A stretch of DNA of 64,000 nucleotides, from the NCBI GenBank assembly GCA_964016885.1, contig CAXHJY010000142.1, forward strand, positions 1 through 64,000. The letters run 5' to 3'. Shown one piece after another: positions 1 to 64,000 of this stretch. The translations under genes and the position numbers were made by a program. This DNA is from Eledone cirrhosa. Its lineage: Eukaryota. The notes beneath the pieces were generated by a model that made no database searches, had not been told where the DNA came from, and was given only the letters and a program-made list of their open reading frames with translations. Every line of letters begins with the position of its first letter. Positions within the stretch are counted from its first letter, which is position 1.

Positions 1-910
1 ACAGCTATCGACTTTCATGCGCATCACGTGTCCATACCAACGTAGCCTTCTCTCGAGTAAACAACATCTGATCCCTCTTATCTCTAATTTTTTCCTTAGT
101 TCGTTTATGCTTTGCCGTTCACGTATATTACTGTTACACATCCAGCGGAGCATGCAAGCTTCGTTCCTCTCTAGTCTGCGTATATCCTCTGCACACAATG
201 CCCAGGTCTCACTGCCATGCAACATTGCTGTTCGTATGCAGGCATCGTACAACCTGCCTTTCATTTTTAGGGAGAACCCTTTAGCAGCTAATAGTGGTAT
301 AAGCTCTCTGAACTTTTTCCAACCAGTTCTGACTCTAGCTACAGTACTTTCAGAGCACCCTCCCCCACTGCTGATTTTATCGCCCAGGTAACGGAAGCTG
401 TCCACTATTTCTATAGAACCCTCTGCGCAATTGAAAGAGCTAGTATTGTGTGGGCACTTGCTGCTACTTATTGCACCAGAACACCGGCCACATGTAAAAT
501 CTATGTTCTTAGTTAGCTTACCTGTGATCCCACTACATCTTTTATGCACCCATACTTTGCATTTAGGACACAAAATGGAGTTTCTACCTACGCCTTTCCT
601 ACACACCGAGCACGACCATTTCCCAGAAGGGACCGCCGCCTTGTTTTCTTTCCTACAAACTAGAACTTTGGTCTTAGCCAGGTTAATTTTAAGTCCTTTT
701 GACTCTAGGCCGTGCTTCCATGTTTGGAATTTCTTCTCTAGCTCGGCCATTGATTCCGCTATGAGTGTCAGGTCGTCTGCGTATAGGAGTTCCCATGGGC
801 AGCCTGTCTTGAACTCCTCTGTTATAGCCTGAAGGGCAATAATAAATAGTAGGGGGCTGAGAACAGAGCCCTGATGGACGCCAACTTTTACGCTAAACTC
901 TTCACTATAT
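1..910 (-). mobile_element. RTE-clade LINE fragment (RT domain and downstream region), 5'-truncated, running off the left window edge
   Basis: The minus strand translates to [19 protein letters not shown]...GCPWELLYADDLTLIAES...GLKINLAKTKVL, and near the edge to RLRWYGHVMRM. These are non-LTR RT motifs (QGSVLSP, YADD) and the RTE C-terminal motif. Confidence 0.9.
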
Positions 911-1868
<958 letters not shown>

Positions 1869-2743
1869 CATATACATACATGTACATATACATATACACA
1901 TACATACACGCATATATACATATATATACATACATACATATATATATACATACATACATACATATACATACATACACACACATATACATACATACACACA
2001 TACATACATACACACACATATACATACATACACACATATATATACATACACACATATACATACATATATACATATACATACACACACATACATACATATA
2101 CACATACATACATACATACATACACATATACATACATACATATATACATACATACATATACACATACATACACATATACATACATACATATACATATACA
2201 TACACACATATACATGCATACATATACATACATACATACATACATATACATACATACACATACATATACACATATACATACATATACATGCACACATATA
2301 CATACATACATATACATACACACATATACATACATATACACATACATACATATATACATATACATACATATACACATACATACACATATACACATACATA
2401 CATATATACACATATACATACATATACATACATACATACATATACATACATATACATACATACATACATATACATACATACATACATATACATACATACA
2501 TATACATACACATACATACATACATACATACATACATACACATACATACATACATATATACACATACATACATACATATACATACATACATATACATACA
2601 TACATATACATATATATACATACATACATATATACATATACATACATATACACATATACATACATACATATATATACATACATACACATACACAGATACA
2701 TACATATACACATACATACATACATATATATACATACATACAT
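1869..2743. repeat. (CATA)/(CA)/(TA) degenerate microsatellite, about 875 bp
   Basis: Directly visible. Confidence 0.95.
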
Positions 2744-3302
2744 ATGGTGGCTGCCAACTCGTTTTCGAGTACGGCCACTACTTTATATCCATGTAGGAGA
2801 ACCCCTACCGATGCGCTGAACGAGTGTGACTTTTTAGTCCAGCCAGCGACTTGAAAACTCTGGTACAAACACTACACTTGTGACAATTACTGACACATAG
2901 TGCTGGGCCCATGGTACCATGTGACGACAAGTGCAGAGAGATCTCCAGATATAAAGCAATGCCTGTGCCGTGAAGCTTTTATAGTGAGCAAAGGCACTGC
3001 ACAAAGCCAGTCCCACTCTCTTAACCAAGATGATATTTACCAAAAAGAAGAACAAGTCAACATCATTGGATACCATCAGGGTTGCAGGTGTTATATCAGA
3101 GTTTTCCTTCTCCTAGAATTCTGCCTTGACAAAGGCTAAGGGGTCATCTCTCCCGGTGATTTTGGATGGCCATTGACTCTTAAGAGCTCCTTTGCCCTTT
3201 GACAGGTTTTGTTTTTAGTCCTGCAGGATGTCCAAAGTCACCCTCCTCACCAAGAAACCTTGGTGGGGTTGCCAGTTTAGTCGCCAACGACCCGACCATG
3301 GG
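2744..3302 (-). mobile_element. (AT)n-associated interspersed element, longer copy with head
   Basis: Head CATGGTCGGGTCGTTGGCGACTAAACTGGCAACC matches 24129-24162. Flanked by AT-type microsatellites on both sides. Confidence 0.75.
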
Positions 3303-3335
<33 letters not shown>

Positions 3336-3364
3336 TACATATATATACATATATATATATATAT

Positions 3365-3397
<33 letters not shown>

Positions 3398-3516
3398 TAT
3401 ATACATATATATACATATATACATATATATATACATATATAAATATATACATATATATATACATATATACATATATATATACATATATAAATATATACAT
3501 ATATATATACATATAT

Positions 3517-3650
3517 ATATTTATTAAAATAACAGATTAAAGTTTAAGCAAAGAATCGCTGCTTTCACCTTTAACGGGATCTTAAGATCCCGTTAAGGGT
3601 GAAAGCAGCGATTATTTGCTTAAACTTTAATCTGTTATTTTAATAAATAT
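3517..3650. repeat. Loopless palindrome (67-bp arms), Penelope-like inverted pseudo-LTR remnant
   Basis: Arms 3517-3583 and 3584-3650 are reverse complements with 2 mismatches, centred on CTTAAG. The right arm carries AAGA-TCCC-GTTAA-GGGT-GAAA, a partial hammerhead core. Confidence 0.75.
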
Positions 3651-4096
3651 TTGCTCTACGGTTCTTATATATTTGATATATATTTTCCTTATCGAGCCCT
3701 CTTTGGATTTTAGTCATCAATTTTATTATATTACTATACATATATATATATATATATATATAGTATTAGTTATACTATTTATGGTTATTTACCTACCTAA
3801 GTGCCTCTACCACACATATCTCTCTGCCACACTATATAAACAAGACGCACATGCGTGCCACACATATAACATTTGCACTATATAACCACTTATCTTCATG
3901 TTGTACTTTAACCTATACTTTGATTTTTGATTGTACCTATTAATATAAATGTAATCTCGAAGTGTGTACTGCCACTCTAAATTCTGTAATGAATGTTGAC
4001 CCACAATGTTTGAATATGTATCAATGTTTTGAATATGTATTTGGTATGTCTCTCGGCTGAAAAGGAGGTCATATAACTGTCCATGCATTAATAAAT

Positions 4097-4143
4097 TGCT
4101 CCGAAGAATCCAAACCTCGGTGTGGAGGAAACAGCTGTAAGCA
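4097..4143 (+). ncRNA. Minimal type I hammerhead ribozyme motif (variant core)
   Basis: Stem I TGCT/AGCA; core CCGAAGA; stem II TCCA/TGGA; GAAA; palindromic stem III ACAGCTGT; GUA cleavage triplet at 4137-4139. Confidence 0.6.
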
Positions 4144-4200
4144 CAATAATGTTTTGAGCAGTTCTTTGATTCTTATATTTCATATATTTCATATATTTCA

Positions 4201-4234
<34 letters not shown>

Positions 4235-4345
4235 CATATATATATAGCGAGAGTGTGTATATGTATATGTGTTATAAATATATATATATATATGTGTATA
4301 TATATATGTATGTATAGTATATGTATAGCTATATGTGTAGTGTAT

Positions 4346-4378
<33 letters not shown>

Positions 4379-5204
4379 GTATGTATAGTATATATATATG
4401 TATAGTATATACATATATATGTATGTATAGTATATACATATATATATATATATATATACATACATACATATAGTGTGTGTGTGTATATGTCTATAAATAT
4501 ATATACGTATGTGTGTGTGTGTGTATGTGCGAGAGAGTCACAGATGGTCAAGACATTGGTGTTTGATTACATCTAGGATTATAATCTAGGATTATACCTA
4601 TCTATACACTGTATAAAGGGATATAGCTTTAGTTTCTTGATGAGGCATACCTTGAAACTTTATTATGTGTCAGGAAGGAAAACAAATGCTAAATGATGAT
4701 GATGGTGATGATGTACCATGGTTGACTGGTACTTAAGTATCACCAAAGACAATAGTTAATATAATTCTGCATGAATTAGCTGTTGGCTTCAGTGAAACTT
4801 CAGTACCAGTCAACCATGTTATATATATTATAAATATGACTCTGCTACATATATCGAGCCATACCACAGTAAATAAATGTTGTTAGTTTTATAGGTATAA
4901 ATCTAAAACTTATCATCAATACACACACACATATATGTATATATAAATATATATATACACACACACGCATATGTATATATAAATATATATAAAATAATTT
5001 GACAGGACTAGCATAAGTTTCCCTGTTAGTAACGGTTGCATTTCAGCGTAAACAATAGGTAAGGTTATGTAAAAATCCTGGAGTAGACACAAAGTTAATT
5101 GCTTCAATATAACAGGATTTCAATATAACGGGATTTGAACTCAGATGTTAAATGATAATGATGATATATATATATATATGTGTGTGTGTGTTTGTGTGTA
5201 TATA

Positions 5205-5350
5205 TGAAAAGGCTTGTTGAGTACACAAGCCAAAACCACTTGGCGTTGCGGTCGAGATTTTACATATTTTTATACCCACCCTGCATCTCCCCATGTATTG
5301 AGTACTCTCATGGTTAGTCGTCTTCCCGGTCTCAGCACCACAGACTCTCT
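5205..5350 (+). mobile_element. Degenerate hammerhead-bearing Penelope-like pseudo-LTR remnant
   Basis: TGAAAA-GGCTTGT-(loop)-ACAAGCC-AAAAC...GTC, then the TTTTATACCC...ATGTATTGAGTAC tail shared with 18321-18348 and partly with 28330-28355. Confidence 0.45.
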
Positions 5351-5404
5351 ATATACACATATATATACACCCACTCATATATATATATATATATATATAT
5401 CATC

Positions 5405-5643
5405 CTCATCATCGTTTAACGTCCATCTTCCACACTAGCATGGGTTTGGACGGGAATTTTCTCACTTGAGGCAAGATTGGTTGTCTCGCTCGTATAGGAC
5501 TGTCTGGCAGGTTTTCTACGGCTGGGTGCCCTTCCTAACACCAACCACGTTTACAGTGTGGACTGGGAGGTTTTTACCGTGTTACTTACACGCCACATTA
5601 CAGCGTGGACTGTGCGTTTTTTTGGTCGTGACACCTACAACAA

Positions 5644-5645
<2 letters not shown>
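5405..5645 (-). mobile_element. SINE with Meta-like domain and RTE-type tail
   Basis: Minus strand reads GTGGTTGGTGTTAGGAAGGGCACCCAGCCGTAGAAAACC...CCATGCTAGTGTGGAAGATGGACGTTAAACGATGATG; nearly identical to 59205-59445. Confidence 0.8.
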
Positions 5646-5699
<54 letters not shown>

Positions 5700-5777
5700 T
5701 ATAACTATATACATATACCATTATAGCTGTGAAGCTATACCAGTGACTGAGAGAGAGAGAGATAGACAGAGAGACAA

Positions 5778-5813
<36 letters not shown>

Positions 5814-6294
5814 GTAGACAAAGGGAGAGAGACACCAAAAAAAAAGAGAGAAAAAGAGAGAGAAGGAGTCAACATAATACTTACATTTCTTAAATTTTAG
5901 AGAAAAATTTTAACTTTTTTTCAGAAAAAATCCGATGGAAATGAAAAGTCATATTTCATAGAGAAAACACAAAATATTTGTGGAAATACTATCAGGCTTT
6001 AAAAAATATAACTGTTTTACACTAACACTTCATTTTATCATTTTTTCATTGCATTTCTTACATGTTTAAATATGATATGTGCAGGTGTGCAGGTGTGAGC
6101 ACAAGCAGGTGAGTGTGCTCTTTGTCAAACTCATTTTTCTTTTTTTGGTCATATCCTGTAATTCTTTGTGAATGAGTGTGGCATGATATAACAACAACAA
6201 CAACAATGGTTATAGTAATTTCATGATGAAATAGAATATAAAATAAAGGAGGAACAGGAGGGGGGGAAAGAGGGTCTGTTGAATGAAGAGCAAG

Positions 6295-6455
6295 GTTCAA
6301 CAACAACAGTAGTAGTAGTAACAGTAACAGCAATAGTAGTAGTAGTAGTTGTAACAGTAATAGTAGTAGTGATAGTAGTAGTAGTAACAGTAGTAGTAGT
6401 AGTTGTAGTAACAGCAATAACTATAACACAACTAATACTACAGCGACTACTACAA
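6295..6455. repeat. (TAG)/(CAA) trinucleotide microsatellite
   Basis: Directly visible. Confidence 0.9.
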
Positions 6456-7186
6456 CCATATATATATATATATACAGCTGTTTCCTTACTGATGGCTGGT
6501 TATTGACATGTTAGCTGCACACATACCTACATACACACAGACACAAAAAGAAAAATACAAAATAAATACTACTACAACTACTAATAATAAACACTAGCAG
6601 TTTCACCAATATAAAGTTTGTTACAAGTCCCAGCTGTGACCCAACATGTGGCAAGAGAAGAATGGGACAGAAGGGAAATAAAAAAACTAAAAAAAATGCC
6701 ATCATCATCATCGCTTTTATTGTTATTATTACTATTACATATTTTTTTTTATTTAGCCTATTAGATTTCTATATAAAACTCCCACGCTTATATGGCCCCG
6801 TGGCGTATAAGAAAAATCACTATCATGTTTAGCAGTATTGGTTTTGGTTCTTTATGTTCTGAGGTCAAATCCCGCCATAGTCAACTTTACTTTTTCATCC
6901 TTTCTGGGGCTTGATGATATAAAGTACCAGTCAAATACTGGGGTCAATAACAGGGACTTTCTCTTTCTCTTTAAATTGCTGGCCTTTTGCCAAGATTAGA
7001 AACCATGATGATAATAATAATGGTTTCTGATTTAGGCACAAGGCCAACAATTTTGGGAGAGGAGAAAGCTGATTAAATCGACCCCAGTACATTACTGTCC
7101 AACTTTCGCTAGCAGGGAAAACGAGCATTAAACGATGATGATGATACATCCTCCCCAGATATATGTACATACATACACATGCATGC

Positions 7187-7217
<31 letters not shown>

Positions 7218-7589
7218 AAGAGAGCCAGACATATGGTATGTAAAGAAAATAAACAAATTCAAAAGGATTTAAACTAATCTGATTGAGATTAGTCAGGGGA
7301 GGAGGGAGGCGGTGGAGGGATGGAATGGAGGAATCAGAAATGAAAAACAAAACAACCCCCTCCCTTCCTACACCCCACGCCATGTTATGATTTATGTAAT
7401 GTTAGAATATAAATGTATACATATAGAGAGAGAGTGGGGGGGGGGGGGGGACAGAGAAGGCAGGAGCTAAAAAGTAAATGAAGTTTACTTTTGGATTATA
7501 AATAATTTGGACTGGCCTTCTTTCATATGCTATACTAATAATGAGTATTGATTTCCAATACTGGGAGAAGGCCACGTTGAAAGTGAAGA

Positions 7590-8005
7590 TGTGTGACCTA
7601 GTGGTCAGGAGGGGGCTGGGCTCACATTCATAAGATCATAGGTTTGATTCTCAGATCAAGTGCTGGCATGTTGTGTCCTTGAGCAAGACATTTCACTTCA
7701 CATTGCTCCGGTTCACTCAGTTGAGAAAAATGAGAAGCAGTACCAACAACAGCTGGAGGTTAACATTGTAATGGACTGCTGGTGCCTATCTTGTACTCAT
7801 AGTTGCTTAATACCACATGAAACTAGGATCAGGCCCAGATAGATGAACCTCCAGATGTAAGAAAGACTATCTTAATACCACATGAAACTAGGATCAGTCC
7901 CAGACAGATGAACCTCCAGATGTGAGAATGACTAACTTAATACCACATGAAACTAGGATAAGTCCTAGCCAGATGAGGCTCAAGATGTATGAAAGACTAA
8001 CTTTA
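7590..8005 (+). mobile_element. tRNA-derived V-like SINE whose tail is expanded into a 65-bp tandem repeat (3 copies)
   Basis: GACCTAGTGGTCAG head, GTGTCCTTGAGCAAGACA, TGGACTG; the CTTAATACCACATGAAACTAGG unit starts at 7806, 7871 and 7936. Confidence 0.7.
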
Positions 8006-8582
8006 TTTTAACTAACACAGGACCACATGTTCAAAGAAACGTAGGGTGAGGTTAGGGTCAGGTCAGGTGGTATAGGGTGGGGGTAACTAACTGTCAATGA
8101 AATAAACCCTAGTAGTTGACTGGTATGGTATTTTACAGAAGGATGAAGAATAAAGTTGATCTCAGGTGGTAACGTACAATAATTCTTTCTAACATTGACA
8201 CAAGGCCAGTCATCTGGAGGAAGGGGAAAGTTGATAACATCGAACCCCAGTATTTAACTGGGGTTGATAAAATTAAGTACCAGTAACGTACTGGGGTTGA
8301 TTAAATCAACTTTCCCCTTTCCCAAAATTGTTGTCCTTGTGCTTAAATCAGAAACAATTATTATTATTATTACTAATATGGATTGGCAGTATCAGTAGAA
8401 GGTCGGACATCATGCTTTGCAGCATAGAGTTATGGCCTTTTATGTTCACCAAGGTTAGCATTGCCTTTCATCCTTACGAGGTTGATAAAATAAAGTACCA
8501 GTAATGCACTGAGATAATTGCTGGCCTTGAGCCAAAAGTAGAAACAATTCTTATTATCAATCATCAACAACATCATCATTGT

Positions 8583-8614
<32 letters not shown>

Positions 8615-8615
<1 letters not shown>

Positions 8616-8815
8616 CTCAAAGAGTTTCCAAGGATGGTTAAAGAACATTAGTCCAGCCGCCTTTTTTGGAACACTTCAAAAGGCATGCTTGCTGGGAACA
8701 GTAAGAACCCTTCGATACGTCCTGAATATCTGAGGCTGCAGGTGGTGGCTTGATGTTTATTTGAACAGATGTTCCAGTTAAATAACATCAATGACCGAGA
8801 CTACAAGAATATTTA
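8615..8815 (+). mobile_element. R4/Dong-like RLE non-LTR retrotransposon 3' end in a (TAA)n tract
   Basis: Translates SKSFQGWLKNISPAAFFGTLQKACLLGTVRTLRYVLNI*, the LQKACLLGT.R.LR.VL C-terminus typical of R4-clade elements; immediately preceded by (TAA)10. Confidence 0.7.
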
Positions 8816-9139
8816 AAGAAACCATTATTATTATTAATGATAATAATGATCATCAAACAAAATATACGACCTCATCTTGCTATTTCTCTCTCACACAGTA
8901 TGAAAAACAATAAAAGTTATTTAAAAATTAATCAATATAAAGATTTTATTATTTGGGATTTTCCTTGTTATGATATCAGTGAAATGAAAGAGGGTAGAAT
9001 TTCACACCTACGATCTGAAGGAGAACGACACATACCTGAAGGAAATAGATACGTTGCAATGTTTGACAGATTCACAATATTTAACATATGTCTAACTTAG
9101 GGTTAATCAATGATTTGACAAGCCAAAAACAGTTCTGCT

Positions 9140-9410
9140 TTTTCTTCTTCTTCTTCTCTATTTTTACCCACTTATTCCTGGAAGGGCCATGGAAGCAGCA
9201 GACCTGTCAATCCTCCCTGACCGACGGGGAGATCTCTCACCCACCCCAAGGTGGGTGTTCTTCGCTCCTTCCACTCTTCTGCCTTTGTCTTCTTCACTAT
9301 TTTTGCCCACTTATTCCTGGGAGGGCCATGAAAGCAGCAGATCTGTCAACTCATCGGACGGGGAGATCTTCCACCCTTCCAACACAAGGTGGCTGAGAGA
9401 TGTCTTCTCT
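9140..9410 (-). mobile_element. LINE 3'-end fragment with internal duplication (family also at 16095-16295 and 56940-57275)
   Basis: Minus-strand CCCTTCCAGGAATAAGTGGGTAAAAATAGAGAAGAAG tail, present twice; homologous to CCCTTTCAGGAATAAGTGCGCGAAGAAGAAG at 57244. Confidence 0.6.
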
Positions 9411-9451
9411 TGAGGAACAATAAAATGTTGAGTAAAGAGAAGTAAAAAAAT

Positions 9452-9925
9452 AATGGTTTCTACTTTAGGCACAAGGCCAGCAATTTTAGGGGGGAAGAGG
9501 AAAGTCGATTAACTCGACCCCAGTATGTTACTGGTACTTTATTTTATCAACCCTGTAAGAATGAAAGGCAAAACCAGCCTCGGCAGGATTTGAACTCCGA
9601 ACGTAAAGGGCTGTAACTCTATGCCACAAAGCATGGTGTCCGACGCTCTTTCGATACTGACAATCCACTACACTTAATAATAATAATAGTAATAATAACA
9701 ATAATGGTTTCTGATTTAGGCACAAGGCCAACAATTTTTGGGGAGAGGAAAGTCTATTAAATCGACCCCTGCGTGTTACTGGTATTTTATTTTATTAACC
9801 CTGTAAGGATGAAAAACAAAGCTAACCTTCAGCAGGATTTTGAACTAAGAATGTAAGGGGACGTAACTATATGCTGCAAAGCATGTTTTCCGATGCTCTA
9901 CCGATTCTATTGTCAATCCACCCCC
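9452..9925 (-). mobile_element. Two tandem tRNA-derived SINEs with Nin-like central domain
   Basis: Degenerate A box, B box GAGTTCAAATCC, central GCCTTTCAT.CTTAC.GGGT.GATAAAATAAAGTACCAG, tail GCTGGCCTTGTGCCTAAA..AGAAACCATTATT. More than 15 copies or fragments in the window. Confidence 0.85.
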
Positions 9926-9960
9926 AGAGAAAATAATAATGATAACAATGATTTACTTAC

Positions 9961-10032
9961 TAGCATTATTTCATGATCAGGCACTGTCACAACTTCAGCA
10001 TAAGTTCGGAATAGGTAAGTTTTATCACCATT
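9961..10032 (-). CDS. PIK3C3: PI3-kinase catalytic subunit type 3 (Vps34), coding exon 6; gene continues beyond the left edge
   Basis: TAG|...|GTAAGT. 72 bp, NGDKTYLFRTYAEVVTVPDHEIML, aligns with human [24 protein letters not shown]; in phase with the previous exon. Confidence 0.85.
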
Positions 10033-10081
10033 CTAGACAAAATATAAATTTATTAATTATAAAACAATAAAAAACATTTAA

Positions 10082-10300
10082 CCCTTTAGTATTTACATTA
10101 CTCTATATTTACTATTGTTTTCACAGTAAACACTTTATTTCATACAATTATCTCATATAATATCGAATCTATGAGATTTTGATATTATTTATTTTGAGAA
10201 CCATACCTTAACATAAATTTGAGCAGCCGGTTATGGCCAGTTTGAACAGAAAGAGGTGAGAGAATTCTGGCCAGATATGGCCAGTTTAAATGCTAAAGGG
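10082..10300 (+). mobile_element. piggyBac-type (TTAA) MITE, about 220 bp
   Basis: TTAA-CCCTTTAG.ATTTA ... TAAATGCTAAAGGG-TTAA: terminal inverted repeats with TTAA duplication; 5 copies in the window. Confidence 0.85.
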
Positions 10301-10450
10301 TTAAATATAGAAAATACTGGAAAGTTCTGTGCAGTTATGCAGTGAATGTTTGCAGTAAAAATAAAACTATTGCACAATAATGGTTTCTGATTTACGTACA
10401 AGGACATGGCAACCTCTCTAGTGCTGGTGCCATGATAAAAAGCACCCAGT

Positions 10451-10570
10451 CAGTGCCAGATTTACCATTGTACCTATGTTTGCTTGGGGGACCCATCTTC
10501 CTGCCAAGAAATTTTTTTACCTCTTTCAGGGCCCAAGTAAAGGGTCTCATTTGTCCTAAATCTGGCACTG
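10451..10570. mobile_element. hAT-type MITE (120 bp) nested in a Meta-like SINE
   Basis: Perfect 14-bp TIR CAGTGCCAGATTTA/TAAATCTGGCACTG; 8-bp TSD CACCCAGT/CACCCAGA. Confidence 0.8.
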
Positions 10571-10825
10571 CACCCAGAACACTTTTAATAAAGTGACTGG
10601 TATTAGAAAGGGCATTCATTCAAGAAATCTTGCTAAACAAAGGGTCCAGTGGACTCTTCAGCCATGCCGAGGTCATGACAACCTCTCTAGTGCTGAGGAA
10701 TGACATCCAGTCATAGATATCATAACAAAATTGGAACTTACAGAGTGACACATGGGTCTCCTATCTAACTAGAAGAACTGTAGGTTTAATTAAACACTAA
10801 CTTGGTCTTTAAAGATCCATCCAAG

Positions 10826-11214
10826 CCACCACAACAATAACAATACTAACTACTAGTACCACCATCACCATTACAAAAATACTCTTACCACCATAACAAC
10901 AACAATAACTACTACCATCACTACAACAACAACAGTAACCACCACAACAACAATACTAACTACTACTACCACCATTACCACCACCACCACCACTACAACA
11001 ACAGTAACTACCACCACCACCACCACAACAACAACAACTACTACCACCACCACCACAATACTTACTACTACCACCACCACCACCACCACCACTACAACAA
11101 CAGTAACCACCACCACCACAACAACAGTAACCACCACCACCACCACAACAGTAACCACCACCACCAACAACAACAGCAACAACACCACCACCAACAGCAC
11201 CACCACCACCAACA

Positions 11215-11252
<38 letters not shown>

Positions 11253-11272
11253 AACGACAACAACAACAACAT
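10826..11272. repeat. (ACC)/(AAC)/(GAC) compound trinucleotide microsatellite
   Basis: Directly visible. Confidence 0.9.
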
Positions 11273-11298
11273 AGACAATTAAACAGTTGAGTACTTAC

Positions 11299-11481
11299 CT
11301 TCTCAAAATAAACGACAGTAAATTCAGTGCTATCAAAGTTAATGTAAGGAAATTCAATCATGAGGTACATAAAGTCTGAATTTCTCTTCTGTTTCTCGTT
11401 GATCATCTCAATCTCACGGAATGTCAACCTGTCTAACCAATCTACCTTCACCATGTGGCCATCACGGTACTTCTTGCTTAG
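11299..11481 (-). CDS. PIK3C3: Vps34 coding exon 5
   Basis: TAG|CTA...AAG|GTAAGT. 183 bp, [61 protein letters not shown]; near-identical to human [22 protein letters not shown]. Confidence 0.95.
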
Positions 11482-11529
11482 CTACAACAACAACAATAAC
11501 AACATCATCATCACCACTGCCCTTGTAAT

Positions 11530-11760
11530 AATGATTTCTACTTTAGGCACAAGGCCAGCAATTTGGGGAGAGGGGAAAGTCGATTAAATCGACCCCAGTG
11601 TGTGACTGGTACTTTATTTTATCCCCCCCCCCCCCCGTAAGGACGAAAGGCAAAGCTAACCTCGGCAGGATTTGAACTCAGAACGCAAAGGGCCGTAACT
11701 CTATGCCGCAAAGCATGTTGTCCAACGCTCTACCGGTACTGCCAATCCACTGCCCACAAT
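11530..11760 (-). mobile_element. Nin-like tRNA SINE
   Basis: Full head (GGATTGGCAGTACCGGTAGAG), B box and tail. Confidence 0.8.
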
Positions 11761-11850
11761 AATAATCGTTTCTAGTTTAGGCACAAGGCCAGCAAACTGA
11801 AAGGGGAAGATTGATGGGAGGGAATGTGTATGAGGGAAAGAACATGTAAT

Positions 11851-11882
11851 GAGAGAGAGAGAGAGACAGAGAGAGTTAGAGG

Positions 11883-11916
<34 letters not shown>

Positions 11917-12092
11917 GAGAGACAGGGAGAGTTAGAGAGAATGAGAGAGATAGAGGGAGAGAGAGAGAGAGAGAGACAGAGAGAGTTAGAGGGAGAGAGA
12001 GAGAGTTAGAGGGAGAGAGAGAGAGAGACAGGGAGAGTTAGAGAGAATGAGAGAGATAGAGGGAGAGAGAGAGAGAGAGAGACAGAGAGAGT

Positions 12093-12130
<38 letters not shown>

Positions 12131-12451
12131 GTTAGAGGGAGAGAGAGAGAGAGAGTTAGAGGGAGAGAGAGAGAGAGAGAGAGACAGAGAGAGTTAGAGA
12201 GAGAGAGAGAGTTAGAGGGAGAGAGAGAGAGAGAGAGACAGAGAGAGTTAGAGAGAGAGAGAGAGAGAGACAGAGAGAGTTAGAGGGAGAGAGAGAGAGA
12301 GACAGAGAGAGTTAGAGAGAGAGAGAGAGAGACAGAGAGAGTTAGAGGGAGAGAGAGAGAGAGTTAGAGGGAGAGAGAGAGAGAGACAGGGAGAGTTAGA
12401 GAGAATGAGAGAGATAGAGGGAGAGAGAGAGAGAGAGAGACAGAGAGAGTT

Positions 12452-12484
<33 letters not shown>

Positions 12485-12518
12485 GTTAGAGGGAGAGAGA
12501 GAGAGAGACAGAGAGAGT

Positions 12519-12556
<38 letters not shown>

Positions 12557-12836
12557 GTTAGAGGGAGAGAGAGAGAGAGACAGAGAGAGTTAGAGAGAGA
12601 GAGAGAGAATGAGAGAGATAGGGGGAGAGAGAGAGACAGAGAGAGTTAGAGAGAGAGAGAGAGAATGAGAGAGATAGAGGGAGAGAGAGAGAGACAGAGA
12701 GAGTTAGAGAGAGAGAGAGAGACAGAGAGAGTTAGAGGGAGAGAGAGAGAGAGACAGAGAGAGTTAGAGAGAGAGAGAGAATGAGAGAGATAGGGGGAGA
12801 GAGAGAGAGAGAGTTAGAGAGAGAGAGAGAGAGAGT

Positions 12837-12919
<83 letters not shown>

Positions 12920-13326
12920 AGAGGGAGAGAGAGAGACAGAGAGAGTTAGAGAGAGAAAGAGAGAATGAGAGAGTTAGAGGGGGAGAGAGAGAGACAGAGA
13001 GAGTTAGAGAGAGAGAGAGACAGAGAGAGTTAGAGAGAGAGAGAGAGAGAGAGTTAGAGGGAGAGAGAGAGAGAGAGTTAGAGGGAGAGAGAGAGAGAGA
13101 GAGAGTTAGAGGGAGAGAGAGAGAGACAGAGAGAGTTAGAGAGAGAGAGAGAGAATGAGAGAGATAGAGGGGGAGAGAGAGAGAGAGAGAGTTAGAGGGA
13201 GAGAGAGAGAGACAGAGAGAGTTAGAGGGAGAGAGAGAGAGACAGAGAGAGTTAGAGGGAGAGAGAGAGAATGAGAGAGATAGAGGGAGAGAGAGAGAGA
13301 CAGAGAGAGTTAGAGAGAGAGAGAGA
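11851..13326. repeat. 1.5-kb compound (GA)n polypurine tract with recurrent GACA, GTTA and GAAT interruptions
   Basis: Directly visible; ends about 11 bp from the exon 4 boundary. Confidence 0.95.
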
Positions 13327-13337
13327 CATGAAATTAC

Positions 13338-13461
13338 CTTAAGTAGTCGACTCATTTGATCATTTTTGTCCTTAGATTTTCCAGGTGTGGTAGAGTTTGA
13401 ACTTGGATCAGCAGTAACGTTGGGCCACACCCGTAAGTCATGCATGCCCTGGCGGAATGTT
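13338..13461 (-). CDS. PIK3C3: Vps34 coding exon 4
   Basis: CAG|A...AAG|GTAATT. 124 bp, (G)[41 protein letters not shown]; human [17 protein letters not shown]. Confidence 0.95.
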
Positions 13462-14002
13462 CTGGAAACAGAGACATATGTAATTACTGGTACCTAAGCC
13501 ACACTGAATAAACACATGCTTACATACACACATATACATACACACATGCTTACATACACACATATACATACACACATGCATACACACATATACATACACA
13601 CATGCATACACACATATACATACACACATGCATACACACATATACATACACACATGCATACACGCACACCCTATTTAGGTTCAGACAACACACACATAGA
13701 AACATACATAATAATGGAACAGTAAAAAAAAAAATATATATATACATATAATAATAATGAAATTATTGTGTAAAGTGCTCAGGTGCACTACAACTCATCA
13801 AAGGTGCATGTATAGTACATAGAATAATATACAAATGCCAGGGAAGTGAATAGTGTATGAGTCATGATATACATGTGTATATGTAAAATATTGCAAAAGT
13901 TCTACAATGTAAAAGCTATTAGAAACTGACTCACTCTCTATTGGTAAAAATTTATAAAATTATAAAATCCGAAGAACATACATACACACATACATATATA
14001 CA

Positions 14003-14280
14003 TGATGGCTACAAACTCTGGTAAGAATATTGCCAAGGTTTGGTGCACTTTTAGGCTACGGTCAGCCACACGAACCTGTAACATATCCTGAACAAGCAAT
14101 GCCTCTGCTTTGAAGGCTTTTTTAAGTGTGAAAAGGCCTTGCACTCTACTAATCCCACTCTCTGAGCATCGAAAACACTACCCGAAAAAGAGAACTGGTC
14201 AACATCATCGGATGCTTCTGAAGCCACAGGTTTTTTTTCAGAGTTTCAGTGACAACAACTGGGGGCCTTTCACTCCCAAC
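14003..14280 (-). mobile_element. (AT)n-associated element, 3' portion
   Basis: Minus strand GATGCTCAGAGAGTGGGATT...GAGTTTGTAGCCATCAT followed by a microsatellite; homologous to 28696-28927. Confidence 0.65.
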
Positions 14281-15015
14281 ATATATACATACATATGTAT
14301 ACATACATACATCATCATTATCGTTTAACATCCATCTTCCATGTTAACATGGTTTAGACAGTTTTGTTCCATTTGATGCGGGAATGGTCGGGAGACCGTG
14401 TCTTGCTCATACGGAAGGGTCTCTGGCAGGTTTTTTACACACACATATATACATACATACATATATACATACATATATACACATATATCATCATCACCGT
14501 TTTATGTCCGTTCTTCCACACTAGCATACATATATATATAATACATACATACACAAAAATACATTTACATACAAAAGTGTATATGTGTGATGTTGAAAAA
14601 TAATTTATGTGAAAAATAATTTAAGAGTGAAAAATAAAAGTACAAATAGCTAGTTAGCCATCTATGTAAATATATAGATGGCAACAGGCTGGTCCCTGAC
14701 AAAGTCCTCCTCTTCCTCCCGCGCATCAATCTAAATATTGATTTCTAAACTGGACACGAGGCCACAAATTTTGGAGCGGGGCCATAGCTGATTATTCTTA
14801 ATTGGTACCATATCTGATGGCATATGAAACCCAATTTGGGGGGCAGGAAGGTATAAAAAAAGAAGGCTTTAAAAATATCCATGTCCTATAAGCAAAGTTA
14901 AGCTACATTCTTTAATTAGATTAGATGAAAATGAGTCCCAGCAATAGCTGGGAGTTAACTCTGTGATGGACTGGCATCCTGTCCAGGGAACAGTATTATA
15001 CTCTCAGTCACTTAA

Positions 15016-15215
15016 CACTTTAGCATTTACATTATATATATTAATGCAATTTCATGGTTAAGTTCTCTCACATAATATTGAATCTATAAGGTTTTGATAT
15101 TATTTAACTTGAGAACCATACCTTAACATCAGTATGAGCAACCAGTTACAGCCGGTTTGAACAGAAAGAGGTGAGAGAATTCTGGCTGGATGTGACTGGT
15201 TTAAATGCTAAAGGG
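15016..15215 (+). mobile_element. TTAA MITE nested in a V-like SINE (14925-15270)
   Basis: SINE sequence CTCTCAGTCAC|TTAA ... TTAA|TACCGATGAAACTGGGATAA is split at a TTAA. Confidence 0.8.
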
Positions 15216-15638
15216 TTAATACCGATGAAACTGGGATAAACCCTGGCCTAATGCACCTCTGGGCTTGGGACAGCTGTAACTCTTCTTTTGAAATAAATTT
15301 ACCCATTTTAAAGGTTGCCAATTTAAATTAAAATCTTCCAACATAATTTTATATAAGAACCTTACATTAAGTTACTCTCTTAGTAATGAAATTAATAATA
15401 ATTTTAGTAAATTCTTCTAATGGTTTCTAATTTAGGCACAAGGTCAGCAATTTTGATAGAAGAGGGAGTTGATTATATCAACTCTGTATGTAACTAGATA
15501 GGTACTGTATTTTATTAACTCCGGAAGGATGGAAAGCAAAGTTGACCTCAGCAGGATTTGAACTGAGGACACAGAGAGAGCAAGAACAGGTGTTTAGCGA
15601 TGATGTAGAATTGTAGAAGAGAAGAACAGGACACTCAC

Positions 15639-15782
15639 CCTCGTTTACCAAACAAACTGATGACAGTACCGCCAACTGGTACTGATTTGTTGGTGCCATA
15701 GAGGTCCCAGACTGTAAGGGCCAACATAGCATTTCTTGGAAGATCACTGTATTTCACAGGTAATGTTAACCACTCATTCCAG
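15639..15782 (-). CDS. PIK3C3: Vps34 coding exon 3 (C2 domain)
   Basis: CAG|C...GG|GTGAGT. 144 bp, [47 protein letters not shown]; human [26 protein letters not shown]. Confidence 0.95.
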
Positions 15783-15836
15783 CTGTGAAAGAAAGAGACA
15801 ATAGAGGGTTAATCATAATCATCATCATCATTTTAA

Positions 15837-16057
15837 CCCTTTAGCATTTACATTACTCTATATATACTATTGTATTTTTGTGCTAAAGGCTTTATCTTAC
15901 ATAATTATCTCACATGATATCGAATCTATGAGATTTTGCTGTCATTTATTTTGAGAACAATACTTTAACATCAGTATGGGTGGTCAGTTACAGGTAGTTT
16001 GAACAGAAAGTGGTGAGAGAAGTCTGGCCAGATATGGCCAGTTTAAATGCTAAAGGG
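15837..16057 (+). mobile_element. TTAA MITE
   Basis: TTAA-CCCTTTAGCATTTA...TAAATGCTAAAGGG-TTAA. Confidence 0.85.
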
Positions 16058-16738
16058 TTAAAGTATTTTTTCAATGCTGGAATATGATTTTACAGACAAG
16101 GTCCACTGGCAGGTGACCCAGAGATAGACTAGGAGCAACATGGTTGAATAACATCCATAACATTGGTAGGTCATGCTTGGAGATCCAGCTGGATCATTTG
16201 GAGATGGTTGCTACTAACAGAATCCTCTGGAAGGTGTGTGTCAGTAGACTCTGCTGCCATGACTTTCTCAGGAATATGTGAGCGAAAAAGAAGATATATG
16301 TTGAGCAATAACTAACACACACCCACAAATGAACACATACTCAAAAATAAATACACACACCCACCCAGACAATCAAAGACATAGTCGCACACACAAATAA
16401 AACAAACAGGCACATACACAAAAATAAACAGACACACACACACTCAAACAGATGTATCCAAACAGACACACACAGAAACAGACACACATACACTCAAACA
16501 GACATATCCAAACAGACACACACAAACAGACATACACAAACAGACACATACACAAAAATAAGCAGACACACATAAACAAACATATACACAGACACACAGA
16601 CACAAATGTGCACATAAACACCAACATACAGACATGCACAAAAACAAACATATACACAGACACAAACTCATACACACAGAGAAAGTATAGTAGTATTTTA
16701 GTAAAGCAAGTTTTATGGTGAAACAGAAAGCTACTTAC

Positions 16739-16927
16739 TTCCATCTTGTGGTGAATGATTTGAAAGATGTCTGGACAGGAAGCGACAATGATCTGGAGTC
16801 AGAGAAGATTTGACACGTGACATAAAGGTCAGAACAGCCTTCAGTATAGACCCCAGAAAATTTTAGAATTGGATCATTCAGGAAGTCTTTGTAACTTGGT
16901 CTATTACGGCATCCTTCCAGCGTGCCT
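16739..16927 (-). CDS. PIK3C3: Vps34 coding exon 2
   Basis: TAG|A...AA|GTAAGT. 189 bp, [62 protein letters not shown]; human [24 protein letters not shown]. Confidence 0.95.
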
Positions 16928-17075
16928 CTACAATATAGAAAATAATGGTTCTTGGTGATTTAGGTACAAGGATAACAATTTTTTGGGGAGGGGAAAGTCG
17001 ATTAAATCGACCTTAGTGTGTTACTGGTACTTTATTTTGTTGACTGCAGTAAAGATTCTACAGAAAAATTTATTT

Positions 17076-17330
17076 TGAAAGTGTAAGGCCCGATGTGTGT
17101 GTAAATTAAGTGACAGGTATTTGTATGTATGTGTGTATATGTATGTATGTGTGTATGAAAGTGTAAGGCCAATGTGTGTGTAAATTAAGTGACAGGTATT
17201 TGTATGTATGTGTGTATATGTATGTATGTGTGTATGAAAGTGTAAGGCCGATGTGTGTGTACATTAAGTGACAGGTATTTGTATGTATGTGTGTATATGT
17301 ATGTATGTGTGTATATGTATGTATGTATGT
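17076..17330. repeat. About 80-bp tandem repeat, 3 copies
   Basis: TGAAAGTGTAAGGCC...TTAAGTGACAGGTATTTGTATG at 17076, 17156 and 17235. Confidence 0.85.
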
Positions 17331-18134
17331 ATTAAAGGTTGAAAGTTACTTCAACATAAAAATTGACTTTGAAAGTATAAGGCTGATAATTGAATGTAAA
17401 AAGATTGATAAGAAAGGCCCCAAAAAAAACTACAGGTCTTTGTATGTATGTGTGTATTTTTATGTCGAAAATAAAGGGTTAAAGTTACTTATACAGAAAA
17501 ATATAGTTTGAAAGTGTAAGGCCGATTGAAAAACTTAGTTTAGTAAATGAAAGTCAGCTTCGGAAATGGAGTTTGAACGCGCTAATACAAACACACACAC
17601 ATATATCCATCTTTTAGTGTGTCTGTTTGTTTCTCTCTCCCTCTTTATCATTATATCCCTCTTTATCATAATATGCTATTGTTATTTCTAAAACAAACTG
17701 TGTATGCGTTGATTGATTGAAATTCCTGCGTTCCTGTTTCTATGATGTCAATCGTAACCATACCAACATATATGTGTGTGTATGCACCCACATATATGTG
17801 TGTATATGTTTGTTTTCAATGTTTCTCTTTTTCACAAACACTTATAAGAGAAGGTAGCAATTTTAAGGGGAGGTGATGAAGGGAGTAGATATAGGAAACG
17901 TATATCATATGAGAGAGGAGAAATCATCGATTGTTGAAATAAATCGATTTTTCCGTAATTGGGGCATTTTTTACCCAATAAGTTCGCCCATGACCCAAGT
18001 TAGAATATTTGTAAACATTCTGCTTAATTATTCATTCAATATTTTTGGAATTGTGTAAATGTATAACATTGAAACATACATACAGACACAAAAATCTGCC
18101 TTTTATAGATAATGATACATACACACACACACAC

Positions 18135-18186
<52 letters not shown>

Positions 18187-18191
18187 GTATT

Positions 18192-18384
18192 AGTTTTAAT
18201 ATACAAGAGCTTCTACAGGACTAGAACTGTTTCATGTGTGAGAAATCATCAGGAAGCTTCCTGGTGATTTCTCAAGAATGAAACAGTTCTAGTCCTGTAG
18301 AAGCTCTTCTATATTAAAACTTTTATACCCTGCTATGTATTGAGTACCTTATTTACTGTGGTTACTCCCGATTCAACCTGTTAT

Positions 18385-18387
<3 letters not shown>
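18192..18387. mobile_element. Palindromic hammerhead-bearing Penelope-like pseudo-LTR element between (AT)n tracts
   Basis: 65-bp arms (18192-18256 / 18257-18321) centred on GAAGCTTC. Each arm has a hammerhead fold (AGCTTC-CTG.TGA-stem II-GAAACAG-TTCTAGTC-CTGTA-GAAGCT). Tail ATGTATTGAGTACCTT. Confidence 0.7.
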
Positions 18388-18429
<42 letters not shown>

Positions 18430-18859
18430 ACACACATCATCATCATCATCATCATCATCATTTCATTTTACGTCTGCTTTTTCCCTGCTTGCACGGGTGA
18501 GACGGGAACTGATTCTGGCTTGATTTCTACAGCTGGATGCCCTTCCTAACACCAACCTCATTTACAGTGAGTGCTGGGTGCTTTTTTGCCGTGGCACCTC
18601 CACGACCACTCTGCAGTGGAATGATAGGGACCTCAGTCCTATCATCTCATTTCTACAGGTGAGTAAACTGGAGCAATGTGAAATAAAGTGTCTTGCTCAA
18701 GGAAACAACACAACACCCGGTCTGAGAATTGAACTCACAACCTTTCGATTACAAGGCCAATGCTCTAACCACTAAGCCATTCATATATATAGAGAAGAAT
18801 ATTTAGACTTTACTCCATTTTATATCACAATATTATCTGCAACAAGCCAAGGAATGGAC

Positions 18860-19325
18860 CTCTACTTGGCTGCTTGGTTTGTAGAAATAGCAGCTAAATA
18901 TCTCAAATCCCACCCTACTATCTTAACATCGACACACTAGATAATGTATTCCTTGACACATTATCTTGAAATACACACATAAATAGGATGTGATGTTCAC
19001 AGCTGGAAAGCCTTTTGATCATAAATCTACTTGACCTGGGGCTAAACAAAAACAACAAGATGTGTAATGATCTTTTGATCATAGGTCTACTTGATCAGAG
19101 CTGACCTAGGGCTAAACAACAACGTTATCTGTAATAATCTTTTGATCATAGGTCTACTTGATCACAGCTGACCTAGGGCCAAACAACAACGTTATCTGTA
19201 ATAATCTTTTGATCATAGGTCTACATGATCACAGCTGACCTAGGGCCAAATAACAACGTTATCTGTAATAATCTTTTGATCATAGGTTTACTTGATCACA
19301 GCTGACCTAGGGCCAAACAACAACA
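18860..19325 (+). repeat. SINE-like element whose 3' tail is amplified into a 67-bp minisatellite (about 5 copies)
   Basis: CTTTTGATCATAGGTCTACTTGATC...GCTGACCTAGGGC.AAACAACAAC at 19072, 19139, 19206 and 19273; a single copy of the same tail is at 27742-27800. Confidence 0.8.
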
Positions 19326-19611
19326 CCATTATCTGAAATAGTCTTTAGACCCAATTATGTCCACAGACATAACTACTCCATCTCATACATTATCTAACTC
19401 CACTTACATTTTCTCTCCATCTCCCCTCCCTCCTTCTCTCTCTTCCTCTCCCTCTTACTCCTAATCTATATTAGTTCTATTTATCTGAAATCTTTGATAT
19501 CTCATTTCCTCCATCTGTTGTTCAGTTCCACCACTCCACACCACCCTTACTCTAGCTACACCTTTTTATTTTCCACCATATATTTTGTCTACAACAATGA
19601 TGTTAGTTTTA

Positions 19612-20438
19612 GGTTTGTAATGGCTCAATTACTAGTCCCTTGCCTTTGTAATGGCTCAATTACTGGTCCCTTGCCTTTGTAATGGCTCAATTACTGGTCC
19701 CTTGCCTTTGTAATGGCTCAATTACTGGTTCCCTGCCTTTGTAATGGTTCAATTACTGGTTCCCTGCCTTTGTAATGGCTCAATTACTGGTTCCTTACCT
19801 TTGTAATGACTCAATTCCTAGTTCCCTGCCTTTGTAATGGCTCAATTATTGGTTCCCTGCCTTTGTAATGGCTCAATTACTGGTTCCCTGCCTTTCTAAT
19901 GACTCAATTCCTAGTTTCCTGCCTTTGTAATGACTCAATTACTGGTTCCCTGCCTTTGTAATGGCTCAATTACTGGTCCCTTGCCTTTGTAATGGCTCAA
20001 TTACTGGTTCCTTACCTTTGTAATGACTCAATTCCTAGTTCCCTGCCTTTGTAATGGCTCAATTACTGGTTCCTTACCTTTGTAATGACTCAATTACTAG
20101 TCCCTTGCCTTTGTAATGGCTCAATTACTGGTCCCTTGCCTTTGTAATGGCTCAATTACTGGTCCCTTGCCTTGTAATGGCTCAATTACTGGTTCCCTGC
20201 CTTTGTAATGGTTCAATTACTGGTTCCCTGCCTTTGTAATGGCTCAATTACTGGTTCCTTACCTTTGTAATGACTCAATTCCTAGTTCCCTGCCTTTGTA
20301 ATGGCTCAATTATTGGTTCCCTGCCTTTGTAATGGCTCAATTACTGGTTCCCTGCCTTTCTAATGACTCAATTCCTAGTTTCCTGCCTTTGTAATGACTC
20401 AATTACTGGTTCCCTGCCTTTGTAATGACTCAATTACT
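19612..20438. repeat. 31-bp minisatellite (about 26 copies)
   Basis: Unit CTTTGTAATGGCTCAATTACTGGTTCCCTGC. Confidence 0.95.
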
Positions 20439-21039
20439 TTCGGTATCTGGGAGATATGGGGTTCCTCATAGCAGCCTATAGCAACTTCATTTTTTGTGTT
20501 GATGATTGTATACATATATAGATATACAGGAGGGGTACACTATAATGTTTTAAGTGCTTAGGACCTCAAAAGGGTTAAATCCTGCCCAGGCTTCCCCCAC
20601 AAGCTCACACATACATATACACTAGCTACATTTATCAATTGGTCTCATTAAAATATTACATATTTATCCAAGCAGTGAAATCTATTTGATCAATACCTAG
20701 TCTACGTTGATAACATACCATGATCAATAACTACCTTATGGTGCTGTCATTTCAGATGTTGTCTTTAGATAATTATTCTATATAAGAGAGCCCAAACCCA
20801 TAACCTTCTTAGAGTGGAACACAGTAATAGACGAGTGTAACAGCATTGCAGTTAATAGTTGGTTTTAAATATTGACGATAGGTATACTCTAGTGTTAGTG
20901 CCCACATAAAAGGGCACACAGTATGTGCAGGAAAGGGGTTAGGGATAGGAAAATCATCCAGCAATTAAAAATCATGTTACCCCTTTTCCCAAAAAACGAG
21001 AATTTATGTTAGAAATACGGAGAGAAAGGCAGAGCTTGG

Positions 21040-21360
21040 ATGAACTGATCGAGAAATTGGTTTTAAGAGGAATCTGAAGAGGTGTGTAAGAGAGAAGACT
21101 GTGTTGGTATGGACATTTTATGTGCATGGATGATGACTGCTGGGTGAATAAGTGCCAGGAAATCCCAGTGGAGGGAAGCTGCAGTAGAGGTAGACCAAGG
21201 AAGAACTGGGCCAAGGTGGTGAGAGCTGATCTCAAATCACTGAAACTCACAGAGGAAATGAAGAAGGAACACAGCAAATGGAGAGATGCTGTGCTGAAAA
21301 GGACCCGTCAAACTCATGTAGCTTGGTAAAATGGACATAAAAACAGTGATGATGATGATA
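21040..21360 (+). mobile_element. RTE LINE 3' end (degenerate)
   Basis: RRLCWYGHFMCMDDDCWVNKCQEIPVEGSCSRGRPRKNW; tail AAATGGACATAAAAACAGTGATGATG. Confidence 0.85.
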
Positions 21361-21564
21361 TATACATACACATGTAAAAACGGTGATGATGCTTTACGTC
21401 CATTTTCCACACTAGCATGGGTTAGACGAGTTGTTCTGTTGGGGGCAATGCTAGGTCAGGTGACCATGTCTTGCTCATACAGAATTGATTTTGGCTTGGT
21501 TTCTACAGCTGGATGCCCTTCCTAAAACTAATCTCATTTACAGTGTGGACTTGGTGCTTTTTGT

Positions 21565-21612
<48 letters not shown>

Positions 21613-21865
21613 TATATACATACACATGTACATATGTATGTATGAGTGTTTGAATATATATATCATCATTTGAACAGATGTTTGATTATGATGATGATAT
21701 ATATAGCTAACTATTAACCTATTGGATGTCTGTTGATTAGTTTAAGTTTAAAAGCTCATTTTCAATATTTGCCTTTCTCTTTCTTTACATATAGATATTT
21801 CTATATTAAATGTTGACTTTATTTATAAATATGCATACACACTATAGCGGACGTAAAATGATGAT

Positions 21866-22862
21866 GTTATAGTGTACATGTATATTTCTATATAAATTGT
21901 ATACATACATATTTATATATAAATTATATACATACGTATTTCTATATAAATTGTATACATACATATTTATATATAAATTATATACATACGTATTTATATA
22001 TAAATTATATACAGGTATATTTATATTTATATATACAGTGTAGATGCATATTTATATTTATATATATAGTGTACATGCATATTTATATATAAATTGTATA
22101 CATACATATTTATATATAAATTGTATACATACATATTTATATATAAATTATATACATACGTATTTATATATAAATTATATACAGGTATATTTATATTTAT
22201 ATATACAGTGTAGATGCATATTTATATATATATATAGTGTACATGCAAATTTTATATAAATTGTATACATGCATATTTATATATAAATTGTATACATACA
22301 TATTTATATATAAATTGTGTATATGCATATTTATATATAAATTGTATACATACATATTTATATATAAATTATATACATACGTATTTATATATAAATTATA
22401 TACAGGTATATTTATATTTATATATACAGTGTAGATGCATATTTATATATATATATAGTGTACATGCAAATTTTATATAAATTGTATACATGCATATTTA
22501 TATATAAATTGTATACATACATATTTATATATAAATTGTGTATATGCATATTTATATATAAATTGTATACATACATATTTATATATAAATTATATACATA
22601 CGTATTTATATATAAATTATATACAGGTATATTTATATTTATATATACAGTGTAGATGCATATTTATATATATATATAGTGTACATGCAAATTTTATATA
22701 AATTGTATACATGCATATTTATATATAAATTGTATACATACATATTTATATATAAATTGTGTACATACATATTTATATATAAATTGTGTATATGCATATT
22801 TATATATAAATTGTATACATAGATATTTATATGTAAATTGTGTAGATGCATATTTATATATA
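21866..22862. repeat. AT-rich short-unit satellite with 221-bp higher-order period
   Basis: Identical ORF translations at 22237 and 22458 give the 221-bp period; subunit ATATTTATATATAAATTGTATACATAC. Confidence 0.9.
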
Positions 22863-23044
22863 AAATCAACATTTAAAATAAAAATATAGAAATATATAAA
22901 CAGTCAATTGTACAGGATTATAACAGATGTAATGTTCTGGATGTTGTATATGCCACAATAACATATCTACTTAGGAAATGGTAGTAACTGTTCAGGATCT
23001 GTGAGTATAACTCTAGAATGGAGTGGTACTTACATATTACTTAA

Positions 23045-23278
23045 CCCTTTAGCATTTACATTACTCTATATTTACTACTGTATTTTCATGGTAAAGGCTT
23101 TACCTCACATGATTATTTCACATAATTACCTCACATAATATCGAATCTATGAGATTCTGATATTATTTACTTTGAGAACAATACCTTAACATAAGCATGA
23201 GCAGCCGGTTACAGCTATTTTGAACAGAAAGAGATGAGAGAATTCTGGCTAGATATGGCCAGTTTAAATGCTAAAGGG
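23045..23278 (+). mobile_element. TTAA MITE
   Basis: TIRs and TTAA on both sides; adjacent to a roughly 30-bp tandem repeat at 23340-23505. Confidence 0.85.
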
Positions 23279-24035
23279 TTAAAAAAACTGTTGCTAACTG
23301 TTCAGAATATGTATAACTCTGGAATGGAGAGGTACATATTATTTAAAAGACTGGAGTGGTTCTCACACATTACTTAAAAGATTGGAGTGGTACTCACATA
23401 TTACTTATAAGATTGGAGTGGTACTCACATATTATTTAAAAGACTGGAGTGGTTCACACATTACTTAAAAGATTGGAGTGGTACTCACATATTACTTAAA
23501 AGACTGTTGTTAACTGTTTACAATAATTTCTTGGGCTTCTTTGAGAAATAATGGAAATGAAATGAAAATCTTTACTCCTGTTTTAAATATGACTTCCAAC
23601 ATAGGCAAAGATATTCATCATACTGGCCCCAGTACTTGGAAAGTGGGTGACAAGGTGACAGGATCAATCCAAGGCCACATCAGAGCACTAGCGATGATAT
23701 GATAGCCAATGTGACATGTTAAGTGAAGTGAAATGATTATCACTGGGAATCGAACCTTGTACCTTGGACTCAATAGTTTACCACCTATTTACTATGTTAT
23801 ACAGCACTTGGCAGCAAGAAATGTTACCAAAGCCAAGTCTGAGAGTCTGACAATCTCAGCTGACATTTCATGTTGATCTATATTATAAGTGAACTTATTT
23901 ACACCAAAGAAGGCCTGACCTTCATTAGTGTAAGGGTTAGAAAATATTTCATCACTGAAATAGTTGTTTTATTGACCTTTTACAGTGGAACATATGTGAC
24001 AATAACAGTACTATAGAGATAGATAGATAGAAAGA

Positions 24036-24070
<35 letters not shown>

Positions 24071-24071
<1 letters not shown>

Positions 24072-24705
24072 CTATGTCGGGTCACTCTTGAGCGCTACTG
24101 GAAACATGTAACCCAGTACAACCTGTCACATAGTCGGGTCATCGGCGACTAAAGTGGCAACCCCACCAATTTAATTTGTGAGGAGGGTGCTTTTGGACAC
24201 CCTGCAGGACAAAAAAACAAAACCTGACAAAGGGCGGAAGAACTCATAAGAGTCAACGACCATCCAAAAGTGTGTAAACATGTATATATACATGTACATA
24301 TATATGTATATATGTATATGTGTATATAGATGGGTGCATGTGTATGTATATGCGCGGGGACATAGAAAAAGTCGGGCTGGACACCCGATCGTACGGTTAA
24401 ACCACTGGGAGTGACGGACCTCTAGCCTTTGTCAGGGCATTCTTCTAGGAGAAGGCAACTCAGGAAACTGGGATAACTCCGATATAAAACCTGCGGTTCA
24501 GTAGTTACCGATGATGTTGATCTTTTCTTCTTTTCGGGTTATAGCTACTGTCGCTGAGAGAGTGGGATTGGCTCAGTGCACAGTCTTTCCTCACTTTAAA
24601 AAAATATCTTCACGCACAGGCATTGCACGATAGAATTAATTAATAATTATTAATAATGGTATAACGTGCAATGGCCATACTCGATAATGAGGGGACAGCC
24701 ATCAT
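24071..24705 (+). mobile_element. (AT)n-associated element, most complete copy (internal microsatellite 24271-24355)
   Basis: Head homologous to 3165-3302 (minus); body CTAGCCTTTGTCAGGGC...GAGAGTGGGATTGG; end GACAGCCATCAT(AT)n. Confidence 0.75.
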
Positions 24706-25389
24706 ATATATATATATACATACATATGATAGATAGATATGTTTTTTTATTAGCCACAGGGGCACAAAAGATGGGGACAAATACAAAGGGGGAAGTTTAC
24801 ATACAATAAAAAACGTGTAAAATGTTATCACAAATGCAATTTGATAGATAGATAGATGGATAGATAGATAGATAGATAGACAAATAGTTAGATGGATAGA
24901 CAGATAGAGATAGATATAGAGAGAGATGGATAGATGGGTGGATGGAGGGATAGATATAGGGATAGATAGATAGATGGATGGATAGTTAGCTAGCTTGAGA
25001 GATAGATAGAGAGAGAGATACATAGATAGAGAGAAAGATGGATAGAAATATAGATATATAGAAAGATAATGGAGGAGTAGCTAGATAGATGGATAGATAA
25101 ATGGAGAATGGGTGGAACATATGTGACACTTACATAACGGTACAACAGAGATAGATAGAGAGATGGATAAAGGGAGAGGGGGTTCAAGATAGAAAAAGTG
25201 AGAGCGAACAGCTGTTGTACAGAGAAACATTACACTATCCTCTCCCCCACTACCAAACAACTTGTTATACAACTGATTACTAAACCACCACACACCAATA
25301 TAACCATACAGCCACCACCTACTACAACTACCACTGTACTACAACCACAACTACAACAACCACTAGCTCCATGGACACTTCCCCAGGGT

Positions 25390-25668
25390 GGGCAAGAGAG
25401 AAGATTGTGTTGGCATGGGCATATGATGCACATGGATGATGATAACTGGGTGAAGAAGTGCCACGAAATCCCAGTGTAAAGAAGCCGCAGTAGAGGCAGA
25501 CCAAGGAAGACCTGGGCAGAGGTCGTGAGAGCTGATCTCAAGTTGTTGAGACACACAAGGGAGATGACAAATGAGTGCAGTGTGTAGAGGGATGCTGTGC
25601 TGAAAAGGACCCACTAAACCCATGCAATCGTGGAAAAATGGGCGTAAAACGATGATGATGTCGATGAT
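25390..25668 (+). mobile_element. RTE LINE 3' end (degenerate)
   Basis: QERRLCWHGHMMHMDDDNWVKKCHEIPV*...RGRPRKTW; tail CCATGCAATCGTGGAAAAATGGGCGTAAAACGATGATG. Confidence 0.85.
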
Positions 25669-27164
25669 ATATATACACACATATTAAAAAAGAGAAATAT
25701 ATATGTTGTTATCGATTAGTCTTCACATCAATATATATTTTTTCCCTCTGAAACGATTGTAAAAAAATGGATTAATTAACTACTGCGCCTTGTTTTATTT
25801 TTCATTGTTCAATATTTTATAAAATGTGGTTGGTGTTAAGAAGGGCATCCAGCCGTAGAAAACCTGCCAGATAGTCCTATATGAGCGAGACACGGTCACC
25901 CGACCAACCTTGCCTCAAGTGGGACAACTCCCGTCTAACCCATGCTAGCGTGGAAAATAGACGTTAAACGAAGATGATGATGATGATGATATATATCTCC
26001 ACCTGTTGTTTTGACAATGAGTATTGCAGTTGTTCTAACAATGGAACAGCCTGCTCATGAAATTAACCTGTAAGTGGCTGAAACAAACATGTAGTCGTTT
26101 GAATTACAGGTACAGTTCATCTGACAGGCTTCCAAACAGTTTCCGCCTACCCAATTTCACTCACAGTGTGTGGGTCAACTTGAGGATATTGTAAACGGCA
26201 CTTGTCCAAGGTGCCATGCAGTGAGCTGGAACCCAGAACCTTCTGATTGTGAAGCGAACTTTTTAACTCCTTGGCCAAGCTGTGAACCAATTCTTTTTAT
26301 TAGTAAAAGGGGCAACGGATGAGAAGATATTACATGATGATGTTGATGTTGATGATGCTTTCTAAGAAAGACAGAGAAGTGGGTGTGTCAATTTTATCGA
26401 TCAGCCTCTGCCCTCTCTCTCAATACTTCGTTAATTGATATTAAGTAATATTTTATCTATCCCTAAAAGGATTAAAAACAAACCTAACTACCTCCCTGTC
26501 CCTTTTTATTTGCTACAGGGGAAAACGAAACAAACCGGACCACATTAGGCTGCTAGGGCTACGGGAGAGGAAGAGAGTATGACAGTTGCATAATATATCA
26601 ACCCCTCCTCCCTCAATAACTCCTTGTGGCACCGTCATACAGCGTGTGTAGGGCACTTTTAAACCTGAACCTGGAGGAGCCCAACTCTCTCCAGGTCTGA
26701 ACAACACAATCGATTTTTTTCTATAGAGGAAGAATCGACCCCATTACTGGACTGGTACTTTTTTTTTATCGATCTCGAAAGGATGAAAGGCAAAGTTGAC
26801 CCCGGCGGGATTTGGACTCAGTGCATGCAAAGGGGTGGGACGAATGCCGTAAAGCATTCTATCAGACGTCTTAACGACTCTACCAATACGCCGCCGCCTT
26901 AATATATCACAATAGGAAAAAAATAACATACACATGTAAACAACACAAAGGAGCAGACGAAGGAAGTGTCTTTGTGATAGCTTGGCATGCTAGAAACATC
27001 AGCCAAATGTTTCTCAAATCATCCACACACTCACTCCTGCTAGGACACGTTAGATAATGACACCCTGGAATTTTTTTCTTTAAATATAATTTTACTGAAG
27101 CGAAAATTTTATAGTTTAAAAGTGACATACAGAGATACATAAACAAATCAAAATTTAATCTGCG

Positions 27165-27275
27165 AGGTAGTAGTAGTAGTAATGGTGGTGATAGTAGTAG
27201 TAGTAATGGTGGTGATAGTAGTAGTAATAGAGGTAGTAGTAGTAGTAGCAGTAATATTAGTAGTGGTAGTAGTAG
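27165..27275. repeat. (TAG)/(TGG) microsatellite
   Basis: Directly visible. Confidence 0.9.
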
Positions 27276-28120
27276 GAAAGTTTGGATGGTTTAAAGATAA
27301 CGTCATCAGAAATGAATTAAAAGTCGAAAACATTCCAATAAAAATAACTACAACAACAACAGCAACAATACTATAACAATGTATACAGTAATGGCTTGAG
27401 TGTATTTGATCATAGTTTTAGCTACGACCAGAGCTGGCCTAGGGTTAAACAACACCAACAACATGTAAACAGACATGACCACTACTACTACTACTGCTGC
27501 TGCTACTGCTACTACTACTATTAATAATTGTTTCTACTTTTGGCACAAGGCCAGCAATTACTCAGTAAATTACTGGTACTTTATTTTATCGACCCCGTAT
27601 GGTTTCTGATTTGGGCACAAGGTCAACAATTTTGGTGGGAGGGGAAACTCGATTAAATCGACCCCAAATAATAAATATTTGGCCATAGGTCAGAGGTGGC
27701 TTCTTGTTATTACTATTATATATGTGGTCATGGTTGGAATGCCTTTGATCATAGGTCATTTCGACGATCAGAGCTAGCCTCGGGCTAAACAACAACAGCA
27801 CCACCAATATGTAAACAGAGGCGTAACCAAAAACATAAATAATAATATTTTTAAAAAGATGTTCAATTAAAATAAAATTATATGAATAAATAGAGTAAAC
27901 CGATAAAACGGGGTCGGATCCCGAAACATAGATTCGGGAGCCACCGAAAGCCCACTATCCTTAAATAATACAATATAAGGATTTCGTAATACATACATAC
28001 ATATACATATATATATATATATTTATTTGGCTCTGTTTAACTGCATTGAGCTATACCTTTTGCTATCATTTCTATAATACGAAGAGGGTGTTTAACTCCA
28101 ACACGCTCCAGTATTCTAAT

Positions 28121-28157
<37 letters not shown>

Positions 28158-28221
28158 CACAAATATATATATACTAATATATGTGTATATATATAAATAT
28201 ATATATATAATTTTTTTTATG

Positions 28222-28381
28222 AATATAGAAAAGGCTTCTACAGAACTAGAACTGTTTCATTCGGGCTTTCCTGATGATTTCCTTCGAATGAAACAGTTCT
28301 AGTCCTGTAGAAGCCTTTTCTATATTAAATTTATACTCAGCTATGTATTGAGTACCTTACTGTGGTTACCCCCGATTGAAC

Positions 28382-28382
<1 letters not shown>
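28222..28382 (+). mobile_element. Hammerhead-bearing Penelope-like pseudo-LTR element with inverted 5' arm
   Basis: 42-bp inverted arms (28222-28263 / 28285-28326); same family as 18192 and 53680; flanked by AT and CA microsatellites. Confidence 0.7.
28264..28315 (+). ncRNA. Type I hammerhead ribozyme motif with intact CUGAUGA/GAAA/GUA core
   Basis: GGCTTTC (stem I) CTGATGA T-TTC-CTTC-GAA-T (stem II) GAAACAG-TTCTAGTC-CTGT (stem III) A | GAAGCC. Predicted cleavage after 28309. Confidence 0.7.
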
Positions 28383-28457
<75 letters not shown>

Positions 28458-28695
28458 TGCGTATATATTAGTGTGTTTGTGTAGTAGGTGGTTCTGTATA
28501 GAGGAAAACAGTAAATTCAACGGGAGAATGGAAGGAACCAAGGTAGATCTTAAAGCTTAATAACAATGGATTCTCTCTTAGTGGGCAGTGGTCTAGTTGA
28601 CGGGATACAGAATTTAGCATATTACTGGTACTTAATAATGGTAACAACAACATTATTTGTATATATATGTGTGTGTATGTATATATATATATATT

Positions 28696-28927
28696 CGGAA
28701 GCATCCGATGCTGACCAGTTCTCCTTTACGGGTAGTGTTTGATGCTCAGAGAGTGGGATTGGTCAAGTGCAAGGGTTTTCCCCACTTAAAAAACCTTCAA
28801 AACACAGGCATTGCTTGTTCAGGATATGTTACAGGTTCCTTGTGGCTGGCCGTAGCCTAAAAGTGAACCATTTTCTGTAATCTGACAAGCAATTGCAATA
28901 CTCTTAGAAGAGTTTGCAGCCATCATA
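28696..28927 (+). mobile_element. (AT)n-associated element, 3' portion
   Basis: GATGCTCAGAGAGTGGGATTGG...GAGTTTGCAGCCATCAT(AT)n. Confidence 0.65.
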
Positions 28928-29068
28928 TATATATATATATATATATACATGTGTGTGTGTGTATTGTATATATATAGTTTGTGTGTATATATATATTTTT
29001 GTTTGTGTGAATATATATACACACACACACATATATATATATATACCTTTGTTTGTGTGAATATATAT

Positions 29069-29108
<40 letters not shown>

Positions 29109-29240
29109 ACATACAAACAACCATAGGTGCATAATTATACACACGCACTATATCGACAGGGAGGGAGTAGTTTTATTGGTATAGAAAATGTGAGTCAGAT
29201 ACGGAGAAATAGAAACGGGAGACGTTGGTAAGAGTGTGTA

Positions 29241-29287
<47 letters not shown>

Positions 29288-29347
29288 TGTGTGTAGGTAA
29301 GTAAGCAACAGTGGCTAAGTTGTACTTATTAGAGAACTCAACATGGG

Positions 29348-29398
<51 letters not shown>

Positions 29399-29592
29399 AT
29401 GTATGTAAGTGTGATCGTAAGTATATATATGTGTGTTGTGTGAAAGAAAGAGAGAACTATAGATAGAACGTGAGTGATGTATATAATTGTTTCTACTTTA
29501 GGCACAAGGCCAGCAATTACCCAGTGCATTACTGATATAATAGCAGAAAGACAGGACAATAATAGAAAGAAAAGAGATATTGGAAGACTTAC

Positions 29593-29663
29593 ATTTTTAT
29601 CTCTATATTGACGTCCAGATCACAACTATACACATAGCACAATCTATCTGGAACATCAGCCAT
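29593..29663 (-). CDS. PIK3C3: Vps34 first coding exon
   Basis: AAAACCATGG start context. MADVPDRLCYVYSCDLDVNIEIK(I)|GTAAGT; human [23 protein letters not shown]. The phase-2 junction fits exon 2. Confidence 0.92.
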
Positions 29664-30317
29664 GGTTTTTTAAAATAAATATGAAGATAATTAGTGTGTG
29701 TGTGTATATATATATATACAATGGTTGGTGGCCTCTAATGTTTCACTTTATCAATTAGCAACACATAATGTCCAGTGTCGGATTGTCTGTCACCAAAGCT
29801 TTTCACTCTGGTGTCTAGTCGCCATCATGACAAGGGAAATAACTGGGATAACTATACATCATTTACACCGATGACCTCCCCCTTACCTCTTAACTTGTGG
29901 AATGTATTGTCTTACTTTTTTTGTCTTTCTATTTTTCATTCATTTTTTTTCCTTTCTCACTTTCTTTCTTTCTCACTTTTTCTTATCTTTCTTTCTCTCT
30001 CTGATTCTTTGCTTGTTTGTTTGTTTCTTTCTCAGCTTTTCTTTTTAAATGTTTCCCCCTTTTACTTCTTTTTAAATTTCTTCTATTTTTTCGTTCCCTC
30101 TCCCCTTTACTCTCTTGTTTTCTCTTTTTTTTTATTCCCACCCCCTTACCACCAATCATCTATTTCGTTTTATCCTTTCATTCAGCAGGCTTATAATCTA
30201 AGGTTCATAACATCATCATCCCACCACCACCACTATTTTTCAACAAGAACTTGGTGTCATTTTAATAATTTTGAATCGCGAAAAAAATTTATAATTTTTT
30301 ATAGTCCATCGCCATAA

Positions 30318-31066
30318 TCTAGACCTAGCCTGCGCATCGGCGTTTCCCTGAGGCTCGGCCTCCGGATCTGCCAGCCACACCAATGTCGCTGCAGTTCCAC
30401 CGTGGACTCTTTCGGCCTCCACTCGCTTTCCTGTCGCCACAGTGGCGGCCGCATTCCACGCCATGCTGCCCCCAACGAGGTCATTAAGCGTGGTGTGGAC
30501 GCTGCAAGCTTCCCTTCCCAGCTCGAACCGGTGGGGTTGGATCGAGGGGACGGCAAAAGGCCAGATGGCATGACCATCTTCCCGTTCTGCGGTGGCAAAC
30601 CCCTCGTCTGGGATGCCACTTGCACCGACACTTTCTGCAGCCGCAACCTGGTGCAGTCTGCAACTGACCCAGGTTCTGCTGCACGTCGGGCTGAGGGGGC
30701 CAAACTCCTCAAATACCGGTCGCTCTCCGACAGGTTTTTTGGTCGTACCCCTGGCAGTGGAGACTTCTGGTGTCCTCGGCCCCAGGGCTACCTCCTTACT
30801 CACCACAATAGGCACCGAGCTGGCCAGCCGCAGGTGTGAGCCCCGCGAGTTGGAGTGGCTCTTCCAGCGCGTCTCCCTCGCCGTGCCCCGGGGAAACGCC
30901 TTCTCCATTCTGTCCGTCGGGGCTGTGGGTGGGCCCCATCGCGTACCGTTGTAGTTGTTGTAGGAGAAACGGGTTCCACTTGTATATTGTATATATTTTT
31001 CTTTTGTATATATTTTTCTTGGATATCTACACCTTCGAAAACGTATCTCTGTAAAATAAAAAAATA
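30318..31066 (+). mobile_element. 5'-truncated CRE-clade non-LTR retrotransposon (zinc knuckle plus restriction-like endonuclease), frameshifted
   Basis: GC-rich island. LRLGLRICQPHQCRC...GLHSLSC...RHAAPNEVI...LEPVGL...RPDG...WDATC...KLLKY; after a frameshift at the T-run near 30735, VPLAVETSGVLGP...FQRVSLAVPRGNA. A-rich tail at about 31053-31065. Confidence 0.85.
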
Positions 31067-31369
31067 TACATTTTAAGAAATTTATGGGAAAACAAAGACA
31101 GAGGGGAAGGGAATTAAAATGTAATTATGCCATAAAACGCCCCTCGTGTCTAATTGGTACTTATTTTATCGACCCTTAAAAGACGAATGTCAAGGCTGAA
31201 CGCTACGAGATTCGAACTCAGATCATAAAGGAATGATACGGCCGCAGTATTTTCCCTTGCTCTCTACCGATTCTACCAACGTTGATAACCAAACTCCAAA
31301 AGGTTCTCTTTGTTTCACCTCAGTCAAGGAAGATAACTCTGTTAGCTTATTGTGTTTCATTAGAATCAA

Positions 31370-31409
31370 TGACGTCATGCTACTTCCGGTTCGACATCAA
31401 AATGGCAGC
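31370..31409 (+). promoter_or_regulatory. Housekeeping-type proximal promoter motifs of PLRG1 (CRE/ATF, ETS, YY1-like)
   Basis: TGACGTCA at 31370-31377, ACTTCCGG at 31382-31389, CAAAATGGCAGC at 31398-31409 overlapping the ATG. Confidence 0.6.
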
Positions 31410-32319
31410 CGGTATAGACGATGTCTTGAAACACTCAGTGCATACATTGGTGTTTCGTTCACTGAAACGAACTCATGATATGTTCCTGTCTGATCAGAAC
31501 TTTATACCCACAATCGACGAAAAATGCGAGAAGCTATGGGCCGATATAAAATTACGCGGCGAATACAGCATGGTGAAAGACATGCCGCGACCCGAACCAC
31601 CGCACTCGAAAAAGCTCACAGAACACGTTGGAGGATCCAACTCGACCGGTCCGGGCGATCAAGACGGGGAACAAAATCAAGTAGAGTTCCGAAAGACTGT
31701 ATTGTCAGATGGATCGGTTGTGACCACACCTGTACCAAACAACATGCAGGTGACTACCTATGATTCCAAGACTTCCGACCAGAATTCCAAGATGTTAACT
31801 ACCTTGAATCAAACGTTAATCCCAAGAAAAGCCCCAACTATGCCCAAGCCGGAATGGCACCCTCCTTGGAAACTGTACAGAGTGATTTCTGGCCATTTAG
31901 GCTGGGTCCGATGTATATCTGTGGAACCGAAAAACGAATGGTTTGTTACGGGCGGCGGTGACCGCGTTATAAAAATCTGGGACTTGGCTAGTGGCACGCT
32001 AAAGTTGTCCCTGACAGGACATATCAGCTCTGTACGTGGCGTGTGTGTCAGTCCTCGCAACCCTTATCTCTTCTCTTGCGGTGAGGACAAACTGGTGAAG
32101 TGCTGGGACCTGGAATACAACAAAGTAATTCGCCACTACCATGGACATCTGAGTGCTGTTTACGGCCTTGATATTCATCCTACCATTGACGTATTGCTGT
32201 CGTGCGGACGTGATTCTACGGCCCGTGTCTGGGATATGCGGACAAAAGCGTGTGTCCACACCATGACTGGACACACCAACACTGTAGCTGTGGTCAAATG
32301 TCAAGCAGCTGAGCCACAG
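31402..32319 (+). CDS. PLRG1: Pleiotropic regulator 1 (Prp46, Prp19/NTC complex WD40 protein), exon 1 (306 codons)
   Basis: [20 protein letters not shown]-terminus, [25 protein letters not shown] and WD repeats; ends QAAEPQ|GTAAGT. The ORF-track extension past 32319 is intron read-through. Confidence 0.97.
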
Positions 32320-33237
32320 GTAAGTAAATTGTTCATTCTCTTTCGTTTTATAAAAACATATTTAAAAAATCCCAGACTTTCTGGTCCGAATAGAACATTT
32401 CCAAATGTTGACAGCCTGATTCGTTCTGGTTTTTACACACAGGCTTTAGTAAATGCAGGAATATTCTGTAATAATTTGTACAGTTTATGATATTATTATT
32501 GATTAAGGTTAATTTTACCTTGAAATCCTTACGGGGTCGATAAAATAAAGCACAAATAATACATTGGAATGATTGCTGGCCTTGTACCAAAAGTAGAAAC
32601 AATTATTGATTAGGGTTTGGGGTTCGTGTTGGCCTTTAGTTTAAGGTTAGGGTTAAGGGTTATGAGGCAGCTTTAGGGCATTCTATAACATTTACTACTG
32701 TTTATGGTACGTATTATTGATTAGGGGATCGGTTTGAGGTTAGTTTAAGGTTAGGGTTAAGAGTTAAGAAAAATCACGATTGGAAAACTAGTTGTTTTAG
32801 AATTTCTTTTATACTATACGCAAAAAATTGAATTGAACTGTTTACTTTTTGTTTTGAAAAGATATTGGATTCCCCATAAACATTGATTCATCGAGATAAG
32901 GTCTACCATGTTCGTTGACCTGCTAGAAATAGCAGCCATATCTACCTCAGATCACCTACCGTCTTGAAAGAAGGAAATATACATTAGATAATCTAGTCAT
33001 AGATACTCATAAAAATATGGTATTGTCCAGGCAGGAATGTTTCTGACTAGGTTTGGTTCACATTCTTTATACTCTTCCACATATATTTTTACTATTGTAC
33101 TATTTCATCATTGCCATCATCATTCTTGTGATTTAATGTTTGTTTTCTATACTTGCTTGGGTTAGATGGGTTCTCGTGTGCTGTGGCTTGACTGGTCAGG
33201 TGATCACATCTTACTCATACTCTCCATTTTAGTATGG

Positions 33238-33480
33238 TTTCTCAGGCTGGATTCTCTTCCTAACACCAGCCATTTTACAGTGTGTACTGGGAGCATATTT
33301 TCTACAGCTGGATGCTCTTTCTAACACTGACCACTTTACTGCATGTACTGGGAGCATGGGTTGTAAGGTCAGATGCCCTTCCTAACACCAGTCACTTTAC
33401 AGTGTATACTGGGAGCATGTTTTCTACAGCTGCATGTTCTTCCTAACTCTGACCACTTTGTAGAGTTCACTGGGTGTGTT
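33238..33480 (-). repeat. About 60-bp tandem repeat (4 copies) derived from a Meta-like SINE, inside the PLRG1 intron
   Basis: Repeated TTTCTACAGCTGGATG..CTTCCTAACAC..ACCACTTTAC...TACTGGGAGCAT. Confidence 0.75.
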
Positions 33481-34043
33481 TATCATGTGGATCACCTAAA
33501 CTAGAGAGGTTGCTCTTAACACAATGGAAGAGTCCACTCAATCCAGGTCTTCCTCTACTGCAGCTTCCCTCCACTGGATGTCTTAGCACTTCTTCACCCA
33601 ATGATCATGATCCATATGCCTCACATGATCACACCAGCACCATATTCTCTCCTGCACTGATTCATTTGATTCCTCTGATACTCAGTGTTTCTCTTAAATC
33701 TGCCTCCCATTAGCCTTCAATATTTGAAATTTTTTTTTGTTTTTATCACTTGTCTCACTAGTTCTTTTTGATTACCTACTGTAAGGAGTACTCAATGCTT
33801 CCCCTAGTCTGTTATGGTTTACTAGTTCTATACGTACGTTTAAATTGAATAAATGAATAGCATAAAATATTTAAAATAAGGTCCATCTCTAAAGATGTTG
33901 ATAATCTGGAAAATTATAATTTTATATAATATTTCCATTGTATTTTCATCATCATCATGTTTGTTTCCCTGCTTGCAGGTTGGATGGGTGTGTTTTATTT
34001 CTGTATTTGTTTTTCTTATATTTCTGTTTCTTTCCTTCCCTAG

Positions 34044-34556
34044 GTAATTACTGGTAGCCACGATTGTACTATCCGTCTATGGGACCTGGCAGCTGGACGT
34101 ACTCGTGCCACACTTACCAACCACAAGAAGAGCATCCGATCCTTAGTCCTCCACCCCACCAAGTATTCCTTTACATCAGGCTCTCCAGACAACATTAAAC
34201 AGTGGAAGTTTCCAGATGGGAACTTCATCCAGAACTTGACAGGCCACAACGCCATCATCAATACTCTCGGTATGAACTCTGACAATGTCCTCGTGTCTGG
34301 CGCCGACAATGGTACAATGTATTTCTGGGACTGGAAGACTGGTTACAACTTCCAGAGAATCCAAGCTGCTGTACAGCCAGGCTCTATTGATTCTGAAGCT
34401 GGTATCTTTGCTTGTACCTTTGATCACAGTGGAAGTCGTTTGATTACTGGGGAGGCTGACAAAAGTATCAAAATTTACAAAGAAGATGAAACAGCCTCCG
34501 AAGAAAGTCACCCCATTAACTGGAGGCCAGACATTCTGAAGAGGAAGCGATATTAG
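34044..34556 (+). CDS. PLRG1: PLRG1 exon 2 (170 codons plus stop); full protein about 476 aa
   Basis: Polypyrimidine tract TTTCCTTCCCTAG|GTAATT; [19 protein letters not shown]...[15 protein letters not shown]...[18 protein letters not shown]; in frame with exon 1. Confidence 0.97.
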
Positions 34557-34759
34557 ACATTTTCTTCTCTGTTTATCATCTTCATTCATCTTAATATTTT
34601 TTTTGTATAAAAAAAAGTTTTCTTAAAATATATTCATAAAAATATCATAAAATATTTTATAAATCATTTGAAACTGAACTGTGTTGTTTTTAATTAATGG
34701 ATCTTGATTTTTTTGTTGTTATTCAAAAAAAGTTACAAAAAGTTAAAGCTTATTCTAAA

Positions 34760-35195
34760 CCTAGAGGCTCATGAGGCCCGTGCTTATCCCAGTTTTGTCA
34801 GTGTTAAGTGACTGAGAGTACCAGACTTCCAGAATGGCACTCCTTCACAGGTTTAACCTCCAGTTACTGCTGCTGGTACTCTTTCTCAGCTGAGTGTACT
34901 GGAACAATGTGAAATGAAGTGTTTTGCTCAAGAACATTATGCACTATCTTGTCAAGGAATTGAACCCATATGAAACAACTGACAATACAAAACTCCCCCC
35001 TGGACAGAACACCAGTTCATGGCAGAGTTAATTCCCAGCTACTGCCGGTACATTTTTTCAGCTGTGTGTACTGGAGTAATATGAAATAACGTGTTTTGCT
35101 CAAGAACATAATGTGCCACCGGATTCAGAAATCAAACCCTCAACATTATGATTGTAAATCTAACACCCAACCTATGAGGTCAAGTGCCTTCACCA
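34760..35195 (-). mobile_element. Two tandem V-like SINEs
   Basis: GGAACAATGTGAAATGAAGTGTTTTGCTCAAGAACA repeated; GCTTATCCCAGTTT tail. Confidence 0.7.
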
Positions 35196-35848
35196 TTGAA
35201 ACAGTACCTCACAGTATCTGTTTTCATATCATCTGTGTTTCTGATTTAGAAATGGTACACTGTGTCCCTGCATGTTGTAAGAGGTGACTAAAAAGGTTAG
35301 CAATCAGAAGAGAATTTGGTGGGATTTAGTGATATAAATAACTTCCACATTATTCAACTGGTGTTTGGAACATAACTTAAAGGTTCTTAGATAACCTTAT
35401 GATGGATGTATTTTATATGTCTGCCTGTCTGTATGTATGGACCAATAACTCCTGATGCAATTGTGGATTTGGTGTAGTGACATACAACGTGTCTTAGACG
35501 TCTTTTTAAAAGTCTTTTGGAGCACTTCTTTCAGTCTGAACAGCTAATTTCTTCTCTTCCAGAGAAGGAATGAGAGATGGAGTGAGAAAAAGATATAGAG
35601 GAAGAAAAAACTCCAGTACTAGACTGGTACTTTTTAGTTCGACTCAGAAAGAATGAAAGGTAAAGTTGACTTCGGCAAGTTTTGAACTCAGTACAGAGAG
35701 TCAGAACAAATACCGCAAATCGTTCTATCCAACGTTCTAACGACTCTGCTAATTCGCCAGGAAGGTGTCCGTGTATATATAAATACTTTAAAATAAATAG
35801 TTTTGTGTTGTAGAATGAGGGGTGGTTTAATAAGAAATGGGGGTTAAT

Positions 35849-35969
<121 letters not shown>

Positions 35970-37844
35970 TCCCAGCTCAGGAATCAAACCCACGACATTA
36001 TGATCGTAAGTCCAACACCCATTATGTATTGTTTCTTGAGCAAAATACTTCATTTCACTTTGCTCCAATATACTCAGCTGAAAATGAGTACCACCAACAG
36101 CTGAGTAGGGGTTAACCCTGCGATGGACTGGTGTCCTATTCAAGAGGGAGTCTTGTACACTCAGTCGCTTCATACCACCGAAACTGGGATAAGTACAGAC
36201 CTAACAAGCGTCCTTAACTAACATACAGAATGAAAGAGTTATCTCCCATGGAATAAACGCTATCAAGCAAATATTGTGTGTGTGTGTGTGTGTGCTGCGT
36301 TTTTTAAATTTCTAGTCAAGAAAGTAAAGGTGCAAAAGCTACAACTCTTATAGGGTCTCCGAAACTGGTGGTGTACTTAATTATATCAACTCCGAATGAA
36401 TGACAGGAAAAAGTAATTTCGACAGGATTTAAACTCAAAACGCACAGAACGGAAATAAACTTTTGAAGACGGTGTAACGACTCTACAATATCAGGTTCGG
36501 ATATGTTCGTAACATTCAAAATATAAACAAATGTTTTATTGTAAAAATGAAAGTGTCTTTTGTTGTTATGAAAACGGGAATGGCAAGGGCTCTAGGGTCA
36601 CAGAAGAATGGGAAGGTGATAGGCTCTGTGCCTAGGGAGCAGCGGAATTGGGACTGCACCTCGCGGGGCTCCTTTCCCAGATGGGCTGCTGGCAGTACGG
36701 GGTCCAAATACTCCTATGGTCAAAATATTAATCTTTTATTTTCTGAAAGACATTGTATGGGAGGTAACTCTTCGATGTCTGTGTGTATTAATTGTTTCTA
36801 CTTTTGGCACAAGGCCAGCAATACCCAGTGCATTAGTGGTACTTTATTTTATCGACCCCGTAAGGATGAAAGGCAAAGTCAACCTCGGCGGGATTTGTGT
36901 GTGTATTAATAACGGTTTCTTATATAGACAGAAGGCCAGCAATTTTGGGGGAGGGGAAAGTCGATTGAATCGACTTCAGTGCATGACTGTTACTTTATTT
37001 TATCGACCCCGTAAGGATGAAAGGCAAAGTTAACTTCGGCAGGATTGTGTGTATTAATAACCTCCCTATAGTATCGGAGCTGTGATCTCTCAATTCAGAG
37101 AAAGTAACGGCTTTGCCTGGAGTGACTCTCTGATCTCCCAGCTACATACTTTATCGAGTAACGTTACCCCAAAGACCATATATATATATGTGTGTGTGGG
37201 GGTAAGTTCCTCTGTAAGGTAGTTTTGTTGGTGACACAATGGAAAAGTCCAACCTGTCAGTCATTTTCGTGCCACTGTAAATGTGGTTGGTGTTAGGAAG
37301 GGCATCCAGCCGTAGAAACCAAACCAGAAACAGTCCTGTATGAGTAAGACATCGTCACCAGTCCTGACTTGTCTCACAATGTGACAGCATAGAAAATGGA
37401 TGTTAAACAGTGATGGTGATGATGATGATGTATGTCTGTGTTTGTTTAAGTTTGATAAATTAGTGGTTTGACAAAAAGAGATTTATGAAATAAGTACAAG
37501 ACTTGAAAAAAAAGTATTGGGATTGATATGGTTGACTAAATCCCTTCCAAGTGGTGATCCAGTATGGCCTCAGTTTAATGACTGAAACCAGTAAAAAAAA
37601 AAATGTATTCCTCACATTAAATATATTTAGGCACCATTGATGTATATTCTGTTCTTTATCAATCTTTCAAGCTACAGTACATACTTGTACATAAGTCACA
37701 GTTTAAAATAAACAAACAAGTGGTGTATAGAAAGCCTAGCGGCAATGCAAGCAAGTTGGCTTGCTTCACAATGTATTAAAGGGAGGCTCTGGTGCCTTTT
37801 GTGGTGTGTTATTGATTGATGCACTAATTGTATTGAAGGGCAAT

Positions 37845-38025
37845 GGATTGGCAGTATCGATAGAACATCGGATGCCATACTTTGCAGCATAGTAATGGCC
37901 CTTTATGTTCAGAGTTCAAATCTTGCTGAGGTTAGCTTTGCCTTTCTTCTTTATGGGGGCGATAAAATAAAGTACCAGTAATGCACTGGGGTAATTGCTG
38001 GCCTTGTGCCAAAAGTAGAAACAAT
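37845..38025 (+). mobile_element. Nin-like tRNA SINE
   Basis: GGATTGGCAGTATCGATAG...GAGTTCAAATC...GATAAAATAAAGTACCAG...GGCCTTGTGCC. Confidence 0.8.
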
Positions 38026-38244
38026 TACTTAGTATTGAATTAATATTTACTTTCCTTTTTTTTAATGTGAAATATTTCTGTAACTAAGTATTGTATATTT
38101 CATTTGTATGTATATTTTCATTCTGTAAGAATTAGAAGTAATTTGTAATTTTAATATACAATTCTGAATAAATACCCATTCTGAAAAGATGATGGGATGG
38201 TCATGTCTGGAACAACAGTCCATCTATGTTGATTTGATAGTTGA

Positions 38245-38402
38245 TTGATGATGATGATGATGATGTCATTGATTGTGATCATGATGACGATGGTGATGGT
38301 GATGGTGATGATGATAGTGATGGTGATGATGGTGATGACACTGATGATTATGATGATGATGGCACTGGTGAAGATTGTGATGATGATGATGGTGATGACG
38401 TC
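38245..38402. repeat. (GAT)n degenerate microsatellite
   Basis: Directly visible. Confidence 0.9.
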
Positions 38403-40514
38403 ATTGCCAACTAAAAACAGGTGTTGATGGAATTTGTCTAAACCACTCCTAAAGAAGAACTCTTGTTAGTGATGTTTACATTAGAAGTTTGGCGTCTTCT
38501 GAAATTAGTTCATTCAACATCAGGGTAGACAAATGGTTAGGGTTGGTGGTAAACAGATATAGTAGATAGGTAGGTAGATGGATAGATAAATAAATATATA
38601 TATTATATATTAAAATTAAATGGGAAAAATCTCTAATTCTGGGAGTATAAACAAGATAGAGAAAAAAAATTCCGCTTATATATAGATCTCCCTACCGTGG
38701 TTTCGTATGGGGAAGAATTATTATTATAATAATATATATGTATTATAAGAACAAAGTGGAGTTATATATATGATAGATAACTAGATAGATTGATAGATAG
38801 ACTGATTGATAGATATAAATAGATAGAAAGACAGACAGATAGATAGATAGACAGACAAATGTATACTGTTGCCATTTTTTGCTACTTTCACTCACCTATT
38901 GGTAAATTTACTGGAGGAGAGCACACACCCCTTCCACCCTCTCTCGTTTCCAAGTGAAACTTGAAAAAGCTGATGAGATCTTGACCAAAATGGAATGTGT
39001 CTGTCTTCAGCCCCATCAGTCTTGTTCACGACACAACTTCTTTTGCCATACCAGATACTAATGGTTTCTGATTTAGGCACAAGGCCAGCAATTTGGGTGG
39101 GGGTGAAGGGAAAGTTGATTAACGATTAAATCGACCCCAGTACTTGATTGGTACTTTATTTTATTGACCTTTGAACAAAGAAAGGCAAAGTTAACCTTGG
39201 CGGGATTTGAATTCAGGAAGTAAAGAGCCAGACCAAATATTGACAATAGCAGCCTCCATGGAAGCCTAGACATAATGATGATGATGATGGCAATTATTAT
39301 TATTATTACTAATCTAATTCTAGCCTAACATGTTAAACAGGTTACTATTAGATTTTCTATAGATAGGTTTGATAAAAGGTTAACAGAAATAACCACACAA
39401 TCAGTACAGTATATGGAAGGAATATATTAGTTTAACGCTTAAAAAGAAAGTCTTAATGTTTCAGATGCTAGTCCTGTATACACACACACACACATATATA
39501 TATACACACTACAGTGTAGTTGATTCAGTGAATTACTTGTGGTGGTACCAATATGAGCACTCAGTGTACAGACAGAGTGTATATAAAAATAAAAAAAAAT
39601 AAAAATATATATATATATATACTGTTTACAATAAACAGCTTAGTATGATAGAATCAAGAGCAATTTCAAGGGGTGTGACATTAAACATTTAAAAGGCTAA
39701 TAGAAACAACGCCCCCCCCCCCCCCACCCCCACACACACACACACAACCCACCTACCCACTTTCTTTCTCTCAGATGGCAAACATCTAACTTCCTCATTA
39801 TTAGATGTGCTTGGTGCAAAAATTATGATGCAATGTTTTTAGATATATTTAACCATTTTACAAAAAAAATAAATAAATAACCCAGTTTTGTATTGTAGAA
39901 TCAGAGACAGTTGCAGGGAATTTGGCATTAAATGTGTTAAAGGTTGATAAACATCTGAGTTCTATCTGTAGATCTTTTTATTTTTTTCTCTGTAGATCTG
40001 TTGAAGAGAGACAGATATATGCTCATCATCATCATCATTTAATGTCTATTTTCCACGCTGGCATGGGTTAGACGGGTTTTTTCCCATTGAGGGCAAGTTG
40101 GGTGGGGTGACCATGTCTTGCTCATATAGGACTGTTTCTACGGCTGGATGCCATATCTTTTTATTTTTTTCTCTACAGAATATATGTTGAAGAGAGACAG
40201 GGATATGTTCATAGGTGTTTTTGTTTTTTCTCTGCAGAATCTGTTGAAGAGAGACAGGGATAGTCTCAAGCATAGAATCAGTGATTAGAGTACTAAAGGT
40301 TAATGCTGTAAAGATCAAAGTATATAAATTAGTAATAGAAACCACAAAGTATATGAACCATCTGGTGAATGGCCTTGTTAGATATGTAGGAAAGGAAAGG
40401 AAGTACAGAGGAACTTGATACTGTGTATTTCAGTGCAAGCAATTGGTACATGAAATGTGGTGCAGGTTGGCTGGCATATTGACAAGCGAACCAGGCAGAC
40501 TTTCAAATGTTATA

Positions 40515-40900
40515 GGATAGATGTACTATATAGAGGAATAGTTAGCTGTAATTGGGGCAGCCAATGTTATGTAGATAGTTAGCTTAAAGGGGACAGCTAA
40601 TGCTATATAGATAGATGTACTACATAAGGGAATAGTTAGCTTAAAGGGGACAGCCAATGTTTTATAGATAGATGTACTACATAGAGGAATAGTTAGCTTA
40701 AAGGGGGCAGCCAATGCTATATAGATAGATGTACTACATAAGGGAATAGTTAGGTTAAAGGGGACAGCCAATGGTATATAGATAGATGTACTACATAAGG
40801 GAATAGTTAGCTTAAAGGGGGCAGCCAATGGTATATAGATAGATGTACTACATAAGGGAATAGTTAGGTTAAAGGGGACAGCCAATGTTATATAGATAAA
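40515..40900. repeat. 57-bp minisatellite (about 6 copies)
   Basis: GATGTACTAC recurs at 40614, 40671 and 40728 (57-bp period). Confidence 0.9.
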
Positions 40901-41049
40901 TGCACATAGGAATAGTTAGAGGGTTGTAGAGTACAGCAAGTTATATATAAATAGATGTAAGAGACAGCTAGCATTTACAGACAGATGTACATAGAGCCAT
41001 AGAGGGTACAGGCAGTGTTATATAGTTGTAAGTGTAGAGAAAGTGTTAT

Positions 41050-44000
41050 ATAGTTAGCACTAGGGTACATACAGTGTTATATAGTTGGGTGTAAGTATAT
41101 AGCTAGTGTTATATAGTTAGCTGTAAGTGTACAGTGTTATATAGCTGTAAGTGTACAACCAGTGTTATATAGTTAGCTGTAGGGTACAGTGTCATATAGA
41201 GTAGTTAGTTAGCTGTAAGATACAGTGTCATACAGAGTAGTTAGCTGTAAGGTAGAGTGTCAAATAGAGTAGTTAGTTAGCTGTAGGGTACAGTGTCATA
41301 CAGAGTAGCTAGCTGTAAGGTACAGTGTCATATAGAGTAGTTAGCTGTAAGATACAGTGTCAAATAGAGTAGTTAGCTGTAAGGTAGAGTGTCATATAGA
41401 GGAGTTAGTTAGCTGTAGGGTACAGTGTCATACAGAGTAGTTAGTTAGCTGTAGGCTACAGTGTCATATAGAGGAGTAGTTAGTTAGCTGTAGGGTACAG
41501 TGTCATACAGAGTATTTAGTTAGCTGTAAGGTACAGTGTCACATAGAGGAGTTAGCTAGCTGTAAGGTAGAGTGTCATATAGAGTAGTAGTTAATTAGCT
41601 GTAGGGTACAGTGTTATACAGAGGAGTTAGTTAGCTGTAAGGTAGAGTGTCATATAGAGTAGTTAATTAGCTGTAAGATACAGTGTCATATAGAGGAGTT
41701 AGTTAGCTGTAAGGTAGAGTGTCATATAGAGGTGATAGTTAGCTGTAGGGTACAGTGTCATATAGAGGAGTTAGTTAGCTGTAGGGTAGTGTCATATAGA
41801 GTAGTTGGTTAGCTGTAAGGTAGAGTGTCATATAGAGGAGTAGTTAGTTAGCTGTAAGGTACAGTGTCATACAGAGGAGTTAGTTAGCTGTAGGGTACAG
41901 TGTCATATAGAGTAGTTAGTTAGCTGTCAGGTACAGTGTCATATAGAGGAGTTAATTAGCTGTAGGGTACAGTGTCATATAGAGTAGTTAGTTAGCTGTC
42001 AGGTACAGTGTCATATAGAGGAGTTAATTAGCTGTAGGGTACAGTGTCATACAGAGTAGTTGGTTAGCTGTAAGGTAGAGTGTCATATAGAGTAGTTAGC
42101 TGTAAGGTACAGTGTCATATAGAGTAGTTAGCTGTAAGGTAGAGTGTCATATAGAGGAGTTAGTTAGCTGTAGGGTACAGTGTTATACAGAGGAGTGAGT
42201 TAGCTGTAGGGTACAGTGTCATATAGAGTAGTTAGTTAGCTGTAGGGTACAGTGCCATACAGAGTAGTTAGTTAGCTGTAGGGTACAGTGTCATATAGAG
42301 TAGTTAGCTGTAAGGTACAGTGTCATATAGAGTAATTAGTTAGCTGTAGGGTACAGTGTCATACAGAGTAGTTAGTTAGCTGTCAGGTACAGTGTCATAT
42401 AGAGGAGTTAATTAGCTGTAGGGTACAGTGTCATACAGAGTAGTTGGTTAGCTGTAAGGTAGAGTGTCATATAGAGTAGTTAGCTGTAAGGTACAGTGTC
42501 ATATAGAGTAGTTAGCTGTAAGGTAGAGTGTCATATAGAGGAGTTAGTTAGCTGTAGGGTACAGTGTTATACAGAGGAGTGAGTTAGCTGTAGGGTACAG
42601 TGTCATATAGAGTAGTTAGTTAGCTGTAGGGTACAGTGCCATACAGAGTAGTTAGTTAGCTGTAGGGTACAGTGTCATATAGAGTAGTTAGCTGTAAGGT
42701 ACAGTGTCATATAGAGTAATTAGTTAGCTGTAGGGTACAGTGTCATACAGAGTAGTTAGTTAGCTGTCAGGTACAGTGTCATATAGAGGAGTTAATTAGC
42801 TGTAGGGTACAGTGTCATACAGAGTAGTTGGTTAGCTGTAAGGTAGAGTGTCATATAGAGTAGTTAGCTGTAAGGTACAGTGTCATATAGAGTAGTTAGC
42901 TGTAAGGTAGAGTGTCATATAGAGGAGTTAGTTAGCTGTAGGGTACAGTGTTATACAGAGGAGTGAGTTAGCTGTAGGGTACAGTGTCATATAGAGTAGT
43001 TAGTTAGCTGTAGGGTACAGTGCCATACAGAGTAGTTAGTTAGCTGTAGGGTACAGTGTCATATAGAGTAGTTAGCTGTAAGGTACAGTGTCATATAGAG
43101 TAATTAGTTAGCTGTAGGGTACAGTGTCATACAGAGTAGTTAGTTAGCTGTAAGGTAGAGTGTCATATAGAGGAGTTAGTTAGCAGTAGGGTACAGTGTC
43201 ATATAGAGGAGTTAATTAGCTGTAGGGTACAGTGTCATACAGAGTAGTTAGTTAGCTGTCAGGTACAGTGTCATATAGAGGAGTTAATTAGCTGTAGGGT
43301 ACAGTGTCATATAGAGTATTTAGTTAGCTGTAAGGTACAGTGTCATATAGAGTAGTAGTTAATTAGCTGTAGGGTACAGTGTCATACAGAGGAGTTAGTT
43401 AGCTGTAGGGTACAGTGTCATATAGAGTAGTTAGCTGTAAGGTAGAGTGTCATATAGAGTATTTAGTTAGCTGTAAGGTACAGTGTCATATAGAGGTGAT
43501 AGTTAGCTGTAGGGTACAGTGTCATACAGAGGAGTTAGTTAGCTCTAGGGTACAGTGTCATATAGAGTAGTTAGCTGTAAGGCAGAGTGTCATATAGAGG
43601 ATTTAGTTAACTGTAGAGTACAGTGTCATATAGAGTAGTTAGTTAGCTGTAAGGTACAGTGTCATATAGAGTAGTTAGTTATCTGTAGGGTACAGTGTCA
43701 TATAGAGTAGTTAGTTATCTGTAGGGTACAGTGTCATATAGAGTAGTTAGTTAGCTGTAGGGTACTGTGTCATGCAGAGGAGTTAGTTAGCTGTAGGGTA
43801 CAGTGTCATATAGAGTAGTTAGTTATCTGTAGGGTACAGTGTCATATAGAGTAGTTAGTTAGCTGTAGGGTACTGTGTCATATAGAGTAGTTAGTTATCT
43901 GTAGGGTACAGTGTCATATAGAGTAGTTAGTTAGCTGTAGGGTACTGTGTCATGCAGAGGAGTTAGTTAGCTGTAAGGTACAGTGTCATATAGAGTAGTT

Positions 44001-47000
44001 AGTTATCTGTAGGGTACAGTGTCATATAGAGTAGTTAGTTAGCTGTAGGGTACTGTGTCATATAGAGTAGTTAGTTATCTGTAGGGTACAGTGTCATATA
44101 GAGTAGTTAGTTAGCTGTAGGGTACTGTGTCATGCAGAGGAGTTAGTTAGCTGTAGGGTACAGTGTCATATAGAGTAGTTAGTTATCTGTAGGGTACAGT
44201 GTCATATAGAGTAGTTAGTTAGCTGTAGGGTACTGTGTCATGCAGAGGAGTTAGTTAGCTGTAGGGTACAGTGTCATATAGAGGAGTTAGTTAGCTGTAG
44301 GGTACACTGTCATATAGAGTAGTTAGTTAGCTGTAGGGTACACTGTCATATAGAGTAGTTAGTTAGCTGTAGGGTACAGTGTCATGCAGAGGAGTTAGCT
44401 GTAAGGTACAGTGTCATACAGAGTAGTTACTTAGCTGTAAGGTACAGTGTCATATAGAGTAGTTAGTTAGCTGTAAGGTACAGTGTCATATAGAGTAGTA
44501 GTTAGCTGTAAGGTACAGTGTCATATAGAGTAGTTAATTAGCTGTAGGGTACAGTGTCATATAGAGTAGTTAGTTAGCTGTCAGGTACAGTGTCATATAG
44601 AGGAGTTAATTAGCTGTAGGGTACAGTGTCATACAGAGGAGTTAGTTAGCTGTAAGGTAGAGTGTCATATAGAGTAGTTAGCTATAAGGTACAGTGTCAT
44701 ATAGAGTAGTTAATTAGCTGTAAGATACAGAGTCATATAGAGGAGTTAGTTAGCTGTAGGGTAGTGTCATATAGAGTAGTTGGTTAGCTGTAAGGTAGAG
44801 TGTCATATAGAGGAGTAGTTAGTTAGCTGTAGGGTACAGTGTCATATAGAGTAGTTAGTTAGCTGTAAGGTAGAGTGTCATATAGAGTAGTTGGTTAGCT
44901 GTAAGGTAGAGTGTCATATAGAGGAGTAGTTAGTTAGCTGTAGGGTACAGTGTCATATAGAGTAGTTAGTTAGCTGTAAGGTAGAGTGTCATATAGAGTA
45001 TTTAGTTAGCTGTAGGGTACAGTGTCATATAGAGTAGTTAGCTGTAAGGTACAGTGTCATATAGAGTAGTTAGCTGTAAGGTAGAGTGTCATATAGAGGA
45101 GTTAGTTAGCTGTAGGGTACAGTGTTATACAGAGGAGTGAGTTAGCTGTAGGGTACAGTGTCATATAGAGTAGTTAGTTAGCTGTAGGGTACATTGTCAT
45201 ATAGAGTAGTTAGTTAGCTGTAAGGTACAGTGTCATATAGAGGAGTAGTTAGTTAGCTGTAGGGTACAGTGTCATATAGAGTAGTTAGTTAGCTGTAAGG
45301 TACAGTGTCATATAGAGTAGTTAGTTAGCTGTAGGGTACAGTGTCATATAGAGTAGTTAGTTAGCTGTAAGGTACAGTGTCATATAGAGGAGTAGTTAGT
45401 TAGCTGTAGGGTACAGTGTCATATAGAGTAGTTAGTTAGCTGTAGGGTACAGTGTCATACAGAGGAGTTAGTTAGCTGTAAGGTACAGTGTCATATAGAG
45501 TATTTAGTTAGCTGTAGGGTACAGTGTCATACAGAGTAGTTAGTTAGCTGTAGGGTACAGTGTCATACAGAGGAGTTAGTTAGCTGTAAGGTACAGTGTC
45601 ATATAGAGTATTTAGTTAGCTGTAGGGTACAGTGTCATACAGAGTAGTTAGTTAGCTGTAAGGTAGAGTGTCATATAGAGTAGTTAGCTGTAAGGTAGAG
45701 TGTCATATAGAGGAGTTAGTTAGCTGTAGGGTACTGTGTCATGCAGAGGAGTTAGTTAGCTGTAGGGTACAGTGTCATACAGAGGAGTTAGTTAGCTGTA
45801 GGGTACAGTGTCATATAGAGTAGTTAGCTGTAAGGTACAGTGTCATATAGAGTAATTAGTTAGCTGTAGGGTACAGTGTCATACAGAGTAGTTAGTTAGC
45901 TGTAAGGTAGAGTGTCATATAGAGTAGTTAATTAGCTGTAAGATACAGAGTCATATAGAGGAGTTAGTTAGCTGTAGGGTAGTGTCATATAGAGTAGTTG
46001 GTTAGCTGTAAGGTAGAGTGTCATATAGAGGAGTAGTTAGTTAGCTGTAGGGTACAGTGTCATATAGAGTAGTTAGTTAGCTGTAAGGTAGAGTGTCATA
46101 TAGAGTAGTTGGTTAGCTGTAAGGTAGAGTGTCATATAGAGGAGTAGTTAGTTAGCTGTAGGGTACAGTGTCATATAGAGTAGTTAGTTAGCTGTAAGGT
46201 AGAGTGTCATATAGAGTATTTAGTTAGCTGTAGGGTACAGTGTCATATAGAGTAGTTAGCTGTAAGGTACAGTGTCATATAGAGTAGTTAGCTGTAAGGT
46301 AGAGTGTCATATAGAGGAGTTAGTTAGCTGTAGGGTACAGTGTTATACAGAGGAGTGAGTTAGCTGTAGGGTACAGTGTCATATAGAGTAGTTAGTTAGC
46401 TGTAGGGTACATTGTCATATAGAGTAGTTAGTTAGCTGTAAGGTACAGTGTCATATAGAGGAGTAGTTAGTTAGCTGTAGGGTACAGTGTCATATAGAGT
46501 AGTTAGTTAGCTGTAAGGTACAGTGTCATATAGAGTAGTTAGTTAGCTGTAGGGTACAGTGTCATATAGAGTAGTTAGTTAGCTGTAAGGTACAGTGTCA
46601 TATAGAGGAGTAGTTAGTTAGCTGTAGGGTACAGTGTCATATAGAGTAGTTAGTTAGCTGTAGGGTACAGTGCCATACAGAGTAGTTAGTTAGCTGTAGG
46701 GTACAGTGTCATACAGAGGAGTTAGTTAGCTGTAAGGTACAGTGTCATATAGAGTATTTAGTTAGCTGTAGGGTACAGTGTCATACAGAGTAGTTAGTTA
46801 GCTGTAAGGTAGAGTGTCATATAGAGTAGTTAGCTGTAAGGTAGAGTGTCATATAGAGGAGTTAGTTAGCTGTAGGGTACTGTGTCATGCAGAGGAGTTA
46901 GTTAGCTGTAGGGTACAGTGTCATACAGAGGAGTTAGTTAGCTGTAGGGTACAGTGTCATATAGAGTAGTTAGCTGTAAGGTACAGTGTCATATAGAGTA

Positions 47001-48262
47001 ATTAGTTAGCTGTAGGGTACAGTGTCATACAGAGTAGTTAGTTAGCTGTAAGGTAGAGTGTCATATAGAGGAGTTAGTTAGCAGTAGGGTACAGTGTCAT
47101 ACAGAGGAGTTAGTTAGCTGTAGGGTACAGTGTCATATAGAGTAGTTAGCTGTAAGGTAGAGTGTCATATAGAGTATTTAGTTAGCTGTAAGGTACAGTG
47201 TCATATAGAGTAGTTAGCTGTAAGGTAGAGTGTCATATAGAGTATTTAGTTAGCTGTAAGGTACAGTGTCATATAGAGTAGTTAGCTGTAAGGTAGAGTG
47301 TCATATAGAGTATTTAGTTAGCTGTAAGGTACAGTGTCATATAGAGTAGTAGTTAATTAGCTGTAGGGTACAGTGTCATACAGAGGAGTTAGTTAGCTGT
47401 AGGGTACAGTGTCATATAGAGTAGTTAGCTGTAAGGTAGAGTGTCATATAGAGGATTTAGTTAGCTGTAAGGTACAGTGTCATATAGAGGTGATAGTTAG
47501 CTCTAGGGTACAGTGTCATATAGAGTAGTTAGTTAGCTGTAAGGCAGAGTGTCATATAGAGGAGTAGTTAGTTAGCTGTAGGGTACACTGTCATATAGAG
47601 GATTTAGTTAACTGTAGAGTACAGTGTCATACAGAGTAGTTAGTTAGCTGTAAGGTACAGTGTCATATAGAGTAGTTAGTTAGCTGTAAGGTACAGTGTC
47701 ATATAGAGTAGTTAGTTATCTGTAGGGTACAGTGTCATATAGAGTAGTTAGTTATCTGTAGGGTACAGTGTCATATAGAGTAGTTAGCTGTAGGGTACAG
47801 TGTCATATAGAGTAGTTAGTTAGCTGTAGGGTACTGTGTCATGCAGAGGAGTTAGTTAGCTGTAAGGTACAGTGTCATATAGAGTAGTTAGTTAGCTGTA
47901 GGGTACACTGTCATATAGAGTAGTTAGTTAGCTGTAGGGTACACTGTCATATAGAGTAGTTAGTTAGCTGTAGGGTACAGTGTCATGCAGAGGAGTTAGT
48001 TAGCTGTAAGGTACAGTGTCATACAGAGTAGTTACTTAGCTGTAAGGTACAGTGTCATATAGAGTAGTTAGTTAGCTGTAAGGTACAGTGTCATATAGAG
48101 TAGTAGTTAGCTGTAAGGTACAGTGTCATATAGAGGAGTAGTTAGTTAGCTGTAAGGTACAGTGTCATATAGAGTAGTTAGTTAGCTGTAAGGAACAGTG
48201 TCATATAGAGTAGTTAGTTAGCTGTAAGGTAGAGTGTCATATAGAGTAGTAGTTAGTTGTAA
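41050..48262. repeat. 7.2-kb satellite of 32/36/39-bp monomers with higher-order repeats
   Basis: Monomer AGTT(AGTT)AGCTGTA(G/A)GGTA(C/G)AGTGTCATATAGAG(T/G); about 200 copies. Confidence 0.97.
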
Positions 48263-48909
48263 GGGAGACAGGCAGTCTTTTAACGGATGAAATAGATAGT
48301 TTACTAGATATAATCTAGTCAATTTGTTTCTATTACATTGGTGACATAATTATTTCTGTGGTATTATTACCAATAAGAGATGCATATTTCATTGGTATGG
48401 CTACCAATCTGGTGGTTATATATTACAGAGGTGCATATTTCAGTATGTCCACCATGGCTGTGAGGTGGCCAGTCTGTGGGTCCCATTTGCTCATAATAGT
48501 GAGAGATGGTAGAGTGGAGAGACGGAGGCAATGACAGTGGGAGTTTGGCTCTGATCTGGTGTAAGTGTATATGTCTCACGGGCATGCACTCACTCTAGAT
48601 ATATCCAGGACTAGGTTATCTAGTATATTCAATCCTTTTTGTTTACAAAAGGCTAAGATGCAGTTTGAGGGGGATTTGGCTGCTATTTCTTTCAAGCAGG
48701 TTAACAGACTGTGTAGCGCAGGCATGTCAAACTGAGGGTCCCCCGAGGACCACATGGGTCACATATGTGTTGTCTGAGGGCCACATACGACAACTAAATA
48801 CGCACATTACAACACAGTTTTTAAATTTTATATTACAAAGATAAAACATGCTCGCGCTGTAAATTTTATTAAGTAATGTATTTGTATATACATGTTTACA
48901 CACACACAC

Positions 48910-48965
<56 letters not shown>

Positions 48966-48988
48966 GCACCCACGCATGTGTGTATATG

Positions 48989-49779
48989 TGTTACCAGTAA
49001 GCACGGTAGAACGGATCAACAACAAAGTTTAGTAACCATGAAATCCCGACTTCTCTCCTGTGTGTGCATCTTTGGCGACGACTCTAGACTATTCAAGAAA
49101 TTTCAGTTGGATTGCGTAATGTTTGTATTAAAATAGAATAAAATAATTACATAGCAATAGTAGAGGAAAGTTGGGAGTGAGCGCCATTCTCTACACCCGA
49201 ATCTAGGTGGTACAGAAGGGAGCGACAGACTCTACACCCCAGTCTAAGGTGGTATATCACAGCTGCGACCCCGCGGATAAATAGGCGACGGCATTGCGGC
49301 AGAGAAACATCGACACTACCAGCTGCATCAGCCATTCCACTTCACGGGGAACTGTTTCCTCAGGCGGGATATACTCAATTCCTCCTAATTTTGTGAAGGA
49401 GAGCGGCGGTTCGGGGAACGAGGATAGCAGAGGTCTCGACGACGGCGACCCAACACGAAAAAGAAGCGGTCAGTCAGGTCACCCGGTATTTCACTATCTT
49501 TCCCTCCTCAGTTGTTACAAACGGCAGTTCCGATTTGTGACTTCTATTTGAAATTAGGGAGACTTTACGGAAACCCATCATACGAAGTGTATCCTGTAAT
49601 TGAAAGGGCCAGTTGATTCTGACTGAGAATTACATTAGGGTACACGTGTTTGTGAAATATTACTCAATCAATAATTCAACGAGTAAAGTAGTCTAGTTCG
49701 GTTGATTGAACGACTGGAATACTCAGGTCGAAACCGATGAAGATCCCTTTCATTTTTTTTTTTACTATAACCAGTAACA
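48989..49779 (+). mobile_element. Candidate solo LTR
   Basis: Starts TGTTAC and ends GTAACA; CpG-rich interior with TATA-like GATAAATAG (about 49276) and AGTAAA about 95 bp from the end. No TSD seen. Confidence 0.35.
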
Positions 49780-50235
49780 AAACTGTCCCTTCTATCGCAG
49801 ATGATGACTTAACTGGCTGACTTCTTTAGTCAAGCATAAAACCAATCAGTTTATCCATCAACACCACCACTACCGCCACTACTACTACTACTACTATTGC
49901 TACTGCTATTGTTACTACTATTACTACTACTATTACTACTACTGCTGTTACTACTACTACTAGTGCTGCTGCGGCTGTTACTACTACTACTACTACCAGC
50001 CCTACCTTCCCTCATTGACTACGACATCTCACCCCCCAACCCGTCTTTAAAACAACAATAACAAAACAGTAATTGCCATGCTCTCTTATTTTGCCAAGCA
50101 CCTACAGATGATCATCTCTATACCGCTTATTCTCTAGCATGTCGACCGACCGAAACAATTCTCAGCAAGATATATATCATGCTGTTATTCCGTTGGCTTC
50201 ATTCTCCCATTAGATCTTTTATATTTTTATAACAC

Positions 50236-50305
<70 letters not shown>

Positions 50306-51848
50306 GATTTCATATAAAAAACCTTGCAAAACAAATACATCCCCGCTATATATATATATATATTTATATATTTATATTTACCGAACTGCTATTCTATTAA
50401 TATATCTTTCTCTCTCTTTCTCTCCTGCAATCTATTTATATGCATGTGTGTTGTCTCATTCTATCTGCTCTCTTTTACAGTTCTACAGTACATACGTACA
50501 TAGAGACATATACATACATGTTACATATACATCTGTAGAATCAGAATCTGTCGTTCTCATTTTAACTCTTTAACATTGCAACGAGGTAAACCGGTCTTTC
50601 TCATTATTTCGTTCTTTCTTCTGTCTCTCTCTGAGAGGTCTGTGGGTGACTACTTTCCTATCTCGTGACGATTTTCATTAAACTCCGTGTCGAGAAGTAG
50701 GAGGAAAGAGAGAAAGAAGAGAGTAAATATTAAAGGACATTTATATCTATCTATCTATATATATATATATATATACATATACGCACACATACATACATTC
50801 TATCTTTCTCTCTCATTCAGCGACAAACATAGAAAGAAGCGTACGCTCTTTCATTCAGACTCACTCATTTTTTTTATCATATCATCAACCATAGGCGGTC
50901 AGAGAGACAGCTGCTCAACACCCACCGCATATATATTTATATATATATTAAAGATAATAATTGTATATATAAAAAAATCGTGTCGGTTTTATTGCCGGGA
51001 TTCCCCTCGTGTATATCATAACTTAACTGTAAAGGCAATAGCAGTTGGTCTGCTGCGGATTTCTACATGTGTCTCTCTCTCCCTCTCTTACCAATCTGTC
51101 AATAACTTTACCTTCCTACCTACCAAGATACCTGTTAAAATGTCCTTTTCGTGTAGCCTTCGGTATTGATGGATTCTCCCCTCCCCAGTCTCTTCTACCT
51201 GCTAAAAAAAGAAATCCATATTTATAAGCACCACTGACATAATTAAAAAAAATGTCATACATCTGGACAAATTAACTGGACCTGTTTATCTGGATTAAAA
51301 TTTCATGTTAATCACCAGAGGTCGGAGTTCCTTCAAAAACAAAACCTCTTATAACAACAAAAAAACAACAACAATACAGCGGATAGATAAAACAATAGGG
51401 ATCATCTGTAGTGAAAGGGGGTCATCTGACGACGTTTCTTGTTTAACCATATCATTTGGAACTGTTATCCACAGGGAACTACCGTAACAGCATCGACATA
51501 CATGAATGAAGCTTTAAAAGGGTTAGTGCGTTTGACGAATTCTTACTAATTCTTCCCCTTTCCATCTCATCTTTTTACCCAAGTCATTTCCAGGATTCCA
51601 TGTCCTACATGTCACCCGTTCACTTAACCAGTGCCGAAATCCCTGAAGGTGTGATAAACTTGTAAGTCCATGCCGAAAGAGATGGTCCGAGAACATGCGA
51701 CACATTCCCTTCTAAGAATTGAACTAATTAACACGTTCGTAGTTCTTTTCAACCCTCCCCCTTCATATACTCACACACAAAACTGACCCTACACCGATCG
51801 ACTGTATCCTTAATTTTCATATTTTCCGAGGGCTCTTGATTTATCATT

Positions 51849-51895
<47 letters not shown>

Positions 51896-52769
51896 GTATA
51901 TATATTTTGATATCCTTCAAACCAGCCTCGGCTTTAGAGAGCCCTGTTTCAAACCAGGCACTTCTCTCTGGTGCCACCGTTCATCTTTATATATATATAT
52001 ATATATATGTATATGTATGCACGCACGCAACCCAACTAAAAGAATTTGTTGGCTATCTCTTAAGGATTTACTGTTATTTAAACTAAACTATCCGAAACGA
52101 AATCATTTTGGGACCAGATATACGCAGGGAATATGTTCTACCAAATCCGGTAAGTATCTTTTAATAATATGAGTAATAATTATCATTATATTGATCGCAA
52201 GTATGGTGTTGTTGAAATTTCACGTTTTCTTTCCCGGTTTTTAACAGACATATTCGTTATTATCATCAATCAAACCAATTCGCATCCTATTTGGTTTATT
52301 TTTTACCATTGGAGATAATTAGTTTTCCGTTTTTATTGGCGTGTATGTAGGGACATAAAGAGAACGGCATGAACATCACAACTTACTTTTTTCTCTATCT
52401 AGCTCGATGCTTCATGCTTGTAAGAGATTTACCCGTTTCATCAATGAAACGATTGGAATTCATGTATATATGATCGTATCTGTATGTGTGTAAGATGTAT
52501 GAAAAAAAAAACCGTCAGCTTTCTATCAGTAAAAAAAAAGTAAACAGCACTTGTTAAATTTAAAAAAAAAAATGTTATCGCGAAACTCTGCTTCGTTATT
52601 ACAGCATCTATTTTACATTAAAAAAAAATTGAATTTCTTCCACAATTTCCCGTAGAATCTCCGTTTCTTTATTTCTACCTACTACCGTTCGTCTCAACTG
52701 GTGCTTCACATGTTTCTCTCTCTATCTTTCTGTCTATCTCTATCTGTGTTTAACTATCGTTTCATATAC

Positions 52770-53042
52770 ACTCAACAGATCTATCACTTCTTATACACTA
52801 AATAGATCTACTTCTCTATCTGTGTCTATCACTTTATATACACTTAACAGATCTACCTATCTATCTGTCTATCACTTCTTATATACTTAATAGATCTACC
52901 TCTCTATCTGTGTCTTCACTTTATATACACTTAACAGATCTATCTCTCTATCTATCTGTCTATCACTTCTTATATACTTAATAGATCTACCTCTCTATCT
53001 ATGTCTATCACTTCTTATACACTTAATAGATCTACCCCTCTA
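52770..53042. repeat. About 43-bp minisatellite (about 6 copies)
   Basis: TATCACTT(C)TTATA.ACTTAA.AGATCTACCTCTCTATCT repeated. Confidence 0.8.
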
Positions 53043-53679
53043 CAGCGAATATTCTACAGAACGCAAAAATGCGAAATGAGGAACAAAGCGACGTATTATT
53101 TAAATTAAACTGCGAACCGGTATTACTTTTAATTTACCTGAGAATAATTGGTATTTAGAACACCTAAACATTCTCACATGTTTGCTGTGTCAATTAAACA
53201 CACTCGCTCTCAAACAAATTTACACTCCTTTGGTAAAAAATCTAAACATCGTCACTGAACGAGAAAAATAAATTAAGACTAGAGCTATATCTACATAAAC
53301 TTGTATTCTGAACCAGTTTACCAAATGTTTTTTTACCATCTAAATTAACAAATACCTTACACATCTCACATATTTCCCCCCTCGACGTATCTAAAGAAGA
53401 CATACAAAAAAAAGAGATAGGGACGAAAGCAACAGATCTATATTTCTAAATTTCGTTAGTTACTTACATAAATCGGAACGGAAGCAATTCTACCATCAGA
53501 AGCTATAATTATATTTCAAATTAAATTTGTTCGCGATTTTTAACCCCTTTTCTTTTAAAAATATAAAAATATTATATATATTTATTTATTAACATTCAAA
53601 CACGCTATTTTTAGTAAGAACTACGAACAGATTATCTAAAATACTCTCCATGATCACACATACACACACACACACAAAT

Positions 53680-53778
53680 GGATTCTACAGGACTAGAATT
53701 GTTTCATTCGAAGGAAATCATTGTATACACATTACAAATGTATTGAGTACCTTACTGTGGTTACCCCCGATTAAACCC
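53680..53778. mobile_element. Deleted copy of the 18192/28222 hammerhead element family
   Basis: Inverted arm TTCTACAGGACTAGAATTGTTTCATTCGAAGGAAATCAT plus tail ATGTATTGAGTACCTTACTGTGGTTACCCCCGATT. Confidence 0.65.
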
Positions 53779-53949
53779 AGGACTCTCTCCCCCTATCTCT
53801 CACACACAACAAAACACATACAAACACATGTATATCACGCACAATGTATGTAAATATATGTATATGTATGCATATATATATGTATTTGTATATATATATA
53901 TGTATACATAAATATATATATGTATACATAAATATATATATGTATATAT

Positions 53950-54318
53950 ACAATATATTAATAAATGGAAACTATATTTATAAAACCATATTTATTTTAT
54001 TATATATATTTCAAGGGCAACCAAGGCAAATTATGGTGCGCTTTCATCAGATGAAATACAAATTTGTTTTATAAATAAATATTGACATACCCGGAAAAAA
54101 GACAACCTTAACGGTTGGAGCTTCCTATAGCTTCACTATCCAGGAAGCTCCAACCGTTAAGGTTGTCTTTTTTCCGGGTATGTCAATATTTATTTATAAA
54201 ACAAATTTGTATTTCATCTGATGAAAGCGCACCATAATTTGCCTTGGTTGCCCTTGAAATATATATAATAAAATAAATATGGTTTTATAAATATAGTTTC
54301 CATTTATTAATATATTGT
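53950..54318. repeat. 177-bp inverted repeat with 15-nt spacer, containing a hammerhead motif
   Basis: Arms 53950-54126 and 54142-54318 read as exact reverse complements by eye; CTGATGA at 54218 and GAAA at 54256. Confidence 0.85.
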
Positions 54319-54404
54319 GTATTTACTCCACTAACTTGTTGAGTGCTTTATATCAATTATAAAAATGTTTAAGCTTGTTGAATCCCAACAAATTAAATAT
54401 AACC

Positions 54405-54456
<52 letters not shown>

Positions 54457-54554
54457 TTTATAAATATATGTATATTATATAAGTATATCATCATCATCGT
54501 TTTACGTCCACCTTCCACGCTAGCATGGGTATGTAAGTATATATATATATATAC

Positions 54555-54626
<72 letters not shown>

Positions 54627-55164
54627 CATGTGCGTGTGTGTGTGTATATATATATATATACACATACACAATTAAACCCATTCTGTATGAGCAAGACACG
54701 GTCACTTGATCTTGTCTCACAATGTCACAACTCGTCTAACCCATGCTAACATGGAAAATGGACGTTAAACGATGATGATAATACACACACACACACACAC
54801 ACATATATATACAACACAGGGTTGTAAGTAGGTCTTACAATCACTTATTATATTTCCATCAGTGTTTATTTCATTATTCTAGCATTTCACTTGATTAATA
54901 CCAGTTATATATTTGGGTCGATTCCAAATGATCCCCACCCCATACACCAAATATTTAAAGAATGCTTCCCAGTACCCCAAATATAACATATTGTAATATA
55001 ATATATGTATACATTTGTATGTATATGTATATATATATATATATATATATACAGTTATGTAATAAACAACATAAGATCATTATTTCATTTACCAATGGTT
55101 ATAAAATAATAAATATTTTTTCTGATGTATGTATGTGTATATGTATATATGTGCATGTATGTAT

Positions 55165-55195
<31 letters not shown>

Positions 55196-55395
55196 GTGGT
55201 CGTTACAGTGCCATGATAAAGGGCTCACAGTAAAATGGTTGGCGTTAGGAAGGGCATCCAGCCGTAGAAGCCAAGCCAGAAACAGTTCTGTATGAGCAAG
55301 ACACGGTCACCTAACCTGAATTGACTCAGTTGGGACAACCCATCGAAGTTATGCTAGCGTGGAAAATAGACAATGATGATTATGATATATATGTG

Positions 55396-55453
<58 letters not shown>

Positions 55454-55459
55454 CATGTG

Positions 55460-55514
<55 letters not shown>

Positions 55515-55883
55515 GTGTATGTATTTATGCATGTATATACACACACACACACACACACATATACATAGAGGTTACCATGTAAACAAACTCCGTAGGTGTG
55601 GGCTAACTGCCCAAATTTTTTTCTCTCCTTTATTTCATCTCTTTCCTTTCCATGATACCCACCCTCTTTACCAAAGAAGGACTTGGGTCAAAAAGTCAAC
55701 AATAGCTTTTTTTAACCTTCTCAGCATCAAACAAATAATTTCAATTGTTATTTCTGCACTCTACAGAATGTCCTGAAGAGACCTCTTGATCCTTTGTTTG
55801 GCAAGTTTTCTATGGCCGGATGTTTCTGTCTGTTAGCAAACACTTTATAATAATGTGGTTTTTATCATGGTACCCAACACTAA

Positions 55884-56103
55884 TCCGTCAGCATTTAAAC
55901 CGGCCATAGCCGGCCAGAATTTTCTCACCTTTTACTGCTCAAATTGGCTGTGACCGGCTGCTCATACTGATGTTAAGGTATTGTTCTCAAAATAAATAAT
56001 ATCAAAATCTCATAGATTCGATATTATGTGAGATAATTATGTAAGATAAAGCCTTAACCGTGAAAATACAATAGTATATATAGAGTAATGTATATGCTAA
56101 GGG
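55884..56103 (-). mobile_element. TTAA MITE (reverse orientation)
   Basis: Same internal sequence as the other copies; the neighbouring duplicate at 56242-56256 shows the empty site CCCAACA-TTAA-GGAGG. Confidence 0.8.
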
Positions 56104-56343
56104 TTAAGGAGGATGTCGGGACTTTGACATAATTGAAGACTTCTCTCAATTTTTTTCTCACAAGTTTTCTATGGCTAAATGTCTCTTTCTGTTAGCCACC
56201 ACTTTATAGAGTGTACAGTGGGTGGTGTTTTATCGTGGTACCCAACATTAAGGAGGTTGCTGTGACCATGACACGACTGAAGTCTTTTCTCAACAGTTTT
56301 CTGGCAAGTTTTTTTTTGTTTTATATATAGCTGAATGCCTCTC

Positions 56344-56755
56344 CTGTAAAGTGGTTATGTAGGTGTCACGATAAAAAGCACCCAACCCACACTGTAAAGT
56401 GGTTGTGTAGGTGTCATGACAAAAAGCACCCAGTCCACACTGTAAAATGGTTGTGTAGGTGTCACGATAAAAAGCACCCAACCCACACTGTAAAGTGGTT
56501 GTGTAGGTGTCATGACAAAAAGCACCCAGTCCACACTGTAAAGTGGTTGTGTAGGTGTCATGACAAAAAGCACCCAGTCCACACTAAATGTGGTTGGCAT
56601 TAGGAAGAGCATCTAACCACAGAAACCTAGCCAAAATCAGTTTTGTATGAGTAAGACATGGTCATCTGATCTGGCTTGTCTCACAATTGGACAACTTATC
56701 TAGCCTATGCTATCATGGAAAAATGGACATTAAACGGTGATGATGATGATGATTG
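56344..56755 (+). repeat. 48-bp tandem repeat (5 copies) continuing into a Meta-like SINE
   Basis: Unit CACTGTAAAGTGGTTGTGTAGGTGTCATGACAAAAAGCACCCAGTCCA runs into GTGGTTGGCATTAGGAAG...GGACATTAAACGGTGATG. Confidence 0.8.
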
Positions 56756-57559
56756 CAAAAATGGCAGAACAAAATACCACAAGGCATTGTATCTGACCCA
56801 CTAACAGTAATGTCAGCACCTCCTTCTCCAATCTCCCACATCTGTTCCTTTGGACTAATTGAAATGTCACTCCAGGTAGAGTCGCTACTTCTCTGAATTG
56901 AGAGATCACAGCTCCGGTACTATGAGCATGTGGTTAGAATGTCTCGGGAAAGAATTGCTGGATTAATTTTACGGGCAAAACCAATCAACAGGAGACTCAG
57001 GAATAGACTCCGCATAAGATTGTTGGATAACATCCATCAGCTTGGCTTATTCTCATTTGGGGATCCAGCCAGGTCAATTAAAGACTGTTGCTTCTAACAG
57101 GACCCACTGCAAGGAGTGTTTGAAGACTCTTCCTTCCATGGGGCTAGGCTGATTTCGCTTGGGGATCCAGCCAGGTCAGTTAAAGACTGTTGCTTCTGAC
57201 AGGATCCGTTGGAAGGAGTTTTTGAGGACTCTGCCCTCCACAACCCTTTCAGGAATAAGTGCGCGAAGAAGAAGGTTGATCTCAAAGAGCCAGAACTAAT
57301 ACTGCAAATCATTTTTTTTTCTTTTCGTTTCTATGCTCTAATAACTCTGCCAAATCCACTGTTTTAAAATATACAGCATGCCTTAATGGTACACCAGTCC
57401 ACATATACACTTGCTTTTGTAAGATGTCCACAGAAATACATTATATATTCCTGTACCTAGTATTATATATATAGGAAAGGTCGATAGAGAAAGAAATGTA
57501 AACAGACTGGAACAAAAGATTCATATAAATTGTTGTTGTTGTTAATATTTGATTGAGCT

Positions 57560-58410
57560 CAATCCGACCATGACCATCACATCAGTATTTTCTATCCTCC
57601 ATGTAAACAAGAGTGCCAGCTAGAGATATATAGGTTTAGATACTCTGTCAATCCGACCATGACCACCACAACAGTTAGAGATATATAGGTCTAGATACCC
57701 TGTCAATCCGACCATGACCACCACAACAGTACTTTCTATCCTCCATGTAAACAAGAGTGCCAGCTAGAGATATATAGGTCTAGATACTCTGTCAATCCGA
57801 CCATGACCACCACAACAGTACTTTCTATCCTCCATGTAAACAAGAGTGCCAGCTAGAGATATATAGGTCTAGATACTCTGTCAATCCGACCATGACCACC
57901 ACAACAGTACTTTCTATCCTCCATGTAAACAAGAGTGCCAGCTAGAGAGATATAGGTCTAGATACTCTGTCAATCCGACCATGACCACCACAACAGTACT
58001 TTCTATCCTCCATGTAAACAAGAGTGCCAGCTAGAGAGATATAGGTCTAGATACTCTGTCAATCCGACCATGACCACCACAACAGTACTTTCTATCCTCC
58101 ATGTAAACAAGAGTGCCAGCTAGAGAGATATAGGTCTAGATACTCTGTCAATCCGACCATGACCACCACAACAGTACTTTCTATCCTCCATGTAAACAAG
58201 AGTGCCAGCTAGAGAGATATAGGTCTAGATACTCTGTCAATCCGACCATGACCACCACAACAGTACTTTCTATCCTCCATGTAAACAAGAGTGCCAGCTA
58301 GAGAGATATAGGTCTAGATACTCTGTCAATCCGACCATGACCACCACAACAGTACTTTCTATCCTCCATGTAAACAAGAGTGCCAGCTAGAGATATATAG
58401 GTCTAGATAA
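57560..58410. repeat. 89-bp minisatellite (about 10 copies, one internally deleted)
   Basis: CAATCCGACCATGACC at 57704, 57793, 57882, 57971, 58060, 58149, 58238 and 58327. Confidence 0.95.
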
Positions 58411-58519
58411 GCACACACTTAGACAATGGCGACGACGGCTGATGTATCGGTGACAATGACACTCCTTTGAAGAAAATGAAAAAATCTTGTTAGGATTCTT
58501 AATTTCCCGGATTCATTTC

Positions 58520-59062
58520 TTATATTACACTTACGGCGTCGATAAAATAAAGTACCAGTAATGCACTGGGGTCGATTTAATTGATTTTCCCTTCCCCCAA
58601 ATTGCTGGCCTTGTGCCTATATAAGAAACCATTATTATTGGCAGTACCGGGTGGATTGGCAGTATCGGTGGAGAGTTGGACACCATGCTTTACAGCATAG
58701 AGTTACGCCCCTTTATGGTCTGAGTTCAAATCTTACCGAGGTTAACTTTACCTTTCATCCTTACGAGGTCGATAAAATAAAGTACCAGTAATACACTGGG
58801 GGGGGGGGGGGCATTTAATCAACTTTTCCTTTCCTCCAAATAATGGTTTCTTATATAGGCACAAGGCCAGCAATTTTGGGGGGAGGGGAAAGTCGATAAA
58901 ATCGACACCAGTGTGTGACTGGTACTTTATTTTATCGACCCCGTAAGGATGAAAGGCAAAATTAACCTCGGCGAGATTTGAACTCAGAATGGCAAGGGCA
59001 GTAACTCTATGCTGCAAAGCATGGCGTCCGACCCTCTACCGATACTGCCAATCCACCGCCTT
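58520..59062. mobile_element. Cluster of Nin-like SINEs, including a convergent pair
   Basis: Plus copy 58650-58840 and minus copy 58842-59062 meet tail to tail. Confidence 0.8.
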
Positions 59063-59204
59063 AATAATATTAAGTAAACCTACTACAGCCAGTAGGCACC
59101 TCTAACAAAAATACACCCCCCGTCCCACTACTCCCACCCCATCCACACCACCCCTTTCAATGCGAAGTTATGTTGGTGTCACAACATCCAGTTCGAAATA
59201 AATG

Positions 59205-59445
59205 AGGTCGTGTAGGTGTCACGACAAAAAAACACACAGTCAACGCTGTAATGTGGCCGTGTAGGTAACACGGTAAAAACCTCCCAGTCCACACTGTAAA
59301 CGTGGTTGGTGTTAGGAAGGGCATCCAGCCGTAGAAAACCTGCCAGACAGTCCTATACGAGCAAGACAACCAATCTTGCCTCAAGTGGGGAAAACTCCCG
59401 TCCAAACCCATGCTAGCTTGGAAGATGGACGTTAAACGATGATAT
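59205..59445 (+). mobile_element. Meta-like SINE with RTE tail
   Basis: GTGGTTGGTGTTAGGAAGGGCATCCAGCCGTAGAAAACC...GGACGTTAAACGATGAT. Confidence 0.8.
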
Positions 59446-59630
59446 CCTTGCTCTCTCTGTCTGTCTCTCCTCCCACTCATGTCTGGTTTATAACTGGCAG
59501 ATTATGAATGGCAAACCTGTTTCAGATTCATTTGAGAGATGGAGAGATCTAGTTGTTGATACTACTACTACTACTACTACTAGTATTGCTGCTACTACTA
59601 CTACTACTACTACTACTACTAGTATTGCTG

Positions 59631-59672
<42 letters not shown>

Positions 59673-60057
59673 TTACTACTACTACTACTACCACCTGTGT
59701 TACCAGTAGTATTTTTCTACATTACTATAACCACCACCTCCAACTGTTACTCCCACTACTATCACCACCACTACCATGACCACAATCATTAGGGGGTGAG
59801 CGGGGATGGCAGGTGTGTGGGTTTTAGTTGACCTTGTTATGAACCCATGGAGAGAGAAGGCTGACCACATTCATATAGTATACATATAGTGTACATATAG
59901 TGTTGTCTTGTTAGTATTTAACCCTTACCACCACTGATCAACCATCATCTAAGCTGCCCTATCCCAAAGGCATTCCAAACGTGACCATCCCATAATTCTC
60001 TCCCACCCACTACAGGAGCATGGCACCCAGCACTACATTATTCAATGTGTCCTTTTC

Positions 60058-60910
60058 TTTTTTCTAAAAAGGTTAGGTTGTGATATGAGGGAGATTTGGT
60101 TCCTATTTCTAGCATGTCAAACGTCTGCATACAGGTATATGTGGCCTCTAGTTAAGTCCTTTTCTAAAAAGGTTAGATTGTGAAATGAGGGAGATTTGGT
60201 TCCTATTTCTAGCATGTCAAACGTCTGAATACAGGTATATGTGGCCTCTAGTTTAGTCCTTTTCTAAAAAGGTTAGGTTGTGAAATGAGGGAGATTTGGT
60301 TGCTATTTCTAGCATGTCAAAGTCTGAATACAGGTATATGTGGCCTCTAGTTTAGTCCTTTTCTAAAAAGGTTAGGTTGTGAAATGAGGGCGATTTGGTT
60401 GCTATTTCTAGCATGTCAAACGTCTGAATACAGGTATATGTGGCCTCTAGTTTAGTCCTTTTCTAAAAAGGTTAGGTTGTGAAATGAGGGAGATTTGGTT
60501 GCTATTTCTAGCATATCAAACGTCTGCATACAGGTATATGTGGCCTCTAGTTAAGTCCTTTTCTAAAAAGGTTAGGTTGTGAAATGAGGGAGATTTGGTT
60601 GCTATTTCTAGCATGTCAAACGTCTGAATACAGGTATATGTGGCCTCTAGTTTAGTCCTTTTCTAAAAGGGTTAGGTTGTGATATGAGGGAGATTTGGTT
60701 CCTATTTCTAGCAAGTCAAACGGCTGAATACAGGTATATGTGGCCTCTAGTTTAGTCCTTTTCTAAAAGGGTTTAGGATGTGATATGAGGGAGATTTGGT
60801 TGCTATTTCTAGCAGGTCAAACGGCTGAATACAGGTATATGTGGCCTCTAGTTTAGTCCTTTTCTAAAAGGGTTAGGATGTGATATGAGGGATATTTGGC
60901 TTCTATTTCA
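60058..60910. repeat. 100-bp minisatellite (about 8.5 copies) derived from a SINE segment
   Basis: TTTCTAAAA at 60061, 60161, 60261 and onward; unit contains GAGGGAGATTTGGTTGCTATTTCTAGCA, the reverse complement of the SINE core at 32922-32950. Confidence 0.9.
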
Positions 60911-61492
60911 AGGCCAACAATTTTAAAGGAGAGAAAAGTCGATTAAATCGACCCCAGTGTGTCACTGGTACTTTATTTTATCGACCCTGTAAGGATGAAA
61001 GGCAAAGGTAACCTCGACAGGATTTGAACTCAGACTGTAAAGTACCATAACTATATACCACAAAGCATGTCGTCTGATGCTCTACTGATACTGCCAATCC
61101 ACCGTTTGTTTAAACTTAAGGAACACTCCAGATCTGAGTGTTGAGTGGAGGTAGAGGGCTTATGAGTGGAGAGGAATGGTTGTGAAGTGTGTGTGGGGGT
61201 GGGTTGTGAAGTGGAGTAAGATGTTAGTGGTTCCTGATCACTTGTTATGTAACAGGCATAACATAGTCTCTGACATACACATTAATTAGTTAATTAGTTC
61301 ACACACTCACACACAAGCCAATCATACACACACAGGCACACATGCCAGTCACACACACACATCACTATCCACACACACACACACACACACACCACTTACT
61401 CCGCCACCCACACCACACAGCTATTTCTATACATTAGAATTTTTTTGTTTTTAATAACAAAATTAACTGCTAATTAAAAGTAGTAACAACAC

Positions 61493-61535
<43 letters not shown>

Positions 61536-61809
61536 TATCCACAACCAATACAATCATATATAGATGGACACACATACACACCCATTCATTCCATATTTGG
61601 ACATGGTTTCTATAGTTGGATGCCCTTCCTAACACCAACCACTTTACAGAGTGTACTGGGTGTATTTGATCAAGTCACCAATACTAGAGTGGTTGTCATG
61701 TACTCTGCAAGATTGAAGTGTTCTTTCTATTCTGTATAGTCTTCATTTGACCATCAACAACTTTACAGAGTGTATCATCATCATTGTACGTCCGCTTTTC
61801 CTTGCTTGG

Positions 61810-62900
61810 GTGTATTTTATTGTGGCACCAACTCTAGAGTGGTTGTCAGGTACTCTGCAAGATCGAAGAGTTCTATTCTGTATTGCCACCATTTGATCAT
61901 TAGACACTTTATAGAGTGTATTTTATTGTGGTGCCAACTCTAGAGTGGTTGTCAGGTACTCTGCAAGATCGAAGAGTTCTATTCTGTATTGCCTCCATTT
62001 GATCATTAGACACTTTATAGAGTGTATTTTATTGTGGCACCAACTCTAGAGTGGTTGTCAGGTACTCTGCAAGATCGAAGAGTTCTATTCTGTATTGCCT
62101 CCATTTGATCATTAGACACTTTATAGAGTGTATTTTATTGTGGCACCAACTCAAGAGTGGTTGTCAGGTACTCTGCAAGATCGAAGAGTTCTATTCTGTA
62201 TTGCCTCCATTTGATCATTAGACACTTTATAGAGTGTATTTTATTGTGGTGCCAACTCTAGAGTGGTTGTCAGGTACTCTGCAAGATCGAAGAGTTCTAT
62301 TCTGTATTGCCTCCATTTGATCATTAGACACTTTATAGAGTGTATTTTATTGTGGTGCCAACTCTAGAGTGGTTGTCAGGTACTCTGCAAGATCGAAGAG
62401 TTCTATTCTGTATTGCCTCCATTTGATCATTAGACACTTTATAGAGTGTATTTTATTGTGGTGCCAACTCTAGAGTGGTTGTCAGGTACTCTGCAAGATC
62501 GAAGAGTTCTATTCTGTATTGCCTCCATTTGATCATTAGACACTTTATAGGGTGTATTTTATTGTGGTGCCAACACTAGAGTGGTTGTCAGGTACTCTGC
62601 AAGATCGAAGAGTTCTATTCTGTATTGCCTCCATTTGATCATTAGACACTTTATAGAGTGTATTTTATTGTGGCACCAACTCTAGAGTGGTTGTCAGGTA
62701 CTCTGCAAGATCGAAGAGTTCTATTCTGTATTGCCTCCATTTGATCATTAGACACTTTATAGAGTGTATTTTATTGTGGTGCCAACTCTAGAGTGGTTGT
62801 CAGGTACTCTGCAAGATCGAAGAGTTCTATTCTGTATTGCCTCCATTTGATCATTAGACACTTTATAGGGTGTATTTTATTGTGGTGCCAACACTAGAGA
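61810..62900. repeat. 106-bp minisatellite (about 10 copies) derived from a Meta-like SINE segment
   Basis: GATCGAAGAG at 61861, 61967, 62073 and onward; degenerate flanking units merge into SINE sequence CCCTTCCTAACACCAACCACTTTACAGAGTG at 61623. Confidence 0.9.
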
Positions 62901-63391
62901 AGTTGACTTGGACTTGGCAAGACTGAAGACCCTTGTCTACACTGTATTGTTTCAATTCGATTGCAACCACTTTACAGAGTGTACTGGGTGTATTTCGTCA
63001 TGTCATCAGCACTAGAGGAGTTGACAGTCCTCGCTACACAGTATTGTCTTCATCTAATTGCCAGCCACTTTACAGAGTATACTGGGTGTATTAGACGGTG
63101 TTACCAACACTGAAAAGACAGTGGTGGTGGTGGTGGTGGGGTCTTTAACATACAACACACAGCATATATAACTAAATAAGTGTACTGCCTGTAAATTTAG
63201 CCTGGCACTGTACCATTCCTGTTAATTCATCTGTATTGATTAGGCTTTACCTCAGTATTGATTTCGTACTTCTGCACCAGAACCATAGCATGTTATTTCA
63301 TTATTTAGTATTTAACTTTACTAGATGGTAGATTATTCAGTCCTCCGATCTAAAAACCTACATTCTCATCAAACTCTAAACCTATTTAACA

Positions 63392-63426
63392 GTATATATA
63401 TATATATATTTATATATATATAGTAG

Positions 63427-63487
<61 letters not shown>

Positions 63488-63686
63488 GTATATATATATA
63501 TAGTAGTGTATATATATATATATAGTAGTGTATATATATATATATATAGTAGTGTATATATATATATATAGTAGTGTATATATATATATATAGTAGTGTA
63601 TATATATATATATAGTAGTGTATATATATATATATAGTAGTATATATATATATATACACAGTAGTATATATATATATATATAGTAG

Positions 63687-63717
<31 letters not shown>

Positions 63718-64000
63718 GTATATATATATATATAGTAGTATATATATATATATATATATATATATAACGAAGGAAATGTGGTAAGGAACCAGATGGACCA
63801 TAACACACCAAAGTACTCAATACTTAGGGTAGTAGAGTGGGTAATAGGAACAAGTATGACCCCTACTCGTTCCTATATATATATATATATATATATTGTA
63901 GTATATATATATATATATATATTGTAGTATATATATATATATATATTGTAGTATATATATATATATATATTGTAGTATATATATATATATATATTGTAGT
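63392..64000. repeat. (TA)n microsatellites with periodic GTAGT interruptions, split by a 110-bp unique insert
   Basis: Directly visible. Confidence 0.9.

Follow-up and report, generated by a model that had tools for sequence, protein, structure and literature searches.

Truncated head-to-head insertions with a hammerhead motif in the octopus Eledone cirrhosa and their probable origin from a Penelope-like element

Layout of the three loci

The window, that is, the whole 64,000-nucleotide stretch of an Eledone cirrhosa contig that was analysed, contains three loci that share a common sequence and a tail. Copies 1 and 2 lie in the first intron, as judged by coding exons, of the host PIK3C3/Vps34 gene (16927-29591, minus strand). 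All three copies were recovered where a preliminary description of this DNA had placed them, with a 17-mer of the tail exact at 18335, 28343 and 53738. A pattern for the 3' half of the hammerhead matched five times in the 64 kb (minus strand at 18211, 28236 and 53683; plus strand at 18280 and 28290) and in 0 of 100 shuffles. The three loci thus hold five hammerhead-region arms, of which a single one (28264-28315, plus strand) has all three stems and the whole core, the other four being defective.

In copy 1, a 5'-truncated inverted arm without a tail (18192-18256, minus strand), with CUGAUGA intact at 18252 and stem II broken, meets the direct arm (18257-18321, plus strand), which comprises a hammerhead region with an A6G change (CUGGUGA; C3 at 18261, N17 at 18299), the 3' strand of stem I and a TA-rich stretch. 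The tail (18322-18387, plus strand) stands at one end only and carries a degenerate bulged hairpin with GTATTGAGTAC at 18337. Copy 2 starts with an inverted arm (28222-28263, minus strand) that begins within stem II and lacks both CUGAUGA and tail, followed on the plus strand by the complete type I hammerhead motif (28264-28315), a TA-rich stretch (28316-28334) in which the inverted arms have their end point, and the tail (28335-28382), made up of a bulged hairpin (28335-28355) like those at the ends of Hydra-clade Penelope-like elements (PLEs) and 27 nt to the distal end. Copy 3 consists of an inverted arm (53676-53721, minus strand), the counterpart of 28274-28319 with a truncated core, an unrelated 16-nt filler and a direct part that is tail alone (53738-53778, plus strand). 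The inverted arms of copies 2 and 3 are cut inside or behind CUGAUGA. The tail, about 50-65 nt long, is absent from all three inverted arms and present in all three direct parts.

It had been proposed that the copies begin with an inverted copy of their own 5' part, and this is true of copies 1 and 2 only. The inverted repeat of copy 1 spans 65 nt at 92% complementarity with no spacer (18192-18256/18257-18321), both arms starting from the same base at the self-complementary AAGCTT where it turns, and that of copy 2 spans 42 nt at 98% with a 21-nt spacer (28222-28263/28285-28326). Copy 3, an inverted arm joined to tail alone, has no internal palindrome (0 pairs), and the inversion point varies from copy to copy. 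Direct tandems (pLTR) were found in none of the three window loci, and the 125-nt stretch examined in read data is too short to show one.

Copy 1 is flanked by (TA)n target tracts on the left (18136-18191) and right (18388-18426), and copy 2 by a (CA)n/(TA)n tract on the right (28383-28458). The placement of the copies between (AT)/(CA) tracts holds for five of the six ends, which lie at most 15 bp from a dinucleotide tract, the exception being the right end of copy 3. Since such tracts make up 12.7% of the window, the expected background for end positions, this agrees with the suggested targeting of (TA)n. No TSD is readable within the microsatellite.

The hammerhead motif

The segment 28264-28315, which had been folded by hand as a type I hammerhead, is the sole canonical descriptor match in the window (C3 at 28271, N17 at 28309). 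Stem I pairs 28264-70 with 28310-15 around one bulged U; the core is formed by CUGAUGA (28271-77) and GAAA (28290-93), with a predicted cut after 28309; stem II pairs 28279-81 with 28286-88 below loop II (28282-85), on a U28278.U28289 base; and stem III pairs 28293-96 with 28305-08 below an 8-nt loop that contains CTAG. With stems of 4/3/2 the descriptor matched in 3 of 100 shuffles, and with stems of 5/3/3 in neither window nor shuffles, the lack of a window match being due to the bulged U in stem I of copy 2. The Rfam hammerhead models gave no match, whether across the window (to E=1) or to 28255-28335 (to E=10). By MFE, the copy 2 57-mer folds no better than its shuffles (z=0.55), and folding of the tail hairpin is weak (z -2.0 to 0.1). 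Across the five arms, stem covariation amounts to one double change in 13 pairs, a value reached by 175 of 500 shuffles, and the read data give no linkage. The proposal that stem III could pair between two molecules was borne out by a computed -12.8 kcal/mol. When the whole palindromes are folded, the hammerhead pair probabilities are 0.0, so that in the folding model the palindrome hides the ribozyme.

The U-U pair at the base of stem II had been called atypical, but most Hydra-clade PLEs have it (14 of 25 families by our own count on the supplement table of PMC8557442), and so does the axolotl HHR_Amex2, a ribozyme that does cleave (PMC7229834).

The family in sequencing runs

Read data were examined for 4 of the 22 listed runs, all of them non-RNA. 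The family is abundant: two runs yielded 14,504 and 16,610 contigs, and a third yielded 8,552 reads out of 12.5 million. Small word shares in other runs (0.04-0.13, including four RNA rows) were discounted as evidence, because the query contained microsatellite flanks. Two patterns gave no family match in the viral contig collection, where a looser core pattern found seven loci, none belonging to the family; there were likewise no family matches in the genome contig collection, and the single match in the metagenome contig collection (L001) was a chance 21-mer without core or tail.

In run X20, other letters reached at least 30% at just 4 of the 45 hammerhead positions, and these, 28282-28285, are exactly loop II (P=7e-6 for the exact place, P=3e-4 for any run of four). 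Among the positions listed, variants fell on 0 of 11 core and 12 of 34 other positions (P=0.019), a comparison that would move to P=0.67 if the four further variant rows beyond those listed all fell in the core, and one made under an 80% read filter that favours conserved reads.

Read depth is about 2.8-fold lower in the tail than in the hammerhead, with the drop at 28325-28339, and loose read or contig ends, which are TA-rich, lie behind 28312-28335. Read ends that pile up at 28377 in run X20 were left out of the evidence because reduced-representation libraries end at restriction sites. On the other side, copies outside the window run upstream of the hammerhead into common sequence, of which 30 letters were recovered; the loose ends before 28264 in runs X6 (11 contigs, agreement 0.78) and X4 (214 contigs, 0.56) concur on a TATA-like upstream sequence, a motif absent from the window.

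Of the 15 joints listed, out of 65 in the read data, 14 connect opposite strands: seven connect two points within 28264-28288, and seven connect such a point to 28329-28340, the layout of copy 3. The one remaining listed joint steps back 27 nt without changing strand. Some joints share 1-3 letters.

Origin and mode of insertion

The anatomy of the loci is that of the published PLE insertion, which has an inverted, 5'-truncated copy beside the 5' end and a 30-40-bp tail at one end (PMC8557442, PMC3846280), and several features match the ends of Hydra-clade PLEs; the suggested PLE origin is supported. Octopus is known to have Hydra-clade PLEs (Hydra-1_Obim), and PLEs, of which O. vulgaris has 190 families, make up 6.83% of the genome of that species. 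In the Hydra clade (Craig 2021, PMC8557442; examples include Hydra-1_Amil and Hydra-2_Amil), as here, a type I hammerhead lies near the 3' end and the targets are (TA)n, a preference recorded in the supplement for 26 of 27 families; stem II of their hammerheads is likewise flanked on both sides by an extra base, mostly giving U-U. Penelope-9_HM shares the layout of U, 3-bp stem, 4-nt loop and U, and Penelope-13_HM has an inverted 5'-truncated copy. The ACAG/CUGU-A stem III of our family has its counterpart in ACAG/CTGT in 4 of 25 families, whereas loop III is 1-3 nt in the clade and 8 nt with a central CTAG here. The family also differs from the clade in being known without a linked ORF and as very many stumps of 100-200 bp.

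Minimal PLE hammerheads (Cervera and de la Pena 2014, PMC4209133) resemble ours in having CUGANGA plus one extra base, a palindromic helix III, mostly solo motifs in truncated PLEs and close opposite-strand pairs, but in our family U-U replaces G10.1-C11.1, helix II has 3 bp and helix III has 4 bp with an 8-nt loop. The head-to-head inverted copy, one-sided tail and AT-rich targets are those of the PLE insertion unit (Arkhipova et al. 2013, PMC3846280; Frangieh et al. 2024, PMC11167929), from which the loci depart in that both halves are only 40-130 nt, there is no direct pLTR tandem and the tail is longer (about 50-65 versus 30-40). Naiad PLEs, in contrast to our family with its hammerhead motif, lack a canonical hammerhead.

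The preliminary description had taken the copies for self-contained, non-autonomous units. This is not supported, since copies continue upstream, the inversion point varies, four of five arms are defective and the palindrome, as modelled, conceals the ribozyme; the upstream continuation and the variable inversion point make it likely that the loci are stumps left when a longer parent inserted. The interpretation in which we have considerable confidence is that they are dead insertions, which likely arose by a two-start mechanism and in which severe 5' truncation left just the 3' end of a longer PLE, probably of the Hydra clade as judged from sequence likeness. The parent would carry an ORF. 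No RT or GIY-YIG ORF linked to the copies was found among the window ORFs or in the 30 upstream letters: the 159 window ORFs of at least 62 aa held no PLE-type domain (Pfam), and eight short Hydra peptide motifs had no exact match in the six frames of the window, whose sole RT match, at 1-939, is LINE-like and 17 kb away. Hydra-clade proteins are marked by RWK and DKT motifs and a CxCX5C linker, and they lack CCHH. A motif search and inspection of the 3' ends led us to reject both Hydra-1_Obim and the octopus Naiads as the parent: Hydra-1_Obim differs in sequence from the family and has a different hammerhead, and the Naiad consensus file lacks the motifs. Nor were the family motifs found on the forward strand of the Craig 2021 supplement (PMC8557442), where line breaks could mask a match.

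The likely two-start mechanism is borrowed by analogy from another PLE clade: in vitro, a Poseidon PLE was found to start reverse transcription at two sites on either side of the tail, to nick both strands and to use AT-rich targets (PMC11167929). By this route, the RT-GIY-YIG protein of the presumed parent would nick both strands of a (TA)n tract, and reverse transcription would begin at two sites bracketing the tail, a proximal one near 28325-28335, likely in the TA-rich stretch, and a distal one near 28377-28385. Both cDNAs would halt after 40-130 nt and be joined head to head, yielding an inverted arm without tail followed by a direct part with tail, made anew at each insertion. The hammerhead may act in the parent's tandem transcript, where any cleavage would probably involve a dimer formed through the self-complementary stem III and perhaps aid from a protein; in the stumps it would be a passenger, hidden by the long hairpin.

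A variant of the same PLE origin, in which a single nascent strand folds back and primes itself to make the mirror arm, with no second priming event, is possible, if clearly the less probable. Arkhipova et al. 2013 (PMC3846280) interpret junction palindromes as self-priming, and the turn of copy 1 on AAGCTT with arms from the same base, together with the 1-3 letters shared at some joints, would fit. Copy 3, however, has a direct part of tail alone, as do 7 of the 14 opposite-strand joints (among the 15 of 65 listed), so that the inverted arm would have no template there unless the direct arm was deleted later.

It is quite unlikely, though conceivable, that the source was a short ORF-less master consisting of a TATA-like box, the hammerhead and the tail, transcribed and mobilised in trans by a Hydra-type PLE, with the window copies as its truncated insertions; this is a weaker version of the non-autonomous unit of the preliminary description. 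The very high copy number, the shortness of nearly all pieces in the read data and the recovery of just 30 nt upstream speak for such a master, and non-autonomous PLE derivatives exist (Chlamys; retrozymes). Against it, comparison by eye places this TATA-like stretch in autonomous Hydra consensus sequences too, 30-35 nt ahead of the hammerhead; PLE copies normally show heavy 5' truncation (PMC8557442), and the unit forms no tandem array in the window.

Dispersed monomers of a non-LTR retrozyme, whose head-to-tail tandem hammerhead repeats give circular RNA (Cervera and de la Pena 2020, PMC7229834), are very improbable: HHR_Amex2 is likewise a type I hammerhead with U-U at the helix II base, dimer cleavage is plausible in both cases, and such monomers are dispersed in frogs, but our loci are head-to-head single insertions, no tandem copies occur in the window, whose tandem arrays hold no hammerhead core, same-strand return is limited to the one listed joint, and the core has the PLE-type extra nucleotide, plus the tail. 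A foldback/MITE-like or Helitron-derived DNA element with a chance resemblance to a hammerhead, which the long inverted repeats, the silence of Rfam, the unremarkable MFE fold and the loose descriptor matches in shuffles could favour, is largely refuted, because the inverted repeats, with the tail beyond them, do not form the termini, vary in their centre and are missing from copy 3, while the hypervariable block coincides with loop II and there are several independent points of agreement with Hydra PLE ends.

Both the form of insertion and the hammerhead are already published for PLEs, and in this respect the element is ordinary; it would add a very abundant octopus family, missed by Rfam, to the small Hydra clade. 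Its thousands of junctions permit a genome-scale test of two-start priming versus fold-back self-priming. Where they lie in introns, the copies supply ready-made hairpins to an animal whose hyper-editing is exceptional (PMC5625713). One may speculate, although we hold it rather unlikely, that a protein-free master (a TATA-like box, a dimer-forming hammerhead and a Hydra-wide tail hairpin serving as RT landing signal), copied in trans, seeded tens of thousands of perfect hairpins of 40-65 bp in octopus introns and so became a main built-in dsRNA source behind A-to-I hyper-editing. The bulged tail hairpin, seemingly common to coral, sea cucumber and copepod Hydra elements, is a candidate RNA signal setting the reverse-transcription starts, and the part of the Craig 2021 text available to us (PMC8557442) contains no mention of it that we found. 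As compared by eye, Hydra-2_Amil and Hydra-2_Ajap have the arrangement RCTC-stem-loop-stem-2 nt-GAGY-AC at 25-26 nt from the end, and the hairpin of copy 2 lies 27 nt from it; in Hydra-1_Crog it is imperfect and 43 nt from the end, and in Hydra-1_Ajap it stands at the 5' start.

The repeat loci and their family

All three repeat loci are present in the 64-kb window, where the hammerhead's 3' half is found five times, as against none in 100 shuffles. The loci are real and the family is abundant. The mirror-image build that the preliminary description ascribed to them holds for two of the three: copy 1 (18192-18387) is a 65-bp palindrome with zero spacer and a tail, and copy 2 (28222-28382) a 42-bp palindrome with a 21-nt spacer and a tail, whereas copy 3 (53676-53778) has an inverted arm, i.e. 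a minus-strand piece of the hammerhead region, then a 16-nt filler and then the tail with no other direct (plus-strand) part. The complete type I hammerhead in copy 2 was recovered by descriptor search as the one canonical match in the window, at 28271 with a predicted cut after 28309, at a stringency that also gave a match in 3 of 100 shuffles. The remaining four arms are either truncated or otherwise defective, an Rfam search of the window returned no hammerhead, the isolated copy 2 motif folds no better than shuffles, and covariation among the window's five arms is not significant.

For the wider family, segment 28260-28384 of copy 2 was compared at 80% likeness with four of 22 listed sequencing runs. 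It matched 14,504 contigs in run X1, 16,610 in X4 (another species label), 109 in X6 (a third label), and 8,552 of the 12,467,656 raw reads of X20. The last figure translates into ~11,000 arms with the hammerhead and ~4,000 tails at that likeness, assuming the 2.8-Gb genome of O. vulgaris and an even coverage that a RAD library does not give; extrapolation from the window's three loci gives 27,000-384,000. The copy number is of the order of 10^4 to 10^5. In X20, the four motif positions with 34-74% other letters, 28282-28285, coincide exactly with loop II as predicted (P=7e-6 for this location out of 45 positions). The core appears conserved relative to the rest, the variable positions listed comprising 0 of 11 in the core and 12 of 34 elsewhere (P=0.019, rising to 0.67 were four further variable positions, beyond those listed, all core). 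Of all the data, this pattern in loop II and core speaks most strongly for selection on the hammerhead fold in the source elements.

Probable affinity to Penelope-like elements

According to Craig et al. 2021 (PMC8557442), insertions of Penelope-like elements (PLEs) are truncated on the 5' side, where a shortened inverted copy adjoins them, and carry a tail at one of their ends; PLE hammerheads found singly or on opposite strands have been reported as what is left of truncated elements (Cervera and de la Pena 2014, PMC4209133). No PLE ORF linked to the family was found in the window, so that membership of the PLEs and of their Hydra clade rests on non-coding features. These support the Penelope-like origin claimed earlier: the family very probably behaves like a PLE end, the loci are probably stumps, or truncated short copies, of an ORF-bearing parent, and Hydra-clade membership is the reading we lean towards.

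In the tables of PMC8557442 consulted, a (TA)n preference is entered for 26 of 27 Hydra-clade families, and by our count U...U stands at the stem II base in 14 of 25. The U-U pair of copy 2, previously called atypical, is therefore in frequent company, and it recurs in the axolotl HHR_Amex2, whose monomer cleaves 22% in an hour and whose dimer does better (PMC7229834). Copy 2 and Penelope-9_HM agree in their U/3-bp/4-nt/U stem II, and the ACAG/CTGT stem III is found in 4 of the 25 families (PMC8557442). The 3' ends of five of the six new Hydra consensus sequences in that paper were compared by eye. Hydra-2_Amil and Hydra-2_Ajap end 25-26 nt past a hairpin of the form RCTC-stem-loop-stem-2 nt-GAGY-AC, of which Hydra-1_Crog has an imperfect version; Hydra-1_Obim and Hydra-1_Ajap are tail-less and stop at a TA-rich stretch, the latter with the hairpin at its 5' start. 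Such a hairpin stands at 28335-28355 in copy 2, 27 nt from the end of the copy, and the inverted arm of copy 2 stops at a TA-rich stretch like the two tail-less sequences. The hairpin of copy 2 folds weakly, and its T at 28339 is the family's majority letter. Unlike the Hydra families, copy 2 has an 8-nt loop III with a central CTAG and a longer tail, and the family has no sequence match to Hydra-1_Obim or to octopus Naiads, another PLE group.

Two islands between (TA)n tracts, at 5191-5349 (+) and 63767-63873 (-), carry the tail motif GTATTGAGTAC (five exact matches in the window vs 0.09 by chance) with a different inner stem and no hammerhead core in either; they are probably stumps left by the tails of related PLE families.

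We found no description of the family in the literature searched, related work being PMC8967140, PMC6962438, PMC5625713 and bioRxiv 10.64898/2026.07.22.740005. PLEs, sorted into 190 families, are put at 6.83% of the O. vulgaris genome (PMC13282606), and the family may already be catalogued in that library, in Repbase or in Dfam. An ORF-less master, a clade-wide tail signal and a major ADAR substrate, taken as one joint reading, seem improbable.

Origin of the mirror arm

The copies had been taken for non-autonomous, ORF-less units. Other copies of the family continue upstream of 28264 into a common sequence: the loose ends in X6 (agreement 0.78, 11 contigs) and X4 (0.56, 214 contigs) converge on one sequence opening with a TATA-like box and absent from the window, which argues for a longer parent. 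Agreement is low (0.39-0.54) for many of the other loose ends at this point, as expected of mixed junctions. Among the 15 joints listed, of 65, 14 switch strand, seven within 28264-28288 and seven leading from there to 28329-28340, as in copy 3. Because they switch at differing points, the mirror arm appears to be made anew at each insertion.

For a Poseidon PLE, Frangieh et al. 2024 (PMC11167929) showed nicking and extension of each strand of AT-rich DNA, with reverse transcription starting at two sites that flank the tail; the hammerhead of that element needs protein to cleave, and insertion in vitro does not require it. By analogy, one cDNA would begin at the distal start and carry the tail, a second would begin at the proximal start without it, and both would end early and be joined head to head. 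A simple fold-back (PMC3846280) suits the self-complementary centre of copy 1 equally well, but in copy 3 and half of the strand-switching joints listed the inverted arm has sequence missing from the direct part, and fold-back would have to call on a later deletion of the direct arm, which may have happened. On these layouts we favour two-start priming over fold-back.

The hammerhead motif and its genomic setting

The hammerhead pair probability is 0.0 in whole palindromes, 0.01-0.34 without the inverted arm and at most 0.49 in the bare motif, and the sole complete hammerhead, that of copy 2, is antisense to the PIK3C3 pre-mRNA; ribozyme activity within the stumps is thus predicted to be unlikely. 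Stem III pairing between two molecules, computed at -12.8 kcal/mol, would be in line with cleavage as a dimer in the parent, a mode reviewed in PMC6765202. A loose core pattern also matched four phage contigs (L005-L008) that share an identical 1-kb stretch, with an intergenic type III hammerhead-like fold at ~2975-3030 (+) that has no Rfam match and shares with copy 2 a U-U-closed 3-bp stem II; 22 of 200,000 random contexts yield its stems I and III, and the locus is one of four independent pattern matches.

The interval that separates coding exon 1 of PIK3C3 (29663-29592, minus strand) from coding exon 2 (16926-16741, minus strand) contains both copy 1 and copy 2. PIK3C3/Vps34 (9964-29663, -) and PLRG1 (31402-34553, +) stand head to head with start codons ~1.7 kb apart; the PLRG1 exon matches Octopus vulgaris PLRG1 at 92% identity, the runner-up standing at 78-79%, and the PIK3C3 exon is 93% identical to Argonauta, which makes the host an octopod. 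A frame between the two starts, at 30318-30836 (+), has no Pfam match and contains an RPDG...WD-T-DT stretch reminiscent of the restriction-like endonuclease found in non-LTR elements. At 1-939 (-) lies an open 313-aa LINE-type reverse transcriptase fragment, presumably RTE, with an inserted PHD-like zinc finger. The window is rich in microsatellites and holds a 7-kb array at 41170-48261 (199 copies of a 36-bp unit, strong GC skew) and many further minisatellites with units of 27-106 bp, e.g. at 57672-58409, 60060-60909 and 61810-62899. Isolated near-perfect hairpins at 3536-3631 and 54090-54178, with weak miRNA-family matches below gathering score, are possibly MITE-like, and a weak tRNA-like match at 18722-18779 (-; 28.3 bits, E 0.094) is possibly a SINE head.

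Follow-up and report, generated by a model that had tools for sequence, protein, structure and literature searches.

What kind of element leaves a long hairpin whose two strands each encode a hammerhead ribozyme motif, and how did that hairpin arise at this octopus locus? The window is the whole stretch of DNA that was analysed, 64,000 nucleotides (64 kb) in length. With a probability of roughly 0.7, we read the hairpin as a copy of a high-copy, protein-free octopus repeat of ~280 nt that carries a type I hammerhead. This repeat is likely a non-autonomous Penelope-like retroelement (PLE), represented by a pLTR piece. During its insertion into (TA)n, the cDNA likely doubled back on itself and primed the synthesis of a second, inverted copy without the tail. 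The starting points are three observations: the layout of the insertion, its multi-copy family and the conserved structure of its hammerhead.

A nearly perfect hairpin with a one-sided tail

A base-by-base comparison of the arms (53950-54126 and 54142-54318) gave 0 mismatches over 177 pairs around a 15-nt spacer, exactly as claimed in a preliminary description of the locus. The first mismatch is found at 53949/54319, beyond which the inverted repeat reaches 53946/54322 (1 mismatch in 181). From left to right, the insertion begins with (TA)n and an inverted copy that lacks the tail, continues with a direct copy (54127-54322) and the 86-nt tail, and closes with (TA)n (Table 1). The tail, which was absent from the preliminary picture, extends to ~54408 and has no mirror in the left arm. 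No target duplication other than microsatellite is visible, and a MITE or foldback element, which would be defined by terminal inverted repeats on either side together with a target-site duplication of fixed length, is not recognisable at the hairpin.

The layout has the features of Penelope-like insertions. An inverted, 5'-truncated copy adjoins the direct one. There is a one-ended, optional tail, since 54323-54408 is unmirrored and the family has two end classes, although this tail exceeds the published 30-40 bp. In addition, (TA)n-type flanks surround the hairpin and three other fold-backs of the window, as expected from a bias of insertion towards microsatellite or AT-rich DNA, a bias judged here without a genome-wide null in a genome that is itself microsatellite-rich.

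Table 1. Parts of the hairpin insertion, in positions of the window
Feature	Position	Strand	Basis
Left flank, TA/TG-rich microsatellite, likely target site	53844-53945		Tandem Repeats Finder row 53844-53958 and sequence
Inverted tail-less copy (left arm), perfect from 53950	53946-54126	-	Arm comparison; family records ending in (TA)n at mirror places 54305, 54313, 54322
Minus-strand hammerhead motif, mirror of 54210-54275	53993-54058	-	Sequence
15-nt spacer, read as 5' start of direct copy	54127-54141	+	4-bp ATAG/CTAT inverted repeat inside; family depth steep from ~54134
Predicted lead stem-loop at the family's usual 5' boundary	54135-54183	+	Fold, pair probabilities 0.33-1.0
Direct copy, mirrored part (right arm), perfect to 54318	54142-54322	+	Arm comparison
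Extended type I hammerhead	54191-54293	+	Stem Ib 54191-54202/54282-54293 (12 bp), internal loop, stem Ia 54210-54217/54268-54275; stem Ib P 0.87-1.0
Hammerhead core	54218-54267	+	CUGAUGA 54218-54224, stem II 54225-54255, GAAA 54256-54259, palindromic stem III 54259-54266, predicted cleavage after 54267
Unmirrored 86-nt tail	54323-54408	+	Three predicted hairpins 54324-54345, 54347-54363, 54365-54400; family contigs/reads reach ~54408
Right flank, (TA)n microsatellite, likely target site	54409-54453		Sequence

The arm carries a type I hammerhead motif

All the pairings listed in the preliminary description are present. Stem I has 7 of its 8 pairs, the exception being 54215 C opposite 54270 A, and stem II consists of the three blocks already named together with a C-C mismatch and a bulged U. 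The triplet is AUA. The self-complementary stretch ATATATAT forms the palindromic stem III, with a duplex energy of -3.2 kcal/mol, and helix III is predicted to be stable only as a dimer. Beyond an internal loop, stem I is closed by the perfect 12-bp stem Ib, which had been overlooked. The motif does stand on both strands: CUGAUGA starts at 54218 (+) and at 54050 (-), so that each strand of the locus has one motif, the two being 168 bp apart.

The residues of a type I core, C3-U4-G5-A6-N7-G8-A9, G12-A13-A14, A15.1-U16.1 and H17, follow one another in order, and helices I, II and III are present with an open-ended helix I. As in the minimal hammerheads of PLEs described in excerpts of PMC4209133, positions 15.2-16.2 and loop 3 are palindromic and helix II is enlarged. 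The G10.1-C11.1 pair and the extra nucleotide between 9 and 10.1 given there are missing, and an A-U pair comes directly after A9; one loose-end class of run X14 (see below) has C at 11.1, its partner position not being among the rows displayed. Overall, the sequence supports the assignment of the motif to type I hammerheads, conserved within a repeat family.

A descriptor of core and stems, written after the motif was seen and missing a motif at 18252, gave three matches on the two strands of the 64-kb window. In 200 block-shuffled windows the mean was 0.03, with one match in 6 of the 200 and two in none. A pattern test (2 matches against 0 in 100 shuffles) was discarded as circular, its pattern having been derived from the hairpin sequence itself. 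At the gathering score, Rfam gave no match in the 64-kb window; at E-values up to 10, the hairpin region had 27 matches without any hammerhead family among them, and the motif accordingly matches no Rfam hammerhead model. Those 27 matches are miRNA-hairpin models that score the palindrome below their own cut-offs, and were rejected. Scanning for the exact pattern gave 0 matches in metagenome contigs and 0 in viral contigs. A looser descriptor returned four metagenome loci, none of which extends stem I (as judged by eye) and which have only short AT-rich BLAST matches (best E 0.001); these were attributed to chance.

Fold z-scores of the single arm are only -0.27 to -1.40. When 54186-54300 is folded with the letter that the family carries at 54215, the hammerhead is the minimum-energy structure, with a probability of 0.38-0.46 for stem Ia and of 0.01 for a decoy helix. 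With the hairpin copy's own letter, stem Ia drops to 0.01 or less and the decoy helix, which covers GAAA, reaches 0.75. This letter and the decoy helix that it brings would therefore make the copy a poor ribozyme even as one arm, and cleavage by a single arm is predicted to fail because of the decoy helix and the minimal stem III.

The hairpin belongs to an abundant repeat family

Relatives were searched for with 54090-54412 as reference, at 82% likeness, in four of 16 listed runs (X1, X4, X6 and X14), the family counts leaving aside six small-share runs besides X6. X4 and X6 carry organism labels different from that of X1 and from each other; X1 contains 0.66 of 29 sampled words and may be the source sample. 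Matches were obtained for 8,304 of 17,142,217 contigs in X1, 60 of 8,254,286 in X4, 4 of 3,376,751 in X6, and 31,440 of 12,467,656 raw RAD reads in X14, figures that should not be taken as copy numbers, because the depths of contigs are sums and restriction sites shape the depth of X14. Judging by these matches, notably those to the arm region in X1, the copy-number check proposed in the preliminary description finds that the arm is a very abundant, high-copy repeat of octopus.

Family depth climbs steeply from ~54134, continues to climb over the hammerhead and its 3' side, drops at 54310-54331 and ends at ~54408. One X4 contig begins at ~54134 directly after (CT)n, and (TA)n as well as (CT)n loose ends occur in the family records. 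In many of them, (TA)n follows 54305, 54313 or 54322, whereas others continue to ~54408; hence, the family has tail-less and tail-bearing end classes, resembling the optional tail that depends on two RT start sites in PMC11167929.

The core is conserved in homologous copies, with no variant at its 13 positions among the 40 rows shown of 76. The 12 variant rows shown for 54210-54275 concern loop II, the bulge, two places where A-U becomes G-U, 54230/54250 and 54215; likewise, in the rows shown, indels within the hammerhead are confined to loop II, the bulge or wobble-tolerant places. One X6 contig has both sides of the 54230/54250 change, from C-G to U-A, and the X14 reads with these changes are 676 of 2,047 and 580 of 1,927. 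As far as these alignments reach, family relatives alter stem II in compensatory fashion while the core stays. The family letter at 54215, which completes stem I, accounts for 99.7% of X1 depth and for 2,018 of 2,062 X14 reads.

At least one subfamily, seen as loose ends before 54252-54256, combines the same 3' half of the hammerhead and the same tail with a different stem II. By eye, this stem II keeps the basal stem and the C-C mismatch, and its distal stem is longer.

In X14, molecule ends pile up at 54236, 54239 and 54394, AATT sites being present at 54236 and 54391, and a further pile-up from 54255 follows a loose end containing GCATGC. These pile-ups coincide with AATT and GCATGC sites, which we take to be the restriction sites of the X14 RAD library, and were rejected as biological ends. 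The other-letter counts of X14 contain no A>G excess (A>G 13, T>C 9, G>A 9, C>T 8) and the runs are DNA, so nothing was read as editing.

Inverted joints are found elsewhere in the family. The left arm may be joined to 54176 or to 54277; three X1 contigs with a summed depth of 263 share a centre that is 3 nt shorter; one contig crosses the hairpin centre with 8 gaps; and several opposite-strand joints occur in X1 and X14. Joints whose second part is upstream of the first, which may bear on partial head-to-tail tandems (pLTR formation), also occur in the family records, the rows that give their kind being outside those shown. The layout recurs and the junctions differ, which suggests that the fold-back has been made again and again, each time with an inverted arm that stops short of the tail. 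Depth at the centre (54123-54133) is 9,712 in X1 and ~46 in X14, as compared to 495,908 and 1,902 at 54200-54210; the centre thus stays at ~2% in both runs, bearing in mind that hairpins can drop out of short-read data.

These profiles bear on another reading of the hairpin, a DNA transposon of the foldback or MITE type in which long inverted repeats form the termini and the hammerhead is incidental. Its long, near-perfect inverted repeat, short spacer and TA-rich surroundings would agree with such an element, and excerpts of PMC13282606 report MITE and TIR families that are active in Octopus vulgaris. However, the family sequence continues for 86 nt past the right arm and not past the left one, most of it lacks the centre, and its depth increases towards the 3' end, the pattern of truncated copies made by retroposition. 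In addition, the hammerhead structure covaries and no target duplication besides microsatellite is visible. A DNA transposon consequently retains hardly any probability.

Other fold-backs and genes in the window

Three more fold-backs of the same layout are found at 3517-3650, 18192-18321 and 28222-28326, making four fold-backs of three sequence types in the 64-kb window. With 1 mismatch in 181 for the hairpin, 1 in 42 at 28222-28326, 2 in 67 at 3517-3650 and 5 in 65 at 18192-18321, the four diverge as decay would give. Of the two explanations advanced in the preliminary description for the identity of the arms, a recent origin is plausible from the single mismatch in 181, and active homogenisation is unneeded, although conversion may have acted.

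The elements at 18192-18321 and 28222-28326 belong to another hammerhead family, with a 3-bp stem III, an 8-nt loop, a GUA triplet and a common tail. BLAST of the arm gave no match to the other hammerheads of the window, and the hairpin indeed carries a different one. In the 18 kb copy, the intact CUGAUGA sits in the inverted arm, on the sense strand of PIK3C3. A degenerate copy of the 18/28 kb family is located at 53676-53790, ~160 bp left of the hairpin. The third type, at 3517-3740, has 67-bp arms with no spacer, a tail and (TA)n flanks; it seems to hold only the GAAA half of the hammerhead core and is likely inside a later PIK3C3 intron. The tails of the four elements, which are weakly similar in alignment around one hairpin, were rejected as one family.

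PIK3C3 (minus strand) was located with an Argonauta protein as query, through five exon matches at 9964-16926 and a first coding exon at 29592-29663; the 18 kb and 28 kb fold-backs are both positioned between its coding exons 1 and 2. The two exons of PLRG1 (31402-34553, plus strand) share 92% and 98% identity with a protein carrying the name of Octopus vulgaris, and the matches of both genes mark the host as an octopus. PIK3C3 (Vps34) and PLRG1 are head to head, ~1.7 kb apart, and the coding region of PLRG1 has one intron only. No host gene spanning the hairpin was detected: the start of PIK3C3 (minus strand) is at 29663, and the hairpin is ~19 kb beyond the PLRG1 stop (34553).

None of the 99 window frames scanned with Pfam reached the cut-off, 94 of them being all the non-repetitive frames of at least 55 aa beyond 35 kb; two of the 99 gave weak sub-cut-off matches, and no RT or GIY-YIG ORF was found near the hairpin at that cut-off. 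Open frames at 30240-31124, between PIK3C3 and PLRG1, have no Pfam match and presumably resemble a fragment of the endonuclease region of a non-LTR retroelement. The window also contains a 7-kb satellite at 41170-48261 (36-nt period, 199 copies, 88% matches, strong GC skew), arrays of 89 nt at 57672-58409 and of 48 nt at 56344-56596, and an imperfect inverted repeat at 58650-59057 (78% over ~420 nt), probably two opposed copies of a common short repeat.

The other fold-backs help to judge whether the hairpin is a sequencing or assembly artefact, in which an ordinary single copy was folded back. Arms that are perfect over 177 bp could raise this suspicion, and the exact junction of the locus with its flanks is in no record listed (8,409 pieces are outside that list). 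On the other hand, the flanks are unmirrored, and the left arm stops where other family members also end; at the position mirroring 54319 it carries the family-majority letter, from which the right arm departs. Moreover, the three other fold-backs bear 1-5 mismatches, and X1 contigs carry left-arm-to-direct-copy junctions of other copies. We consider an artefact most improbable.

Four fold-backs of three types within 64 kb could also mean that the palindrome itself is mobile and is copied whole, as a rod-like RNA or a hairpin DNA with a hammerhead on both polarities. The shorter centre common to the three X1 contigs is compatible with this idea, as some junctions may be multi-copy. It is nevertheless very unlikely, given that the depth of the centre is small relative to that of the arms (with the same reservation about short reads), that junctions vary among copies, that the tail is on one side only and that the antisense arm is predicted to block both ribozymes.

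A fold-back of the cDNA may have produced the inverted copy

We favour an origin by retroposition with copy-back. By analogy with the PLE literature, an RT/GIY-YIG protein supplied in trans by an autonomous Penelope family would nick the AT-rich target, and reverse transcription would begin at the outer end of the tail (~54408). The cDNA would end near the 5' boundary of the family at 54127 and prime itself near 54142. Copy-back would then stop at the base of the first hairpin of the tail (54322), and its product would be joined to the other (TA)n end. Copied back from one cDNA, both arms would be identical at birth. The rare letter at 54215 is present in both arms, which makes a single template likely, later conversion being also compatible. 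At 54319, the letter of the family majority (10,308 of 10,876 X14 reads) pairs with 53949, so that the right arm likely acquired the single mismatch at a later time. Using a clock from another species (0.09 per 25 million years, excerpts of PMC13282606), 1 mismatch in 181 would correspond to a rough age of ~0.8 million years (0.02-4.3).

Some details do not fit. The predicted DNA fold of a cDNA ending at 54127 pairs 54129-54137 with 54142-54149 and not as in the observed junction, which requires a 4-bp match and a 2-nt slip. Of the two asymmetric X1 junctions, only the one to 54176 agrees with the lead stem-loop, through 4 bp that do not occur in the predicted cDNA fold. The Penelope-like reading as such has against it that none of the 99 frames scanned yielded an RT or GIY-YIG ORF to link with the unit, as well as the lack of an Rfam hammerhead, the A-U pair at 10.1-11.1, the lack of an extra nucleotide after A9 and the 86-nt tail.

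A real rival is dual priming from two start sites. A dimeric PLE protein would cut both strands, and two cDNAs, one with and one without the tail, would be made from two RT start sites on the same or sibling RNAs, their 3' ends being joined head to head by microhomology. This would account for left arms that end a few bases short of the first hairpin predicted for the tail, both at this locus and in the 28 kb element, and for family left-arm ends at three fixed sites. Palindromic centres with zero spacer are found in two window elements, where identical cDNA ends could anneal, and excerpts of PMC11167929 describe two adjacent RT start sites, both-strand cleavage and a predicted dimer. Yet the 15-nt spacer of the hairpin is non-palindromic and can be read as the 5' start of the direct copy, which is what a fold-back would leave, and excerpts of PMC3846280 prefer self-priming for such junctions. 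Hence, we regard dual priming as improbable and self-primed copy-back as the preferred reading. On that reading, the hairpin likely behaves as the inverted end does in Penelope-like insertions, with strict membership awaiting a linked RT/GIY-YIG ORF, and the hairpin is likely an insertion scar without selected function.

Predicted consequences for transcripts

The family ribozyme is predicted to fold as a type I hammerhead that needs a dimer for stem III. In the hairpin copy it would be disabled twice, by the decoy helix over GAAA and by the antisense arm. In a modelled read-through transcript, 13 of the 13 core nucleotides pair with the mirror arm (P at least 0.997), in agreement with the sequestration predicted in the preliminary description. 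By sequence geometry, the antisense arm would be made first on either strand, leaving no co-transcriptional window for cleavage.

Transcription would be required for the hairpin to serve as a substrate of ADAR or Dicer, and the family of the hairpin is of modest interest as a candidate source of ADAR substrates. The 18 kb and 28 kb fold-backs make better test cases for dsRNA because they are between the first two PIK3C3 coding exons. Three of the four fold-backs of the window are inside or likely inside PIK3C3 introns, from which a wider picture may be drawn tentatively, although we find it rather unlikely. Octopus genomes would be strewn with tiny, protein-free Penelope derivatives born as perfect fold-backs. 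As a counterpart of inverted Alu pairs, these would be a main source of perfect dsRNA in introns, open to ADAR and Dicer, and the fold-back would also silence each ribozyme so that host pre-mRNAs stay uncut.

Taken as a single locus, the hairpin is an ordinary insertion scar. The family, in turn, offers thousands of natural junctions and two end classes for deciding how Penelope-like elements invert their copies, a question left open in the literature consulted. It also allows perfect hairpins to be catalogued in an animal whose extensive A-to-I editing is well known.

Comparison with known elements

No published description of octopus hammerhead elements was found. The terms "hammerhead" and "palindrom" have 0 occurrences in the excerpted text of two cephalopod repeat surveys (PMC13282606 and PMC8967140), whose repeat libraries may hold the family under another label. 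The first of these attributes to Octopus vulgaris, in the parts available, a Penelope-like content of 6.83% with 31 recently active families.

The closest likeness is to Penelope/Poseidon, Neptune and Hydra insertions. As excerpted, PMC8557442 describes an inverted 5'-truncated copy beside the upstream pLTR, a tail of 30-40 bp at one end, a microsatellite bias of insertion and the existence of non-autonomous families. Excerpts of PMC3846280 add a shorter inverted pLTR, an optional tail and a TATATATA stretch in the pLTR, and read the palindromes at head-to-head pLTR junctions as self-priming. The hairpin likewise has head-to-head copies, the inverted one being shorter and tail-less, together with a one-ended tail, insertion into (TA)n and a hammerhead inside the repeat. 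The TATATATA stretch, interpreted as a two-way TATA box in the excerpts of PMC3846280, is the stem III palindrome in the hairpin. Unlike those elements, the hairpin locus has no ORF, its unit measures ~280 nt, and its tail is 86 nt long and not 30-40. In excerpts of PMC11167929, two RT start sites define the tail, both strands are cleaved at AT-rich DNA, and insertion is independent of ribozyme cleavage.

The motif itself resembles the minimal type I hammerheads of metazoan PLEs. According to excerpts of PMC4209133, these dimer-type motifs are located in pLTRs, a single motif gave no cleavage, and pairs of them are found on opposite strands, 100-700 bp apart. Shared features are the CUGANGA/GAAA core, the long helix II, the palindromic helix III that requires a dimer, covariation within a family and opposite-strand motif pairs within that same range. 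In contrast to the motifs excerpted there, the hairpin motif has A-U for G-C at 10.1-11.1 and no extra nucleotide after A9. Its helix I is longer than in PLE minimal hammerheads (8 bp, internal loop, 12 bp), and is nearer to that of canonical type I hammerheads.

Non-LTR retrozymes, described in excerpts of PMC7229834 and bioRxiv 10.64898/2026.07.22.740005 as non-autonomous PLE derivatives, are similar to the hairpin unit in being ~200-400 nt long, AT-rich, protein-free and equipped with a type I hammerhead. However, retrozymes are same-strand, head-to-tail tandems in these excerpts and release monomers and circles, whereas the hairpin motifs are on opposite strands. Each transcript therefore contains only one motif in sense orientation, from which no monomer can be released. 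The mark of a retrozyme, a run of two or more units on the same strand, each with its complete hammerhead, is not present at the hairpin locus.

Finally, young repeats are the main editing targets in excerpts of PMC9989829. As with the inverted young repeats that serve there as ADAR substrates, the close inverted copy of the hairpin would give a long dsRNA. Unlike those inverted pairs, the inversion of the hairpin is built into one insertion and is nearly perfect.
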